Program-made: the position numbers and the translations under genes | Notes under the pieces: model-generated | The model's input: only the letters and a program-made list of their open reading frames with translations | Databases searched by the model: none | What the model was told of the DNA's origin: nothing | Part shown: positions 1 to 64,000 of the stretch, in pieces | How the letters are laid out: every line of letters begins with the position of its first letter | How positions within the stretch are numbered: the stretch's first letter is position 1 | DNA from: Methanobacteriota archaeon | Lineage (GTDB): Archaea; Halobacteriota; Bog-38; Methanoflorentales; Methanoflorentaceae | DNA: 64,000 nt | Reading direction: 5' to 3' | Assembly: GCA_963720465.1 (NCBI GenBank) | Contig: OY970393.1 | Coordinates: 2,048,001 to 2,112,000, forward strand

Positions 1-92
1 CTCAATCTCTTTAAAGGCATTTTAGACACGTAAGCAGTTGCGCCGTCGTCTCTGCAGTTTTGAAAGTCATCGATCGCAGCGAGTAGTCCCGC

Positions 93-1681
93 CTACCGGA
101 GTGCTTTGGTCATATACGGACCTTCCCTAGCGTAGCCTTTGCTGCGATAGTACTCGCGTATCCGACCGCGCTGGTTATCGCGATCTTGCGCCTCCCGAAA
201 TCAGCTGCGATGCATTCAGCGGTTCGAAGCAGTTCAGCCCCAAATCCGCGGTGTTGCCACTTTTCCTCGTGCCGCTCCCCAAGCGCAGCCAAGTTCCCGT
301 ATACGTGCAGCTCTCTGATCAGCGCCGTTTCATTTGTAATCTCGGGCCTATCAGAAGTGTGCGGAATCCTTAGTCTTGCGAAGCCGATAAGGAACTCCAA
401 ATCGCCACGTAAGCCGACGCTTGAAATAAAGTACTCAACGCCCTTACATGCCCTGTATTTTTCAATCCGTTGTTCGACGGCTTCAACGTTGGTAATGCCT
501 TGGAGTCCAACCTCTCGACATCGTATGCAGTTACATTCGCCCCCTAGTTCGCGCAAACGCTTTTTGGCTAGTTGTCGCAAGTTGCCCTTTTTGACGCCGT
601 CGACGATTCGGTGAGCTGGGATATCTCTCTGCACCCTCTGGAGCCTCACCCATTTGGGGACCTCTGCTTTGACTTGCGCGATCAGTTCAACGGCATCGCG
701 AAGATCAAAGGCATCGTACTCTCCCCTTTTCCACAAGTCGTATAACGGGGTGCCCTCCGTCACAAGCGTCGGATATATCTTGAGGTAGTCCGGGCAGAAT
801 CGTTCGTCGATGAATAAGTCTCTAAACATCTTAAGATCAGAATCAAAATCTGAGCCCGGAAGTCCGGGCATAATGTGGAACCCGACCTTCAATCCGCTAT
901 CGCGGCACGCCCTATTTGCTTCAACAGCAGCGGCAACGCTATGTCCTCGCTCCATAGTGGCGAGGATTCGATCGGAGGTACTCTGAAGGCCGAGCTCGAC
1001 TTTAGTCGCTCCAAGGGACAACATTCCATCGACGTGATGCCGTTTTGCAAAATCTGGCCGGGTTTCAAACGTGATGCCAACGTCTCTCGTCGATGCGTGC
1101 TCATTTGCCGTGAACACCTGGTCTAATTCGTGAGACTCGCCGAGCGCGCGAGGAAAATCGTTCATTGCTTGTATGCAACGTCGCACAAACCACTCTTGAT
1201 AATCGCCGGGACGTGCGGTAAAGGTGCCCCCCATAACGATCAGTTCTGCCTTGTCAGTGGGATGTCCAGTCTGACGCAACTGGTTGAGACGGGCTTTTAC
1301 CTGCCTGTATGGATCAAACCCGTGTTGGATAGCACGCATTGCAGCGGGCTCAAGACCAGTGTAGCTTTGAGGCACGCTGAATTCAGGGCCACCGGGACAC
1401 GGCACGCATTTGCCGTGCGGACACGGATAAGGGGAAGTCATCACGGCTATGACAGCAACGCCGGAGGCCGTTCTCACGGGCTTCCGCTGTAGCACGTCGA
1501 CCACTTTACGCCGAATTGGGGCCCGTGCAGTTCCGTAGATTTGCGCGTTAGTCAGCAACGAGGACAGATGGTAGCGTCGTGCTACCGCTATTTTTGCTGC
1601 CTGCAAGTTCGCGCGCGTGACCTCGCCTGTGAGAATGCCCTCGATGATTTCCACACAGGCGTCAGTAAGTTGCTGCACCAT
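93..1681 (-). CDS. elp3: Elp3 tRNA U34 acetyltransferase (radical SAM + GNAT), with an apparent 1-nt frameshift near 162
   Basis: CPHGKCVPCPGG radical SAM motif, YLKIYPT, IRELHVYG and WQHRGFG motifs. The canonical tail (IREYYRSKGYAREGPYMTKALR*) continues in another frame to TAG at 93-95. Confidence 0.93.
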
Positions 1682-1775
1682 AGACGACCACTGACAGGTA
1701 ATGCGGCCGGTTAATAAAACTCTCGGTAGTCTGCTGCCTTCAGCTTAAGCGTCGTTGCAAAAAAGTTAGAGGCAT

Positions 1776-2327
1776 TTACGCTCCAAGCGAGCTCCAGAGC
1801 TCGTGGTGCGTGAAGCGACTAGGCTCCATTCGCACCGTAGGCTGAGGCGACTCGTCGGGGTATCCGCTCGGCAGCATCAGCACAGGACGAATGTCGAGTG
1901 GTATTTTCAACGCCTGAGAAACACGTTTTTCATCGAACGCACCGATCCAGCACGTTGCAATGCGCAAAGCTTCGGCCGCAAGCTGTACGTAGCAGGCGGC
2001 AATGGTGACGTCTTGGACTGCATAAAGCTCAGCACGCTGTCCATACGCTATGCGCGAGCGCGCAATATTGGCGCAGCCAACGAGCACGATCGGGGCCATC
2101 GCGATAAAGAACTGGCCGTACGCCGCCTCAGCGAGTTCGTGTTTCGTGTTAGGATCACGGACAAGAATGAAGTCCCGTGCTTGCAAGTTGCCAGCGGAAG
2201 GCGCGAGCTGGGCTGCCTTAAGAAGCTTGTCCAACAGCGCGTCGTTAATAGTCTCTCGTCCATACCGTCTCACAGAGCGCCGTCTTTGCATGACGTCCAT
2301 TATGGTGTCGTAGTCGGGGGCGACCAT
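1776..2327 (-). CDS. Nitroreductase family protein
   Basis: RRSVRRY, APSAGNLQ, TCWIGAFDE and GYP motifs. Confidence 0.9.
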   Translation of the reverse strand: MVAPDYDTIMDVMQRRRSVRRYGRETINDALLDKLLKAAQLAPSAGNLQARDFILVRDPNTKHELAEAAYGQFFIAMAPIVLVGCANIARSRIAYGQRAELYAVQDVTIAACYVQLAAEALRIATCWIGAFDEKRVSQALKIPLDIRPVLMLPSGYPDESPQPTVRMEPSRFTHHELWSSLGA

Positions 2328-2383
2328 GGAAAAGGGTTATTAGATCAATGCATTATTAATATAACCAAGTTTGGAGTCAGAAC

Positions 2384-2914
2384 ATGAGAATTTCGATGGA
2401 TTTGGAGCTAAAAGACACGCCAGGTCAACTTATGCACGTGTTAACTCCCATTTCCGACCTCGGCGGGAACATCACGAGCGTCGTTCACCACCACGACAAA
2501 AAAACGTTTCGTAATACCGTTCCTGTTTCTGTGATTCTTGAGATTGACGAACAGACGCTTGGGGAACTTCAGGATGGGCTTGAACAAAACGGCGTTACGA
2601 TCGTCCGGGTAGGCAAAATGAGGCTTCGGGCCACGACGCACATCTTGCTCATCGGTCACATAATTCATACCGATTTAAGGGAAACGATCGATGAAATTGA
2701 CGGTACAGGTTTTGCGGAGGTTCAAGACCTCAGTCTGTCAATGCCTGCCATCGACGGCCCGTCGTCAGCGGTTATCACAATAATGGCGACCGGAGATGAG
2801 GAACTGAAGAAGTCAATCGGGATTCTCAGACAGATCGCTGAGCGCAAGGACCTGCTCGTTATCGAACCGCTAGATGAGCGAGGATCACCGGGAGGCACGA
2901 GCAATGGGGAATAG
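2384..2914 (+). CDS. ACT-domain amino acid-binding protein associated with homoserine dehydrogenase
   Basis: LELKDTPGQL...GGNITSVVH ACT signature. Directly upstream of and overlapping hom. Confidence 0.85.
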   Translation: MRISMDLELKDTPGQLMHVLTPISDLGGNITSVVHHHDKKTFRNTVPVSVILEIDEQTLGELQDGLEQNGVTIVRVGKMRLRATTHILLIGHIIHTDLRETIDEIDGTGFAEVQDLSLSMPAIDGPSSAVITIMATGDEELKKSIGILRQIAERKDLLVIEPLDERGSPGGTSNGE

Positions 2915-3878
2915 TCTATCTCCCCTCACACTTTCCATCATTGGATTCGGGGCAATAGGGCAAGGAGTCGCCACCATCGTGCAAAACGTGCCTCAGATAA
3001 AAGTCGTGGCAATCGCCGATTCAAAAGGGGTTGCCCTCATGCCTGATTTAAACGACGTTCTTGCACGTAAACGAGGCGGTCAGCCCATTGCGAACTCTAA
3101 TCTGACGGCGCTCGACGTGATACGCACCATTGACCACGACGTCGTTGTGGAGGTAACTCCTACGAATATCCACGGCGGTGAACCGGGATTAACACACGTG
3201 CGAGAAGCGCTTAAAAACAAGCGAAACGTTGTTACCTCGAACAAAGGGCCACTGGTAGCCGCCTTTGATGAACTGACGCAACTTGCCGATACGAATGGGG
3301 TCGCGCTGCGGTACGAGGCGACCGTCGGCGGCGCAATGCCAATTGTTAACCTCATACGCGACACTCTCGCAGGCGCTCGAGTGCTCGACATACGGGGGGT
3401 ACTGAATGGCACGTGCAATTACATACTCACCCGAATGGCCGAGGAGGCGCTCGATTACGATCAAGTCTTGAGCGAAGCCCAGGATATGGGCATAGCGGAA
3501 GCGGATCCCACGTATGACGTAACAGGCATCGACACGGCCTGTAAGGTTGTCATCCTGGCCAATGCGTTTTTTGGTCGCAGCGCCACTTTCGAGGACGTTG
3601 ACGTAACAGGCATCGATAGCATCACGCAAGATGCGCTGCAACTAGCCCGGCAGAGAGGCTTTGCCGTGAAACTTGTAGGTGACGTCCAAGAGCTTACGGT
3701 CTCGCCCAAGCTGGTTCCGATAGGGCACCCTCTCAACGTTAGCGGCACGTTGAACGCAGCGTCAATTCTAACCGATACCGCCGGCGAAATTACCGTCGCC
3801 GGAAAAGGCGCGGGATCGATAGAGACAGCAAGCGCCATACTGAGTGACATTCTGAGTGTTATGCGAGACCGCGGTTAG
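2904..3878 (+). CDS. hom: Homoserine dehydrogenase
   Basis: GFGAIG Rossmann motif, VTSNKGP, YEATVGGAMP, NGTCNYIL, EADPTYDVTGID, GAGSIETASA. Start placed at the ATG at 2904. Confidence 0.95.
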   Translation: MGNSLSPLTLSIIGFGAIGQGVATIVQNVPQIKVVAIADSKGVALMPDLNDVLARKRGGQPIANSNLTALDVIRTIDHDVVVEVTPTNIHGGEPGLTHVREALKNKRNVVTSNKGPLVAAFDELTQLADTNGVALRYEATVGGAMPIVNLIRDTLAGARVLDIRGVLNGTCNYILTRMAEEALDYDQVLSEAQDMGIAEADPTYDVTGIDTACKVVILANAFFGRSATFEDVDVTGIDSITQDALQLARQRGFAVKLVGDVQELTVSPKLVPIGHPLNVSGTLNAASILTDTAGEITVAGKGAGSIETASAILSDILSVMRDRG

Positions 3879-3910
3879 CGTGTTGCAGGTAGGTCGGTTG
3901 CTCGTCAAAA

Positions 3911-5077
3911 TCACTTGTCGCTCAGACTGGACAAACTAGGCTGCTCGAGTGACGGCTGTTGCCCCCTTTTTACGAGCGAAGATATACCAATACCAGTTAA
4001 AGCTACAACGATAGCGCCAGCAATAGAAAACATGAGCAGCTGGAAGCCAGTGACGATCGGGATGCTCCGTGAAGTCTGTATAATGAGGACGTCAGTGGGA
4101 TTGAGGACAGGGACTGGCTTCCCTCCTAGGGCTAGGATGAGTATGCTAGCGCTCCACAAGATCAGACCGGTTGAAAAGATGAAGAAAGGAATCTCCAAGT
4201 ATCGCCACACGTTTTTCGCGTCGTTCAGGTAAGCGTCGATCACCCGGCCTATGCTCGCGATGACCGCTGCGGCCACATACCACCATGCGGTGGTGTTAAT
4301 AAAGGCCGCTGCGGCGAGAACTCCGCCGTAAGCAGCGACACCCAAACCTAAGGTCGTGATGATACCTTGTGCGGTCGCAATGATCGCTAAGGCGATTGCG
4401 ACTATATAGGTCACGAACGAGATACTGCCTCCGTAAAACGAAGACTTCACGCTTTGAGCAACGCCTACGAGAACGTCGTCGAGGCCAAGCCCTCGAAAGA
4501 GAAGATACACGCCAATGACTGCGCTTATCACAATCAAAGCATATTCGGGGTGCTGAGCAAGAGAGAATATCGCAAATAATAATAATATCAGTCCGACAGG
4601 TATGAAAATGGCGTTCGCAATCTTCGGATCTTCGAATAGTTTCTTGATGGTGTAATAGGTACTCTCGAGGCTTTCAGACTGGCGTATGACCACGCGCTTT
4701 ACGCCATCAAGTTTTATCCGGGATTGAACTATAGGGAGAATAAACTCGTCTTCGGCGCCGTCTGAAACGATGATAACGCTGGTCGCTTTGACCTCTTTGA
4801 GCACGAGGTCAAGCTGTTGAGACAGGATCTGATCTGATTTTAAGCCAACGTCTGTATTGCCGGATATGGACGCGATCTGAGCATCTATTCCTTGTGACTT
4901 CAAATCATCATAAACACGGATGCCTTCAAAAATGGCGTTGATATCGGAATCTTCGGGGTCGGTCAATCCGAGCTGTAACGCGGCATTCATGTCGTCAGCT
5001 CGGCCGATAATCGGACCTGGAAGGTGCGCTTTCGACCCCAGATCATCGTCACGATCAATGCACAGGACTAGTTTCAT
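3911..5077 (-). CDS. DUF373 family membrane protein
   Basis: LVLCIDRDDDLG, DPEDSDIN, SDGAEDE and QSESLESTYY, followed by multiple transmembrane segments. Confidence 0.9.
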   Translation of the reverse strand: MKLVLCIDRDDDLGSKAHLPGPIIGRADDMNAALQLGLTDPEDSDINAIFEGIRVYDDLKSQGIDAQIASISGNTDVGLKSDQILSQQLDLVLKEVKATSVIIVSDGAEDEFILPIVQSRIKLDGVKRVVIRQSESLESTYYTIKKLFEDPKIANAIFIPVGLILLLFAIFSLAQHPEYALIVISAVIGVYLLFRGLGLDDVLVGVAQSVKSSFYGGSISFVTYIVAIALAIIATAQGIITTLGLGVAAYGGVLAAAAFINTTAWWYVAAAVIASIGRVIDAYLNDAKNVWRYLEIPFFIFSTGLILWSASILILALGGKPVPVLNPTDVLIIQTSRSIPIVTGFQLLMFSIAGAIVVALTGIGISSLVKRGQQPSLEQPSLSSLSDK

Positions 5078-5104
5078 TCTTGCCTATATGGTCGTCGCTA
5101 AAGT

Positions 5105-5965
5105 CTACAGCAGCCCGGAACGCTGGAGCAAGAGGAGATCGTCGGTTTCGAGTTTTTGCCCGTCTTTAAACATTGCGTAGACCTCTTCTGCGCGTTTAAG
5201 CACGTCGACCTTCTCGCGCGATTGGCGGGCTTCTTTGGACCGTTTTTTGAGACTTGATATAATTTTGTCGTAGTCTCTTAACTCCTTTTCCATCTTGATA
5301 TACTTCTGATGCTGTTCGTCCGCACTCTCCTGTGCACGCACGAACTCCTTATGTGCGGCATCCGCCTCAGCTCGTACCTTATCTGCTTCCTTGAAGCACT
5401 TGAGCATCTTTTCGTGGCATTCCTGCGCGCGGTCTGCGTTATCCGTTAGCTCCTTGTGGAATTCACTCGCTTCGTCTCGAAGCTTCCGTGCCTTTTCCAG
5501 TGCCTCCTTGAGTTCGGCGTTATTCTCGAGCTCGACTCGCTTCTTTCTATATTCCTCCCAGAGGTGCGCAATACGTTCGACAAGCTCGCGCTCCTTTTCC
5601 GTGCTTATGACCTCGGTCTGCTGCCTAAACTCAAGATGGTCAATTTCGCGCTTGAGCTCGCCTAGCGACAGGCCGCCTGCGACTCTGAATTTTCTTTTAA
5701 TTTGGTCCGCTTTTGCGAGCAGGTTGTTTGCCGTCTCATTGAGGCTATCGCGTTTCTCCTTGTTCTCAGAAACGAGCTTGTTGTACTCATCGCGCTTGTC
5801 CTTGCTCTGTTGTGCACTATCTATCAGCGCGCGGGTCTTCGCATTCAACTCATCACGTTTCGCAGCGAATTGACTTGCTTCTGTGTTGAGCCGGTTTCGC
5901 TCAAGCTTCGAGGTGTCGGCTTCTTTTTTTAGCAGCGCTTTCTTCTCTTGTAACTCTTTCAGCAT
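5105..5965 (-). CDS. Archaeal coiled-coil protein (COG1340-like)
   Basis: E/K-rich heptad sequence, LEFRQQT and C-terminal KLETDDLLLLQ. GGAGG RBS upstream. Confidence 0.85.
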   Translation of the reverse strand: MLKELQEKKALLKKEADTSKLERNRLNTEASQFAAKRDELNAKTRALIDSAQQSKDKRDEYNKLVSENKEKRDSLNETANNLLAKADQIKRKFRVAGGLSLGELKREIDHLEFRQQTEVISTEKERELVERIAHLWEEYRKKRVELENNAELKEALEKARKLRDEASEFHKELTDNADRAQECHEKMLKCFKEADKVRAEADAAHKEFVRAQESADEQHQKYIKMEKELRDYDKIISSLKKRSKEARQSREKVDVLKRAEEVYAMFKDGQKLETDDLLLLQRSGLL

Positions 5966-6647
5966 ACGCCCCTCCCCTGATTACAGGTAATATCAAGCTG
6001 AGATCCTTCTTTGTGATTATGACGTCTGAAATATCGTATAGAATTGGATTTGCGTTGAATGCTATCGAAAACCCCGAAGCTTCAAACATTGAGATGTCGT
6101 TTGCGCCGTCTCCTATAACGATGCAGTCTTTTGGTCGTATTCCCTCCCTCTTAGCAATCGCTTCCAGCGCGTCTTTTTTTGAATTTTGGCGCACTAGCGG
6201 TCCAACAACCTCGCCAGTCAAAACGCCGTCTTCTATGACGAGTTTGTTTGCCACTAGGCAGTCGATTTTGAGTTCTTGAGCTACCCTTTCGGCAACTATC
6301 GTAAAGCCTCCGGAAACCATTGCAACCTTATACTCTTTTTTCAACTCGCGTATGAGCTTTTTAGCCCCTTTCATAAGAGGGATGTTTAAGGCTACCTTGT
6401 TAACCTCCTCCACCCTGAGACCTTTTAAGAGCTTTACGCGTTCTCGTAAAGCCTCTTCAAAATCCATCTCTCCCATCATGGCGCGCTTCGTGAGCGCTGC
6501 CACGAGGTCTCCGACATTGGCAGCTTTGGCTATTTCATCGATTGCCTCAGCATCGATGAGCGTGCCATCCATATCAAAAACGATCAGTATTGCACTTCCG
6601 TTGAAAAATAATCTACCACGCGGGGAATTGATAGGCTCCGAGCTCAT
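5901..6647 (-). CDS. serB: Phosphoserine phosphatase SerB (HAD family); start uncertain
   Basis: FDMDGTL, SGGF, K and GDGAND HAD motifs. Overlaps glyA and the coiled-coil gene. Confidence 0.88.
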
Positions 6648-7866
6648 GGCTGAAGCAGTATTCGACCTCCTGGTAGTCATTTTTAAACTCTACCACATCT
6701 TTTTTAACCTTTTCGGGTGCCTCGCCGTTCAGCACGCGCGTGATAAGGTTTGCTACGACCCGCATCTCCGCTTCTTTCATCCCGAGTCGCGCAAGCTCTT
6801 GCGTTCCAAATCGCAGTCCTGAGGGATTCTCTGGGGCATTATGATCGTCCCAGGGTAGCAGATTCTTGTTGGCAATGATGTTTGCCTTTTCCAGAGCAAC
6901 CGCCACAGAACTCGCGCGCCCCACGTCCATTACGATTTGATGGGACTCTGTGAAGTCTTTTTCAGGGCATAGCACGTTGAATCCGCTGTTGTACAGCGCC
7001 GCTCCGAGCGCCTTTGCATTTTTGATCGTCTGCTGAGCATACGCTTTCCCGAATTCGAGCATCTCGACGAGCGTGACCGCTAGCCCAGCGACGTGATGCA
7101 GGTGGTGGTTGCTTACGGTACCCGGAAACACTGCCTCATCGATCGCGTCGGCTAGCGCGTTTGTCGAAAAGATGATGCCGCCTTGAGGCCCAGGGAACGT
7201 CTTGTGTGTGGAACCAGTCATTACGTCAACACCTTCTCTAAGCGGGTCCTGAAACTGCTCGCCCGCAATGAGACCAAGAACGTGCGCAGAATCGTACACA
7301 ATTGCCGCGCCAACTTCGCGCGCGGCTTCGCGCGCGTCTTGGATTGGGTGTGGAAAGAGAAATAGACTCGCCCCAAAAAGTATGATTTTGGGTTTCTTTT
7401 CATAAATCGTAGCGATCATCGCATCGCTGTCGATATTCATCTCTTCGTAGTCGAATGGATGTTTCACAATCCTGAGATGACGGATACCCGCAACTGACTT
7501 CGCTCCGTGGCTGATGTGCCCACCGTGCGAAGTATCAAGCGCCATGAGTGCATCATTTGGGTTTGAAAGGGCAAAAAATGCGGCAATGTTTGCGTTTACG
7601 CCAGAGATAGGCTGCACGTTGACGTGCTCGGCCTTGAACAGTTTGAGAGCCAGATCTATTGCGTCCTGTTCCACTTCGTCGATATACTTGACGCCTTGAT
7701 AATACCGGTGGCCGACCGTGCCCTCGGCATATCTGTGAGCAAAGTCGGTAGCCAGAAGCTGGCGCACGGCAGGACTGGTGATGTTCTCACTTGCGATCAA
7801 AGGGAGGGATTCGCTGAACCATTTGTGGTGCTCTCTCACCGATCGCATCACGTCCTCCACGCGCAT
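6613..7866 (-). CDS. glyA: Serine hydroxymethyltransferase
   Basis: [28 protein letters not shown] (PLP lysine) and SGLRFGT. Confidence 0.97.
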
Positions 7867-8021
7867 AGCATCTACAGATTATGCGTGCCTATGATAAACT
7901 TTTCTCATACGGCGCAACCCATAGCAAGATCGAATTCGAGTTTTAAGACTTGAAAAGACGTTACTATTTATATTCGGCATTTGATACGTACGTGCACTAC
8001 ACTGCCTCCTAGTGCTCTAAG

Positions 8022-9671
8022 GTGTTCGCGATTAAACCTCTGCGCAAGTCTCTACTCATTTATGTTGCGGCCACCGTGCTGCTCGTTGTCGTATACAGCT
8101 TTGTCTTCCTTTTCTTGATGGCATCTGCTGAAGGTAGATCTTATACGGCGGTTGACGCGGTATATTGGGTGATCACGACGATGACGACGCAAGGTGTGGG
8201 AGATATCGTCTTCGTGAGCAGTATCGGCAAGATATTTGCTGTGCTTGTGGAGCTCAGCGGAATCGTACTGTTCTTTGCGATCTTGATCCCCATCGTGGTC
8301 GCGCCTGTGCTGCAAAGCGTTCGAGCATCAGTGCCGACGAAGTCAAAGGCCCAGGAGCACGTTTTGATTGTCGGTTATAGTTCTATGGTAGAGACGATTA
8401 TCGAAGAGCTTCACGAGCGGGATTTACCTTACCTCGTCATCGACGGCGACCGTGACGTCGTGCAGGCATTAGTCGAGCGGAAGATTCCCTGCATCTATGG
8501 GGATCCGAGCGATGAGGTGACCCTAAAAAACGCTCAGATAGAGCGCGCAAAGAAACTCGTGCTTAATCAGAGTGACGAAAAGAATGCCATTATAGCGCTT
8601 GTTGCAAAAAAGCTGACGCGAGCGGATATTATCGGACTTGTTGAAGACATGGCGAACGCGGCGTACTTGCTCTATGCGGGTGCTGACAAAGTCGTATCAC
8701 CTAAGCAACTCCTTGGCATCGACATTGGCCATAAAGCCGCAATGCCTATAACGCACCGGCTCATTGGCACCACTCCTTTGATTGGGTCTTTGCGGATTTT
8801 TGAGCTCCCGATTCTTGGGGAAAGCGGCCTCAACGGGTCGTCTATTGAAGACGCCAAGATACGTGAGCGAACTGGAGCGACAGTAATCGCCATATGGAAG
8901 GGCGCCAAACTCAGCTTTAATCCATCTGCTTCGGAAATCATCACAGACACGACAGTCCTCTTGCTCGTCGGCACAAAAAAGCAACTAAACGCAGCAAAGG
9001 AACTCTCAATTTGTTCGCCTGATGGCGCATACTGCGCGATCAGGGGACATTATATAGTTGCAGGATACGGCGACGTCGGAAAAAGGGTGTCCAAAGTTTT
9101 GCGTTCCAACGGCATTGAACACATCATCATCGATAAGCATCAAGGCGATGTGGTTGGTAGCTCTACAGACAGGGCAATCCTAAAACAAGCGGGGATTACC
9201 GAGGCTTCTACACTTCTCGTCACGGTCAATAGTGATACGGATGCTATCTATACAACTCTCGTCGCACGAAAACTTAACCCCCAGATTGATATTATCTGTC
9301 GTGCGATACGCCCGCAAGCAGTTGAGACGTTGTATCAAGCGGGGGCAGACTATGTGCTGTCGCAGTCCGTCGTGGCTGGCCAGGTCTTGGTAAAATTTGT
9401 CGCGCCAAGGCCGCTTGGCGCACAATTGCGGGAGGTCCTGCTCTCAGAGGACATGAAGGTTCTTGAATACCCTCCTGGTCCATCCATTGCGGGAAGAAGT
9501 CTCGAGCATCTGAAGATACGATCGCGCACCGGGTGCACAGTCGTAGCCATCACGACCAGTGGGGCGACCATACCGAACCCGGATCCGCATCAAGTTATCC
9601 CTAAAGACTCTTCTCTGACCGTCATCGGTACACGGGAGCAGATACATGAGTTCAAACGCGTTTTTGGATAA
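8022..9671 (+). CDS. 2TM potassium-channel-like protein with two RCK (TrkA-N/TrkA-C) pairs
   Basis: Pore helix YWVITTMTTQGVGD, GYSSMV and GYGDVG Rossmann motifs, two IRxRTGxTVxAI TrkA-C motifs. Confidence 0.88.
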   Translation: MFAIKPLRKSLLIYVAATVLLVVVYSFVFLFLMASAEGRSYTAVDAVYWVITTMTTQGVGDIVFVSSIGKIFAVLVELSGIVLFFAILIPIVVAPVLQSVRASVPTKSKAQEHVLIVGYSSMVETIIEELHERDLPYLVIDGDRDVVQALVERKIPCIYGDPSDEVTLKNAQIERAKKLVLNQSDEKNAIIALVAKKLTRADIIGLVEDMANAAYLLYAGADKVVSPKQLLGIDIGHKAAMPITHRLIGTTPLIGSLRIFELPILGESGLNGSSIEDAKIRERTGATVIAIWKGAKLSFNPSASEIITDTTVLLLVGTKKQLNAAKELSICSPDGAYCAIRGHYIVAGYGDVGKRVSKVLRSNGIEHIIIDKHQGDVVGSSTDRAILKQAGITEASTLLVTVNSDTDAIYTTLVARKLNPQIDIICRAIRPQAVETLYQAGADYVLSQSVVAGQVLVKFVAPRPLGAQLREVLLSEDMKVLEYPPGPSIAGRSLEHLKIRSRTGCTVVAITTSGATIPNPDPHQVIPKDSSLTVIGTREQIHEFKRVFG

Positions 9672-9796
9672 CTCTCACGAGGATGCATTAGCAACGCTAG
9701 CACCCTAAAAAGCCGTGTTATCGAATCGAGCGACGTGCATTATCTGCGTCTGTCCGAGACAAAGAGATCGAGCTAAACTGTTCGCTTGCTTGACTC

Positions 9797-9979
9797 CTAG
9801 TGACGTCGAAGCCACGCAGCGACAAAAGTTATCACGAACAATATGACAAATATTGCCACGATAAGCTCAACGGCTCCGAATGCGAGTCCCGCTATCCCGG
9901 CCAGTCCGAGCAAGTACGCAACAGCTGCGATTATCAGAAAAATAATGGCCCAATAGACCAAAGTGCCGCGCCACGCCAT
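9797..9979 (-). CDS. DUF1328/UPF0391 small membrane protein
   Basis: WAIIFLIIAAVAYLLGLAGIAG pattern. Confidence 0.8.
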   Translation of the reverse strand: MAWRGTLVYWAIIFLIIAAVAYLLGLAGIAGLAFGAVELIVAIFVILFVITFVAAWLRRH

Positions 9980-10095
9980 AATTACGCTTCCACTATTAAA
10001 TCCGCGAAACTGTATATAAGCATTGCCTTATCGATCTTACCTTACCACTCTTATGCGAAAGCGCGCACCCAGGAAGCAAGGATTTGTGCAACAGT

Positions 10096-11109
10096 TCACG
10101 GCACAAGCGGTGCACCGTAACTGAACTTCTCAAATTCCAAGACGTACTTCCATAGCAGTCGATCAGTGCAAGCCGCAGTGAACGACGTGCTGCCTTGAGA
10201 AAGCGAAAACTCCTTGATTTCTGAGACGACCTGCCGATCGCACTTGCCGCAGTTGTGCGGCCCGCGAGCTGTGCCCCCTCCTACGGGATCACAAATGATA
10301 GTAGCCATTTGTTTCACGCGCTTGAGAACTTCCACGGCGGTCCACAGCCAAGGAGGCCTATACAGCCTTTTTTTCCAAAGCCCCTCAACTAAGGTGCCTT
10401 TTTGCACGTTGCACAAGTTTAACGAGATTGTATCTGCGTGTGGGGCAGCGTCATGCGTAGATTGGATGGCGTCTTCCAAGGCTTCCAATTCTGTCAGGAA
10501 AGGTGGCTTCAGGAGCAGATAAGCCTTAACGGTCAGACCTTCAGAGTGCGCGACTTTGGACGCTCTGACGAAGTCACGAAACGTAAATCCCTTGTTGATA
10601 CAGCTATTCCGGATATCGTCGTTCGACGTTTCAAGACCGATCGCGACCTCAACGTGTCGATTGGATCTAACGACATCATCCAAAATCTCAGACGTCACGA
10701 ATTCCGGTCGGCTCTCAACAATGACCTTCGGCGTATCCGCTAACGCGGACAATATAGCGCCTCGCGCGTCGATCGGCATCTCTTCTTGATCGAGAAAGCT
10801 GCCTGAGGTGAAGAGCTTCACAATCTTAAACCGGGTGCCGTAGCGTGCAAGCACTTCGAACAGTTGCGTTTGAATATCCGAGCTTTGAGCGTCAGGATTC
10901 GAGTCAGCGATGTAGCCGCACATTGTACAGCCATCACGGCGCGCCCACGAGCAGCCTTTGGTCGTAAGAAGGATGGTGAGAGAGGGTACGATTTCGCCGT
11001 TGAGCAGATCCAAGCCGGTCCACGCGAATCGGTCGTGTGTGCGAGGGCCGCTTGTTTCTGATGCAGCCTGACGCGGATGACGCCTATGCGACGCTCGCCC
11101 TGTTTTCAT
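10096..11109 (-). CDS. raSEA: Archaeosine biosynthesis radical SAM protein RaSEA
   Basis: CSWARRDGCTMC motif, FTSGSFLD, ESRPEFV, YRPPWLW, RGPHNCGKCD. ATGA overlap with the arcS stop. Confidence 0.9.
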   Translation of the reverse strand: MKTGRASHRRHPRQAASETSGPRTHDRFAWTGLDLLNGEIVPSLTILLTTKGCSWARRDGCTMCGYIADSNPDAQSSDIQTQLFEVLARYGTRFKIVKLFTSGSFLDQEEMPIDARGAILSALADTPKVIVESRPEFVTSEILDDVVRSNRHVEVAIGLETSNDDIRNSCINKGFTFRDFVRASKVAHSEGLTVKAYLLLKPPFLTELEALEDAIQSTHDAAPHADTISLNLCNVQKGTLVEGLWKKRLYRPPWLWTAVEVLKRVKQMATIICDPVGGGTARGPHNCGKCDRQVVSEIKEFSLSQGSTSFTAACTDRLLWKYVLEFEKFSYGAPLVP

Positions 11110-12791
11110 CGCGCATCCACGTGCCGCACAGCGACAGCGGCACCTCTTTTTGACGCTTGCATCTCCCAACCGCTCATAAGGGCTCTTCCGACTGCAATGA
11201 CGCGCTCGTTGAGCACGATCACTTCGTCGAAGGGCCGTATTCCAGGATCGGCTTTCAGCACGCCAATCGCAAAAACCGTTCCTTTCGGTACAAAGTCATC
11301 GATGTTTACGCAATATCGATTTTCGCTTGCGCGGAGATACCGTCGGGCGCCTTCGATTGTCAGGGCAAGAGTGCAGTAGGTACCTACGATGGTCGCTATG
11401 CGCGTTCCGCCGTCTGAGGCGTAGTAAGTCGGGAAAAGACCGCGGACCTTCGTCCTCTCTGCAAAAATAGCCGTCGAAGCGTGCGGGCCAAATTCATAAT
11501 CGGCGAGATCCTGTAGGTAATCAAACCGCAAATCGCGCTGCTTAGGTGAATCTTCGACTATAAGCTCCTGCGCGACCGCGCATAAGCGTTGGAGGGAAGC
11601 GGAACCCAGGATATTTTCGTCCTCGACAGTATGGGTTAGATCAACTCCGAGCGCAGCCGCCGCTTCGTCGCATACCTTTCGGTAGGGGCCACTCACGTGT
11701 GTTACCACTGTGTCGAAGGCGTTGGCCTCGAGATACTTCGTGAGACGTCCGATCACCCACTCACTCTCGTCGCACGTCCATTTGCCGGTAACCGGTATAT
11801 CGTAGTTGCTGGCAGGGTACATGATCTCGAGGCTGCGGGGAACGATGCCGATAGGCGACGTTATTATCGCCTCGTGCAGAAACTGGCGCAGTTTGCCCAA
11901 GCGATTAAGAATAATCCTGTGAGATCGTGACCGCGAGTATGGTTTGCGCGCCGAGCAGGGAAGTAGCAGGAGGATTCCATCTCTCTTATTAAGCCGCTCG
12001 ATGACGCGTTCGCCGAATCGGAGTATTTCTGGCCGATTCAGCGATTCTTGTGAACACGCGAGTAGCGTGGCCGTCCGTACGATAGGTGACCGGCGCTCAA
12101 AGTAACTATGCTCTTCATCGAGCAACCGTAGCAGCGCTGTTAGCATCGGGGCAGTTCTGCATCGTCCCTCGACGAGCTCTCGCAGAGTCCCGCGCTCGAT
12201 GTTTTCGCGCACGATACAGAGTTCAGCTTTGAGGGCGTGTCTGTTGTGCGCAGATAGTACTGTCACCCGCTGCTCTGGAGTCAGGTCCGCTACGTTGACG
12301 CCTCTGCAGGCGTCGCACAAACAATAAGAACGAGAAATCGCGTCAAACTGGCGTTCGCCTTCAGCAAAGAGGAGGTACCCCTCGCGCGCCTTGACTTCCG
12401 CCATAATTGGGTCGACGAGATCCACCCCCGCATAGACGAGCAAACTCACGTTGCCCGGGGTCGCCAACGCCGGGACATAAAGCGCTGAATCAGGATTTGT
12501 TGATTCTCTAACTCCTGTCAGCGCTTTGGTCAGGCCGCGCGGATCATCGCTAAATCTCGCAGCGCCACCAAGAATGACAACATCGGCATCAATTCGCTCT
12601 GCCCTATAATCTTCCTGATTTGTGATGACCGCCACGTCGAGCTCAGCGTTATGAATCGTCAATGCGTTGAGGAACTCAAGTTCCTCTTTGGAGTCAAAGC
12701 TAGAAGGGGTGGTAAGCTCTTCACCTCGCCACCTGAGCGTTCCGAGGCGGGCAGCTCCGTCCCGCCGTGTCACTTCAAACTGTCGCGGCAT
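11106..12791 (-). CDS. arcS: Archaeosine synthase subunit ArcS (TgtA2)
   Basis: Degenerate TGT N-terminal domain, LLLPCSARKPYSRSRSH, TSPIGIVPR, YDIPVTGKW, C-terminal PUA domain. Confidence 0.93.
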   Translation of the reverse strand: MPRQFEVTRRDGAARLGTLRWRGEELTTPSSFDSKEELEFLNALTIHNAELDVAVITNQEDYRAERIDADVVILGGAARFSDDPRGLTKALTGVRESTNPDSALYVPALATPGNVSLLVYAGVDLVDPIMAEVKAREGYLLFAEGERQFDAISRSYCLCDACRGVNVADLTPEQRVTVLSAHNRHALKAELCIVRENIERGTLRELVEGRCRTAPMLTALLRLLDEEHSYFERRSPIVRTATLLACSQESLNRPEILRFGERVIERLNKRDGILLLLPCSARKPYSRSRSHRIILNRLGKLRQFLHEAIITSPIGIVPRSLEIMYPASNYDIPVTGKWTCDESEWVIGRLTKYLEANAFDTVVTHVSGPYRKVCDEAAAALGVDLTHTVEDENILGSASLQRLCAVAQELIVEDSPKQRDLRFDYLQDLADYEFGPHASTAIFAERTKVRGLFPTYYASDGGTRIATIVGTYCTLALTIEGARRYLRASENRYCVNIDDFVPKGTVFAIGVLKADPGIRPFDEVIVLNERVIAVGRALMSGWEMQASKRGAAVAVRHVDAR

Positions 12792-12797
12792 GTCCTC

Positions 12798-14234
12798 TCA
12801 TAAGCGTAAGAGCGTTGCAAAGGAGCTTAATTCGGCGAGTGCGTCGCGATCCCATTCCTCATCATAGGCGAAGGTCACTTCGACATTTTTGGATTTGATA
12901 AACTCGATCAGGTTTCTCATGGCGGATTTGATTGAGGCATAGTCTGGATCTGGAACTTCAGATTGTCCAATAGGATACGTTTCGGCTAGTTCTGGTGGAT
13001 AGGGACCAAAAGGCGCTTTCATGAGCAGGGTCGTATCGAACTCGTGTTCCATAGTCCGCGTCTTCTGCCTGTTGGTCGTGATGAGCATTCGGCCGGTCAG
13101 GTCAAGTCTGCTGAGCTTTTTCACGTAGCGCGCAACTTCTGGCCGCGCGGCAGATTCTGTGCTAGTATAAATGAAAGACCGCTTCAAAGGTTCGATAGCT
13201 TCGAAGGAGGCAACGCCCTCTTGGATCGTTCGAAGGGCTTGTAGTAGCGCTGGATGTCGGCACCGCCTCTCCACGAGCTCCCAGAGTTGTCCGTCGAGTA
13301 TCGCTTGTTTGATGGTGTTGAGCTCACTAAATGAAACCCAAAGATTGTGTTCGGCAAGTTCCCGTTCCGTCAGCTTCCTATCTCCAGACGAGCAGACCGG
13401 ACACGCGCACGGCAGGTAAGCCAAATCTTTGAGCTTGTGAGTGCCACTCGGCGTCAGATAACGCCCATCTCTCGCGTAAAGCGCATAAGCTGCTGAGTCG
13501 AACAGGTCACAGCCTAACGCCACGGCGAGGGCGAACATCATGGGATGCCCTGCTCCAAACAGGTGAACAGGCTTATTCAACGCCAGTCCTGTCTTGCACG
13601 CCATAATGACGTTGCTCAGATCAGCATACCGATAGGATTCCATGAGCGGAACGACGGCACCAATAGGGTAGACGTCGGCGCTGAGCTTGCTGAGCAGCCC
13701 CGCATACCGTTCCCGCAAATCGAGGTGGGTCGAGCCTTGGATGGGCGCTGCTAAGAGCATGTCGGCGCCGCAGCACCTTGTTGCCTCTTCAATGCGTTCG
13801 AGCGTCACGTCAAGCTCCCTGAGCGCACGGTGATGTGAAACGTCTGGGGGCGTCGGGATATCAATTGGAGTTCCGATGTCCGACCCTGCATCGCGCTGGA
13901 AAGCCACTATCTCTTCTGAATGGATCTCTATGTCACCATACGTGGCGAGTTGAAACGATCCCGAATCAGTCATTATCGGCCCGTCAAATCGGAGCAAACT
14001 GTGAATCCCCGCGGAGAGCGCCGCCTCCCGCAAACGGGGACTCCGGTAAATGATATATGCGTTGGTCATGAGCGCTTCCGCTCCGAACTGGCGCATCTCG
14101 CTCGGCGCGATGAGCATTATGTTGAGATTTACAACCGGGAGTAAAGCTGGAGTTTCGATGTGGCCGTGTGGCGTATCAAGCTTGCCAATGCGCCCGAATA
14201 CGTCCTTGTGTGTGATTTCAAATCGATCAGGCAT
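12798..14234 (-). CDS. tgtA: tRNA-guanine(15) transglycosylase
   Basis: MTDSGSFQL, IGAVVPLMESY, HLFGAGHP, GCDLFDSAAY, CACPVC zinc site. Confidence 0.96.
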   Translation of the reverse strand: MPDRFEITHKDVFGRIGKLDTPHGHIETPALLPVVNLNIMLIAPSEMRQFGAEALMTNAYIIYRSPRLREAALSAGIHSLLRFDGPIMTDSGSFQLATYGDIEIHSEEIVAFQRDAGSDIGTPIDIPTPPDVSHHRALRELDVTLERIEEATRCCGADMLLAAPIQGSTHLDLRERYAGLLSKLSADVYPIGAVVPLMESYRYADLSNVIMACKTGLALNKPVHLFGAGHPMMFALAVALGCDLFDSAAYALYARDGRYLTPSGTHKLKDLAYLPCACPVCSSGDRKLTERELAEHNLWVSFSELNTIKQAILDGQLWELVERRCRHPALLQALRTIQEGVASFEAIEPLKRSFIYTSTESAARPEVARYVKKLSRLDLTGRMLITTNRQKTRTMEHEFDTTLLMKAPFGPYPPELAETYPIGQSEVPDPDYASIKSAMRNLIEFIKSKNVEVTFAYDEEWDRDALAELSSFATLLRL

Positions 14235-14805
14235 CGCCACCTCGTGGCATGACGATGATCTCCCTGATCCGGGCATCAAAAAAGTTGTTCATGTGCGCAG
14301 GACGTATCACTACCGCCGTATCGGAACCGCTGCCTGTGCCGCCTACGGCGACAACGTCGGCGATAGGTATAGCCCCGGCATCAGCTGCCATAATAGCTAT
14401 CTCCACGCACACTTTGAGCCCGTGTCCAAGTAGTGAACGAAGGGCTTCTGCGATAGTCTCGACGCGCGAAACGCCGCCGAACTTCCTGGAAATACTCCTT
14501 TCGATTCCCGAAAGCACGTGTGATTGGGTCAGCACCGTGATTCCCTGCAGCTCGAGCATTTTCCGTTTTTCGGCGTCAAAACGCTGCGTGCCCTCTTGAC
14601 TGAAGCCCGTATGGTGTGTGACAACGACCAGTGCTGCTTTGTTTTCAAGCGCTTTTGCAAATTTAGTCGCGGTGGAGCCCGTCGTCCTAGCTACAACAAC
14701 TCGCTCGAGGCCGCTCCGGGTGATGTAGGCCGTGACGGCGTCGATGACATCTTCCGTGTTTTGAGGGCCGGGCCTCTCTAGATAAATGATTTGTTCTTTT
14801 CGCAT
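14227..14805 (-). CDS. MTH1675-like pyruvate kinase alpha/beta-domain protein
   Basis: PGPQNT, VVVTHHTGF, GLKVCVEIAIMAADAG, GGTGSGSDTA. Confidence 0.85.
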   Translation of the reverse strand: MRKEQIIYLERPGPQNTEDVIDAVTAYITRSGLERVVVARTTGSTATKFAKALENKAALVVVTHHTGFSQEGTQRFDAEKRKMLELQGITVLTQSHVLSGIERSISRKFGGVSRVETIAEALRSLLGHGLKVCVEIAIMAADAGAIPIADVVAVGGTGSGSDTAVVIRPAHMNNFFDARIREIIVMPRGGDA

Positions 14806-14845
14806 GGCGCACCTCTCTCTTGAGCCCACAAAGAGAAGCTCAGCA

Positions 14846-15415
14846 TTAGGATCCGCGCGTCTTCACCACGTCTTTAAGGATTCCGAGAGTCTCTCTCGAG
14901 AACATCTCGGCAATATCTCTTCCGATCGAAAGGCTTTCGTCTGGTTCGATGCCAAACGACGTTAGGCTTGTGATAGCGACACCTTTGGGCGTCCCGCTCG
15001 TTGTTACGTTAATCCCAAGATGCATCTTCTCGCTGGTTATGCTTGCCGTCGCGATGCTCACTGTGAGCTTCTCGTCTGCAATGTAAAGATCATCACCAGA
15101 TCTCGTAGTCTCAATACCGTACATGTTTAGCACGGCTTGCGCGGAAATAACGAGTAATCGCTGTAACAGGTAGGATATGAACATGTTTCCAGGACTGTCA
15201 AAGCGTTCAACGATGAGGTGGAGGACATCGTCGCCGGTTATTCTATTTTTTCCGCGAATATCTTCGCAGTCTTTCATGCGTTCTTCCGAGACGTCCATGC
15301 CACCCCGAAAAACGACAATGCAATCGCCGAGTGCACCATAGTTTTTGTAACCCCACAAAGGTTCTATTTGCGATCCATCGTAAAACACGGGTTCTTCTAT
15401 GACCTCAACGAGCAT
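14846..15415 (-). CDS. DUF366 family protein
   Basis: YDGSQIEPLW, LHLIVERFD, LQRLL, RSGDDLY, KLTVSIAT, HLGINV. Confidence 0.88.
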   Translation of the reverse strand: MLVEVIEEPVFYDGSQIEPLWGYKNYGALGDCIVVFRGGMDVSEERMKDCEDIRGKNRITGDDVLHLIVERFDSPGNMFISYLLQRLLVISAQAVLNMYGIETTRSGDDLYIADEKLTVSIATASITSEKMHLGINVTTSGTPKGVAITSLTSFGIEPDESLSIGRDIAEMFSRETLGILKDVVKTRGS

Positions 15416-15497
15416 ACCTCATAATCTTTTTCTGGACTTAAATAGTGATGGTTGCAAGGTTAACACATATTAAGACTTAGAAACAAACCTAGTTGTA

Positions 15498-16235
15498 GTG
15501 AAGATTATTGGCTTTTCGTCTCTAAAAGAGACGTTACTAGCATATCCTTCCATGCAACTGCTTTCGCTCTCAGGTAGTCTGTCGTTTGGAATCGGCAGGA
15601 GAACCTGCATCGGGAAGTGGAAGGCTGGTGAGTATCGTTCGTGCGATAGTGAAGAAGTCCCAGCATGCGGGAGTTGCCGTGAGTTTAATGCCTGCACAAT
15701 CTGCACCGGGACGTGCCTGAGAGACGAAAAAACGTGTCTAGAGGAGCACGCGGTATATATCGCTATGTTCAGACCCGACATTTTCAAGATCGGTGTTACG
15801 AAAGCAAGCCGCCTTAATGACCGGCTGCGAGAGCAAGGTGCAGATGTGGCTGCAGTAGCGGACTATGTCGTAGATGGCGAACTAGCGAGAAGACGCGAGC
15901 GTGAGCTGCAGAAGCGTTACGGGATCAAAGGGATAGTACGGCATTCTCAAAAAATGCTCGTTGATACTGAACTCGATTGGGCAGCTTGGGACGCGATGAA
16001 AGCTAAGATGGACATTGATGATGAAACTAAGCTCCGCTATTTTGATTTGCCGCTCTGGATGCGGCCCTTGCAGGTGAAGAATATGCTCTTGGGCAGCGTA
16101 ATTGGTGTAAAAGGGCGACTTGTCGTCTTAGAAAAAGACGCCACTCTTTACGGCTTTGACCTCAATGATATCTTAGGTGCAGAGGTGTTTCCGATTGGAA
16201 GCTCAAAGAGGCAGATATCGCTTCGCACATCCTGA
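15498..16235 (+). CDS. DUF2797-like Cys-rich protein
   Basis: RTCIG, CxxC pairs, HAVYIA, KIGVT, RLREQGA, GVKG. Confidence 0.75.
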   Translation: MKIIGFSSLKETLLAYPSMQLLSLSGSLSFGIGRRTCIGKWKAGEYRSCDSEEVPACGSCREFNACTICTGTCLRDEKTCLEEHAVYIAMFRPDIFKIGVTKASRLNDRLREQGADVAAVADYVVDGELARRRERELQKRYGIKGIVRHSQKMLVDTELDWAAWDAMKAKMDIDDETKLRYFDLPLWMRPLQVKNMLLGSVIGVKGRLVVLEKDATLYGFDLNDILGAEVFPIGSSKRQISLRTS

Positions 16236-16373
16236 GGATGCGGTCAATTCGGCCAAGCCACGCCACACGACGTTCAGGGCCGCTTGTTATATTCTGCCTT
16301 AGCTGCTTTTGCGATCACTCTGACGACCCAAGCGGATTCGAGGTAGCAAGAACAGCATACGCGCGATTCTGTC

Positions 16374-16934
16374 TCATTCTTGCTGGAAATCATCCAGTGA
16401 ATGCTGGAGCAAAGGGGAGGGGTACGTTATGTGGGCGCCATCAACCTTCGCAAAGGGGGTGAGCTCGTGGGTCGTAGAGCGAGACGCGTCCACAATATGC
16501 ACGACCTCCCACCCAAGCGTCAGAAGATAGTCAGCGATAATCCGGCGATGGCAACGCGTCCAAAGGATTTCAGCACACATTACGGCGGCGGTTTTTTTTG
16601 TGGCAAGAGAAGTAAGTTCAGCCAAGGCATCAGAAAAGGCGTCAGTTAGCGCGTAATCCGCGTAGTTCTTGAAACTTTTCACCCTCCACGCAGTGTTTGG
16701 CGAATCGTTCGACATCTGAGGTCTGAACCCCCCAAGTCCTTCTCCCATCCAGCAATATTGAATACTTGATCGCGGCAGCTCGTATTCAAGCACTTCCTTG
16801 TTGAAGTGAGGATTGGCGAGTGAGTGCGGATGGCTGCGCACGTCGATCACCGTTAAAACGGCATAATGCGACAAAATTGAAATGAATTCCTGCAGCGATC
16901 GATTCGAATGCCCCACGGAGTAGATCACCATCAT
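16374..16934 (-). CDS. DUF488 family protein
   Basis: YSVGHSNRS, DVRSHP, LGGFR, MCAEILWTRCHRRIIAD. Confidence 0.92.
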   Translation of the reverse strand: MMVIYSVGHSNRSLQEFISILSHYAVLTVIDVRSHPHSLANPHFNKEVLEYELPRSSIQYCWMGEGLGGFRPQMSNDSPNTAWRVKSFKNYADYALTDAFSDALAELTSLATKKTAAVMCAEILWTRCHRRIIADYLLTLGWEVVHIVDASRSTTHELTPFAKVDGAHITYPSPLLQHSLDDFQQE

Positions 16935-17198
16935 CGAGCTTCGCCTGTACTGCTAGTGTGCTAAATACTCTTTACATTTGCTCTTACGGCGCCAGCATTC
17001 ATTGACAGACGAACGGCAGGTCACGCACAAATCGGGCGCGCAAGCAGCCTGGTGGAGCGAGCAAATCTTATATCAGTGGCGCGCTCATCACTTGTTCAGG
17101 ACATAAACGGCTTCTAAACGCACGGAATAGTGTGAAAGCCTCTGTGCGTTGGCCGCGCGTATCCGTGAAGTCAGCAGATTGTAAAACGGGAGAAGTGT

Positions 17199-17423
17199 AT
17201 GAAGGTACCAGACACCGAAGGCAACAGGAAGAGCTGCATTTGTGATAAAGGGGATTGTCCGACGTACAACCAGAACGCGCTAACTGATACGCTTTTTTGC
17301 GCTATCGGCGCAAGTCCGAAGAATCCACGACGCGTTAAGTGTCCGTGTGACGTATGCCCCGTATGGGCAATGTTTGACCTCGGCGATGCCTACTACTGTA
17401 TAGAAGGGGCACCTAAAGAGTAA
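17199..17423 (+). CDS. DUF2769-like small Cys-rich protein
   Basis: CICxxxxCPTY, LFC, CPCDVCPV, YYC pattern. Confidence 0.75.
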   Translation: MKVPDTEGNRKSCICDKGDCPTYNQNALTDTLFCAIGASPKNPRRVKCPCDVCPVWAMFDLGDAYYCIEGAPKE

Positions 17424-17675
17424 CGAAGCTTTTAACGCCAAATGTCGCCGGATATTGCGCAGAGAGACCAGCGTAAGAAGCGCCTCTGACAAGACGTCTG
17501 GCGAAGATAGAAATCGACCACTTTCGTAGTGTCACCGTTGTGTTCTCTAAAAGGAGAGCCTCTTTCCGCAGTTCGGGCAGAAGTTGGCCACGTCGCAGTG
17601 AATTTTGTCGCGCGTGACAAAAAGGTTTCCTCGTTTGTAAAACCCAAAGCGCTAGGAATGTGCTCTTTTTGGTTG

Positions 17676-17713
17676 CACCAAAACCGCACCAAAACTACAC
17701 CAAAACTACACCA
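17676..17713. repeat. 11-bp tandem repeat (CACCAAAACYR x3 + CACCA) adjoining a ~70-bp AT-rich tract
   Basis: Read directly: caccaaaaccg caccaaaacta caccaaaacta cacca. Confidence 0.85.
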
Positions 17714-17774
17714 TTGAAACGTCCAATAAAATTATAGATTTATTTATATTTTAATTAATAAATAATAATTAAAT

Positions 17775-18200
17775 TCAGTTAATATTAAAATAACCCTTCT
17801 TTCTGAGGATTCCATAAATGTAATTCTCTGTTAACGGTTCTGTATAAGCGATAGCGATTAGATCTATTCCGTAGCTTTTACACAATTTCTTTTTGCATTT
17901 ATCCCTTTCTTGTAGATCTTGAAGTCCTCCGGGTCGTCCTCAGTGACTGAGTGGATAAAAATGCTGTTGTCCCCGATACTCAAAAGCAAGATTTAAAGAA
18001 GGAACAAATATGTCTCTAAACCTTCTCACCAATCAGGCCTGTTGTGTCTCAGTATTTCTTCTTCGCTACATATACGTTTAACAATTTGATGAAGAAGAGT
18101 CTCGCTAACCCATCCTTCCCCTACATCTCTAAAACCAAATTCCTGCCGAACGATATTTTCAATTTTCCTTAGAATTCCCACTCCTTTCTTCCGTACAAGT
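17775..18200 (-). pseudogene. Headless PD-(D/E)XK / DUF559-like endonuclease remnant
   Basis: Manual translation gives RKIENIVRQEFGFRDVGEGWVSETLL..RPDW*EGL / DIFVPSLNLAFEYRGQQHF..H*G..QERDKCKKKLC. It has two TGA stops and one frameshift. Confidence 0.75.
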
Positions 18201-18202
18201 CC

Positions 18203-18226
18203 CCCCTGACGGAAAATGAATCAAAC
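18203..18226 (-). repeat. Partial copy of the promoter/5'UTR module also found at 57941 and 58636
   Basis: ccccTGACGGAAAATGAATCAAA is shared with the two longer copies. Confidence 0.75.
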
Positions 18227-18527
18227 GGGTGAAAACAGCGGTGTGACAGCTTACGTGTTGTTGTTTAGCTGCGAAATGCGCATCATTTCTAACGCACTTG
18301 GGTGAACGATTAGCCGCTGTCGTGACTCTTTTGTCTGTCGCTTTTCCTAGGAGCACGCCGTCGTCGATATAGTAATGTAGCGAAGTGTACGGCTCGGGAA
18401 GAAGGTTATGATAGCAGGCACGCTCATGATTATTCATACGTCCAGCTATATTCGTGCTGCTGGAGTAATCGCACCTGTATCCTTCTGATGATCCGTCGCA
18501 CCTGCTGCCGTGCGCGCGGTGCTGGTG

Positions 18528-18779
18528 CTATCTTTTCGGCTTTGTAGCGACAAGCGCCACGAGAGCAAGCAGTGACGCAATAATGGTCACAAGTTCCGCG
18601 TAGGCGATATCCACTGCGCCGCCCATCACATCACTCGCCGTTAAGATGATGACCCCCACGATATACACACCGATAAAGAGGGGCTGCACGTTTCTGTTGC
18701 CGCGCACTATGTAAACGAGTTGAATTATCCACCCAACAGCGATAAGGCCGAATCCGACAAGCATTAAGGAACTAACCAC
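18528..18779 (-). CDS. Small three-TM membrane protein
   Basis: Three hydrophobic segments and a TTTATA-like box upstream. Confidence 0.65.
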   Translation of the reverse strand: MVSSLMLVGFGLIAVGWIIQLVYIVRGNRNVQPLFIGVYIVGVIILTASDVMGGAVDIAYAELVTIIASLLALVALVATKPKR

Positions 18780-18947
18780 GCACAAGCATAGGGGATAAAC
18801 GACTTTATAAGTTCCTCTTTTTCTTAACTACAAACGCTTGCTTATTCGGGCAATCTTAACGCTCAACGTGTGCATTTTGGTTGTCGTACTGGTAGCAAAG
18901 GGGTCGCAATTAACATCTGGATGTGCCGAGCAAGGAAACTCACGACT

Positions 18948-19314
18948 TTAAGCGTCGCCTTCGGTGAGATACACACCTTCGTAGATTTCAAGCACCGAAA
19001 TCGCAAGCTTCTCTGCGTCGCGTTTGCACGTCACCTGCTGCAACACTTCAAGGATCTGGCGGAGAGGTGGCTCTGCCGCATTTTTCCGCGTTTCGGCGCC
19101 CACGCGGCCCTGCTAGAATCGCAGTGACGAACGCAGCGAGGGTCTGCGCAAGTTGTTCTTTTAACTCAACGGCAAACGTTCGTAAATACGATCCTTCGAG
19201 CCGTTCGGCTCTGCCGAGACAGTAACTACACGCCGCCCCGTATATTACCACGTGCCTGAGCTGTGCCTCTCGCCGCGCTCTTTCGACTTTTTCTATTAGC
19301 TCTTCAAGTGGCAC
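18948..19314 (-). pseudogene. Frameshifted hypothetical gene, paralog of the ORF at the right window edge
   Basis: ORF 19314 continues after a frameshift as RQILEVLQQVTCKRDAEKLAISVLEIYEG. DNA at 18983-19070 is closely similar to 63914-64000. Confidence 0.65.
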
Positions 19315-19391
19315 GGTACGTAAGTAAGCGGCAAAGGGGTTGTAGAGCGCTTGCTGGTTCGTTTACGCAAATGAAAAAATGATCAATCAGT

Positions 19392-19634
19392 CTATCTCTT
19401 CTTTTCGCCCGTCCCGCATAAATAGTCGGCAAGCTGACTGAGCCACTGGTGGGCCACACGTGGTGTTTCTGGATCGTTCTGTCTGCGCGCAATCTCTTCA
19501 CATCTACTATTTGTCTCTTCTTCAGTTGGCAGGCATCCCTCATCAAAATCGGAGTAATCTGTTAATGCATAGCTAATCGCCTTGCTGTAGGGGTGTAGCT
19601 CAATGACCTTAAACGCGATATCCCAGAAGGGCAC
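19392..19634 (-). CDS. Hypothetical protein
   Basis: 80-aa ORF only. Confidence 0.35.
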   Translation of the reverse strand: MPFWDIAFKVIELHPYSKAISYALTDYSDFDEGCLPTEEETNSRCEEIARRQNDPETPRVAHQWLSQLADYLCGTGEKKR

Positions 19635-19668
19635 TTAGATGCTAGTAGCAGCCCTCATCGCGCGCTCT

Positions 19669-20215
19669 TTACTTGTTAGGGTGTTTCAGTCCCCACGGGA
19701 CCCAGATTGCGGTCTCTAATATTGCTACAACCGCAAGAGAGATGACGAACGTCCCGATGTTTTGCCAGATGCTAAAATCACTGGCATAGAAAAACAACCA
19801 GAGTCCCACGAACAGCAGCCATGCAAATGCGGTAGCGATGCTAGCAAACAGCAACAGCGAGGGTGGTGGGGCTTCCTGACCCTGCATTTTGGGTCTTTCT
19901 CTTGTTCTAGAAGCTCTTGCGCTGCCTCCGCCGCCAGCCCCAAGGACAATAAGGCCGATAACGTATCCGAGGTTATACCAAAATCCATTATTGTTGACCT
20001 GGTAAAGCACGATATTGTTGTCAAACCAACTGGCTATGAATGATAAGAAAACAATAAGACCTTGCCATAGACCAAGCCAAAAACCCGCTGGCGCCCCTGA
20101 CAGATTTCGGGTCGGTATCCCAACATGGTATACTATTATGTAGATTGCGACGGCTACTATGGCCAGCCCTATCAGGACAAAAAGTGGAATAAACTTCTTC
20201 GATTTTTTCGTCCAT
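19669..20215 (-). pseudogene. Membrane protein with a +1 frameshift in an A6 run just after the start codon
   Basis: ATG at 20215 with an RBS. The long frame (SKKFIPLFVLIG...PAGFWLGLWQG...LYQVNNNGFWYNLGY...WVPWGLKHPNK*) is offset by one base. Confidence 0.7.
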
Positions 20216-20415
20216 AATCCCTCTTTTTAGCGTTCAATGCTGCTATTGCGCGTTAAGCGTTTGCCCTTTTATCGTGAATTTCACCCTTGACGACGGTGAA
20301 CCCGCAATTTTGAAAGTATTTGCGCTATCAACTCCAGAACGGGGCTTAGAATATGCTCTTAAACTAAGAGCTAAGGCGATACCAAAATGAATATGCAAAG
20401 TCGCTCGCTTCGCGC

Positions 20416-20670
20416 TCATGATTGTTCATATGCCCAGCCGTATTCGCAGCTTTGAAGCAATTGCACTTGTATCCTTTTGATAATTCGGTGCAACTGCTGA
20501 CGTGCACTGTCGGGTAACCAGCCATCGTGAACGCGGTCTTGCAGGTACTGACAAGCTTCCCAACTGGTCGAGCACTTCCCCAAAAGTTTTTCAGCAGCTG
20601 TATCGGCATAGTCGTTTTTGTAGTCCGCGATTTCAAGGATGAGTTCATCGACCTCAACGAAATCGTTCAT
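20416..20670 (-). CDS. Hypothetical protein
   Basis: 84-aa ORF with an ATG start and plausible composition. Confidence 0.45.
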   Translation of the reverse strand: MNDFVEVDELILEIADYKNDYADTAAEKLLGKCSTSWEACQYLQDRVHDGWLPDSARQQLHRIIKRIQVQLLQSCEYGWAYEQS

Positions 20671-20750
20671 GGGGCAAAATGTGGATCGTATCTGGGTAAT
20701 TGTTAGCTAAAAGTAGAGTGAAAGTGTGGTAGTGTTATAACAAGATGCAA

Positions 20751-20840
20751 CTAAGGCGGTTGACCGCCCCACTTACTTCTTATAAGGGGGGATATTTGGC
20801 CAAGCATCGACCCATGCAATGGGGGCGGTCACAGCCTTAG
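20751..20840. repeat. Near-perfect 19-20 bp inverted repeat enclosing 51 nt
   Basis: CTAAGGCggtTGACCGCCCC ... GGGGCGGTCAcaGCCTTAG. Confidence 0.75.
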
Positions 20841-20967
20841 AACTACTAAACCGAGGCATCCTATAGGTATAGCTAAAACCTATCTGAAGTTTTATTACAA
20901 ATTTCGTACGTTACGGCGGGTTGTAGAAAAAAAAGTGGGGGAGTGACGCAACTCCCTTAACCAAATC

Positions 20968-21711
20968 TCATTTCGCATGCGGGAACGTGAGCACGACGCT
21001 GCTACAGACGATTGTGGCAGAGGCCTGTCCCGCGCCAGCAGCGGGATACTGCCCAGTATCGACTTGAGCGCCGCCACCGCCATAGTACGGACCGACAGAG
21101 TCTCCGGAAAATACCTGCCCCACTGTGGTGTGCCAGGTCTGTGTTATGGTGGCTGTCTTCACTTGTGGGTTATTGCCGTACACACTAGAATTCGCGGGAT
21201 TCATCGCGTAGACACCCCAGAGCGCTTCCGCGAAAGTGTCCTGGTTGCCCTTCGCTTGGATGAAGTATTGCACAGTCACGGTAACTGTGCACGGCATATC
21301 TTTGACGGTGGCCCAGGTCGAGCCACTCGGGAGCTTGAGCTGCCACCACATTCCCACTCCTGCTTCGCTCACACCGGCTTGCGTTTGCGTCGTGTGTATC
21401 GACGAGTAAGCGGTACCGATGCTAGTTATCTCGAAGTGCGTTATGTGTCTCCCCGAATAAGCATAGAAATCCGTGTACTTATTATTGAACTGCAACGGCA
21501 CGTATGTATACGTCGCTCCTTGTCTGTAGTTCACTACAACGGCCGGCGGCTCTGATAGAGCGGCGGCATTCTGGGCCTTCACGACACCTGCAGCGCTCAG
21601 CGCCGATGCAGTGGGTTGCGCGGCAGCCGTTTGCGTCGTTGCGACGCCTGTAGCACTCAGCACGGAAACGGCCATTATGGCGATAAGGAGCAATGCTAAA
21701 TATTTTTTCAT
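20968..21711 (-). CDS. Secreted A/T/S-rich beta-sandwich-like surface protein
   Basis: MKKYLALLLIAIMAVSVLSA signal peptide, GGAGG RBS, poly-T terminator downstream. Confidence 0.75.
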   Translation of the reverse strand: MKKYLALLLIAIMAVSVLSATGVATTQTAAAQPTASALSAAGVVKAQNAAALSEPPAVVVNYRQGATYTYVPLQFNNKYTDFYAYSGRHITHFEITSIGTAYSSIHTTQTQAGVSEAGVGMWWQLKLPSGSTWATVKDMPCTVTVTVQYFIQAKGNQDTFAEALWGVYAMNPANSSVYGNNPQVKTATITQTWHTTVGQVFSGDSVGPYYGGGGAQVDTGQYPAAGAGQASATIVCSSVVLTFPHAK

Positions 21712-21829
21712 GATGTAACCTCCCTTTCGAATTGGTGGTGGCCGTGATGCCGCCATTTATTAAGACCTATTAGTTTGCGCCGGCTTTGCTATAAAGGTTT
21801 TTGTAATTGATTCGTGTTAGAGCAAAGAG

Positions 21830-22156
21830 GTGCGCCCACAGGTTGTTGTGGCTATGTTGCCGTTGCTTGACGGGCGACCCGAGGAAGAGGCCGTGTTCAA
21901 ACAGCTATTGTTCCAGCGGTGGCTCAAACAGAATGAAATTCGATTGCTGCTGAGCAACGTTCATATCGTCAACGGTGACTTACGCAAATTCGCCGAGCAG
22001 CACTCAGACGTCATTCAATGGGAGCACTCAAATCGTGCCTACATCCTCACACACGGCGTATCGGGAGTTGACTGGCGATTTTACAAGCATCCGCTTCCGG
22101 ATTCGGTTTATGCCGTCTATATGGAGTACTGGGGAGACGTGAGCTTAAAAATCTGA
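21830..22156 (+). pseudogene. C-terminal fragment of a tyrosine recombinase paralogous to 56179-57225
   Basis: PLLDGR, GDLRKFAEQ, NRAYILTHGVSGVDWRFYKHPLP align with the full-length copy. No N-terminal part. Confidence 0.85.
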
Positions 22157-22673
22157 GCTAGGCTCACTCAGTTTCTCGAGACGCGCTAGTGATTTGTCAA
22201 TCACCGCAGCTCGAACGCGCTGAAAGTGAAAGAAAAAAAGAAGAAGGACTGTAAAGCCCTTCACGACCCCTGCAACGCTTAAGCTCCTGTATCAGGTTCC
22301 GCACCTGCGGGTAGAGCTGACCCTGCGCCGCGCTACTTGCGCCGCAACTTCTTCGACTTCGTTATTGAAATCCGTAAAAATCCTTTTTGCGTCGCTTGCG
22401 AGTTTCACGCCCCATCTGATTTTCCGTTATCGAAAAGCCATTTGGAGGTTTGTACCGTTGACACGACTTCGTTCTCTACTCTAGGCCAGCGCCTTTTCAG
22501 CACATCAAAGCGAGCTAGCCAATAGTTTCCAACTTCGTCTGTGCGTCCCCAAATCATTCTAGTTCTTCCTCGTTCTTGCTCGAAATACACTAAGAGAAAA
22601 AAATGGCGAATGCGCCACAATTAGCCCGCGCTTTGCCTGGTTCGCTCGCGGTATTGCGTAAGCGCACCCCAAT

Positions 22674-23864
22674 CTAGCGAAGCTCCTCGTACACCTCGTC
22701 GAGGTTTATCCCAGCAATCGTCTTTTCGCTATAGAACAGCTTCTTCTCTCGAACGGCGGTCTGCAGTTGTGCATTCGAAATGCCGTTTTGCAGCGCCAGG
22801 TACGCTTCCATGAATGCCGCGAGGTCATCAGCTGCTTTGACCAGTTCTCCGTCGACCGGGTTGTAGCGGTCACGGTTGTACGACGCGGTTATCTCATCAG
22901 AGGTTGTGTGGCGGACCTGCCCGTCAATCGTCACCTTTGAGACAAACTCATCTTCAGTAAACATCCGCATCTCGGGCTGCCACGCCTTTGGAATGAGCTC
23001 TGGCGCGTAAATTCTACGCTCCATCTCTTCCCGTTCAAAGTCCTTCAAGAAGCGATCCAGGCCCGTGGCCGCCCTCTTGACGGGGCTGATAATGTCCTTG
23101 GTGAGGACTTCGGGCAGGTCGTGGAACAGCCCGGTGAAGTAGTTGTTCACACAGCGCTTGGGACACGCGCCGATCTCAAGTGAGAACAGGTACGAGAGGA
23201 TCGCCACGATGAGCATGTGGCCGAGCACCGAGGTCCGCGGGACTCGGAAGAGCTGCCCCCATCGCACTTGAAATCGCAGGCGCCCGCACAAATCGACAAA
23301 GCTCCGATAGGTTGGGAAAAGGGCGAGGTAGCGCAGTCCTTCGACGTCAGCGAGCGCCTCCTGGCGCCTCTGCAATCCCCGCCGGATCTCGTCAATCTCG
23401 TAATCGCCCGTATTTTCGCGTTCGATGATGTCAAACTCCCACTTGGTCGCGTAGAAGTGGGCCGCGTCGAGCACTTTCCTGCTGGCGGTGTTCGAAGGGT
23501 GGAACAGATATGTTTCAAACCGTTTGTCGAGCCCGTTTAGATCGGCTATAAGGGGCTGAAAGCGCGCGTAGACCTCGCTCTTTAGCTCATTATACGTCTC
23601 GTCGTTTGCCTTGATCTTCTCGAAGATCTGGGGCTTCAAGTCGGTGAGGGTGAGGCGCTCGAAGTACTCGAACAAGCCACCCTCGATGACCTCGATCCAG
23701 CTGAAGTCGCTGCTGTGTTCGGCGAACTTGCCGAGCACGTAGGTGATGGCCATCTTGTGTCCCTGCTTGTCGAGTTCGGTCAACGGGACGGGACACAGCT
23801 TGTCGTTCCAGCGGCGCATTTCAGCAGCTTGAAAAAGCTCGATGAGGAGGGCTTTGCCTACCAT
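22674..23864 (-). CDS. Tandem HD-domain (YfbR-like) phosphohydrolase
   Basis: MRRWND, ELDKQGHK, RLRFQVRW, TSVLGH, GLFHDLPEVLTKDIISPVK, ADDL. Confidence 0.85.
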   Translation of the reverse strand: MVGKALLIELFQAAEMRRWNDKLCPVPLTELDKQGHKMAITYVLGKFAEHSSDFSWIEVIEGGLFEYFERLTLTDLKPQIFEKIKANDETYNELKSEVYARFQPLIADLNGLDKRFETYLFHPSNTASRKVLDAAHFYATKWEFDIIERENTGDYEIDEIRRGLQRRQEALADVEGLRYLALFPTYRSFVDLCGRLRFQVRWGQLFRVPRTSVLGHMLIVAILSYLFSLEIGACPKRCVNNYFTGLFHDLPEVLTKDIISPVKRAATGLDRFLKDFEREEMERRIYAPELIPKAWQPEMRMFTEDEFVSKVTIDGQVRHTTSDEITASYNRDRYNPVDGELVKAADDLAAFMEAYLALQNGISNAQLQTAVREKKLFYSEKTIAGINLDEVYEELR

Positions 23865-24924
23865 GCTAGCTTGTTTCAATCACTCCTGTTAAAAGCTTTC
23901 ACCTGTGAAGTGATTGGTGAGTGCTCATTTTTGAAATCGCCGTATGACTATAGAGGGATTTTGATGGAGGCAAACGACGTGCACCTTACGGCCTATAAGG
24001 ACCTGCCAAACTGGCGGTGGGAGTTCGTGAGTTCATCTGCGTCACCTAATGTCGTTTGCTGCCGGTTGACTTTGAGGGATTGGAGGAAATAGGTGAGCTG
24101 TGCGTGAAGAGCCTGGAAGAACGCTTGGAGCTCGTGGAGACGTTGCCGAAGTACGAATCGATTACCGTTGACGAAGCATCTTTGGATGAGACCTAGTGTC
24201 GTTAGAGATTAGCTGGAATCATTGGTCATAAACGTTTAATTGGGACTGCGGTTCATCTTCGACAAGGTCTCGCATTAATTTTGGCGCACGAAGACTCTGA
24301 GAGTCTGCGAGTTGGGAAGTTGCCGCAAAGAAAACTGCCAACACGCTTGATAGCAGCAGCTTTCCCGCTCACGTGAGATCATAGCCGCGATGCGTTTGCA
24401 GAACAATGCCTACTCTTAGAGATCTCGAAGTCGCGCGTAGAGTCGTGGTCCTGCCATAAGAGATCCTCTTTAGGCACTTTAACATCAATTATCCGGTCTG
24501 CTGTCAACTTGAGCTGATTGTGTTAGTCTGTCGCGACGTTGACGAAATCTTTAGCATAGGAGCAGATGCCCCCTTTTCAGGGGCATCAACGTCAATGGCC
24601 ACGTCCTTACGTTTTCAAAAACGTTGAGCTACGATTTTTCTCAGGTTAAAAGATCAAATGCTGAGCATCAAGGGTTCCGACTCGGATCCCGCCTTTAGTT
24701 TTCGATTTAGGCGCGAGCAGGGCATAATGAATGGAGGCGAAAGGTTTACGGTCAGACGAACATGACTTTTATAGCTTAGTTAGCCGAGAAGCTCAACCCC
24801 CCTTGATTCTGACAAGTTTATGAATAAGCTCACTTTTTCACAAATATTAGATATTTAGATATAATAAGAAAAGTTAAATGAAAATAATACGATTGTTTGA
24901 CGGCATATTCGCGAGGTCTAAGCG

Positions 24925-26766
24925 ATGATTGAAGCTCTTGCGACATTAGGTCAGTATTCTATAGCTCAGCGGGAAGGCACTGACGAAAGCCATTTGCAAA
25001 CTTTGGTTGATGATCCTAAAACCTCAACAAGGTACAAGCACGTTTTATTTGTTACATTCGATGCGGCCAAAGACTACAGCTTTACCGGAGTCGAGTATGA
25101 GGAGTACTCAAAAGAGAAGATCTGCGAGTATCTCTACAAGAAAGGTGCTCCCAACGGGCCGGATGTCACGCCGACGGCAAGGGTTGCCGCAAAAATCGAA
25201 AAAACCTTTGATAATAAGATCGCGAAATGGTTTGAAAACGCATTGGATGACGATCTCGTGCGGCAGGATCAAACAAATTACGCATTCTTGCTCAAGCTCT
25301 CCAATGCTATAGAGCGTGAGCATGATCGCATTCTTGCTGAGCTCACAGCAAAGTTTGATGCTATCGAGAAAAAAGACCGCGTCATCATTTCGATCCTCAT
25401 CGAGAACGACCCGATCGGGAGGTACGTCGGGGATTTTCCGATATTCAGACAGATCGTTTCGAAAAAAGGCGTAGAGGCCTACTATAAGAGGTACGGCTTC
25501 GAGTCGGTAGCCTATGACCAAACGTGTTCCGTCTGCAAAACGGTCACTCCAGAGGTGTATGGATTTGCCAGCACTTTTGCATTCTACAACGTCGACAAGC
25601 CCGGATTCGTCAGCAGCGGGTTCGACCAATCAAAAGCTTGGAAAAATTACCCCGTCTGCGAGCGCTGCGCGTTGATTTTGGAAGAAGGTCGAAAGTTCCT
25701 CGAGCGCGATTTTGCCTTTCGGATGTACAATTTGAACTATTTCATCATTCCAAAGCCTTTGTTTGACCGCGATAGCGGCGAGGTGATCAAAAAATTCCTT
25801 TATTATAAGCGTGATTTTCGGTCACTGAGCCCCAAGAACAAGCGCATGGTGGACGCGCGAGAGGACGACATCCTGAACTATCTGTCCGAGCAGCATAACT
25901 TTTTTAACAACAACTTCCTGTTTTATGAAAAATCCAACGCCGCCTTTCGAATCCTCCTCTACATCGAAGACGTCCTCCCGTCTCACATCCGACGAATGTT
26001 TGAGGCCAAGGCGGTCGTTGACGAAAAATCTATGTTCAAAGCTGCAGGCAAGGACGGCGAGAGCTTGCTCTTCGACTTCCGGGCAGTGAACCACTTCTTC
26101 TGGGGTTCAGATAAGCGGAAGCACTTCTTAGAAGTTATTGATAGCATTTTTACCTCGAGGCAGGTTGACTATTCATTCTTGATTCGGTCGATAATCAACA
26201 AGATCCGCGACGACTACGCTCGAGGCAACTATACAAAATATTCAACGCTGCGCGGCATACAGCTCCTACTCTTTTTGCACGAGATGGATCTGCTGAAGCG
26301 ATATGAAGGTGATGGGCCAATGAAAGAAACGACAATTTTTGATGTGGACGATTCGAATCCCGTCGTCGACGCCGTGAATACATTGTTCGACGAATTTCCC
26401 GACTTCTTTGATACCAACGCAAAACGGGCGGTTTTCTTAGAAGGAGTCCTGACTGAGAAGCTGTTGCGTGTGCAGTACATGGAAAGAGGCGGAGCCACCC
26501 CTTTTAAGTCAAAGCTTAACTCTCTCAATCTGGATGAGCGTCTCCTTAAGAAACTGCTGCCGCAAATCCAAAACAAGTTTCAGGAATATGGAAAGGACTA
26601 CTATCGCACGCTGGAGAAGCTGCTAGCCGAGCATATGGTAAAAGCAGGCACAAACTGGAGGATGACTCCGGATGAGATAAGCTTCTACTTTGTCATGGGA
26701 ATGAACCTCTCAGACTACGTTAAAGGCAGCCCTGCTGCATCTGTGGAAGGTGATACAGATGGATGA
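24925..26766 (+). CDS. cas8b: Type I-B Cas8b (Csh1/TM1802-like)
   Basis: CSVC...FYNVDKPGF...NYPVCERC and FLEGVL...VQ...TPF..KL motifs. First gene of the cas operon. Confidence 0.92.
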   Translation: MIEALATLGQYSIAQREGTDESHLQTLVDDPKTSTRYKHVLFVTFDAAKDYSFTGVEYEEYSKEKICEYLYKKGAPNGPDVTPTARVAAKIEKTFDNKIAKWFENALDDDLVRQDQTNYAFLLKLSNAIEREHDRILAELTAKFDAIEKKDRVIISILIENDPIGRYVGDFPIFRQIVSKKGVEAYYKRYGFESVAYDQTCSVCKTVTPEVYGFASTFAFYNVDKPGFVSSGFDQSKAWKNYPVCERCALILEEGRKFLERDFAFRMYNLNYFIIPKPLFDRDSGEVIKKFLYYKRDFRSLSPKNKRMVDAREDDILNYLSEQHNFFNNNFLFYEKSNAAFRILLYIEDVLPSHIRRMFEAKAVVDEKSMFKAAGKDGESLLFDFRAVNHFFWGSDKRKHFLEVIDSIFTSRQVDYSFLIRSIINKIRDDYARGNYTKYSTLRGIQLLLFLHEMDLLKRYEGDGPMKETTIFDVDDSNPVVDAVNTLFDEFPDFFDTNAKRAVFLEGVLTEKLLRVQYMERGGATPFKSKLNSLNLDERLLKKLLPQIQNKFQEYGKDYYRTLEKLLAEHMVKAGTNWRMTPDEISFYFVMGMNLSDYVKGSPAASVEGDTDG

Positions 26767-27754
26767 TTACGTAAAGAACAGGTCTGAAATTATTTTTTTG
26801 TACGACGTCAAAGACGCAAACCCGAATGGCGATCCGCTTGACGAGAACCGTCCGCGGATCGACGAAGAGACTGGCATTAATCTGGTCACCGACGTCCGGC
26901 TTAAGCGGACGATCAGGGACTACTTGCACAACTTTAAGGACGAAGAAATATTCGTCAGGGAAATTGAGTATGGTGACGGTTACATCCAGGATGCAAAGCA
27001 GCGCGCTGAGGATTTCCTCCCCGCCGACACGAGCATGCCGGCAGGTCTTAATGAAAAGAAGAAGGTAATCGACGAGGGTGTGTTGCGCGCATGCATCGAC
27101 GTGCGGCTGTTTGGGGCCACGATACCGATCAGCTCGACAAAATCGACGAAAGGCGCTGACGAAGAAAAAAAGGGAGCGATCACCCACACGGGTCCAGTGC
27201 AGTTCAAAATCGGCCGGTCAATGCACAAAGTATACGTTAAGCATTTTAGGGGCACGGGGGCGTTTGCGTCCGGCAAAGGCGCGACACAAAAGACGTTCAG
27301 GGAAGAGGACTTTCTGCCCTATTCACTGATCAACTTCTATGGCATCATCAACGAGAACGTGGCGCCTGAGACGCGGCTCACCGAGCGCGATGTCAACGCG
27401 CTGGTGGACGCTATGTGGAACGGCACCAAGAACCTCATCTCACGGTCGAAAGCAGGGCAAGTCCCGCGGCTGCTCGTAAAAGTGAATTACCGGACCCGTA
27501 ACTACCACATCGGCGACCTCAACTCTGGCATCAAGCTTGTTTCAGAGCTGGACGATGAGGTAATACGTGACATCTCGGAAGTACAGCTTGACGTCGACGA
27601 GTTTATAGCCGCGTTGCTGCGTCACAAAGAGACCATTGAAAGTATACAGCATAAGGTCGATCCGAAAGTTAGGCTGCTGCACAATGGCGCTGAAATGACA
27701 TTCGAGGCGTGCCTGGATCAAGCCGGCGTTGCTCACTCTGCGCTCAGCTTCTGA
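26759..27754 (+). CDS. cas7: Type I-B Cas7 (Csh2)
   Basis: NPNGDPLDENRPR, VTDVRLKRTIRDY, DVRLFGAT, TGPVQF. Confidence 0.96.
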   Translation: MDDYVKNRSEIIFLYDVKDANPNGDPLDENRPRIDEETGINLVTDVRLKRTIRDYLHNFKDEEIFVREIEYGDGYIQDAKQRAEDFLPADTSMPAGLNEKKKVIDEGVLRACIDVRLFGATIPISSTKSTKGADEEKKGAITHTGPVQFKIGRSMHKVYVKHFRGTGAFASGKGATQKTFREEDFLPYSLINFYGIINENVAPETRLTERDVNALVDAMWNGTKNLISRSKAGQVPRLLVKVNYRTRNYHIGDLNSGIKLVSELDDEVIRDISEVQLDVDEFIAALLRHKETIESIQHKVDPKVRLLHNGAEMTFEACLDQAGVAHSALSF

Positions 27755-27762
27755 GGGACGGC

Positions 27763-28467
27763 ATGCAGCCCGTGATCGCATTTGATCTCTGGGGAGACTA
27801 CGCACATTTTCGCAAGTACTTCACAACAACGTCACCCCTCACCTTCTTACTACCCCCTCGAACGGTGTTAATGGGGCTCATAGGGGCTGTCTGCGGGCTC
27901 AAAAAAGAGGAGTACATTAAAACCTTCGCAGGCGACCAGGCACGATTAGCCGTCTCGATATGCCTTCCAGCGAGGAAGGTCAGGTTGGTAGAAAACTTCA
28001 TTGACACTAAAACTGCGCTCCTTATGGGCAAAATCAAGAACCGCACCCAGATAAGGCTTGAGCTCGTTAAAAACCCGCGGTATCGCGTTTACGTGAGCCT
28101 GAAAAACAAGGCACTGCACGATCTGTTGAAGGAGATGCTCGTCGCCCACAAATGTGTCTATACGCCGTATCTTGGAATCAGCGAACTCATCGCAAATTTT
28201 TCCTACGTCGGCGAGTACGCTGCGGAAGCGCGAGCGCCAGACAAACACGTGAATATCGTCACCGCGCTGAACGCTGACCTCATTCGGGACCTCACCATTG
28301 AGGATAATAAAGAGTACTTCTCAGAGGTGATGCCGTGCGACATGGCGGAAGACCGATCTGTCACGCGGTATTCTAAGATCGTGTACGAACGCAACGGGCA
28401 GGCAGTCAAAGCCCACGTTACCGAATGTCTGGAACTTGAAAAAGGCGAATTCATTGCGTTCATGTGA
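27763..28467 (+). CDS. cas5: Type I-B Cas5
   Basis: FDLWGDYAHFRK, PPRTVLMGLIGAVCG, YTPYLG. Confidence 0.95.
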   Translation: MQPVIAFDLWGDYAHFRKYFTTTSPLTFLLPPRTVLMGLIGAVCGLKKEEYIKTFAGDQARLAVSICLPARKVRLVENFIDTKTALLMGKIKNRTQIRLELVKNPRYRVYVSLKNKALHDLLKEMLVAHKCVYTPYLGISELIANFSYVGEYAAEARAPDKHVNIVTALNADLIRDLTIEDNKEYFSEVMPCDMAEDRSVTRYSKIVYERNGQAVKAHVTECLELEKGEFIAFM

Positions 28468-30847
28468 ACTCCTCTCCCATCCTAAAAAAACGCTGCTTGA
28501 ACACCTCGGCCAGGTCTCGCAAACGTGTCGCGAGACTGCCGCCTCAAAAGAAATCCGCTACAGCGATCTCGGGCTGACGCGTGACTTATTCACGCGCTTT
28601 ATGGAAACAGTCGGAGCGGCACACGACTTTGGCAAGTCGACACGCTATTTTCAAGAGTATCTGCGCGCCGCCGATGATCCGCGCTATACAAAACCCGCAG
28701 AAGCAAATCACGGCGTCATATCAGCGATATTCACCTACCACGCCGTAAAAACGGTCATCGGCGGCACGGATGGCGACGTCGCCGCTTATCTCCCGTACAT
28801 CGGCTTTCTCATCGTGAAGCGGCACCATGGGAATCTTAAGAACGCTAAGGATGAGATTCTGGACGCGGTTCATCCCGACAGCATCGATCGTGTAACAAAC
28901 CAAATCAACAGCATCGACCACGACAGGGTGCAAGGTCTCTACGACGCACTCGTTCTAGGCTTACGCGCCGATGTTTTTTTGCAGGAGCACCGCGCCGTCA
29001 TAAGCCAGCTCAACGAGGATAAGTTCGTTTTTGACGGATGGTTGGGTGCGTACCCGACTCCCGCCGTCTGCATTCTCATGTTGATGAGCTATTCTATACT
29101 AATCAGCGCCGACAAAGCAGAGGCATCGGGCACGAGCGTGCAGCGCTGCGAAGAGGCGCTCGCCGAAGACCTCGTCGAGGTTTATCGGCAGGCGAAGGGG
29201 TATGACGAGGCTGTAACCGACATTGACGGCATGAGAAACGCCATCTACGCGGCGGTATCGGCGTCGATCACTTCGGTGGACCTGGCGACGAAGATCATGT
29301 CCATCACAGCGCCAACCGGCACTGGTAAGACGCTCACTGCGCTCTCGGCAGCGCTGAAGCTCCGCCATATGGTGCACGCTGCGCACGGTTATTATCCGCG
29401 CATCATCTACTGTTTGCCGTTTCTGTCGATCATCGATCAAAACTTCGGCGTTCTTGAAGACGTGTTAACCTGCAATGACATTCCCATAACGAACGACGTG
29501 TTATTGAAACATCACCACCTAGCGGAGGCCTTCTACACGACGCGCGACAATGAATTTGAATCGGATCGGGCCCAGTTCTTGATCGAGGGCTGGGATTCTG
29601 AGATCATCGTCACCACTTTTGTACAGTTCTTTCACTCACTCTTTACGAACAAGAACCGCTCGCTCCGGAAGTTTCACAACATAGTTAACTCGATCATCAT
29701 CTTGGACGAGGTGCAGGCGATCCCTCATAAATATTGGAAGCTCCTGAACGATTTTCTTCGGACCCTCGGGCACATTTTCGCAACATATATCATCTTGGTA
29801 ACTGCAACCCAGCCGCTCATTTTTGAGGGCGACGTAGTCGAGTTGCTGACTGATCGATCTGCATATTTTGAAAAGCTCAATCGTGTGCATCTTTATCCGC
29901 ACGTCAGCGCTTCGTGTACTTTTGCCGAGTTTACCGACACAGTGCAAGCAGATATTGCGCAACACCCAACGAGCAGCTTCCTGATCGTGTTAAACACGAT
30001 CAACTGCGCTCGCGAGATGTATGCGAGCTTGCAGGAGTACGATGACGGTGACACCGTGTACTACTACCTAAGCACGCATGTCACACCGCACGAACGGTTC
30101 CAGCGAATACGCGACATTAAGCGCGGCATAAAACGTGCAGTTATCGTGAGCACCCAACTTGTCGAGGCCGGCGTGGACATCGATGTCGACGTCGTCTACC
30201 GGGACTTCGCGCCACTAGACTCCATCAACCAAGTGAGTGGCCGGTGCAACAGGAACGATCGGAGTGACACACGCGGTATTGTAAACTTATACGTCGTGAA
30301 TGACAAAAAAAAGGACGTTTACAGATACATTTATTCAGGATTGCCTGTAGACAAGACGCGCGAGGTTTTTAAAGCCTACGAAGACGGCGCAACAGCGCAA
30401 CGTGGAATACAGGAAACCTATTTTTTGGACCTCATAAACCGCTATTTCGCAAAGATCAAAGGGGGGCTTTCTGAAGACGAGTCGAAAGAGCTGCTTCAGT
30501 CCATCAAAAAGCTGGAGTTCGACGACGTATCCCACGAGTTTAGGCTGATCGACGAAAAAGGATATGAGAAGTTCGACCTCTTCGTTGAACTCAACGATCA
30601 TGCTGTTAAGACGTGGGAGCGCTACATGCGCGTTCGAAGCGTGGAAAACCCGTTTGAGCGGCGGAGGGCTTTCCTACAAATCAAGCGTGAGTTTTATGAC
30701 TACGTCATTTCCGTACCCGCTCGTGAGGTTTCGAACGACGTTAGGGATTTCGCGTACATAGGAAAGCTTCCTTATGAGCGCCTCGACACGTACTACGATA
30801 AGGCGACGGGCTTTAAACCTCGGTCACACGGAGTTATGATCCTGTGA
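28436..30847 (+). CDS. cas3: Cas3 HD nuclease-helicase
   Basis: LLEHL, HDFGK, HHG, SADK, APTGTGKT, LDEVQ, TAT, STQLVEAGVDID, QVSGRCNR. Confidence 0.97.
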   Translation: MKKANSLRSCELLSHPKKTLLEHLGQVSQTCRETAASKEIRYSDLGLTRDLFTRFMETVGAAHDFGKSTRYFQEYLRAADDPRYTKPAEANHGVISAIFTYHAVKTVIGGTDGDVAAYLPYIGFLIVKRHHGNLKNAKDEILDAVHPDSIDRVTNQINSIDHDRVQGLYDALVLGLRADVFLQEHRAVISQLNEDKFVFDGWLGAYPTPAVCILMLMSYSILISADKAEASGTSVQRCEEALAEDLVEVYRQAKGYDEAVTDIDGMRNAIYAAVSASITSVDLATKIMSITAPTGTGKTLTALSAALKLRHMVHAAHGYYPRIIYCLPFLSIIDQNFGVLEDVLTCNDIPITNDVLLKHHHLAEAFYTTRDNEFESDRAQFLIEGWDSEIIVTTFVQFFHSLFTNKNRSLRKFHNIVNSIIILDEVQAIPHKYWKLLNDFLRTLGHIFATYIILVTATQPLIFEGDVVELLTDRSAYFEKLNRVHLYPHVSASCTFAEFTDTVQADIAQHPTSSFLIVLNTINCAREMYASLQEYDDGDTVYYYLSTHVTPHERFQRIRDIKRGIKRAVIVSTQLVEAGVDIDVDVVYRDFAPLDSINQVSGRCNRNDRSDTRGIVNLYVVNDKKKDVYRYIYSGLPVDKTREVFKAYEDGATAQRGIQETYFLDLINRYFAKIKGGLSEDESKELLQSIKKLEFDDVSHEFRLIDEKGYEKFDLFVELNDHAVKTWERYMRVRSVENPFERRRAFLQIKREFYDYVISVPAREVSNDVRDFAYIGKLPYERLDTYYDKATGFKPRSHGVMIL

Positions 30848-31500
30848 AATTGAGAGTGTTTACGCTCCGAGTGCTTACCGACGCTCCGATTAACGCGACT
30901 GCGGCACAGTTACGGGGGTTTTTTGCCGCTAAATTCAACGATTTTCAGTTGTTGCACCATCACAACGCGGACAAGGTGATCTACGATTACCCCCGAGTGC
31001 AGTACAAAGTCGTTGATGGTCGGCATCTCGTCCTCGGCATCGATGAGGGAGCAGATGTGCTCGAGGAGATCTATGATCGATACGCGTCACTCCGTCTCGG
31101 GTCAACGACCTACAACGTCATCGGTCAGGAGTTTGGCGTCAAGGAGTGTGAGCTCTCTATCTCCGACGAATATTGTGCGTATACCTTTAAAACACCGTGG
31201 CTAGCGTTAAACCAGACTAACTACTTGAGGTTCTATGCGTGTAAGAACAGGACGGAACGATTCGAACTGTTGTCGCGAACGCTCATCGGTAACCTTCTCT
31301 CGATATCGAAATCCTTCGGGTATACCGTACCGCAGCGCATTGAAGCGGTCGTCCATGTCAACGCCGTAAAAACACGGCTCAAGAGCGTGAGTATTATGGC
31401 GTTCCGTGGAAGCTTCACGACGAACTTTGAGATTCCGGAGCTGTTAGGAGTCGGCAAGTCGGTATCGAGAGGTTATGGGGCGGTACAGAAATGCAACTAG
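30844..31500 (+). CDS. cas6: Cas6b crRNA endoribonuclease
   Basis: LRGFF, YPRVQYK, TPWLALN, C-terminal GVGKSVSRGYG loop. Confidence 0.9.
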   Translation: MKLRVFTLRVLTDAPINATAAQLRGFFAAKFNDFQLLHHHNADKVIYDYPRVQYKVVDGRHLVLGIDEGADVLEEIYDRYASLRLGSTTYNVIGQEFGVKECELSISDEYCAYTFKTPWLALNQTNYLRFYACKNRTERFELLSRTLIGNLLSISKSFGYTVPQRIEAVVHVNAVKTRLKSVSIMAFRGSFTTNFEIPELLGVGKSVSRGYGAVQKCN

Positions 31501-32471
31501 TCCTCAACACGCGTGGCGCCTTCTTGAAGAAGAAGGGTGATGGCTTTGTGATAAAAAATGGGGAGAAATCATACGAGGTAGCGGCACGCAAGGTAGAAAG
31601 CATTCTGATAACGACGTCCGCGACTATCACCACTGATGCCATCAAGTGTGCGATGGAGAACAACATAGACGTTGTGTTTTTAGACCACTTTGGCGACCCC
31701 TTCGGCAGGGTGTGGCACTGTAAACTGGGAAGCACAACCCTCATCAGACGTCGGCAGCTCGAAACGTCCATGAAACCGCGTGGGTTACGGATGGCGCGCG
31801 GCTGGGCCCTCACCAAGATTGAAAACCAAGCGCGGTATCTCAAAGAGCTCAAGAAGAACCACCCCCCGATACAGTCGGACTTACATAAGTATATAGAGCA
31901 GCTCGAGCAATTGAGCGAGAAGATGGCCTCCGTTGGAGGGACGATTGATAAAAATCGCGGCAAAATCATGGGCCTCGAGGGATCGGCGTCGCGACTGTAC
32001 TTTGGGGCATTGGCACGCGTACTGCCTGAAAAGTGGACGTTTCACGGAAGAAGTCGCGACCCGGCCGCAGACGGATTTAATTGCATGTTAAACTACGGAT
32101 ACGGGGTTCTCTACTCAATGGTTGAAAAAGGGATTATTGTCGCCGGACTAGATCCGTATATCGGGTTCATTCATGTTGATAACTACAACAAGAAGTCATT
32201 TGTCTTTGATTTGATAGAACTCTATAGGACGTATGTCGATCAGACGGTTGTCCCGCTATTTACACGAAAGATGGTGAAGGAGGACATGTTCGACACCGTT
32301 CCTGGGGGGTTTACGCTCAACGCCGACGGCAAAACGCTGCTCTTGCAGCTGTTAAACGATGCCTTTGAAAGGTCGATCAATCACCGGGGCAGGAACGTAA
32401 AAATACGGAACATCATTCAACTTGATTGCCACCGGATCGCAAATGATCTGCTTTTGCCTGGGGATGAGTAA
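31491..32471 (+). CDS. cas1: Cas1 integrase
   Basis: GLEGSASRLYF, NCMLNYGYGVLY, GLDPYIGFIH, FDLIELYR. Confidence 0.97.
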   Translation: MQLVLNTRGAFLKKKGDGFVIKNGEKSYEVAARKVESILITTSATITTDAIKCAMENNIDVVFLDHFGDPFGRVWHCKLGSTTLIRRRQLETSMKPRGLRMARGWALTKIENQARYLKELKKNHPPIQSDLHKYIEQLEQLSEKMASVGGTIDKNRGKIMGLEGSASRLYFGALARVLPEKWTFHGRSRDPAADGFNCMLNYGYGVLYSMVEKGIIVAGLDPYIGFIHVDNYNKKSFVFDLIELYRTYVDQTVVPLFTRKMVKEDMFDTVPGGFTLNADGKTLLLQLLNDAFERSINHRGRNVKIRNIIQLDCHRIANDLLLPGDE

Positions 32472-32764
32472 TGTCCATCGTGTGGGTCGTGTACGACATC
32501 GCTGAGAACAAAGTACGAACAAAGGTCAGCAATGCCTGTATAAGCACCGGCTTGTATCGTGTGCAAAAGAGCGTTTTTCTTGGAACCTTAAGCGCAAATG
32601 AACGCGATGAATTGGCGCTTAAATGCGAGGAACTGATCGATGCAGACGTTGATTCAGTCTACATCTTTCCCATGGATCAACAGTCTTTCAAGAGCGTGAA
32701 AATGCTTGGTCAGGCATTTAGCAAAGACCTTGTGAGTGATAAAGTGCGCGCTCTCTTCGTTTAA
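32471..32764 (+). CDS. cas2: Cas2
   Basis: VVYDI, RVQKSVFLG, DSVYIFP. Confidence 0.96.
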   Translation: MSIVWVVYDIAENKVRTKVSNACISTGLYRVQKSVFLGTLSANERDELALKCEELIDADVDSVYIFPMDQQSFKSVKMLGQAFSKDLVSDKVRALFV

Positions 32765-32774
32765 GGGTTTGTTC

Positions 32775-33377
32775 ATGTCATACTGTGATAATGAAGAGAG
32801 GGCAATTGTCACCATTACTGATGTACTAGAATACACCTTCTGCCCGCGCTTCATCTTCTATATGCGTTGTCTTAATATCCCCCAGCACGAGGAGAAACGG
32901 TTCAAGGTGCGAAAAGGCCGTGAGGTCCACAAAACACGCGCTATGACAAATAAGGGGTACTTGCGACACAAGATAAACGTCGTAAAAAAAGAGAGCGAAG
33001 TGTTGTTAACGTCACAGCGACATCGGATTAAGGGTAAGGTAGACGAAGTGCTGTTTTTAGCGGACGGAACCGCTGCACCGCTTGAATACAAATTTGCGGA
33101 GTTCAAGCGAACCGTGTGGTCCACGCATGCACTGCAACTGATACTTCAAGCTTTGTTAATCGAGGAGAACTACGGTACAACGGTCAAGAGTGGATTTGTG
33201 TGTTACACGCGGAGTAACGATGTTGTCAAAAGGGTTGATATAACTGATCGTGATTATGATCGCGCTTTGCTGGTTATTAGCGACATCCTTAAAATGATAG
33301 ATATAGGATATTATCCAGCTAACATGAGACCAAATAAGCGCTGTTCCGACTGTTGCTATAGAAACGTATGTGCTTAG
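32775..33377 (+). CDS. cas4: Cas4 (RecB-like nuclease, 4Fe-4S)
   Basis: FCPR, G.EVH, GKVDEV, EYK, C-terminal CSDCCYRNVC. The QxxxY position reads QLILQ. Confidence 0.93.
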   Translation: MSYCDNEERAIVTITDVLEYTFCPRFIFYMRCLNIPQHEEKRFKVRKGREVHKTRAMTNKGYLRHKINVVKKESEVLLTSQRHRIKGKVDEVLFLADGTAAPLEYKFAEFKRTVWSTHALQLILQALLIEENYGTTVKSGFVCYTRSNDVVKRVDITDRDYDRALLVISDILKMIDIGYYPANMRPNKRCSDCCYRNVCA

Positions 33378-33484
33378 TTTTCTGAAGTATTTAAAGACAC
33401 CAATAGAAATGGCATCAGAACGTTCAGTACCAAGAGGGGGTAGGATATCAACAATATTCGACAAAAGGAGTATTTTCGGCAGCT
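33378..33484 (+). promoter_or_regulatory. CRISPR leader
   Basis: Non-coding 107 bp between the cas4 stop and repeat 1, with a TATA-like TTTAAA near 33390. Confidence 0.75.
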
Positions 33485-36400
33485 CTTACAGAGCTACATC
33501 CAATAAAACAAGGATTGAAACTTGGGGGTCTAAAGATGGTACACGCGTGGTTAAGCCTTACAGAGCTACATCCAATAAAACAAGGATTGAAACCGACTCA
33601 GGAAGCGCAGTATAAAGAGGACCATATAGCCTTACAGAGCTACATCCAATAAAACAAGGATTGAAACGTCGAGAGCCTGATAAGTTTGCTATAGTCGTTT
33701 TGTTCTTACAGAGCTACATCCAATAAAACAAGGATTGAAACTAAATACGTAGGCGACGAAAAATCGCAGGGAGGCCACTTACAGAGCTACATCCAATAAA
33801 ACAAGGATTGAAACCCCAATAAGGACGTATCGCCGCGGTGTCAAAAGACGCGCTTACCGTTACATTGCCGTTCGGCCCAGTTACCACGGGAACGGGGTAG
33901 TCGAGAGGGTTTATTCCTATATTGTGGTGAATGACAAGCTTACAGAGCTACATCCAATAAAACAAGGATTGAAACTTCGAACTCATCTGGGTCTACACGC
34001 CGCATCCAACTTACAGAGCTACATCCAATAAAACAAGGATTGAAACACCAACAGTCCGATTGTGGCAAGTTTCACCCTCGGCGGTACCAAGACGGTTACG
34101 AGCGGAACCTTTACGCTAACGTTCGCAACCTTACAGAGCTACATCCAATAAAACAAGGATTGAAACCTGATATTGTGTGAGTCCCTAGGGACAACCCGCT
34201 ACTTACAGAGCTACATCCAATAAAACAAGGATTGAAACCTGGTGAGCCGAGCATCAATGAGTTTACAGCGATCTGCTTACAGAGCTACATCCAATAAAAC
34301 AAGGATTGAAACAAGGCGATCACACTCGTGAAATTGAATTTAGAAAACCTTACAGAGCTACATCCAATAAAACAAGGATTGAAACTAAGTTGCTTCGGTG
34401 AATGGTGTTTTTGTGATATACTTACAGAGCTACATCCAATAAAACAAGGATTGAAACCTAGCGCAGAAGGACGATGGGGACACTGACATGCTCTTACAGA
34501 GCTACATCCAATAAAACAAGGATTGAAACCTTTGTGCTGTTCGTTCCTACATTAAAAGTCCCCGACGCTTACAGAGCTACATCCAATAAAACAAGGATTG
34601 AAACCGACGTTGCGTTCCAGCTCCAGCGCGTCATCTCAGACTTACAGAGCTACATCCAATAAAACAAGGATTGAAACTTCCTCCCTTAAGTTTGGCACGT
34701 TCAATGCCTTCTTACAGAGCTACATCCAATAAAACAAGGATTGAAACTCGTTGAACGACACCGCCATGACGCCCGAGCCGAGGATGCTTACAGAGCTACA
34801 TCCAATAAAACAAGGATTGAAACCACATTCTATATCCCCCAACTCTCCTTTCCTAGTGCCTTACAGAGCTACATCCAATAAAACAAGGATTGAAACTCAT
34901 CAGGCTTAATATGTATAACGAACCGGATTTGGCTTACAGAGCTACATCCAATAAAACAAGGATTGAAACCCAAGAGTCAACCATCAGTCTACGACGTGCA
35001 CGTGAACTTACAGAGCTACATCCAATAAAACAAGGATTGAAACTCAATAACTGGGACCAGATCACCGGAGGAGGCCCTCTTACAGAGCTACATCCAATAA
35101 AACAAGGATTGAAACTTTGAGTGGGTTCAGCATTTCCTACGCCCAACCAAAACCTTACAGAGCTACATCCAATAAAACAAGGATTGAAACATCCCGACGA
35201 TACGACCGACCGTATCGTGAACCCCGCTTACAGAGCTACATCCAATAAAACAAGGATTGAAACACCGAGAGCGCACGATACGCGAGCTTAAAGAGACTTA
35301 CAGAGCTACATCCAATAAAACAAGGATTGAAACTCGGAGTAAGCAAGCGACGATCAGCGACTGCTAGTTGTCTTACAGAGCTACATCCAATAAAACAAGG
35401 ATTGAAACACGGATGCGGATTCGATGGGTATTGAGGTCATACTGCTTACAGAGCTACATCCAATAAAACAAGGATTGAAACTGCTCCAACACCAGACCAT
35501 TCACGCACAGCTGGAACTTACAGAGCTACATCCAATAAAACAAGGATTGAAACTACAAAGACGACCGAGAGCGATCCGAAGCAAGATCAACTTACAGAGC
35601 TACATCCAATAAAACAAGGATTGAAACTCGTTTCTGCCATCTTTAGTATCGCTTGACACGCGCTTCTTACAGAGCTACATCCAATAAAACAAGGATTGAA
35701 ACCTTGGATCATAGTTTTGGTTTTGTTTGTTTTATTTGACCTTACAGAGCTACATCCAATAAAACAAGGATTGAAACTCAAACGGGCAACACCACATCCC
35801 GCCAGAGATGGTATCTTACAGAGCTACATCCAATAAAACAAGGATTGAAACGCCACATTGGTTTAAAGTTCGCGCTGAATAACAAACTTACAGAGCTACA
35901 TCCAATAAAACAAGGATTGAAACGAGTTGGGATCTACAGCTTGACGCCAACAGTTCCAACTTACAGAGCTACATCCAATAAAACAAGGATTGAAACCGGG
36001 TGGGTGCCAGCGATACCCTCAGCACATCCAGCTTACAGAGCTACATCCAATAAAACAAGGATTGAAACGCCACATGATTCATGACTGTCGGAAGTGTCGG
36101 CTTTATCTTACAGAGCTACATCCAATAAAACAAGGATTGAAACTGACACCGCTCAGGCAGCCCGCGTCCCCGTCACTGGCTTACAGAGCTACATCCAATA
36201 AAACAAGGATTGAAACCAATTAAAAGCAGTTAAGACGTGCGCGCAGTGCTCCTTACAGAGCTACATCCAATAAAACAAGGATTGAAACTTGTAGTAACGG
36301 GCTCTTCTTCTGGGGAGATACCTCTTACAGAGCTACATCCAATAAAACAAGGATTGAAACATTCAGAACTAAAGAGGCATAGGATATGTCAAAAGACTTA

Positions 36401-37915
36401 CAGAGCTACATCCAATAAAACAAGGATTGAAACTGAACGATTCCGCTTCCTGCGCTCCGTTTTGCCATCTTACAGAGCTACATCCAATAAAACAAGGATT
36501 GAAACTTGAGGGTGGTACGGCTTTTGTAAACTTCAGCGCGACTTACAGAGCTACATCCAATAAAACAAGGATTGAAACCCAACCCTCGACATGAGGGAAC
36601 TAGACTGCCCTCTTACAGAGCTACATCCAATAAAACAAGGATTGAAACTGTTGCCCGTGGTTTCGGTGCCCGCGTTAAACACCTTACAGAGCTACATCCA
36701 ATAAAACAAGGATTGAAACTTAGTAAAATCGGTCGCTCCGCTCAAGGCGCAAGGCTTACAGAGCTACATCCAATAAAACAAGGATTGAAACTTTTTACAG
36801 TTGGAGAGAAGATAATACAGGTACTCGACCTTACAGAGCTACATCCAATAAAACAAGGATTGAAACCGGAACCTACGCCACGGCAGGCTGGGCAGGCTGC
36901 AACTTACAGAGCTACATCCAATAAAACAAGGATTGAAACTATTTTAGGGATAATCTATACACACGCACGGTTTAAACTTACAGAGCTACATCCAATAAAA
37001 CAAGGATTGAAACTCTATGGGCTTTCACGTATGGTGTCGCACTGCAAGACTTACAGAGCTACATCCAATAAAACAAGGATTGAAACCCAACACACCTGGC
37101 AAATCGGTCTGAATATAAACCAACTTACAGAGCTACATCCAATAAAACAAGGATTGAAACCTGTGACCTGGAAATAATAATTGGTGTTCAACTGCAGGCT
37201 TACAGAGCTACATCCAATAAAACAAGGATTGAAACAACATGAAGTTAGCGTATGATATCGGCGCTCTGATCTTACAGAGCTACATCCAATAAAACAAGGA
37301 TTGAAACGAAAATAACAGCGGCAACCTCGTGTTCGTGGAGTTCCTTACAGAGCTACATCCAATAAAACAAGGATTGAAACACTTTTCCAGGGTTTCAGGT
37401 CCCTGCTCGACGGCGACTTACAGAGCTACATCCAATAAAACAAGGATTGAAACAGTTGTTTGTGCCATAATCTGCTCCTTTTTTAACTTACAGAGCTACA
37501 TCCAATAAAACAAGGATTGAAACCTGCTATCGGTTTAGCGTGCTGGGTCGCTGAAGATCTTACAGAGCTACATCCAATAAAACAAGGATTGAAACTCTAG
37601 CAAAACCAAGAGGCAAAAATGAGTGATAAACTTACAGAGCTACATCCAATAAAACAAGGATTGAAACCCCATACCGCTTCCACCAGTGGCACTGTAGTGC
37701 AACAAGGCACCCACAGAGTTATATCCCACTCGCTTACAGAGCTACATCCAATAAAACAAGGATTGAAACACCACACCTCCCTTGCCGCCCTGCTTCGAAA
37801 GCACGGCTTACAGAGCTACATCCAATAAAACAAGGATTGAAACTTTATGAAGTGAACGATGCAAAGGCTTGGAATAGCCTTACAGAGCTACATCCAATAA
37901 AACAAGGATTGAAAC
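33485..37915 (+). CRISPR. CRISPR array: 59 identical 37-bp repeats (CTTACAGAGCTACATCCAATAAAACAAGGATTGAAAC), 58 spacers
   Basis: Counted by hand. Spacers are 33-39 bp except no. 5 (124 bp), no. 7 (83 bp) and no. 56 (65 bp). The repeat ends in the ATTGAAAC handle. Confidence 0.99.
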
Positions 37916-38120
37916 CCCGCATAGAAGATAATAGATTCGGGACTTTTGTACTCCCCGCTGAGCGCGTCAGCGCTGTGTCTTTGCAGAAAACGAAGCTTCG
38001 TTCCGCGCCTCGGGCAGAAACTGGGCATATCGCAAGTAATTCGGCCTGAAATAACATGCATGTACTTGAGGTATCAAAGAGCTGCAAGACTGGCTTGCAC
38101 TCTTAGCGGAGCGCCGATAG

Positions 38121-38723
38121 CTAAATCAAAATGAGTTTTCCGGCTAGTGTGAGCTCGTAGCCCTCAGAGGTCTCGTTGATAAGTCCCTGTTCCTTCAAGT
38201 CGCGCAGGTGCGTGTATGTCATCGTCCGACTGATATCCAGCTCGTCTTTGAGTACTTCAATGTCGCTGACGCCCTTGTTGATCATCTTAAGGAGATCGAG
38301 CTTCGTCTTATGAAGGCTCCACGAGATCTTGGGTATAGGAAGGACCTGATGGGCCTCCTCCGTCACGTAAAAGACTTCGCTGACCTTGTCGATGTTCTTG
38401 AACACCCCGAGCAACGCGCTGATTGATCCTGTCTTGCGCCCGCCGGTTATATTAACAAACACGCGGTTGCCCTTGTCGTGTTCGCTGTTGATAAGGTAGG
38501 TCATAAGGTCAACGAGGCCGAGGATGTCGTACCAGTTCTGCACCTCCTTCACTTCGATGTCGACGATGGCGCCGAAGGTGTTTTGCATGAGGCTCTCGAT
38601 CTTCTTGGCCTCCGAGGGCGGGTCCGTTTCGCGGATGAGAATGAGCTTTTTTACGTTGAACGTCTGCATACCGATGATAAGCGGTTCAGCTTCAAACCCG
38701 AGGGTGGCGATCATTACGTTCAT
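38121..38723 (-). CDS. csa3: Csa3-like CARF + winged-HTH transcriptional regulator
   Basis: IATLGF N-terminal strand, VNITGGRK CARF motif, C-terminal wHTH (ISRTMTYTHLRDLKEQGLI...YELTLAG). Confidence 0.82.
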   Translation of the reverse strand: MNVMIATLGFEAEPLIIGMQTFNVKKLILIRETDPPSEAKKIESLMQNTFGAIVDIEVKEVQNWYDILGLVDLMTYLINSEHDKGNRVFVNITGGRKTGSISALLGVFKNIDKVSEVFYVTEEAHQVLPIPKISWSLHKTKLDLLKMINKGVSDIEVLKDELDISRTMTYTHLRDLKEQGLINETSEGYELTLAGKLILI

Positions 38724-38971
38724 TGCACAAGGCTCCGCTGCGTTAGTGAACTCAGCGGTATGTAGTTTCAGGGTCTAATACTAAAAGTTTATCTAAAACG
38801 CGTTATGAGCGCTCCAATCATTATGACAGAAGAAACGCACTTAACGCACGTTCGTTGCAGACCAGTGTGCGATGAGCGCTTGGTCATCGCAACTCGAGGG
38901 GTCTTCAATAAGTCGCGCTCTTGGCGATCGAACCGCCCGTCTAAAAAAAGAAAAAAGGGGAGCGAAAACGC

Positions 38972-39490
38972 TCACGACAGGGTTGTTACTACCTGATTTA
39001 TTCCGTCGCTGTACGTTAAGGTCGTCGCAGTCGCGCTCTGCGGTACTTCGAACGCTATCTGTCCTGACACCTTCTCCCCGGGATTCGTATTTGACACTAC
39101 ACTAAGTGCATTGTTGCCGAGGAACGACGAAGAGGTTATTTCGTACACCGTTCCGCCTGACGTCGTCAGTTTGAAATCGTATGGGTTGCCGAGGTCCCAA
39201 TTTTTCTGGTTGAGATTTGTTACTGTGACGTCGAAGATGAGGAACTTGTTGCCCGGTTGTGGCGTGCTTACGACGTAGCCGCTCCCTATTTGGCTTGCCG
39301 TTTGCTGCGAATTGATCGTTACGGCGACGCCTGCGTTACCGCTGCCACCGCCTGACGAATTCTGCGTCGTGGTGTTCGTCGTGCAGCCAGCGGTTGCGAC
39401 TAAAACGAGCGAACCAATAAATAATAGCGGTAGCGCCTTTTTCAGTGGCATGTTAATATGGCGCTTCATCATTTTTGCTACTGGATTCAT
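38972..39490 (-). CDS. DUF4352-like lipoprotein
   Basis: LVATAGC lipobox, PQPGNKFLIFDVTVTN, PGEKVSGQIAFEVP. Confidence 0.82.
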   Translation of the reverse strand: MNPVAKMMKRHINMPLKKALPLLFIGSLVLVATAGCTTNTTTQNSSGGGSGNAGVAVTINSQQTASQIGSGYVVSTPQPGNKFLIFDVTVTNLNQKNWDLGNPYDFKLTTSGGTVYEITSSSFLGNNALSVVSNTNPGEKVSGQIAFEVPQSATATTLTYSDGINQVVTTLS

Positions 39491-39513
39491 TTTGAATTTC
39501 ACCTCCGAGCACA

Positions 39514-39870
39514 TCACGTGTTTTGTCCAGCGATCTGAGCGCCAGCAACGCGCTCCCTTTTTTGCATCAAGATGATGATGCCGCCAACGAGGAACAGTAT
39601 GAACGTGAGGACACCGAAAAGACTGATCGATATGACCACTCCAAGCGCCCCGACAATCATGAGAACTGCTCCGATGATTTTTCGCTGTTCGAGCACACCG
39701 CCAGCGATTCCGACTATCGAGAAGATGAAGGCTCCCGCAGCGTTCGTATAGAGCGATGACGCTCCCGTCGCGTTGAATGCCTGGCCAATTCCTCCGATGA
39801 GGACTACGAGTACGGCGGCGAGGATTCCAAAAATCCCTCCTATTATTCCGAGCCAAAATGCTTTGCCCAC
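39514..39870 (-). CDS. DUF4064-like four-TM membrane protein
   Basis: FWLGIIGGIFG...SIVGIAGG...GAVLMIVGA. GGAGG RBS and GTG start. Confidence 0.75.
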   Translation of the reverse strand: MGKAFWLGIIGGIFGILAAVLVVLIGGIGQAFNATGASSLYTNAAGAFIFSIVGIAGGVLEQRKIIGAVLMIVGALGVVISISLFGVLTFILFLVGGIIILMQKRERVAGAQIAGQNT

Positions 39871-40174
39871 GTGTTTGCCTCCTTTGGGTGCACCCGCGCA
39901 TCTGTCCTTACCTGATTCCTGCAGAATGTTGACGTCGCACGCGAGTGTAAATTTTGTATATTTACAATAAAGTCTTTTAATATATTAAACTAACTAAATT
40001 TAATAATCATAAAAAAGTATTAATCTATTGTAATTGAAACAGTTATAAATATTAAAACTTTAAAATAAGGCTATAAACATAACTCATTGTAACTCTCAAC
40101 GCTACAGGCGTATCTGCAAGATGAGCTAGGATAGCCTACCACAAAAATGCCATAGCTACTAATGGACTAATAAA

Positions 40175-40400
40175 ATGGAATCTTTCGTGGAAGCGTTTCT
40201 CGAACGCTCATCTTTTGGGCCGCCGCAGCAGCACAAGACGGCACGTGCGTACCTTTACGCCACGCCGACGTGACCGGACCCGCGTACAACACGCTCTCCG
40301 AAGCGCTGCAGCGCGGCACGCTAACGATCACTGAGATCTCCGCTCAAGCGTCAGTGCCTACCCTCTTAGTCGTTAACAATTACGGCCTGCCGGTGCTCCT
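40175..40400 (+). pseudogene. N-terminal remnant of an ARPP-1/DUF6569-like gene
   Basis: YNTLSEALQRGTLTITEISAQASVPTLLVVN...PVLL, then similarity ends abruptly. Confidence 0.6.
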
Positions 40401-40530
40401 TCCGTGGAGAGGATTGTGCGGCGTTCCGCTCCACTCTTTCGCCGCAATTATAGCAAAATTTCGCGTTTTCGGGAACCTGCACCCCGCAATGAACGCATCT
40501 CTTTTTCCCCTTAGCCTATGCATCTGTCAT
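40400..40530 (-). pseudogene. Zinc-ribbon gene 5' remnant with an early stop
   Basis: Manual translation MTDA*AKGKKRCVHCGVQVPENAKFCYNCGERV. Confidence 0.65.
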
Positions 40531-40603
40531 AGTATAGCTCCAGTCAAAACGAATCGTTTTCAAGTTTTTTTCTGCGCCCGCGTTCACCGACAGTGGTCGA
40601 GCG

Positions 40604-42628
40604 TCATACTTCTGCTATCGTTGAAATCCCGTGCTCCTTTGATACTCGAAATATCTGGTCTGCAAAGCTCTCCAGTTCTCGCTCGTGCGAGACGATAATC
40701 ACTTGCGGGCACTCGAGCTCAGTCAGTATGTCCTGCACTTTGAGCAGCTGCTCTTTGCTGAAACCATCGGTGGGCTCGTCAAGGATGAGCAAATTCGATT
40801 CCATCGACGTTGCGACCTTGCGCACGATCATATTGAGGGCGAGTCTGTATGCGAGCGCGACGCTCGTTTTTTCGCCGCCACTGAGGTAGTTTACGCTTTG
40901 CTCGTAACCGTCCTGCTCTACGATTACAGTGAATTCCTCATCAATGCGGGCGCTCTTTGTGGGGTCCTCTACCAGCAATTCAAACCACTGCTGGAAGAAC
41001 TGATTAAACTCCTGCTGGAATGCTATCATGACGTGCCGCTCAATAGCCTCCAAGGCTTTTATAAAGTAGTCCTCAAGCCAGATCTTATTTTCAGTCAAAA
41101 GGCGTGCTTTTTTAACGTCACGTTCCTTCGCTTCGACTTCCCGTTCCAAGGAACCCAAAAGCTTTTTTTGCTGCTCGACGGTAGCGTCCAGTGACGAAAG
41201 CTCTTTTCCGATCTTCGACACGGCGTCGGCCGCTTCGCGTCTTTTGCCCTCAAGGTTTGCCAGATCCGCAGCGATCTGCTTCATTCTTAGTACCTCATCG
41301 CGCGCCTGCTCTAACGACTCTCCTAGCGTTAAGATTTCGCGCTTTGCCGTTCGAATTTTTTCCTCGTTGCGCTGGATTTTCTGCCGTACCATGTCCGCCG
41401 GTTCTTGCAGCAGCGCGAGCGTGTCTTGCGACCGGCCATACGCTTCGAGGGCACTAAGGAGCGCGCCAGCCTCAGTCAGATCTCTTTCCGTGTCGTCGAT
41501 TTGCTGCTGCACCGCGCCCTTTCTGGCATTCTCAGCCGCAATCTTTTTCGCACACTGCGTTGCGTCGGCCTTTCTGCCACACGTCGGGCAGATCCCGTCC
41601 GCGCGGATACGCTCGTAATTGTTAAGGGTGGACTCGATAAAGGCGGCGCTCTGCGCAAATTCCGCCTGCGATTGTTTCAGCACGTCGATCGACGCTTTGA
41701 ACTCGCGTTCGTTTCGCTCAGTCGGCCTTTTCATCTGTCGCAATCCCTCCATTTGTTGTTCTCGCCTTGCGAGCTCGTCTATGGCTTTGGCGAGCTCACG
41801 TTGGGCGGCCCGGATGTCGTCTTGAGCTCGTGCAATCTGTCGTTCGAGCTGCGGAAGTCTGCCCTCGGCTTGGGCAAGTACCTCTTTCTGGCTGCGCAAA
41901 TGGTCAAGTCGCTCGTTAATGGCATCCAGCTCGTCTTGCAGTTGACCTTCTTCGGTTCGCTTGTTTGCGATTGTTTGCTCCGATTGGCGTATTTCATTGT
42001 CTAGGGAGAGCAACTCCGCGCGCTTGGTTTCCACATCTGATGCGGAGGCCTCGAGAATCGCAGCCCTTGTGTTGCAAGCGGTAACTGCGAGTTGTGCGTT
42101 GTCTCGCGCGATCTTGTAGTCCTCGATCCGGAGCACCTTGTAGAGCGTTTGCAGCCGCTCTTTGGCATTGAGGGCGAGAATTTCTTTCATCTCCTCTTGA
42201 GGGGTGAAGATCGCGTAACGATAAATTAGGCTCTGAGCTCGAGGGTCCCGGGGCTCGTTGAACTCCAATATCTCCAGAATGCGCTCCTTCAGTTCGCTTG
42301 GACTGAAGCCCGTTACGCCGTCTGGTCCTTCAAGGTGCCCCTCACCTTGTTGCACGGTGCTGCCTTTTCGCACGAGCGTTCGGCGCACAACATACTCGTC
42401 TCCATCTACCTGGAAGGCAAGACTGACAGAGCCTTTCGACTCGTTTGTCTTGAGCAAAGAGCCACCTTTCTGTGATCCGAGGCCGAAGAGCGCGAATTCG
42501 ATGGCCATCAGAATGGTCGACTTTCCCGAACCGATGTCGCCTTCAAAGAGTGATATACCTGGGGGGAACGCTATCGTCGCCGTCTTGTAGCTCCTGACGT
42601 TTTCAAGTTTTAGGGAGCGCAGTATCAC
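40604..42628 (-). CDS. rad50: Rad50/SbcC-type SMC ATPase (short, 674 aa)
   Basis: GDIGSGKST Walker A, CPTCG zinc hook, LSGGEK signature, LILDEPT Walker B, IIVSH. Confidence 0.95.
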   Translation of the reverse strand: MILRSLKLENVRSYKTATIAFPPGISLFEGDIGSGKSTILMAIEFALFGLGSQKGGSLLKTNESKGSVSLAFQVDGDEYVVRRTLVRKGSTVQQGEGHLEGPDGVTGFSPSELKERILEILEFNEPRDPRAQSLIYRYAIFTPQEEMKEILALNAKERLQTLYKVLRIEDYKIARDNAQLAVTACNTRAAILEASASDVETKRAELLSLDNEIRQSEQTIANKRTEEGQLQDELDAINERLDHLRSQKEVLAQAEGRLPQLERQIARAQDDIRAAQRELAKAIDELARREQQMEGLRQMKRPTERNEREFKASIDVLKQSQAEFAQSAAFIESTLNNYERIRADGICPTCGRKADATQCAKKIAAENARKGAVQQQIDDTERDLTEAGALLSALEAYGRSQDTLALLQEPADMVRQKIQRNEEKIRTAKREILTLGESLEQARDEVLRMKQIAADLANLEGKRREAADAVSKIGKELSSLDATVEQQKKLLGSLEREVEAKERDVKKARLLTENKIWLEDYFIKALEAIERHVMIAFQQEFNQFFQQWFELLVEDPTKSARIDEEFTVIVEQDGYEQSVNYLSGGEKTSVALAYRLALNMIVRKVATSMESNLLILDEPTDGFSKEQLLKVQDILTELECPQVIIVSHERELESFADQIFRVSKEHGISTIAEV

Positions 42629-43884
42629 TTTTCAAAGGCTCCTTTCAGATGAAGAACGCCGAGCGCGTCTTCGAGCATGCGCACCTCATAGTCCTTCTTA
42701 TTCTCGGCACTTCGGTCCTCGCTAAGAACTCTCAACAGCTCAAGGGAAAGCTTGACGCCTGAATCACTCTTGAGGCCGGGAATAGCAGTGTGTACGGTCC
42801 CGATATTCTCGGTGAAGAGCCGCTCTTCGATAACCGTTACGTCCTCTCCGGCCACCTTTATAGCGGCGTAGTCAGCTGAGGTGAGGCCGCGGCGCCCGAG
42901 ATGCACGTCGACAGCGCCGCGCTCATAAAGCAGATTCTGCAGCTTTACAAAGTCTACGTCAGACGTTTTTCCACCGGATAATTCGCCCCGTATCTTCAAT
43001 ACGACGATCTTACCGTCAACGTCGAGGCTGCCAAATGATTCGGCGAGTGCGTCCTGGGCGCGCGACGAATTGAGCCCTGTTAGGTTATACTCTTTGTACG
43101 TGCTCTCGACCAAACCCGTCTCAACGAACTCCACGTCTGTTACCGTTTGATCGAAGTTTATGATGTAAAATCCCCGGCGCTCGCCCCTGGCCGTGAACTC
43201 AAAATCACGCCCATAACCAGCGAAAAGCGGCCCGGGGAACACAATCCTGTCGTATGCTGGGAGGCGGTGCTCTGAGTGCTGATGAACGTGTCCACCGGCG
43301 TAGTAGTCAAAACCCTTTGGGAAGAGCGAGATAGGGATTGAGTCCATCCTACTGAGGTACTCGGGCTTGAGCTCGTCAATGCCGGAGTGAAAGGCAAAGA
43401 TCTTGAACCCGTCGAGACGTTCGAGATCGTCTCGATCGAGCATGTCATAATACTCGCGCTCTAACCCCATCCGCCGCGCTGAGATACCAACGAGCTTCGC
43501 GCCCGTGCGCGCGTCTACGATGCACTCGAGTTTGAGCGTGCCGTCGATGACTTGTGGCTTTACAATCTTCGTTAGGAGGCCCGCGCTTTCGATCACGTCG
43601 ATAATGGACGTGCTCGTGGGCGTGTAATCATGACTTCCGTAAATAGCGTAAATCGGTATGCCGTGTTCGGTAACTTCTCGCATCTTTGCAACGGCTTGCC
43701 TTACTGTGTTGAGATCCGAGGGCACCCCGACGTGGAACAGATCCCCTGAGATGACAATGAAATCGACTGCGCGCGTAATGCAAATGTCCATGGCTCGCAC
43801 AAAGGCGCCGATCTCCAACTCCGCCATCTTCCCGTGTCGGTTTGCACCGAGATGGACGTCTGCCATATGGGCAAATTGATGCAT
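42625..43884 (-). CDS. mre11: Mre11 nuclease
   Basis: ADVHLG, SGDLFH, GSHD, AFH, YYAGGHVH. Confidence 0.95.
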   Translation of the reverse strand: MHQFAHMADVHLGANRHGKMAELEIGAFVRAMDICITRAVDFIVISGDLFHVGVPSDLNTVRQAVAKMREVTEHGIPIYAIYGSHDYTPTSTSIIDVIESAGLLTKIVKPQVIDGTLKLECIVDARTGAKLVGISARRMGLEREYYDMLDRDDLERLDGFKIFAFHSGIDELKPEYLSRMDSIPISLFPKGFDYYAGGHVHQHSEHRLPAYDRIVFPGPLFAGYGRDFEFTARGERRGFYIINFDQTVTDVEFVETGLVESTYKEYNLTGLNSSRAQDALAESFGSLDVDGKIVVLKIRGELSGGKTSDVDFVKLQNLLYERGAVDVHLGRRGLTSADYAAIKVAGEDVTVIEERLFTENIGTVHTAIPGLKSDSGVKLSLELLRVLSEDRSAENKKDYEVRMLEDALGVLHLKGAFEK

Positions 43885-43895
43885 CGTTGAAAGCC

Positions 43896-45497
43896 TCAGA
43901 CAACTCTTCGGTTGGGTTTTAGGTGAATGTCGTGCTTGTCTTCAGGGGTATCTCTAGTGGGGTATTCTGCCACGTAGTCGCCAAAGAGTGGTACCTGGAT
44001 AGGAATTGCAAATTTGGTGAATATGCTGCTTACGATCGCCTCCCCTTTGTCCAAACTACCAATCGTCGCGTAGTCCTCCTTGAGGTCTTGTGCGGCGCTA
44101 CTGATGATCGCGTTTCGTTCGCTAGCCATCTCGTTTCCAAAGATGATCTTAGTATTCAGGTTTGCTAAGACCGTAGTGGGGATAACGCTCGTTAACTGGG
44201 TAATCGCCACGAGGCCGATCTTAAATTTCCTTCCTTCGCGCGCGACGGTGCTGTACGTTGTATCGCCCCCTTGACTTAACACGTCGGCGCCGAGCACGCG
44301 CGGAGCCTCTTCGATCACGATGCTTACCACGGGCTTATCCTCGAGTTTGGAAACGCCGCTGCTCCCGGTCTCTTGTTTGTACCGTTGATACTTCGTCAAA
44401 ATCTCGTTTATGACCAGGCTTCCGATAAGGAGCTCAGCTTTGTCGCTAAGCCTCGACGTATCAACGACAACGATCATTCCGCTTTCCAGCGCTGCGATCA
44501 TTTCGCTGAGCGTCGACTCTCCTGAGGTGGCGCTAAAGGCTCGGTTGTAACAGATAAGGTCTCCTTGCTCGTTGACGTCTAAACCCAATGCCGTCTTAAA
44601 CTTCCTTTGAAGGACAGCTGCGGTCATTGGGGCGACGTTTTCAGGTCGCTCGTCTTTAAAGATGGCTTCGATCCACTGTTTATCCTTTTTGTGGGCGAAG
44701 TAATAGCCGTACAGCGCTTCAGACTGTGGGTCGGTGAGGTTAAAGAGCTCCTCAATATGCCATGGCATTATCGATTTTAGGTTAATGACAAGCGTGTTTG
44801 TTCCTGCAGGGGCCGCAAGCGAGTAGTACTTAATCTTGTCTTTTGCGTCAGGGTGATTGCTCAGGCCGAGTTCTTTGCCCCTGCCGCCATAATACTCGTC
44901 GTGCGGGTCGAGGACCAACACGCCGAGGTCGTCGTCGTTTACCACGCTCCACAGCAGAACCTTCACAAGGTTGCTTTTTCCTCTGCCCGTCGTCGCGGGG
45001 ATGAGCACGTGGTGGGTGAACAAGTCCTGTGCGTTGAGTCTCACGGGCACGTCGAGGACGTTCGACCCGCTCCGCACCTTGCCAAGGTACGCCGTGTTCT
45101 TAGGAACGTCCATAAACTGAAGGTCCTCGTTGACTACGTGCCGAACTGAAGAGAAAAAGTCGGGCAGCGCCTTTGGAATCGTAACGCGGTTTCCTGAAAC
45201 TAAGGCGACAGCTCGAGCTTCGGCCAAAACATAGTTACGCAGACTCTCATCGAAAAACTCGAGGCTGCCCCCTCGTCTTTCAAGTTCGAGTCCCGCGGTG
45301 AGTTCAAGCACTTCTCGAGAAACTTGGCTGCCGTAGAACAGGTTGTGGACTTGGAGGATGAGTGAGCCGTCTCGGCTTTCTGCAACTAAGAGATTCCCCA
45401 GCTCTATTTTCGTGTCAGTCTTCTCTCTAATGAGGATGTGCGCGACTTTGCCTGCAATGATCTGGCCGACGATTTCCAACTCTTCCATTCGTGTCAC
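43896..45497 (-). CDS. herA: HerA helicase/translocase
   Basis: N-terminal HAS-like region, [30 protein letters not shown]. Confidence 0.93.
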
Positions 45498-46606
45498 CCC
45501 AGTTTGTTTAAGACGTTATGAGCGTCCGTAGCCTTAACATGCCGATAAAATTTCTCCCACTTGCCCATCGCTGCCATCTGCGACCGCAGTATGGCAAAAT
45601 AATGCTCACGCTCCAAACTCGTTACTCGCGCGAAGCGGTCGGCGTCGATGAGCCCGTACGGGTATCCGGGGAACGTATAATCCGCTGAATTTTGCACGAG
45701 CTGCGTGAGAATCTCATTAAGCGCACGTTCGTCGAGTGACAGAAATTGATCTCTTTGGATCTCTAATCGAAATATACGCTCTGAAATCGCGTTGAGCTTA
45801 ACGCCGAGTATGAAAACGAAGTGGTCTTTGCTCGTTCCGTCCGCTATCGGGTAGTACCATTCTGTGGTGATGCCCTTTTCAGCCGAGAGCTTATCAAGTG
45901 CGCCGAGCAGGGAGTAGCCCGTGTCAGTGAAAAGAGCGCTCGTCTTGGAAAGTCCTGCGAGAATGACCCCTTTTTTCTGTGCTGCCTGACTAAGCTCGTC
46001 TAAATACGCGTACTCATTTGGGAACGCCGTTTGAAGGGTGCCGTCGAGCACTATAACGTCGCCAGGCGCAAGCTCATTTTCAACGACGCTCTTTGCAAGT
46101 ACGAGCTCTGAGAATCGTCGAGAGATAGAGCCGACCCTATAAATGTCCGCCCGTTGGGTTCCGATGGTAATCGAGCGATCCATCGAGCTAAAAGAGAGGT
46201 CGCGTTCACGTGGGAGGATGGCCTCTTCGCCAGAAAGCGGGAAAAGCGAGGTGTTGTAGTGAATCTCTCCTCTTTCGAAGTCAGAAAACGTCGCAGCGAA
46301 GAACTCGATCCGCTGAGGGATTGACTTTTCAGGTATCCTCTTATTTCCGCTCCACATGCCAAAATAGACCCGGTTCAGTTGGACTGAAAAGTTGGGAGCC
46401 CCGAATACCTCTTGATTGCCACCATCAACGAACGCAATTTTCTTATCAGAATCGACGCGTTGGATTTCTTTAAACCCGTCAGTCGTCAGTGGGGAATGCC
46501 GTATGCCTCGCTCAGGAAAAAACGGGTTGCCTATGTTCTCATCGTTAAGATGGGTATCCAAGCGTTTGATAAGCTCGTTGGCAACTTGTGAAGTTTCCTT
46601 CTTCAT
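45494..46606 (-). CDS. nurA: NurA nuclease
   Basis: [32 protein letters not shown]. Overlaps herA. Confidence 0.88.
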
Positions 46607-46886
46607 CTTAAGACCTGTCGGAGGCAACAACACGTTGTGAGTGCAGAAATTGACAACAGTACACGGTCTTACTGTTACTTGCTATTGTCGAGTTTGCACG
46701 TGCGGATTCGGTGTGGGTGTCTGGATCTTACACAGCTTCCACGTCATCTGTCAATTGCCGGCAATAATAAAGGTAGTAGGACGCACGACGAAAGTGTACG
46801 ACTGTTGAGCCGGGGCTTCAGCTGAATGCGCCACATTCTTTGTAGCGCCCCTAAAAGCAACCACAAAATTAGTACGCCACCCGCAC

Positions 46887-47469
46887 TTACTGCGGCTTCT
46901 GTTCCTGCCGTTCGTCGATGCGGAAGACGTGACCGCCGTTCATGCACACGCAGGCGAACGCGACAGGATAATCCCTCAACACCATATAGTTGCTGGTGAG
47001 GTCGTAGAGCAGCATCACGATGGTCTCCTTGAGGGCCTTGCTGTTTGTGTATTCGGTGAGGGGCTCACATATTCGGTCTGCGATGTTCTCACGCGTGTCG
47101 AGAGCGCCATGCATGAGCAGGTGGATGACCCCGCCGATTGCCCGAGGCGTGAGCCTGGCAAGGCAGTCCTCCTCGCCGGTCGTAAGGTGTTCGAGCACGT
47201 TTTTCGCGTCACCAAGGCGCCCACTAGAGAGGTGTGCGAACGTCTCCGCGAGTTCCTTAGGGCAATCTCTCAATGCGGTGTTGAGCACCGCGGCGAGTAA
47301 GCGCACATCGAGTGTGGTTGTGCGTCTCTCGTGCCTCTCGCGACTCTCGAGCTCTAAACGTTCCAATCGTTTTTTCATTTGAATACTCATTGGCACCTTC
47401 CGCGTCAAACCGTTGCAACTGTCGAATACGGTCTTTCATCAGCTCCCTCTGTTCGGCGCTTTTTGTCAT
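46887..47469 (-). pseudogene. Hypothetical element gene, probably one gene with a +1 frameshift near 47409
   Basis: ORF 47469 (GGAGG RBS) joins ORF 47408 if one T is removed from CGG TTT GAC. Confidence 0.5.
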
Positions 47470-47481
47470 TTCGACCCTCCT

Positions 47482-48138
47482 TCAAAGCGCCCGGTTCGTG
47501 GCCGAGACACTCTCGAGCCGTTCGAGACGCGTTTGCAGATCAGCGATCTCTACTCCTCTGAAGATTGAGTTTATCAGTGCCATCTCGTTGGCTGCGGTGT
47601 GTCCATCGATCTTTCTTGCTCGAAGACGCTGCAGGGTTGTAAGCTGCAGCGTGACGAGGTCATCTGCATCTACTGTGTCGTTGTCGCTTCCCTGCCGTCC
47701 AGCAGGAGCGTTCACTTTTGATGCTTTTCGAGCCTTTCGCGAAGCGATCAGCTCGCGCAGCTCCTTTTGGTCCGCAATCTCATCATTGTCACGCAACGTC
47801 AGTGCGTTACGAGCCTCTTCAACGCGAGTGTCCAGTTTGATCATTATGTCATAGAGTTTGGGGGTAGGCACGCTGACCAGGTCGCGCTTTTGGATCTCCT
47901 CATTCACCCGTGCAAGCTCAACGCCGTAGCGTTCGATTTGTGCCTGTAATGTCAGTCGGTACCGCTCCAGGAGCGCATTGAGCTCTATTACCTTCAGGTT
48001 CTCGATCTGTTCCTTGAGCTCGCGTTCAAAACGCACCACCGTCTGCAGTCCGATCTCAAGTTCATCTGCGACTGCCCTTTGCGATTTGCCGTGAGCCCGC
48101 AGCTCAACCAATCGGTGCTTCTTCTCAATATCTTTCAC
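47482..48138 (-). CDS. HTH + coiled-coil protein typical of small integrated elements
   Basis: LRAHGKSQRAVADELEIGLQTVVRFE HTH and a C-terminal EIADLQTRLERLE helix. GAGGTG RBS. Confidence 0.7.
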   Translation of the reverse strand: MKDIEKKHRLVELRAHGKSQRAVADELEIGLQTVVRFERELKEQIENLKVIELNALLERYRLTLQAQIERYGVELARVNEEIQKRDLVSVPTPKLYDIMIKLDTRVEEARNALTLRDNDEIADQKELRELIASRKARKASKVNAPAGRQGSDNDTVDADDLVTLQLTTLQRLRARKIDGHTAANEMALINSIFRGVEIADLQTRLERLESVSATNRAL

Positions 48139-48483
48139 GTGTCTTTCACCTCTTCCGTGTGTCTCTCGTTCCAAGCGGCGATGACAAGGAAATACACAGA
48201 AAAAAAGCCACGATTATATGAGAAATAGTCCCGCGCTGTATTTGCGACGTGAAAGCGCTTCACATCATCAGAGATTACGTCACCGATAGCGCCCGCGACT
48301 ATGATCTCAGTTTTCACTCGCATCATTAGGTCGTGAATATTCTCAAACCTCCTCGGTTCGTTAAAGCAGACACGTGTTTATTGAGCGGTTGACTATTTAA
48401 AGTTTGGTAAAAAGTTAAACTAATCAACCCATTACGATTAGTCACCTTTATCACCTTTCAACCACTATCAGACTAAGGAGGCA

Positions 48484-48732
48484 TTGGGAGCAATGGCGAT
48501 GTTAAAAACTGACAAGGATACGCATACGAGGTTCATGCGCTACGTAGCGAAGCGATTTATCCAGACTGAAAACAAGATGACGGTCACCGAAGCGCTCAAT
48601 GAGCTCCTTAACTGCGGCGACCAGCTGATCTTGAAGCAACGGGATGCGGAAGGCAGATTTGACCGTATGCCTGAGGATGTCTTGAAACAGCGAATAAATG
48701 ATACAACGAACGAACTTCTCGCTCAAAAATAA
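48484..48732 (+). CDS. Small DNA-binding (RHH/antitoxin-like) protein
   Basis: LKTDKDTHTRF...MTVTEALNELL pattern, GGAGG RBS, divergent from the HTH gene. Confidence 0.5.
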   Translation: MGAMAMLKTDKDTHTRFMRYVAKRFIQTENKMTVTEALNELLNCGDQLILKQRDAEGRFDRMPEDVLKQRINDTTNELLAQK

Positions 48733-48960
48733 CCCTATGCAAGGCGGCCTATTCAGCAATAGGCCGACACCTCCTCTTTTTTATGTCGATCGATCTCAAG
48801 AGAGAGAAAGAACATCTCATACGCAAACGCGCATTAAATATATTTAGCCATTTATATAAAATTTAATTAATAATTAATAAATGGGCTTTTCGTTTGCCTA
48901 AGCGAGTCAGAGCCGTTGGAAGCTTCAACGATCGAAGCTGGTTTTTTAAAAGTAGCATGG

Positions 48961-48993
48961 TTCTGTTACCATTTTGTTACCATTTTGTCACAC
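48961..48993. repeat. 11-bp tandem repeat near an AT-rich tract
   Basis: ttctgttacca ttttgttacca ttttgtcacac. AT-rich block at 48835-48880. Confidence 0.8.
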
Positions 48994-49196
48994 TTTTTCC
49001 GTTTGGTGTGACGCACCTCACGTTCGTAGAGACGTGAGGGTTTCACCGAATCTGACCTCTACTCGTGCCTTTCGCATTTTCTGAGAGGTAAATTCGACTA
49101 GTAGGCGTGACATTCAGAATCTGCTAAGAGCCCAGGCGATATAGATAATGAGCTATGCTATCTTCGCCCCGGCTTCAAAAGAGGTGCTCTCCGCAG

Positions 49197-49457
49197 TTAC
49201 TTTAGAAAGGAGGGGTCTATGTCCCCCTTTCCCTCAAGACTTGCTTGACTTGGCGTCCGAGTGAGGACAAAGGAGATACAATGCCGACGATTGCCAGCAC
49301 GGCGACCGGGTAGAACACCTACGTAACTTTCGACGAGATCCCGCAACTGCCCGGCAAGAAGATTTCCAATGACGGCCTTAGCGCCATACGCGGTAAAGAC
49401 GAGCCCGTAGATCGGTCTGCAATACTTGGTGCCACAAAATGCGGCGTACGAGGGCAC
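49197..49457 (-). pseudogene. C-terminal remnant of an OFA-family MFS transporter
   Basis: FCGTKY...IYGLVFTAYG...IGNLLAGQLRDL. Confidence 0.65.
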
Positions 49458-49575
49458 GATTGCAAGCTAGTCTGCTAGAGAGCCGTATTACCGCAGTATA
49501 TCAAATCGGCGAGTAAACGTGCCGGTTTTCAGAAAATAAAAAGAGAATCCCTGCGAGTGATGCAGGGAGTTCTAT

Positions 49576-50172
49576 TCACCCCAGCGGAGCAACGGTCCTC
49601 TTGTACATCTCGTTTAATACCTGCGCGAGGCCGGCATAGATTGCCACGAAACCGGTGAGGATCCCTTCATAGCCGGCAATCGTGACTATGTTGGCGTTCC
49701 CTGTCATCTCACCGATTGCCAGTAGGAAGAACAGAACGGTAAGTAAGCCAAGGACAACCTGCAATGCCCGGTTTGCTTTGAGCGACCCGATGAACATGAC
49801 GAGCGTAAAGATCCCCCACATCACAAAATATGCCGCCAACGCATTCGCGCTTGCCGCATCCGCGAGCCCTAGTTTCGGAAGGATCAGAAGGGCGACAAGA
49901 GTCTCCCAGAAAAACCCGAAAGACAGGAATGCGGTCATCCCGAACGTGTTGTTCTTCTTCCACTCCATGATCCCGGCAATAATCTGGGCGAGGCCCCCGT
50001 AGAAGATCCCCATCGCGAGGATCATCGAACCGAGCGCAAAGTACCCCGCATTGCTTAAGTTCAAAAGGACGGTCGTCATCCCGAAGGCGGTCAGCCCGAG
50101 CGCCGCTGGGTTTGCGGTCACGTCCAGGTTCCTCACATGGGTGACGTCGATCTCTTCTGATTCGTTTGTCAT
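49576..50172 (-). CDS. satP: Acetate uptake transporter (SatP/GPR1/FUN34/YaaH)
   Basis: [34 protein letters not shown]. Confidence 0.95.
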
Positions 50173-50535
50173 ACGTTTATTCTCCTAAAATTTTTTTCAT
50201 CACGCGTACCTTTTGCATCTGCAAGGGCCCAAACAGGTCGAGGGGCCTCCAGAAAAGGTATCAAAGGGGCGAAAAACACTAGAAACAAGATAGATGGCAA
50301 TAAGCTGGGTTGCATTAATAGACCAAAGCTTGAGGACCAGTCGCCCAAAAACGCTCCACAAGTTTATGCTGCCCCGACAAATGTTTGTGGTAAGGCGGGC
50401 GTCACGAAGATCCACCGGCCTTTTTTCTGGGCGCATTCCAAAAAGTGTGGACCTGGCGCTTTCTGACGCTTGACTGTCGCAGATCATCTGGATGTTTCTA
50501 TCACTATTAATAATTGATATAAAAAGTTTCGCATT
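50173..50535 (-). promoter_or_regulatory. BRE/TATA promoter and ~320-nt structured 5' leader of satP
   Basis: GCGAAAC-TTTTTATA on the minus strand near 50533-50519, with several nested helices before the AGGAG RBS. Confidence 0.5.
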
Positions 50536-50745
50536 CGAAAAAAGGCGATCCTGCTGATTGATCGACGCGAATAAGCGGAGCATTACCGTCTCTTGCTCCG
50601 TCTCCTGACGCTAGCCTAGGGAGCTTAACCGAAAGGTTCCACGCTAAACGAGAGATCGCAGCCAAATGACGATAGGAATCTTGTGCGCCGGAACCGACGT
50701 GCAACGCACTTTTGCTGCACGCTATGAAAAGAATATGAATGATCT

Positions 50746-51423
50746 TCAGAAATGACCGAGGGTACTTTGGAAAGGTTGTCCTTCCAGCTCTGAATCGTCG
50801 TAATCGAAGTAATTTAGTATTCTTCCGACGGCCGGAAGGATTTGATGCTTGACATAGTATTCCACGTCTATCTCTCGCTGTTGCTTATCCGTGTCAACCA
50901 CTTTACCTTCTACCTGGGTAAAAATCTCAGCCGGATACGATCTGTCTCCAATCGATCCAGACCCTTTCATAACGAGATATGCAATTTTCGCGCCAACGTC
51001 GGCGGAAAGGCCGTATTCTTTTGCTCGCTTTGCTGCCCTTACGTGAGCTTGGACGGATTCATAGCTCGCTATCTTTTTTGTAAGCGTCTTGTAAATTATG
51101 AGCTTTGCTAACGGAATCTCACCGGCTCTAAGTCTCTTGATCGTACTCGTAACCAGTTCTGCAGCGGCTCCAGGTTCTCGCTTCTCAAGAATGATTTTGA
51201 TAACATCGGATTGTAGCTCCTTTGCGAGTGCACACCAATCGCCTCTCCGCACTTCAAGACCTCTGACAACAATAGTCCCGTCTTCGGTAATCCCAGCGTA
51301 GCGCTTCTTCTTCTCTGTAAAGAAGATAGCTTTGTAGTGTTCTTGCACGTCAAGCCGAATTGGATAAATTGTCGAAAGCTCCTCGATAAGTGCACGGACC
51401 CTATCTATCAGCTCAGTTGCCAT
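50746..51423 (-). CDS. polB: Family B DNA polymerase, C-terminal (thumb) subunit of a split enzyme
   Basis: KKKRYAG, VRGLEVRRGDW, YYVKHQILPAV, C-terminal PIP-box-like QSTLGHF. AGGAGG RBS. Confidence 0.92.
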   Translation of the reverse strand: MATELIDRVRALIEELSTIYPIRLDVQEHYKAIFFTEKKKRYAGITEDGTIVVRGLEVRRGDWCALAKELQSDVIKIILEKREPGAAAELVTSTIKRLRAGEIPLAKLIIYKTLTKKIASYESVQAHVRAAKRAKEYGLSADVGAKIAYLVMKGSGSIGDRSYPAEIFTQVEGKVVDTDKQQREIDVEYYVKHQILPAVGRILNYFDYDDSELEGQPFQSTLGHF

Positions 51424-51533
51424 TAGGCCTCCTTGTTGCTCATATCAGCCGTGAAAAGTTTTGTAGTACTATTAAACGGCACAAATCACTCCTCGACTAC
51501 GCGTTAGCACCTTCGTTGACCGCTAGCTGCAAA

Positions 51534-53264
51534 TCAAGCCTTTTTGAGCTTTACGAATAGACTGTCAGTGTCTCCGTAGATCACCTCGAGACCGTGCTTC
51601 CCAGCACGCTCAACCGCGTCCTGTATGATAGTGCGTCCCCACGCTGTCGTTGCTTCAGCACATTCTTTGCGGTACCACTTCGCTGCGTGCCATCCAGTAT
51701 AGCCGTAGAACGCGTTTGTCAGGATCTTGATTGCGTTCTGGTGAACATCAAGGATGGTATAATCATCTGAACCCTTGTCAGTCTGAGCCATTTGTTCTCT
51801 AACCGTTTTTCTTCGTTCAATTAAGTTCGTGAGGATGAGTTTGAAGAATCCATCGGGGTGCTTCCTAAATCGATACTCGGTTCCGGGGGCCTCGTAGAAT
51901 TCCGTATGCTTTTCGTCTGGCGACACGACGGTGTCCGGTGATATGTTATAGCCAATCATTATCGAAGGGTACATAGATGAAAAATCGAGGCTGAGTACGT
52001 CTTCGTGCACGCCGGGTTTTGGAAACAGGACGAAGCCCCCAACGTAGCTGCCCGTGCCCCCTCCTTTCGCAGGCACAATTTCATTTATCTTGAACGCCTC
52101 GGCAACCAAAAGTGACTCGACTTGCCGTCCCCTCCCCATTCTTGATACCTCGTCGAGTGGCCGTCTCACGATCCGCGAAAATTCAAATTGACTGGGAAGT
52201 AGCCGCTCTGCGACCCCCCACGTGCTCACCACATCAGCTTTTGAATAATCAAAAAGAACCTGCCTAAGCTCAGGATCGTTCCAATACCGGGCCATATCCC
52301 AACCCGGAACTTGTGCGCGATCCGACTTGCGCATGACCCCCATATAGTCGGCGACATTGTCCAAAGTCTTGACGCTGAGCTCGCTTAAGTCCCGTTTTAC
52401 GACCTTGTACAAGTCGACGTTGCTGCGTCCGAAGATCCTGACCTCTTTCACGCCGCCCCCGGCGCTGAACTTGGCAGGACTCCCGTCCCTTCCGATCGTT
52501 AAGCGGAGCTTGAATTTTTCTGCTCTCGTTTTCAAGTATTGCCAATCAAACTCGTCAGTGTTGTAGCCGACGATAACGTCGGGGTCATATTCGTGAATGA
52601 AGGAGATGAAGTCGGCGATGACCCGCCTATCATCGTTATCATCACCAACCGAAAAGAAGGTTGTTTCATCGGCTCCGGTAGCTATAGAAATGATGATGAT
52701 AGGGTCTTTGCTCGGAATTGGAACGCCACCGTGGCTTAGCATCTCACAGTCGAAGGCCATTACTTTGAGATCGGGGTTCTTACGGTGCTGTTCGGCTTCT
52801 ATGTGGTCGACATCGATGGCAAAGGAAAAATGCGGATCGGCGCGTTCGCGCCCTTCCACCAGAACCTGATCCATAGGTACGAGTTCGCGATCGATTACGT
52901 ACCGGACGGCGAATAGAATGTCTGCTTCCCTGACACTCACGCCAACTGCAGCTACCTTTTCGCGCAATATCGGCACGTGTTGCGGGTGATCGACGTACAC
53001 TTTGAGAACAGTGACGGGCTGTCCAAAATCCTTGCGCACGACACGTTCGACGCGATTCGGCCGGATCTCCTCACCAGACCGCATCGACGCTATAGACATT
53101 ATGGCGTCAGCGTCGTCCGTTACCGCATAAAAATAGGGTTCAAAATTAGGATCGTAGGCGATGATATTGCGACCGAGCTCGTCTTTAAGCCACATGCGAA
53201 TCACTGCTCGACCGTCCAACGTGATGTAGTCAACATCAAGCAAAAAGCATCGAAGCCGCATCAA
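51534..53264 (-). CDS. polB: Family B DNA polymerase, N-terminal (exonuclease + palm/fingers) subunit of a split enzyme
   Basis: AFDCE, GYNTDEFD, YSKAD exonuclease motifs. DFSSMYPS, KILTNAFYGY and YGDTDSLF polymerase motifs, then a stop. Confidence 0.95.
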   Translation of the reverse strand: MMRLRCFLLDVDYITLDGRAVIRMWLKDELGRNIIAYDPNFEPYFYAVTDDADAIMSIASMRSGEEIRPNRVERVVRKDFGQPVTVLKVYVDHPQHVPILREKVAAVGVSVREADILFAVRYVIDRELVPMDQVLVEGRERADPHFSFAIDVDHIEAEQHRKNPDLKVMAFDCEMLSHGGVPIPSKDPIIIISIATGADETTFFSVGDDNDDRRVIADFISFIHEYDPDVIVGYNTDEFDWQYLKTRAEKFKLRLTIGRDGSPAKFSAGGGVKEVRIFGRSNVDLYKVVKRDLSELSVKTLDNVADYMGVMRKSDRAQVPGWDMARYWNDPELRQVLFDYSKADVVSTWGVAERLLPSQFEFSRIVRRPLDEVSRMGRGRQVESLLVAEAFKINEIVPAKGGGTGSYVGGFVLFPKPGVHEDVLSLDFSSMYPSIMIGYNISPDTVVSPDEKHTEFYEAPGTEYRFRKHPDGFFKLILTNLIERRKTVREQMAQTDKGSDDYTILDVHQNAIKILTNAFYGYTGWHAAKWYRKECAEATTAWGRTIIQDAVERAGKHGLEVIYGDTDSLFVKLKKA

Positions 53265-53321
53265 TAAACGAAAGTTTTCGATGCTACATAAACGTGCCGA
53301 GGAAGGCGCAAATATTACGGT

Positions 53322-53771
53322 TTAAAAGAAAAAGTCCATTTCTTTGATATCAAGGTCGTCTTTGCTTATTGCGCCATCGTCAAGAATGGAGCGCCTTATC
53401 AGCACTGTAGTTTCTGCTCGAATCGCGAGCGCAATACAGTCGCTCGGACGGGCATCAAGTTGCTTTTCAGTCCCATTAACCTTTATGGAGAGTCGCGCAT
53501 AGTAGATTCCTTCGTCGACGTCGTCTATGACTACGGTGACGATGCTCGCTTCAAAGTTCTCGAGTATCGACATTATCAAATCGTGTGTCATAGGGCGTGA
53601 CGGCACCTCTCCGTGCAGGGCTGCATTTATTGAGATTGCTTCAGAGATGCCGATATAGATCGGCAGGAAGCGGTGTCCGTCATCGGTCAACAATACCACT
53701 GGCGTATGTCCAGTAGTCGTGCTAACCATGTATATCCCCTTAACCTCCACCGGGGTTACTTCATCTACCAT
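53322..53771 (-). CDS. Bifunctional nuclease DUF151
   Basis: LPIYIGISEA, RPMTHDL, DARPSDCIALA. Confidence 0.93.
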   Translation of the reverse strand: MVDEVTPVEVKGIYMVSTTTGHTPVVLLTDDGHRFLPIYIGISEAISINAALHGEVPSRPMTHDLIMSILENFEASIVTVVIDDVDEGIYYARLSIKVNGTEKQLDARPSDCIALAIRAETTVLIRRSILDDGAISKDDLDIKEMDFFF

Positions 53772-53974
53772 TATTTACACCAATACTGTAGCTGTATATT
53801 AAATTGACTGCCGCTTAATACGCGCGTTAGTGTCTATAACAACGCGAAAGCAGCCCCCTGTAGGTCGCGTTGATTCGGACATGCCGCGCTATCGGTTCAG
53901 CACGATTCAAAGTTCTTCTACGCATACGCTAGTACATTTGCGTGCGCGCCTATCGCGATACGTGAAAAACCTTG

Positions 53975-54032
53975 AGTCCTGCAAGGCTAATATATACATT
54001 AGCAGTCCTGCAAGGCTAATATATACATTAGC
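53975..54032. repeat. Perfect 29-bp tandem duplication upstream of hisH
   Basis: AGTCCTGCAAGGCTAATATATACATTAGC x2. Confidence 0.95.
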
Positions 54033-54090
54033 ACACATCACTGAAGTAGGCATCACAGAGATATCGATCGCTTCGCTCACGCCTAGGGCA

Positions 54091-54711
54091 ATGAAAAGAA
54101 TTATTATAATTGATTACGGTCTCGGCAATTTAAGAAGTGTAACGCGCGGCCTCGAGCGTGCAGGGGCGCAGGCGGAGATCACTTCAGAAGCCAGTCAGCT
54201 CGTCCGAGCAGACGGCTTGGTGCTTCCAGGAGTGGGGGCATTCAAAAGCGGCATGCACAACATCAAAGATAAGAAAAGAGCGTTACTGCGTGCCGTAGAC
54301 GAAGGTACACCCGTGCTAGGAATCTGCTTAGGGATGCAGATGTTGCTCACCGCGAGCGATGAAGGTCGGAGTGAAAGCAGGCCGGTCGAGGGCTTAAATC
54401 TCCTTAAAGGCTACGTCAAGCGATTCAACTTTGGGACCACCTCAGAGAAACTTAAAATACCCCACATGGGATGGAATCGCCTGGAGGTGGTAAAAGAGAA
54501 CGCTTTGGTCCAAGGTGCCAACGGTGCATACGCGTATTTCGTTCACTCGTATTATGTGGAGCCCGGAGAACATACGGTTGCAACTTCAAACTATGGGACC
54601 GCATTTGCCGCTGTCGTTGCGAGCGGAAACGTTTTTGGAACGCAATTCCATCCAGAAAAGTCTTCTTCAGCCGGCTTGCAGATGTTGAAGAACTTTGTGG
54701 AGATATGCTAA
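54091..54711 (+). CDS. hisH: Imidazole glycerol phosphate synthase subunit HisH
   Basis: IDYGLGNLRSV, LPGVGAF, GICLGMQ, PHMGWN, YFVHSY, QFHPEKS. Confidence 0.97.
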   Translation: MKRIIIIDYGLGNLRSVTRGLERAGAQAEITSEASQLVRADGLVLPGVGAFKSGMHNIKDKKRALLRAVDEGTPVLGICLGMQMLLTASDEGRSESRPVEGLNLLKGYVKRFNFGTTSEKLKIPHMGWNRLEVVKENALVQGANGAYAYFVHSYYVEPGEHTVATSNYGTAFAAVVASGNVFGTQFHPEKSSSAGLQMLKNFVEIC

Positions 54712-56045
54712 TGGACCTTGAAGGCTACGCGAAAAGAGCCCTGAGGCAAGGCTTAGCAAAAGAAGTAATAGAGCGCACGCTCGCAGAGCGAATTCTAGAG
54801 GTCCGCGACATTCCTCTCGATTCCGCAGTGCGTATAGCCCAAGCGGTTCTCGAGGAAGCGGAACGCACTCTTTGTGACAGGGAACGATCTGGGGTCACGA
54901 TGGGTAATTTCGGGGTCGGCTCACGGGGATCCGGCGATTTCTATGTACACGAAGAAATAGCGAGGATCATCGGAAAAACGAGCGCGATTGTCGGCTCTGA
55001 TCAGCTTGATGATTCCGGAGTAGTCAGAGCAAAAGGTGACTTGATAGTGGTAACAGTAGACGGCATGCATTCGCGCTTGAGTGACTTCCCATTTCTCGCG
55101 GGATTCCACGTCACACGTGCATCCTTGCGGGATATCTATGTCATGGGTGCACAGCCGGTCGCCTTGTTTTCCGACATTCATCTCGCTGACGACGGGGACG
55201 TATCGAAGGTGTTTGACTATACGGCAGGCATCGGGGCAGTAGCGGACGTTATGAATGTTCCGTTAGTCACCGGAAGCACGTTGCGGGTTGGCGGCGACGT
55301 GGTGATCGGCGACCGACTGACAGGGTGCGTTGGTGCCGTCGGCGTAGCGAGCAATCAAGGCTTGACGGCGCGGATCAATGCACGCGAAGACGACGTTATT
55401 CTCATGACCGAAGGCGCTGGCGGCGGAACCATAACAGCTACAGCGCTGTATAATGGCCGTTCAGACGTGGTAAAGCAAACGTTGAACCTGAAGTTTCTTC
55501 ACGCGTGCGATAGGTTGCTACGAGATGGTCTCGTCACCAAGATACATGCGATGACTGATGTCACGAACGGCGGCATACGAGGAGATGCGGAGGAAATATC
55601 AAAAACGGCGCAGGTAAAGCTCGTTTTGGAAGAGGAGAAGATACGGCGGCTCATCGATCCCACGGTTTTGACTATGCTCGACGATTTGCAGATCGATTAC
55701 ATGGGCGTCTCCATTGATTCATTGCTCATAGTTGCTCCGGCTCAGCTCGAAGCGGAGATAAAAAGCACCCTAAACGGCGTCATAAAGGTCGATCAAGTAG
55801 GCCATGTTGAGTCAGGGAGCGGCGCCGAAGCACTCCGTGATGGTAAGCGGTTCACTATCACGCCGAAGTTCCGCGAATCAGCCTATACGCCCGTAAAGAA
55901 AGTGGTCGGTGAACACGCAGATCATCAAGAAATACAACAAATGCGTGCCCGGGTCGATTTGGCTGCCGCGCGCGCACTGCGCATGAAAGAACAAATGATC
56001 ACCTATCTCCGAACGGGAGACAACCTGCCCGACGTTAGCTGTTAG
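54711..56045 (+). CDS. AIR synthase-related (HypE/PurM-like) protein of methanogens
   Basis: MDLEGYA start, GVGSRGSGDF, DGMHSRLSDFPFLAGFHV, MTDVTNGG, FRESAYTP. Confidence 0.88.
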   Translation: MDLEGYAKRALRQGLAKEVIERTLAERILEVRDIPLDSAVRIAQAVLEEAERTLCDRERSGVTMGNFGVGSRGSGDFYVHEEIARIIGKTSAIVGSDQLDDSGVVRAKGDLIVVTVDGMHSRLSDFPFLAGFHVTRASLRDIYVMGAQPVALFSDIHLADDGDVSKVFDYTAGIGAVADVMNVPLVTGSTLRVGGDVVIGDRLTGCVGAVGVASNQGLTARINAREDDVILMTEGAGGGTITATALYNGRSDVVKQTLNLKFLHACDRLLRDGLVTKIHAMTDVTNGGIRGDAEEISKTAQVKLVLEEEKIRRLIDPTVLTMLDDLQIDYMGVSIDSLLIVAPAQLEAEIKSTLNGVIKVDQVGHVESGSGAEALRDGKRFTITPKFRESAYTPVKKVVGEHADHQEIQQMRARVDLAAARALRMKEQMITYLRTGDNLPDVSC

Positions 56046-56178
56046 GCAAAAACTAGCCCGTTGGATAGGGCCTTATTATGGCAATAGTCGCACATCCTTT
56101 TCGGCTCAAACTGATCAATTTTTTGGGTGCTTTGATGCTATAGAGGGCTCGGGGGAGCTTTTTGATTCTGGCCGGAAG

Positions 56179-57225
56179 TTGCCTACTTTAAGCGAAAAGT
56201 TGTCTACTCCACAGCAGTCGCTGCAAAGTAGCGAGTGCACAATTGAAACAGCCCCCTGTAGTGTGAGCTGTGTTTCGTTTGGCCAGAATCCCACAGGCGA
56301 GACGCTTAGTGACATCGCATTGCCATTCACTGCTGGTGAACTTTCAGGGTATGTGTCCAACCGTTTGTTAGGTCTAGCAGAACCCTCCTGCATTTGGATT
56401 GAACGGGCTGCGAAGAAGTTGTGGCAAACTACCCTTGGCGTCATTTCGCAACATACCTTGCAACAACTGCGAGCGGAAACGCTACAGCGGTATCACTGCT
56501 CTACGAGCCACAGCAAGATCCTCTCGTTTGCGCAGTCTTTTCTGTCGTACCTCACGAAGGTCAGGCTCGATACCCTCTATCTTGCCTTCGGAATCTTCTT
56601 GCAGATGTCCAAAGCGGTGAAGGTACGAAAAGCAATTACGTCGCGCATTATTACGCAGGTCGACATCAAAAATGTGCTTCGATACATCAAACGAGCTGAA
56701 CAAGAGGGCAAGATATCGCAGGGCAGATCGTTGCAATATGTAGCGTTTATTCTGTTCGGAGCATACACAGGACAGCGGGCTATGTCGACGATTTCGCATC
56801 TCAAAGTGGGGCAATTTAGAGCTGCTCTTAAAACTGAAAAGCCAGTGCTGCTCGTAAAAGCTAACCAGGACAAGATAAGGATGGAACACTATGTGCCACT
56901 TTGTCCTCAAGTGGTGCGAGCTATTGAGCCGCTGTTGGACGGAAGAGGCGATGATGAACTTATGTTCATATACAACTCGCTGGTCATATGGCTAAAGCGA
57001 GAGCATATTCTCCTTTCACGGATAGCAACGCATTTCACGCCTGGAGATCTCAGGAAGCCGGTAGAACAAACTGGCGATATTATTCAATGGGATCAGTCAA
57101 ACCGAGCTTACGTCCTGACGCATGGCGTTTCAGGCGTTTCGTGGGCACATTATCGGCATCCATTGCCAGAGAACGTATATGATATCTATATGGAGTACTG
57201 GAGAAACGTCGATTTCACAGTCTAA
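56179..57225 (+). mobile_element. Divergent tyrosine recombinase/integrase
   Basis: YTGQR (Arg I), DK (Lys), GDLRK (Arg II), LTH, HY (Tyr) in catalytic order. Start uncertain. Confidence 0.75.
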
Positions 57226-57261
57226 GACTGTAAGTAACTTGATTTCAGTGCTGAGCCCCGC

Positions 57262-57367
57262 TGAAAGGAAAAACTGTGAACCTATGGGCGATATACTACA
57301 GTGGGATCAGTCAAATAAGAACTACATACTCACTCATGACGTTTCTGGAGTCGATTGGCGGTTCTAA
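57262..57367 (+). pseudogene. Short remnant of another recombinase copy directly behind the intact gene
   Basis: RKNCEPMGDILQWDQSNKNYILTHDVSGVDWRF*. Confidence 0.8.
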
Positions 57368-57940
57368 CTGAATTCGCCTTTTAACAACCGCTCATTATGT
57401 TTCCGTGCGGTCCCGTATGCGTCTGCGATTCCGACTAACCAGACAAGCGGATACGTAATGAACCGATTAGCACGAACATTAGAAGAACGTTCATCACCTG
57501 AACTATCATAAGGACGATTCCTTTCGCTATCTGTCCGTTATATATCTGTCCTAAACCGGCCCAGAAGAACGATAGCACAGCAGCAACACCGGGATTTTTC
57601 TTATACATTGATATTAACGCCAAGTCTGAAGGTGTTAATTCTCTCGGTGCTGGAGCTAGTGCTGGCGCTGGTGCTTTATCCAAAAACCTGAACGGATCTG
57701 CTGCTCTTCTCCCAAAGTCAAGGTAGGCCTTAAAGCCCCTCACCACTAGATCATCTTTTACGTCGTCTTTAGCTGACTGCTTGAGTTCTTGCAGTTGGTA
57801 TACTTGTGTTCCACTGATTGGCGACAGTGTGTTGTTGAAACCTGTGCCACACCTAGGACAATAATTAGAATCTGGTATAAGTTCGGTGCCACAATTTATA
57901 CAATTTCTTTTGCTTTCGTCCGTTTGTGTATCCGGCCTCT
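57364..57940 (-). pseudogene. Headless zinc-ribbon + TM2-domain membrane gene with a frameshift near 57463
   Basis: CINCG...CPRCG, KNPGVAAVLSFFWAGLGQIYNGQ, continuing in another frame as FITYPLVWLVGIADAY. No start codon upstream of the zinc ribbon. Confidence 0.75.
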
Positions 57941-58002
57941 CTGACGGAAAAATGAATCAAAAGCGTCAGATGGGGCCAATGAAGCTTAAGAATTGCTATC
58001 CG
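57941..58002 (-). repeat. Promoter/5'UTR module, copy B
   Basis: TGACGGAAAAATGAATCAAAAGCGT..AATGAAGCTTAAGAATTGCTATCCG, near-identical to 58641-58701. Confidence 0.9.
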
Positions 58003-58051
58003 GTCACGAAGCGTAGAGCGTCGGCAGCTGAATCAGAGGGTCGCTCTAAAA

Positions 58052-58627
58052 TTACTTTGCTGTCGCCGTCATCGTTCCCCCCGTCACGAACTCGTCAGTT
58101 TGCACGATCCAACTTGCTCCAACCGAGAGCGGGAATATACTTATCGAATTAATTTTGACAGCCAGGTGTTTGACTGCTGCATCATGCGCCATCACTGTTT
58201 TATACGGGCTGACCATGTCCGTCGGGCCCGGTGCATTGACACCTGTATCGTTTTGCGTGAATCCAACGCTCTGTTCGTTGTAGAACTTCGCCGCGTCGTC
58301 GGTGCTTGAGAATTGCGTGATATTGTAAGTATACGTTGTTATCGTCCCATTTGGATAGAAGCTGTTATATGTCGTGTTTTCGATCGTTGCGCTCATTCGT
58401 GCCGCATCCGACCCGTTTTCGACAACATTTGAACTGACGACCGTCGAGTTCTCTCCGGGATTGTTCTTGATGTTCGTCAGGAGTGCGTTTGCCAATTCGA
58501 CTGCCTTGTTCGACGGCGAGACTGTGTTTTGCGCAGTTTGAACCGGATTGGTACATCCGCTTATACCGACGACGAGAACCGCAATGATGCCTAGCATCAA
58601 AACCATTTTTAACGTAATTTTGATCAT
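58052..58627 (-). CDS. Lipoprotein
   Basis: LVVGISGC lipobox followed by a T/S/N-rich domain. Confidence 0.8.
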   Translation of the reverse strand: MIKITLKMVLMLGIIAVLVVGISGCTNPVQTAQNTVSPSNKAVELANALLTNIKNNPGENSTVVSSNVVENGSDAARMSATIENTTYNSFYPNGTITTYTYNITQFSSTDDAAKFYNEQSVGFTQNDTGVNAPGPTDMVSPYKTVMAHDAAVKHLAVKINSISIFPLSVGASWIVQTDEFVTGGTMTATAK

Positions 58628-58635
58628 TTATCGCC

Positions 58636-58701
58636 CCCCTTGACGGAAAAATGAATCAAAAGCGTAAGACGGGGTCAATGAAGCTTAAGAATTGCTATCC
58701 G
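58636..58701 (-). repeat. Promoter/5'UTR module, copy A
   Basis: Same ~61-bp sequence, here ending in a GGGGGG RBS before the ATG at 58627. Confidence 0.9.
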
Positions 58702-58734
58702 TGGTTTAGTGGATGACTGTTGACTCGTTGCATC

Positions 58735-59352
58735 TCACGCTACTACTTGAAACGTTGTCACTCCCGTCGATATTCCTGCTCCGGTAAACGCGCACTCGAT
58801 CGTGTGCGTTCCGATTGGCAGACCCTGTGCAGTAGGCATATTATACGTCAAACCACCCGGATTGTCGCAGATCGTACCACTAGCCACTAAGACAAGTTGT
58901 CCGTCAATATACCAGAACGGCGTATAGCACTGTGTCATATCAGAGCACGTCGCACTGAAATATGTGAACGTTACGTTTGTCTGACTGACTGTCGCCGGAA
59001 CTGCGTCCCAAGTTAGTGTCGTTGGCACGTTTGGTGTCGGCGTCGGTGTGGAGGTCGGTGTGGGCGTCGGCGTTGCGGCTATAGGTGTCGCCACTGCGGG
59101 AGTCGGCGTTGCGGCTATAGGTGTCGCCACTGCGGGAGTCGGCGTTGCGGCTATAGGTGTCGCCACTGCGGGAGTCGGCGTAGACGTAGACGTCGACGGT
59201 AACGCACTTGTTTGTGTAGGCGTCGCGGTCGATTGGCCCGTGGGCGCCATCGACGGGTTACTGGGGACGTTTATTTGGATGCAGCCAGCCACCCCCGCAA
59301 GGACAGTCACGAGCGCGACTACAACGCATGCCATTACCACCTTTTTTATCAT
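58735..59352 (-). CDS. Pro/Thr-rich lipoprotein with a C-terminal Ig-like domain
   Basis: LAGVAGC lipobox, TPTPAVATPIAA repeats, GTHTIECAF. Confidence 0.8.
   Translation of the reverse strand: MIKKVVMACVVVALVTVLAGVAGCIQINVPSNPSMAPTGQSTATPTQTSALPSTSTSTPTPAVATPIAATPTPAVATPIAATPTPAVATPIAATPTPTPTSTPTPTPNVPTTLTWDAVPATVSQTNVTFTYFSATCSDMTQCYTPFWYIDGQLVLVASGTICDNPGGLTYNMPTAQGLPIGTHTIECAFTGAGISTGVTTFQVVA
59066..59181. repeat. Perfect 36-bp coding VNTR (3.2 copies)
   Basis: GTCGGCGTTGCGGCTATAGGTGTCGCCACTGCGGGA x3. Confidence 0.95.
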
Positions 59353-59408
59353 ACGCTTAGCCTCATACGGCTTTCTTCCTCAAAAAAAGAAAGAGAAGAG
59401 GTAAAGAA

Positions 59409-59933
59409 CTACGACAGGTTCGTTACCACTGAATTAAAGTCGTCGTTGTATGTTAAAGTCGTTGCTTTCGCGCCCTGCGGGATTTCGAACGCTATCTGGC
59501 CTGTAACATGCTCTCCGGCATTCGTACCTGACACAACATTAAGTGGGTTGGTAAGGTCGAACGAAGAAGAAGAGTATTGGTAGACGGTTCCGTCGGCGGT
59601 AGTCAGTTTGAAATAAAGCGGATTGCCGATGTCCCAATTGTTCTCGTTGAGATTTTTGACTGTCACGTTGAAGATGAGGTACTCGTTGCCTGCTTGGGGC
59701 GTGTCTACGGCGTAGCCGCTCCCTATTTGGCTTGCTGTGTACTGCGAATTGACCGTTACGGCGATGGCTGAGCTGCCACTAGCACCGCCACCGCCCGACG
59801 AATTTTGCGTCGTGGTATTCGTCGTGCAACCACAGGTTGCGACCAAAACGAGCGCACCGATAAATAATAGCGGTAGCGCCTTTTTCAACGGCATCTTGAT
59901 GTACCGTTTCATCATCCTAGCTATTGGATTCAT
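59409..59933 (-). CDS. DUF4352-like lipoprotein, paralog of 38972-39490
   Basis: Nearly identical N-terminus (MPLKKALPLLFIG..CTTNTTTQNSSGGG) and GQIAFEIP. Confidence 0.85.
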   Translation of the reverse strand: MNPIARMMKRYIKMPLKKALPLLFIGALVLVATCGCTTNTTTQNSSGGGGASGSSAIAVTVNSQYTASQIGSGYAVDTPQAGNEYLIFNVTVKNLNENNWDIGNPLYFKLTTADGTVYQYSSSSFDLTNPLNVVSGTNAGEHVTGQIAFEIPQGAKATTLTYNDDFNSVVTNLS

Positions 59934-59949
59934 ATTTAACCTCCTATCT

Positions 59950-60477
59950 TTAAATGATTGACATCCCGCAGCCGCTGCAGAATATTGCCTTTGGTGTCAA
60001 TTTCTTTCCGCACCGTCCGCACACTGTGTAGCTGTGGGTGCTGCTGAGCGCCGTTCCGTTTAAAGTCGACGACGCGCTAGTGTATGAAGAGGTCTCTTGC
60101 GCCGCCGCAAATGATTCAGAATGTGCAACCGACGGCTGATGCGAGACCACCTCGTGCTCGGTCTTCCGTGCGAAAATCACAATAGCTCCCACAAGGAAGA
60201 ACAAGAATGGAAGCAGTCCGAAGAGGCTGATGGAAACGAGCACGCCAACTGCTGCAATGAGCATCAACGTGCCTCCAATTAGCCTCCTCCGTTCAAAGAC
60301 GCCGCCTGTTACCCCGACAATGGAGAATATGAAAGCAGCTAGGCCGAGCCCGTAGAGCGTAGTGCTCTGCGAGCTTGTTGAATATGTCGCTGAAATACTT
60401 CCTACCAGAACAGCGATGATACCTCCCACAAAACCAAGAAACCCCCCAATGAGTCCTATCCAAAATGCTTTACCCAC
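59950..60477 (-). CDS. DUF4064-like membrane protein with a C-terminal zinc ribbon, paralog of 39514-39870
   Basis: MGKAFWIGLIGG start and a CGRCG...FCSGCG tail. Confidence 0.8.
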   Translation of the reverse strand: MGKAFWIGLIGGFLGFVGGIIAVLVGSISATYSTSSQSTTLYGLGLAAFIFSIVGVTGGVFERRRLIGGTLMLIAAVGVLVSISLFGLLPFLFFLVGAIVIFARKTEHEVVSHQPSVAHSESFAAAQETSSYTSASSTLNGTALSSTHSYTVCGRCGKKLTPKAIFCSGCGMSII

Positions 60478-60573
60478 AGATTTCCCCCCTTAGGTTCAGC
60501 AATGAGTCTGCGCCGCACTAGCGACACATGACCATTAAGTTGTAGCTACAGTCGTCTCGCCTTTTGACTACTC

Positions 60574-60990
60574 CTAGTTGCCAGCAAGCGGTTGTTGTTG
60601 AGCACGCTGTTGCAACATTCTTTGATTCATCATCCGCTGATAAATGGTGGGCTGAACCTCGTTGATTTTGTCCTTCTCAATATGAAATACGGGATTCTGT
60701 GTAATACCGAGGTCGTCTTCGTACGTTAGCAGCATGAACATCTGTTTCTTCTTCCACGCAAATGCGAAAAGACCCGTTAACAGCAATCGTGTCTTTGTTA
60801 GCTTGTCTTGCGACATGCTCGAAACGTTTGTTATATTTAGATAGGGTATCATGGTTGGAAACTCGGGTATTTCCAGATAATCCGGATTGAGCGCCAAATT
60901 CACATCCATTTCCTTTGGATACCCAGAATGCCCACCAAGATATTTTGCTTTGTACGAGAAGTCCGTTCCTTTTTTTCCAAATAGTGCCAT
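60574..60990 (-). CDS. Hypothetical protein, possibly PH-like fold
   Basis: YLGGH motif, IPYLNI, GLFAFAWKKK. Lies within the operon. Confidence 0.65.
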   Translation of the reverse strand: MALFGKKGTDFSYKAKYLGGHSGYPKEMDVNLALNPDYLEIPEFPTMIPYLNITNVSSMSQDKLTKTRLLLTGLFAFAWKKKQMFMLLTYEDDLGITQNPVFHIEKDKINEVQPTIYQRMMNQRMLQQRAQQQPLAGN

Positions 60991-61005
60991 AGTTTACAAC
61001 TCCGT

Positions 61006-61230
61006 TCAAATGATAGTTCGTTCTCCGTCCGCCTTTGGGTCAACAAAACTCTTTGTCCCGTTGACCGCGTTCTGCTGTATGTACTCCTCAAGCTGAGCTT
61101 TTGTGATACGGTATTGGTTGCCTATCCGAATCGCTTTCAGCTGTCCTTTCTTAATATGCTGATAGATTGTGGTTCGTGTAACCCGCAACATCGTCGCAAC
61201 TTCTAGTGGTGTGTAGAGTTTATCTATCAT
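61006..61230 (-). CDS. Excisionase-like HTH_17 DNA-binding protein
   Basis: LYTPLEVATMLRVTRTTIYQHIKKGQLKAIRIGNQYRI. Confidence 0.9.
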   Translation of the reverse strand: MIDKLYTPLEVATMLRVTRTTIYQHIKKGQLKAIRIGNQYRITKAQLEEYIQQNAVNGTKSFVDPKADGERTII

Positions 61231-61490
61231 TTTATAGCGGTTCTTAATGTTTTTTATAGTATATAATTATTGTCAATTTTATCAATAATATAAATCTTGG
61301 TTAATTCTTCAATATTTTACCTTAATTAACCCAGTTTTTAACTTTTTATTTAGATTATGTTAAATCCACAGCTCAGATTGGTGTGTAACGACACCGATTG
61401 CGTCACATACAAGAACAAAAGCAGAAGCAGATTTTTGGTCGTCCGTTGCACTCAGATGTACCTGTTTCAAAAAAAGAGAGGAAAAGACGA

Positions 61491-61550
61491 TTACAAGGTA
61501 ACCGTCAGATTGTTGGTAAAGTCGTTGTAAATTAGGCTTACTGGGTTAGC
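61491..61550 (-). pseudogene. 3' remnant of a third DUF4352-like gene
   Basis: ANPVSLIYNDFTNNLTVTL* resembles AKATTLTYNDDFNSVVTNLS* and is followed by a T-rich terminator. Confidence 0.6.
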
Positions 61551-61959
61551 ACGTCAGAGGAGCCTGTATCAGGCTCCGACCTCGTAGGACAAAAAGGTCG
61601 GAGAGACGGGCAAGCAGAATAGTTAGCGGTCGCTCTGCCATTTGTTCATAGTCGTCGACGGCCCAAACCCGCATATCGAAAAAAGAAAGAATGAGCTAGG
61701 AGCTACGGACTGCTAAAAGAAACGCGACATAACATCTTGGCTGGAGCTGCTTAAAAACTCTGTTATTTCCAAAGATAGGTTCGACATGTTTAGGGCACAG
61801 GAAAGCCAAGGAGCGCCACATTTCTTTGAGCTTTGCAATTGGAACCCTGTCCAACGGGTCGCGATTAACCTCTAAGTTAGCGAACGAGGAACTCGTCATC
61901 TTGAACTCAACCTCCATATAAAAAAGAAAGAGTTTTTTTTAAGTGGCATGGCATCTATT

Positions 61960-63760
61960 CTACAGCCACTCCTGATCGCAGAGACATATCTTTAACAAAA
62001 GTAGGATCTTGGACTCAGCAAGACACTCCGGCTGATTAATGCCTGCTGAGTATCGCTCTTGATAAGGAGCTTCCGACCTCTCAAAACGTACCACTAACTC
62101 GCTATTTTCACTTCTTATGCGTGTGATGTGTTTTATCCCACTTAGGCGCGATAACGCTTTGTTGACAAGTCTTCCAAACATATTCTCTTCGGGCCCTGTT
62201 TCACGGAAATCCAACAGTTGTTTCCGGAATTTTGCCGCAATAGAATCAACGTTTGTTCTGGCGTAGTCGTAGAGAGATTGACCATAATCGGTCCTCAAAT
62301 CGTATGATCTCGATTCTCTTCCAAGTTGAACAATACTCTGGAGAGTATTATCAAACAAAAAGATATTCTCAGCTTCTATAGCAGCGACACTTAGTTTTGT
62401 TGATGCATTCAGACACTGATAAACGTACTGAGAGTCGGAGATGCCTATCGCTGCTTTTCCACCGGCCTTTATAAAATTCGAAAAACTTAAACTCCATCCT
62501 CTTTCCGGCATCATGCGCATTTCGGCGCCTTTTTCTCCCGCACCACGGGCGATAAATATTGGTATCAACGATGCTTGATTGTTCTCGTGTTGAAGGAGAT
62601 CTTCCACAATTGTTGCCATAATATCCATTAAAAACCTAGCAAATCCGATGCCTGGCTTACTCCAAAGCGTGTGTGATGTACGGTTTTCATATGCTGACTG
62701 AAGTTTGTCCGCTTCTGTCAGTACGTATGAGCCACAGATATTCATGAATTGCGTGGCAAACAGATCGCTTACTTCAGGTCTGATCGTCGCTAAGCCAAGA
62801 TTTAAGAGAGTAATCCTAAGGATTTCAACTAGTCTCACGCGGGTTCGACCTTCGATAAACTCCTTATTAGCTTGCTCTTCCTCTCGCGTTGGATAACCAA
62901 GCTCAGAGATTAGTCCAATCGCTTCTAGCGCTCGTTCTACAACTTGTTCAAACGTATGAATGTCGTGGTTTTCGATAGCAACGATGCCGAGATTTACAAG
63001 AAAATGAAATGGGTCTCTGGTATCAGGAGACTCTTTGATCTTAACAGAAGGGGATAGAAATGATAGTTGATTCCACCAACCAACGCCCTTTAGCGGCTGA
63101 TCGTCTATATCCATGTCCTGAAGCTCTTGCTGATACGCTTCGATGATCGGTATATATCGCTTCAGGAAATCCCGCAGCGGTATCTCAGACGCTTCTTTTT
63201 CTAGCATCGTAGAAGGCGAGCCTTCATACCGCGCTATTTTTCCAAGTAATAGACCGCCACACGCGACTAACGGTAAGAACACTAGAGCGGCTAGGGAGGG
63301 TAATGCGTTATCTGTCACTGTTCCAAACACAAACAGGGTGCCCAGCAAAATTACAGCGGACAAAGAGACCTGCGAAGACGGGGCCGACCTCAGCAAGGCG
63401 CGATATGGAAATAGCTGGTATTCGAGGAAAGAGAAATTTATCGCAAATACGGCAATGGTTATGTTACTGACCAGGAGTGCATCCACATAAACATTCAATG
63501 GCGTATTCCATCCAAGGATAGCCAAGATCACCGCGAGAGTCAATCAAGAATGAAGCGATTAGTATCAGTGATTGTTCTCCAACCTTAGTCAGCGTCAAAT
63601 GCGTGCTTCGTGCTTGAAGCTTAACTCTTTCAAGCCACTCTTTGGTTTTAGAGGGCTGATCTGGCCTTTGCTCCTCGAATGAGTTACCACAATTCTTGCA
63701 AAAACGTGCGTTTTCCGAGCTATTATATCCGCATTTCTTGCAGAATCGGAATTTATACAT
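61960..63760 (-). CDS. Zinc-ribbon + multi-TM + helical-domain protein, frameshifted near 63545
   Basis: ORF 63760 (CKKCG..FCKNCG) and ORF 63543 overlap within a hydrophobic segment. GC is lower than in the host genes. Confidence 0.6.
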
Positions 63761-63851
63761 CTAGTGTAGGATGCAAATACCTTGAAGATAATATTTGCTT
63801 TTTTCAGATGATCCAGCTACAATTCCGTCTGACGGGAGCCACGATCTACGC

Positions 63852-64000
63852 TTAAATGTTACAAATAAGGATCTCTCTCGCTTGGCTTCGCTCTTCGCAC
63901 TTGCGGTCTTCGAAGATTTCGAGCACCGAAATCGCAAGTTTTTCTGCGTCGTGTGTGCACATTACCTGCTGCAACACTTCAATGATCTGGCGGCGGGTGG
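63852..64000 (-). CDS. 3' end of a hypothetical gene cut by the window edge, paralog of 18948-19314
   Basis: RQIIEVLQQVMCTHDAEKLAISVLEIFED...*. Confidence 0.6.
   Translation of the reverse strand, partial: TRRQIIEVLQQVMCTHDAEKLAISVLEIFEDRKCEERSQAREILICNI

Follow-up and report, generated by a model that had tools for sequence, protein, structure and literature searches.

A type I-B array with three over-length spacers

The window analysed here, a 64,000-nucleotide stretch of an archaeal genome, carries a CRISPR array of 58 spacers and 59 identical 37-nt repeats ending in ATTGAAAC (33485..37915, + strand; exact repeat search), and Rfam assigned all 59 repeats to CRISPR-DR7 on the + strand. The array adjoins a complete type I-B operon, cas8b-cas7-cas5-cas3-cas6b-cas1-cas2-cas4, identified by NCBIfam and Pfam models above their curated cut-offs. 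Its genes all lie on the + strand: cas8b (TM1802/Csh1; 24925..26766; NCBIfam TIGR02556, E 8e-81), cas7 (Csh2; 26750..27754; TIGR02590, E 3.5e-89), cas5b (27709..28467; TIGR02592, E 3e-44), cas3 with its HD domain and helicase (28436..30847; TIGR01587, TIGR01596), cas6b (30844..31500; Pfam Cas6b_N and Cas6b_C), cas1 (31491..32471; TIGR00287, E 1.7e-87), cas2 (32471..32764; TIGR01573) and cas4 (32736..33377; TIGR00372, E 6e-41). The leader, defined by position, runs on the same strand from the cas4 stop to repeat 1 (33378..33484), and it is at the leader end that new spacers enter an array. A gene for a csa3-like CARF/HTH regulator lies directly downstream of the array on the opposite strand (38121..38723; TIGR01884, E 4.7e-19).

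Spacer length varies little in this array, 55 of the 58 spacers measuring 33-39 nt and the remaining three 124, 83 and 65 nt; the 83-nt spacer 7, seventh from the leader end, is thus a clear length outlier. It occupies 34047..34129 (+), with boundaries taken from the exact repeat search, and is flanked by repeat 7 (34010..34046, +) and repeat 8 (34130..34166, +), both of which equal the consensus in the exact search and in Rfam and are identical to the other 57. The observation itself is therefore confirmed: spacer 7 is an over-length unit between genuine repeats. Repeat search and translation also agree with the original prediction of an 83-bp spacer with a stop-free + frame, which reads TNSPIVASFTLGGTKTVTSGTFTLTFA in frame +0. 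Since three of the six frames (+0, +2 and -0) are free of stops over the 83 nt, the open frame alone is no proof of coding origin. No repeat remnant was detected inside spacer 7 (the repeat aligns locally with a score of 6, where shuffled sequences average 6.5), and the predicted RNA structure of the 120-nt spacer-7 crRNA unit was nothing unusual (z -0.04).

The other two long spacers differ from each other. The 124-bp spacer that had been placed two positions away from spacer 7 is indeed there, as spacer 5 (33815..33938, +; exact repeat search); it is without a repeat remnant, and its two open 41-aa frames found no homologue among longer proteins. Spacer 56 (65 nt; 37668..37732, +; exact repeat search), absent from the earlier description, lies near the trailer and resembles the repeat's 5' portion at 12 of 14 positions, a score reached by 1.4% of shuffles. 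The open frames of all three long spacers were assigned to no family in Pfam and PHROGs, the sole row returned being a match of spacer 5 to Phage_F (E 0.23) that we attribute to chance, and the three showed no similarity to the leader or to two solitary leader-repeat units. The further suggestion that the long spacers mark a recent period of untrimmed acquisition is unsupported, given that the trailer-near spacer 56 is also over-long and spacer 5 has no homologue.

The spacer 7 peptide and the phrog_644 family

The original prediction had read spacer 7 as resembling the C-terminal motif of a widespread tailed-virus structural protein. We searched IMG/VR for this motif as degenerate DNA, with the same pattern reversed as the control, and obtained at least 120 matches for the motif against 0 for the reversed pattern. 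Among the motif matches listed, 120 of 120 fell in a single ORF family, with 11-19 residues left to the stop or the contig end. This family corresponds to phrog_644 (7 of 8 IMG/VR members and 4 of 4 phage genes), whose proteins are of about 145 aa and which has 4,799 representatives at E<=0.001. The proposed motif does exist, in one widespread family. In spacer 7 its translated codons (residues 11-26, L-G-G-T-K-T-V-T-S-G-T-F-T-L-T-F) occupy 34077..34124 (+) and span the spacer midpoint at 34088, as had been claimed.

Profile searches lead to the same family. When a 24-member family profile was run against the 86,663 six-frame peptides of the 2.31-Mb genome, the spacer ORF ranked first with 25.8 bits (E 5e-5), the runner-up reaching 10.2 bits. 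A second profile, built from 120 representatives without the exact motif, still placed the spacer peptide first genome-wide (19.2 bits, E 0.0029; runner-up 12.0). The second-best family match in the genome, near 1,454,326, was judged to be chance. Residues 3-27 of the spacer peptide align unbroken and ungapped to profile positions 108-135 of 144, the conserved C-terminal block, and the best single proteins are identical to it at 18 of 26 residues. In a tblastn search of 50,697 phage genomes the peptide had a single match (E=3), which coincided with the corresponding motif in gene 63 of Gordonia phage Guey18, a gene that is itself a phrog_644 member (E 3e-35), and when all 58 spacers were compared with 120 IMG/VR loci the only match was the spacer 7 motif, at 22 of 23 nt in locus L019. 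Besides Guey18 gene 63, examples of the family include Pelagibacter phage HTVC023P gp57, Roseobacter phage CRP-603 gp59 and Microcystis phage MJing1 WKV16964. It is with the conserved block near the C-terminus of the family that the spacer peptide aligns; the named members come from bacterial phages, whereas the spacer sits in an archaeal host and preserves only 27 residues of its source gene.

What the family does in the virion can be approached through fold and gene order. An AF2 model of a family protein (pLDDT 89.9) was compared with 48,161 chains, and the top seven were all tail, baseplate, fibre or neck parts (Z 10.4 to 4.6), among them a tail component from an archaeal virus, Haloferax tailed virus 1 (Z 7.6). 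BFVD matches of the model include a 7-7-1 'structural protein' (E 2e-6), and Foldseek against the PDB gave nothing at E<=0.001. The gene lies between coat or tail genes in three of the four annotated phages inspected, its neighbours being minor tail proteins, a tail fibre and a 'tail repeat like protein' in one phage each; the fourth phage was uninformative, and all family phage records are annotated 'hypothetical'. With a tail-like predicted fold and coat or tail gene neighbours, the virion-protein label is one of fold and synteny rather than of proteomics; these data support phrog_644 as a predicted tail-module virion protein with a beta-sandwich fold resembling those of tail and baseplate proteins.

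Where the spacer came from

Database searches for the source DNA itself returned no protospacer. The exact 83-mer was absent from IMG/VR and from JGI metagenome contigs, blastn of spacer 7 against the 50,697 phages gave only chance matches at E=9, and no copy was found in the host's own genome outside the array. In 40 relatives the repeats alone were matched, and no spacer of the whole array matched any of 23 other genomes of the class. A match of the peptide within those 23 genomes (E=0.017) fell in non-coding DNA of one of them, G019, and was judged to be chance. The array spacers have no self-targets in the genome, and the 120 IMG/VR loci, the own genome and the 23 class genomes yielded no PAM-defining protospacer for the other spacers.

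The short-read contigs come from three runs (X1, X2 and X3) of one freshwater-sediment study that is possibly the source of the genome assembly, so that agreement with the host array is not independent support. X1 record 5 (34021-34118) and X3 record 21 (34069-34157) follow the array with 0 differences; in X3, where 0.40 of 5 sampled words were present, it is the host junction of spacer 7 with repeat 8 that is seen and not the virus. In two other contigs the match to the array stops at the right end of the spacer. X1 record 7 (1,246 nt) covers 34089-34129 and then continues in non-repeat letters, and X2 record 15 (551 nt) covers 34017-34129 with 0 differences before continuing in the same letters. 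A 20-mer taken from these run-on letters had no match in the host genome, even with 2 mismatches allowed, and it is likewise missing from IMG/VR and JGI contigs; the 30 letters visible keep frame +0 open when read by hand. Compared with the host trailer contig, the run-on contig is about 1.9 times as deep in X1 but about 0.3 times as deep in X2, as would suit a replicon of its own. Finally, X1 record 6 extends unbroken over 34049-34118, with 4 differences and at a depth unlike the host's.

In contigs of this one study, stretches of 41-83 nt identical to the spacer are joined to non-host DNA, and none of the contigs shows both foreign flanks; on the foreign molecule none extends left of 34048, to the PAM-side flank. 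X2 record 15 starts with 30 nt of host repeat and passes through the spacer into foreign DNA, which makes it either a k=31 assembly chimera formed through the shared sequence or an unexplained real molecule. Spacers 5, 8 and 9 are without contig cover in these runs, a hole in cover that proves nothing.

Taken together, we consider it likely (a probability of roughly 0.75) that spacer 7 is a single acquisition of about 83 bp from near the 3' end of a phrog_644-like gene carried by an uncultured tailed virus (Caudoviricetes). The single contiguous protospacer that had been proposed is supported by the unbroken profile alignment, the lack of a repeat remnant and the contigs that join the spacer to non-host DNA.

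Among other accounts, the one that fares best keeps spacer 7 as a contiguous real spacer and looks for its source outside the viruses of this archaeon, in a bacterial phage, a provirus, other mobile DNA that entered the cell or was taken up, or run-on DNA belonging to another strain. All 15 cultured phage records with a family member have bacterial or unknown hosts, and neither the host nor the 23 other class genomes hold a provirus with the family gene, both of which speak for such a source. Since the known cultured members are bacterial phages, that the source virus infected this archaeon is something that we infer. However, CRISPR spacers normally come from DNA replicating in the cell, the samples in which the host occurs are rich in the element, and the fold matches of the family extend to the archaeal Haloferax tailed virus 1; we regard a source of this kind as unlikely, though deserving of consideration.

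It is considerably less probable that a Thr/Gly-rich peptide matches the viral family by coincidence and that the spacer derives from unrelated DNA. The peptide is indeed short (27 aa) and compositionally simple, and by itself it retrieves nothing at E<=10 from PHROGs (hmmscan) or Pfam. Against coincidence, the motif is plentiful in its forward form and missing when reversed, the runner-up six-frame peptides of the genome score 7-15 bits lower than the spacer peptide, and the match falls at the right place in the profile.

Fusion of two ordinary neighbouring spacers after loss of the repeat between them is the usual cause of 'long spacers' in array calls, and spacer 56 of this same array does contain its 12/14 match to the repeat. 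For spacer 7 the arithmetic argues otherwise: two spacers of 33-39 nt would add up to 78 nt at most, or to 103 nt or more if a repeat lay between them, and 83 nt fits neither. Nor does spacer 7 hold a repeat remnant, while one protein motif and one unbroken alignment cross its midpoint and X1 record 6, at a depth that is not host-like, spans 34049-34118 unbroken with 4 differences. We thus find fusion very improbable. Weaker still is an artefact of assembly or consensus, by which the 83-nt unit would not be real in the cell: CRISPR arrays are hard to assemble and the genome may have been built from these three runs, yet three contigs, one per run, together cover the repeat 7-spacer and the spacer-repeat 8 junctions with 0 differences and a 50-nt overlap, leaving this account next to no credit.

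A long guide and its possible function

For a spacer acquired in one piece from a tailed virus, we propose the following course. Cas1-Cas2-Cas4 would have taken in a single piece some 83 bp long where 33-39 bp is usual, the excess probably arising from failed length measuring or end trimming. The source gene, encoding a phrog_644-like protein of about 145 aa, would lie in a tail or structural module, and the source virus, or a mobile element with that gene, would share the freshwater-sediment samples with its host. The array would be read from left to right and cut by Cas6b inside the repeats, giving a crRNA in which an 83-nt guide follows the 8-nt ATTGAAAC handle, so that the processed form expected is AUUGAAAC followed by spacer 7. 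To cover such a guide, Cascade would need some 14 Cas7 subunits rather than about 6.

Over-length acquisition is a rare, already described kind of event. In the type I-B system of Haloarcula hispanica, the spacer-length passages of Gong et al. (2019; PMC6582329) describe about 0.15% of 37,638 new spacers as falling far outside 32-39 bp in either direction, and spacers engineered to 60 and 72 bp as giving mature crRNA, virus immunity and priming. Both systems are archaeal type I-B with mostly normal-length spacers and a few that are much longer. The frequencies differ in kind, however, as the value for H. hispanica counts laboratory events with shorter and longer spacers pooled, whereas here 3 of 58 retained spacers are over-long. 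Given that those engineered spacers function in another archaeal I-B system, it is plausible, by analogy, that the long spacer-7 crRNA still works as a guide. At 83 and 124 nt, spacers 7 and 5 exceed 72 bp, the longest laboratory-tested size described in those passages, so function here is a prediction. A mechanism may be borrowed from the type I-E Cascade of E. coli, which, in the portion of Luo et al. (2016; PMC5009729) dealing with extended spacers, accepts them and still recruits Cas3. Lengthening of a type I backbone with its guide is what we assume for the 83-nt guide, whereas the E. coli case as presented there is engineered, of another subtype and extended by 12 nt, against a natural extension of about 47 nt here.

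If its viral origin is correct, spacer 7 would constitute a clean natural over-length spacer from one piece of a viral gene, not an artefact of array calling, retained in an intact type I-B array. It would also link an archaeal class of which few genomes are available (24 species genomes) to a tailed virus with a phrog_644-type tail-module gene. A further possibility, which we put forward as speculative and rather improbable, is that the length ruler of this adaptation module is loose, so that prespacers 2-3.5 times too long are habitually integrated and the long guides are kept as working ones that are harder to escape by point mutation. The X1 variant might then record how a virus escaped an extended Cascade or was tolerated by it; its 4 changes in 70 nt include three that apparently lie near the PAM-proximal end. 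Host, spacer and a mismatched virus variant occur together in these samples, which would allow a direct study of how a virus escapes a long guide.

Spacer lengths in the CRISPR array of an archaeal host

The CRISPR array (33485-37915, + strand) comprises 59 copies of a 37-nt repeat and 58 spacers. Terminal CRISPR repeats are commonly degenerate; here, all 59 copies are identical, including the final one before the trailer, and each is classed by Rfam as CRISPR-DR7 in + orientation. The array is preceded directly by a complete type I-B operon (cas8b, cas7, cas5b, cas3, cas6b, cas1, cas2 and cas4; 24925-33377) and followed by a csa3-like gene, which is adjoined by a DUF4352-domain ORF of 309 aa that carries no NCBIfam name (38972-39901, - strand). 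Farther downstream, 2.7 kb beyond the array, is an archaea-typical set of rad50, mre11 and herA genes (40604-45497, - strand). Because of this gene set and the score of the host 16S gene with the archaeal SSU model (1583 bits), the sequence identifies the host as an archaeon, of a class for which the collection searched contains just 24 species genomes.

The length of 55 of the 58 spacers is 33-39 nt, the exceptions being spacer 5 (33815-33938, 124 nt), spacer 7 (34047-34129, 83 nt) and spacer 56 (37668-37732, 65 nt). Spacers 5 and 7 had been ascribed in the original prediction to a recent period of untrimmed acquisition; both are indeed near the leader, yet spacer 56, near the trailer, is long too, and the claim is not supported. 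Spacer 56 may differ in origin, since its positions 45-59 match the 5' part of the repeat at 12 of 14 letters (a score reached by 1.4% of shuffles), and it may be a deletion product instead of an over-length acquisition. Spacer 5 has two open frames (+1 and -0), neither of which has a homologue in Pfam, PHROGs or a search of 5.8 billion proteins; it contains no repeat remnant and has zero cover in the contigs of X1, X2 and X3, three short-read runs of one freshwater-sediment study. In relatives, three arrays hold 51 spacers of 34-43 nt, so over-length spacers are no general trait of the lineage as sampled. These arrays also hold a single 118-nt inter-repeat gap, which ends the array of a same-phylum relative (G033:C1:1286000-1293500, minus strand) and may represent either a repeat that has decayed or one more over-length spacer.

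Spacer 7 and the viral family phrog_644

The translation of frame +0 of spacer 7 is identical to that given in the original prediction, which had likened it to the C-terminal motif of a widespread tailed-virus structural protein. The open frame by itself has no meaning, since three of the six frames are stop-free across the 83 nt. Searches of the peptide against Pfam and PHROGs gave zero matches, and among 50,697 phage genomes tblastn returned one, at E=3. The motif itself, [F/L]GG-x-KT-x-T-x-GTFT-x-x-F, proved real: recast as degenerate DNA, it matched at least 120 IMG/VR loci, versus 0 for the control pattern read backwards. Among the matches listed (at least 120), all fall in one ORF family, with 74 complete ORFs mostly of 142-153 aa, the motif 11-19 residues from the ORF end and the consensus ...AVCVLDFGGDKTATSGTFTIQFPAATAS-AILRIA. 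Seven of eight members tested belong to phrog_644, a family of 'unknown function', and none was assigned to a Pfam family. The family is also as widespread as predicted: from 1.84 billion cluster representatives, a 24-member profile recovers 4,799 at E<=0.001 and 2,128 at the stricter E<=1e-10. As just 9 of the best 150 representatives carry the exact motif, this form is one variant within a conserved block.

To place spacer 7 in this family, profiles were searched against the full set of stop-to-stop peptides (86,663) from the 2.31-Mb genome. With the 24-member profile the spacer 7 ORF ranks first (25.8 bits, E 5e-5; runner-up 10.2 bits), aligning without gaps to profile positions 108-135 of 144. 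Because that profile derived from motif-selected sequences, we built a second from 120 representatives lacking the exact motif, and spacer 7 was again top (19.2 bits, E 0.0029; runner-up 12.0). The nearest single proteins have 18 of 26 residues in common with the peptide, including the leading TNS. The single, weak tblastn match is the homologous block of gene 63 of Gordonia phage Guey18, whose product scores E 2.7e-35 with phrog_644 and has a match of 98.4% probability to the family alignment.

Two indirect lines, synteny and predicted fold, suggest that phrog_644 may be a virion protein, as the original prediction had it; all 15 cultured-phage records with a family member annotate it as hypothetical. 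Guey18 gene 63 follows the tape measure and minor tail genes and precedes lysin A, the member in Roseobacter phage CRP-603 sits between the coat protein and tail fibre, and that of Microcystis phage MJing1 stands before a 'tail repeat like protein'; the gene neighbourhood in HTVC023P was uninformative on this point. When the AlphaFold model of one member (pLDDT 89.9) was compared with 48,161 solved chains, the best seven matches were all tail, baseplate, fibre or neck parts: the baseplate of Klebsiella phage KP1 (Z 10.4), the Bxb1 tail tip (8.4), the GP4 fibre adaptor (8.2), the tail of Haloferax tailed virus 1 (7.6), the Sf14 neck (7.4), the phi812 baseplate (5.2) and the 7-7-1 tail fibre (4.6). 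The next matches were unrelated enzymes with Z <=4.2. At E<=0.001, BFVD gave seven matches, including the 'structural protein' of phage 7-7-1, and Foldseek against the PDB alone gave zero.

A probable single protospacer on a foreign molecule

Spacer 7 had been predicted to derive from one contiguous protospacer, which its length, the absence of a repeat remnant, the crossing of its midpoint and the sediment contigs all support. Two normal spacers fused would span at most 78 nt without a repeat and at least 103 nt with one, and 83 nt lies outside both. No remnant was detected in spacer 7 (alignment score 6, shuffle mean 6.5), and the midpoint at 34088 lies inside both the codons of the motif (34077-34124) and the gap-free alignment to the profile.

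The spacer 7 sequence is present in all three sediment runs, which come from one study and from which the genome itself may derive. Among their contigs placed on 33778-34275, host contigs run from repeat 7 into spacer 7 (X1 record 5) and from spacer 7 into repeat 8 (X3 record 21), and others carry the array trailer (records 1, 10 and 18). X1 record 7 (1,246 nt, depth 41.9), in turn, covers 34089-34129 and continues into non-repeat letters, from which a 20-mer is not in the host genome with up to 2 mismatches allowed. The same run-on letters follow spacer 7 in X2 record 15 (551 nt, depth 8.9), which takes in all of the spacer and, ahead of it, 30 nt of repeat 7; because this one contig links the host repeat, through the spacer, to foreign DNA, it is probably a k=31 chimera formed via the shared sequence. 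The depth of the run-on contig relative to the host trailer contig is ~1.9x in X1 and ~0.3x in X2, as would suit a separate replicon. On manual reading, frame +0 stays open through the 30 visible run-on letters, and frame -0 meets a TGA two codons beyond spacer 7. Foreign sequence adjoins spacer 7 on the right only in these contigs, none of which extends into it on the left, the side of the PAM.

A further X1 contig, record 6 (71 nt), spans 34049-34118 with four differences, including C>T at 34088, and is deeper than the host's own copy (48.6 vs 25.2). The other three are absent from the difference table, which lists only positions away from contig ends, and the right 30 nt must equal record 7; these differences would therefore lie near the 5' (PAM-proximal) end of spacer 7. 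The variant may be that of an escape virus living beside an immune host.

Proposed acquisition and possible use of an over-length spacer

The evidence supports spacer 7 as a naturally acquired over-length spacer in one piece, drawn from a gene in the tail module of an uncultured tailed virus. In the simplest account, Cas1-Cas2-Cas4 would have integrated a fragment ~47 bp too long in a single event, length measuring or end trimming having presumably failed during acquisition. The 83-nt guide would require ~14 Cas7 subunits, and the predicted crRNA structure is not unusual (z -0.04). In Haloarcula hispanica, whose system is likewise type I-B, most newly acquired spacers measure 32-39 bp, ~0.15% of 37,638 being much shorter or longer, and spacers engineered to 60 and 72 bp still yielded mature crRNA and conferred strong virus immunity and priming (PMC6582329). 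Over-length acquisition is thus already known from that report, and spacer 7 adds a natural case. The 3 of 58 long spacers here are far above the H. hispanica rate, although retained spacers and acquisition events are different measures. E. coli Cascade is also reported to lengthen with extended spacers and to keep Cas3 recruitment (PMC5009729).

Outside the window, two solitary repeat-like units lie 3.6 kb apart (G000:C1:819800-823700), each with 6 mismatches to the array repeat and preceded by a leader-like stretch; these stretches are mutually alike (alignment z 18), one being weakly like the main leader (z 3.2), and both have the look of empty units made up of a leader and one repeat. In a same-family relative, CRISPR repeats on the minus strand bracket inserts measuring 268, ~270 and ~424 nt (G022:C1:1116000-1125000 and G022:C1:1516000-1524000). 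Small ORFs lie inside, one of them for a ~67-aa Cys-rich protein, and these inserts are genes sandwiched by repeats, not spacers.

Follow-up and report, generated by a model that had tools for sequence, protein, structure and literature searches.

How does a CRISPR array whose ordinary spacers measure 33–39 nt come to hold one of 124 nt? The question is raised by an archaeal type I-B locus in the window (the whole stretch of 64,000 nt analysed here), where spacer 5 (33815..33938, + strand) lies outside this integrase-ruler range. Coordinates and repeat comparison bear out the interval as originally described: it is flanked by repeats at 33778–33814 and 33939–33975, each with 0 mismatches. Each Cas1-Cas2 complex is regarded as having its own fixed spacer length, and length outliers in databases are usually put down to degenerate repeats, transposons or errors. 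These usual explanations were tested here and fail for two spacers of the same array, 5 and 7, and trivial causes are excluded. The original prediction had proposed a single oversized acquisition, and one collinear oversized capture is still the best reading of spacer 5, unproven and in our estimate about evenly balanced between true and false; the arguments first offered for it were weak, and no protospacer was found.

The array belongs to a locus with an intact cas set, all on the + strand. The type I-B effector genes are cas8b, encoding the large subunit of the TM1802/Csh1 family (24925..26766; NCBIfam TIGR02556/TIGR02591, E = 8e-81 for the former; Pfam PF09484, E = 2e-157), cas7 (Csh2; 26750..27754; TIGR02590, E = 3.5e-89), cas5 (Cas5h/Cas5b; 27709..28467; TIGR02592, E = 3e-44), cas3, an HD nuclease-helicase fusion (28436..30847; TIGR01587, E = 2e-35; TIGR01596, E = 3.5e-18), and cas6b, the repeat-cutting RNase (30844..31500; Pfam Cas6b_N, E = 7e-29; Cas6b_C, E = 8e-39), all exceeding curated cut-offs. 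The adaptation genes adjoin the array and likewise score above cut-off: the cas1 integrase (31491..32471; TIGR00287, E = 1.7e-87), cas2 (32471..32764; TIGR01573, E = 9e-15) and an apparently intact cas4 (32736..33377; TIGR00372, E = 6e-41). Starting 108 nt past cas4, the array (33485..37915, + strand) consists of 59 identical 37-nt repeats and 58 spacers, and a csa3-like CARF-HTH regulator gene lies downstream of it (38121..38723, - strand; TIGR01884, E = 4.7e-19).

Rfam assigns 59/59 repeats to CRISPR-DR7 on the + strand (46 bits against a gathering score of 37). On the strand that carries the cas genes, all of them end in the same 8 nt, ATTGAAAC, which we take to be the crRNA handle. The leader (33378..33484, + strand) occupies the interval between cas4 and repeat 1 and is conserved in two sister loci, L009 and L023. 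The Rfam strand, the placement of the cas genes and this conserved leader support the view that spacer 5 is leader-proximal and hence recent, as had been claimed. A whole-genome search (2.31 Mb) returned this array as the only one, together with a single Cas1 match, so a second adaptation system is not involved.

Lengths of 33–39 nt account for 55 of the 58 spacers. Besides spacer 5, a survey of the array revealed an 83-nt spacer 7 (34047..34129, + strand) and a 65-nt spacer 56 (37668..37732, + strand); neither outlier had been mentioned in the original prediction. Three outliers in 58 spacers exceed the 1/626 seen across 18 related loci (Fisher p = 0.002, computed over arrays that are kin and thus non-independent), and no long spacer occurs among the 56 of sister arrays whose repeat is identical. 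Sequence similarity among the 58 spacers was also examined and gave nothing.

The three outliers are not alike. Spacer 56 is more likely a rearranged unit: it contains ACAGAGTTATATCC (37713..37726, + strand), identical at 12 of 14 positions to repeat positions 4–17 (local alignment p = 0.013, 2,000 shuffles). Units of this kind occur in related arrays, where, among ~1,700 spacers (a total with 61 counted twice and 58 over-measured), all four outliers (52–79 nt) retain part of the repeat of their array at the expected register, laid out as 37+11+18 in array L015, 36+16 in L059, 37+7+35 in L064, and likewise in L068. The repeats of these four arrays are 37 nt long and end in GGATTGAAAC, and spacer 56 may be a case of the same sort. 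Their rearranged units keep 7–16 exact letters of the array's own repeat, whereas spacer 5 has only an imperfect 13-mer and spacer 7 has none.

Searches for a hidden repeat in the two longest spacers gave little. Aligned locally with the repeat, spacer 5 gave p = 0.20 (+ strand) and 0.57 (- strand), and spacer 7 gave p = 0.64 and 0.34, respectively. A permissive Rfam covariance-model search of 33378–34200 at E ≤ 1 recovered only the 8 known repeats, and a complete 37-nt repeat fitted in register within spacer 5 reached p = 0.13. Spacer 5 thus does not contain a diverged repeat with normal-sized spacers on either side. No repeat remnant was found in spacer 7 by local alignment, covariance model or register-aware test, and spacer 7 is probably a genuine oversized spacer too.

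One short match in spacer 5 requires closer consideration. The 13-mer CTTACCGTTACAT (33853..33865, + strand), 38 nt into the spacer, had been noted as weakly resembling the start of the repeat; its position is correct, and the resemblance is stronger than was stated. In a register-aware test it matched the first 15 repeat positions with p = 0.0027 uncorrected, or ~0.04 after correction as one of 16 tests, and the first 8 positions with p = 0.025; the covariance-model search at E ≤ 1 did not recover it. We consider this repeat likeness borderline significant. It raises the possibility that spacer 5 is a composite of a 38-nt spacer (33815–33852), an altered and truncated repeat start (33853–33865) and a 73-nt tail, produced either by a deletion or by a faulty integration in which most of one repeat disappeared, or, as a variant, a normal spacer with a later insertion. 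In favour of a composite, the look-alike lies in the right register, arrays L015 and L059 hold deletion-fusion units of exactly this layout, and spacer 56 has its own repeat-like 14-mer. Against it, the putative remnant would differ from the repeat by ~2 substitutions and a gap of 2 nt, even though it sits towards the young end of an array in which 59/59 repeats are unchanged, and its significance is slight once corrected. The tail is twice the normal size and shows no repeat end in register (p = 0.69–0.99); since it measures 73 nt itself, an oversized piece would be required under a composite origin as well. Taken together, we regard a composite origin as rather unlikely.

The arithmetic of deletions points the same way. 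Given spacers of 33–39 nt and a 37-nt repeat, a single deletion in a regular array can leave no more than 78 nt if no part of a repeat survives and ~115 nt if one does, which puts 124 nt beyond its range. Spacer 5 exceeds this length and, where a deletion fusion above 78 nt would be expected to keep an in-register repeat piece, has only the imperfect 13-mer.

Could the 124-nt unit instead exist in no cell, having arisen in assembly or consensus from merged reads of a mixed population? The genome apparently comes from an uncultured lineage whose relatives are mostly represented by incomplete genomes, and one small public run alone contains any of spacer 5. This run, X1 (0.14 of sampled words; the only run found in the index, and one that may share the genome's source sample), leaves 33815–33874 uncovered and yields a 103-nt contig matching 33875–33960 at 100% identity and continuing into the repeat. 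Runs X2 and X3 yielded no aligned sequence, which carries no evidential weight. As the X1 contig spans the junction, at least 64 nt of non-repeat sequence abut the repeat exactly as assembled in a second data set. Array misjoins also fall in identical repeats, where they add or remove whole units and not long unique stretches; the genome is a single gap-free contig with no N; and a separate error would be needed for each of the three outliers. An artefact of this kind appears to us highly improbable.

In a limited collection of literature on natural very long spacers, degenerate repeats and transposons were the only explanations found. Long "spacers" elsewhere have been ascribed to one or the other in the excerpted reports (PMC4869251, PMC4524480), and according to the latter excerpt those of at least 100 nt in Escherichia coli, Pseudomonas aeruginosa and Streptococcus thermophilus are mostly transposon-like (PMC4524480). 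These cases likewise involve, in the same excerpts, an outlier interval flanked by recognisable repeats. Spacers 5 and 7 differ from them in that a degenerate repeat was undetected and a second genomic copy and transposon features are absent. The same precedents could suggest that spacer 5 is no spacer at all, being instead a small RNA gene, a miniature transposon or a regulatory site lodged in the array. No second copy of it was found in its own genome by blastn-short and tblastx (best other match 14 nt), and it contains no terminal inverted repeats and no internal or direct repeats of ≥7 nt, so it has the marks of neither an insertion sequence nor a miniature transposon. Its folding is no better than that of shuffled sequences (z-scores +0.4 and +0.8), Rfam at E ≤ 1 is blank, promoter and terminator content is not in excess, and the phage and plasmid collections INPHARED and PLSDB match it no better than chance. 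We rate a non-spacer element as the least probable of all the explanations considered.

A wide search did not bring to light the collinear 124-bp protospacer that the original prediction had hoped for, nor a protospacer matching even part of spacer 5, 7 or 56. With the whole array as query against INPHARED and PLSDB, the only plasmid matches were repeat-driven and fell in Runella arrays. Exact scans of IMG/VR gave no match for a 31-mer and a 22-mer of spacer 5 or for 24-mers of spacers 7 and 56; a 24-mer of spacer 5 was without match in JGI metagenome contigs; and 24 genomes of the host family held no protospacer for spacers 5 and 7. At the protein level, no source of the 41-aa peptide encoded by spacer 5 was found in 401 genomes of the phylum (best per-genome E = 0.009), and a word search of 5.8 billion proteins with this peptide was empty. 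These empty searches say little either way, because the phage and plasmid collections contain no match to any of the other 55 spacers either.

The collinearity of spacer 5 had originally been argued from its reading frame, open over all 41 codons of the reverse complement. The translation is exact and has no stop, but its openness is not beyond chance: two of six frames are open in spacer 5, and 57% of 5,000 random genomic 124-mers have at least two open frames. The likelihood ratio of a contiguous piece over a three-piece chimera is accordingly close to one (1.12 for at least one open frame, 1.33 for at least two), and we consider the open frame uninformative. The Ig-like beta-sandwich domain that had been read into the peptide finds nothing in its support in Pfam, in the protein word search or in the ESM Atlas, where the best look-alike score of 0.80 is at noise level. 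Pfam at E ≤ 10 returned only Phage_F at a noise-level E of 0.23. That match, along with a 24-nt blastn match (E = 4), was the source of a Microviridae lead, which we rejected: the nucleotide match falls near codon 455 in the capsid gene, in a different reading frame from the peptide, while the Pfam match covers profile positions 95–121.

A faint likeness of another kind was seen in the same -1 frame, in which residues ~8–38 resemble one blade of a beta-propeller (NHL/Vgb-lyase/WD40 type). Among 1.84 billion representatives, a phmmer search with the 41-aa peptide gave 42 matches at E ≤ 1e-3; 16 of these were checked, of which 13 carry Vgb_lyase/NHL-type propellers. These E-values are inflated, because each match sums 3–6 similar repeats of at most 11 bits apiece. 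In a control with 62 ORFs drawn from 30 propeller loci that had been chosen independently, the peptide scored 10.9 bits, a value equalled by 3/400 random genomic peptides and 6/400 shuffles (p about 0.01). By these scores the peptide weakly resembles a propeller blade; the WD40 and NHL models of Pfam are silent, and no curated family model backs a propeller gene as the source of spacer 5. The resembling span straddles 33853, which may lend weak support to collinearity. The letters of the repeat look-alike at 33853 also encode GNVTVSAS, the best-matching core of the propeller-like motif, and this speaks against their being a remnant of a repeat.

A weakened length ruler was another possible cause, and the original prediction had drawn an analogy with the loss of Cas4 in Pyrococcus. 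No defect of Cas4 is seen here: the protein keeps 31/31 of the positions that do not vary across 15 aligned sequences, among them the four Cys, D91-E92, Y106-K107 and Q122. In the excerpted account of Pyrococcus furiosus, which carries the same subtype I-B, double deletion of cas4 raises mean spacer length from 37 bp to 43–44 bp, or by ~7 bp (PMC7293040). The analogy falls short on both counts, the spacers here reaching 83 and 124 nt with Cas4 present and conserved. What the excerpts do indicate is that without Cas4, integration by Cas1-Cas2 stays repeat-accurate while length control relaxes (PMC7293040, PMC6698737). Any relaxation of length control in our array would have no visible reason, given that Cas4 looks intact and none of the 56 spacers in the sister arrays is long.

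A single oversized capture could have proceeded as follows. The sole Cas1-Cas2(-Cas4) module would have taken up one long, untrimmed fragment of foreign DNA, for example a product of Cas3 degradation during primed adaptation; Cas3 degradation fragments measure 30–100 nt. The two 3' ends of the fragment would have been joined to the borders of the leader-proximal repeat, and gap repair would have duplicated that repeat, leaving a 124-nt (or 83-nt) insert between perfect repeats. We infer that a long fragment served as substrate, that it entered in one piece, and that it escaped either trimming or the length ruler. Cutting by Cas6b would then give a predicted crRNA of ~161 nt, made up of an 8-nt 5' handle, the 124 nt of the spacer and a 29-nt 3' handle. 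The Cas7 step is 6 nt, and the 88 extra nt of spacer 5 are not a multiple of it. Engineered type I-E Cascade loads crRNAs with extended spacers and forms full R-loops (PMC6859484, as excerpted). That system is of a different subtype, with designed lengths of which those tested in the excerpt reach at most 57 nt, and spacer 5 at 124 nt is far beyond them.

We suggest, at slightly less than even confidence, that a type I-B integrase that has Cas4 can bypass its ruler in vivo and has stored 83–124-bp fragments of foreign genes at least twice recently in this array. If spacers 5 and 7 are single captures, the ruler would be bypassable in nature despite the presence of Cas4, which bears on how prespacers are measured. 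Natural arrays would then hold memories the size of gene fragments and yield crRNAs of ~160 nt, with a bearing on very long guides in type I effectors and on the use of integrases as recorders of longer DNA. If they are rearranged units instead, they would show that an array can be damaged without a clean remnant of the repeat being left. Either way, the locus supplies a concrete cas1-cas2-cas4 set.

Spacer 5 of the CRISPR array (33815–33938) measures 124 nt between two perfect repeats, as the original prediction had it, with 55 of the 58 spacers at the normal length of 33–39 nt. The outlier is thus real, and two others had been missed: spacer 7 (34047–34129, 83 nt) and spacer 56 (37668–37732, 65 nt). 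The array (33485–37915, + strand) consists of 59 identical 37-nt repeats, all matched by Rfam as CRISPR-DR7 on the + strand (46 bits vs a gathering score of 37), and follows directly on a complete type I-B operon (cas8b, cas7, cas5, cas3, cas6b, cas1, cas2, cas4; 24925–33377, + strand), with a csa3-like regulator downstream. Two sister loci conserve the 107 nt that separate cas4 from the array, which we accordingly take to be the leader; spacer 5 is therefore the fifth-youngest unit, which bears out its predicted recent, leader-proximal origin. The host genome is a single contig of 2,313,764 bp with no N, and a whole-genome search placed its sole array and sole cas1 at this locus. The Cas1 most similar to this one in the genome collection (90% identity; its repeat is identical) belongs to a metagenome-assembled genome labelled uncultured Actinomycetota. 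Marker genes put the completeness of the gap-free host genome at only 91%, and most of its 23 relatives in the family are fragmentary (59–91%); the lineage is apparently uncultured, poorly sampled and badly served by marker sets. Two neighbouring proteins are encoded on the − strand: one of 401 aa, bearing an HD_3/YfbR-like 5'-deoxynucleotidase domain, ~1 kb upstream of cas8b (22674–23879), and one of 309 aa, with a DUF4352 domain, downstream of csa3 (38972–39901).

Local alignment with the repeat revealed no hidden degenerate copy in spacer 5 (p 0.20 on the + strand, 0.57 on the −) or spacer 7 (0.64 and 0.34), and a covariance-model search of 33378–34200 at E ≤ 1 returned the eight known repeats and no other. 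Computed from 33–39-nt spacers and the 37-nt repeat, a single deletion in a regular array yields no more than 78 nt if every trace of the repeat is lost and ~115 nt if a remnant stays, so the 124 nt of spacer 5 cannot have come from one deletion. Spacer 7 would require a remnant, and the register-aware test described below showed none. Spacer 56 contains a repeat-like 14-mer (p 0.013, local alignment) and its length is within reach of one deletion, and it is therefore more likely a rearranged unit. That the unit is an assembly artefact is very improbable: the sole run found in a public-run index (X1, a freshwater sediment metagenome, 0.14 of sampled words) gave against 33790–33960 one 103-nt contig, identical over 33875–33960 including the repeat junction and extending beyond its end. 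A second data set thus shows the following repeat preceded by 64 nt or more of non-repeat sequence, although 33815–33874 is uncovered and the run may derive from the same sample. It is also very improbable that spacer 5 is in truth a non-spacer element lodged in the array. As a mobile element it was rejected, having no second genomic copy (best other match 14 nt), and as a structured RNA likewise, since it folds no better than shuffles and has no Rfam match; direct or inverted repeats of ≥ 7 nt are absent within it.

Related type I-B arrays provide a reference for what deletion-fusion damage looks like. Among 626 spacers from 18 loci with related 37-nt repeats ending in GGATTGAAAC, a single outlier (66 nt) was found, against 3/58 here (Fisher p = 0.002, the arrays being kin and not independent). 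A further 1,133 intervals from 20 loci contained real outliers of 52, 66 and 79 nt and one of 49 nt; intervals of 248 and 269 nt were gaps between arrays. Of the 1,133, 61 belong to an array already counted, and 58 from one locus came out 13 nt too long, two repeat variants having shortened the consensus. Read by eye, each of the four outliers of 52–79 nt in the two sets contains, in the expected register, a fragment of its own repeat: 37 nt, repeat positions 1–11 and 18 nt (locus L015); 36 nt and repeat positions 1–16 (L059); 37 nt, the last 7 repeat positions and 35 nt (L064); and repeat-like pieces (L068). With 7–16 repeat letters kept in register, these rare intervals are deletion-fusion units, reaching a maximum of 79 nt. 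Sister arrays with the identical repeat (L009, 4 spacers; one metagenome contig, 52) contain no long spacer among 56 and share none with this array. Two of our three outliers fall in the seven youngest units (hypergeometric ~0.04, chosen after seeing the data), a pattern compatible with a recent spell of relaxed length control or with subsequent loss of such units. The exact repeat of this array also occurs once in each of two metagenome contigs (L024, 316–352; L025, 2367–2403; reverse-complement coordinates), in both as the last of an array whose remaining repeats are another variant (GTTTCAGAGAGTCCCTCGATAAAATGAGGATTGAAAC), which suggests inter-array recombination or an ancestral terminal repeat. 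Spacers here begin with a pyrimidine in 43/58 cases (T 25, C 18, A 10, G 5), which could be a mark left by PAM-side processing; in the three long ones the first base is C, A and C.

The caveat of the original prediction, a resemblance to the repeat start 38 nt into spacer 5, deserves weight. A repeat following a 38-nt spacer would start at 33853, the position of the 13-mer CTTACCGTTACAT, and a register-aware test (33–39 nt from the spacer start, ≤ 2 nt length change, 1,500 random genomic 124-mers) gave p = 0.0027 for the first 15 repeat positions, ~0.04 after correction as one of 16 tests; restricted to the first 8 positions, it gave p = 0.025. This keeps alive a composite origin, with a normal spacer followed by an altered repeat remnant and a tail (38 + 13 + 73 nt), which we nevertheless regard as unlikely, as the 73-nt tail would still be twice the normal size and the putative remnant would differ at ~four of 15 positions despite lying close to the young end of an array with zero changes across 2,183 repeat positions. 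The whole repeat does not fit at 33853 (p 0.13), and no repeat end stands in register before the last 33–39 nt of spacer 5 (p 0.69–0.99). Given the oversized tail, the missing repeat end and the number of changes, chance is the more likely source of the 13-mer.

The open reading frame says almost nothing on contiguous origin. Two of six frames are open, at least one is open in 89% and at least two in 57% of 5,000 random 124-mers of the genome, and simulated openness of a contiguous piece vs a three-piece chimera gave likelihood ratios of only 1.12 and 1.33; the 41-codon reverse-strand translation was correctly quoted, and as a sign of a gene piece it carries little. The −1 peptide had no match in a word-indexed search of 5.8 billion proteins and was not recognised by Pfam models. 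phmmer against 1.84 billion representatives returned 42 proteins at E ≤ 1e-3 (best 7e-9, identities 31–55%), nearly all with 3–6 matched stretches each; these E-values are inflated, because similar repeats are summed and each stretch scores ≤ ~11 bits. Among the best 16 of the 42, 13 carry Vgb_lyase/NHL-type beta-propeller families and the rest are WD40, fn3 and SdrD_B repeat proteins, aligned through one blade-like motif (ld.P..vv.GPdGNl.Vs) at peptide residues about 8–38. In a fairer control of 62 ORFs from 30 propeller loci, picked by Pfam family instead of by the peptide, it scored 10.9 bits, reached by 3/400 random open genomic peptides and 6/400 shuffles; the +2 frame scored 2.1 bits. 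The result hints weakly (p about 0.01) at a real −1 frame, with residues on both sides of 33853 in one beta-propeller blade. The Ig-like beta-sandwich domain proposed before is not supported.

The analogy drawn with Cas4 loss does not carry over. In an alignment of 15 sequences, the Cas4 encoded here retains all 31 invariant columns, the four cysteines and the nuclease motifs among them, whereas deletion of both cas4 genes in Pyrococcus raised the mean spacer size to just 43–44 bp (PMC7293040), far from 83 and 124 nt. With Cas4 conserved, sister arrays normal and the effect of its loss small, the sequence shows no cause for the failure of length control. No protospacer was found for spacer 5 in the own genome, INPHARED, PLSDB, IMG/VR and JGI contigs (these two by short words), family genomes, or, with the peptide, phylum genomes and proteins, for spacer 7 in IMG/VR (by a short word) and family genomes, or for spacer 56 in IMG/VR (by a short word); the whole array had no match in phage records and only repeat-driven matches in plasmids. 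This lineage's mobile elements are simply missing from the collections, and the empty searches weigh neither way. A Microviridae capsid was rejected as source, its two noise-level matches disagreeing in position and frame.

Long spacers have been attributed to degenerate repeats (PMC4869251) or to transposons (PMC4524480), and natural spacers two to three times the normal size, flanked by perfect repeats, turned up nowhere in the searchable literature. We give about an even chance to spacer 5 being a single oversized acquisition by Cas1-Cas2; spacer 7 probably has the same origin. One long untrimmed fragment would have been integrated at the leader-proximal repeat, whose duplication would then have proceeded normally. 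Cas6b would cut the transcript into a predicted crRNA of about 161 nt, from a natural 124-nt spacer in a type I-B system, whereas a type I-E effector has been shown to use spacers up to 57 nt (PMC6859484).
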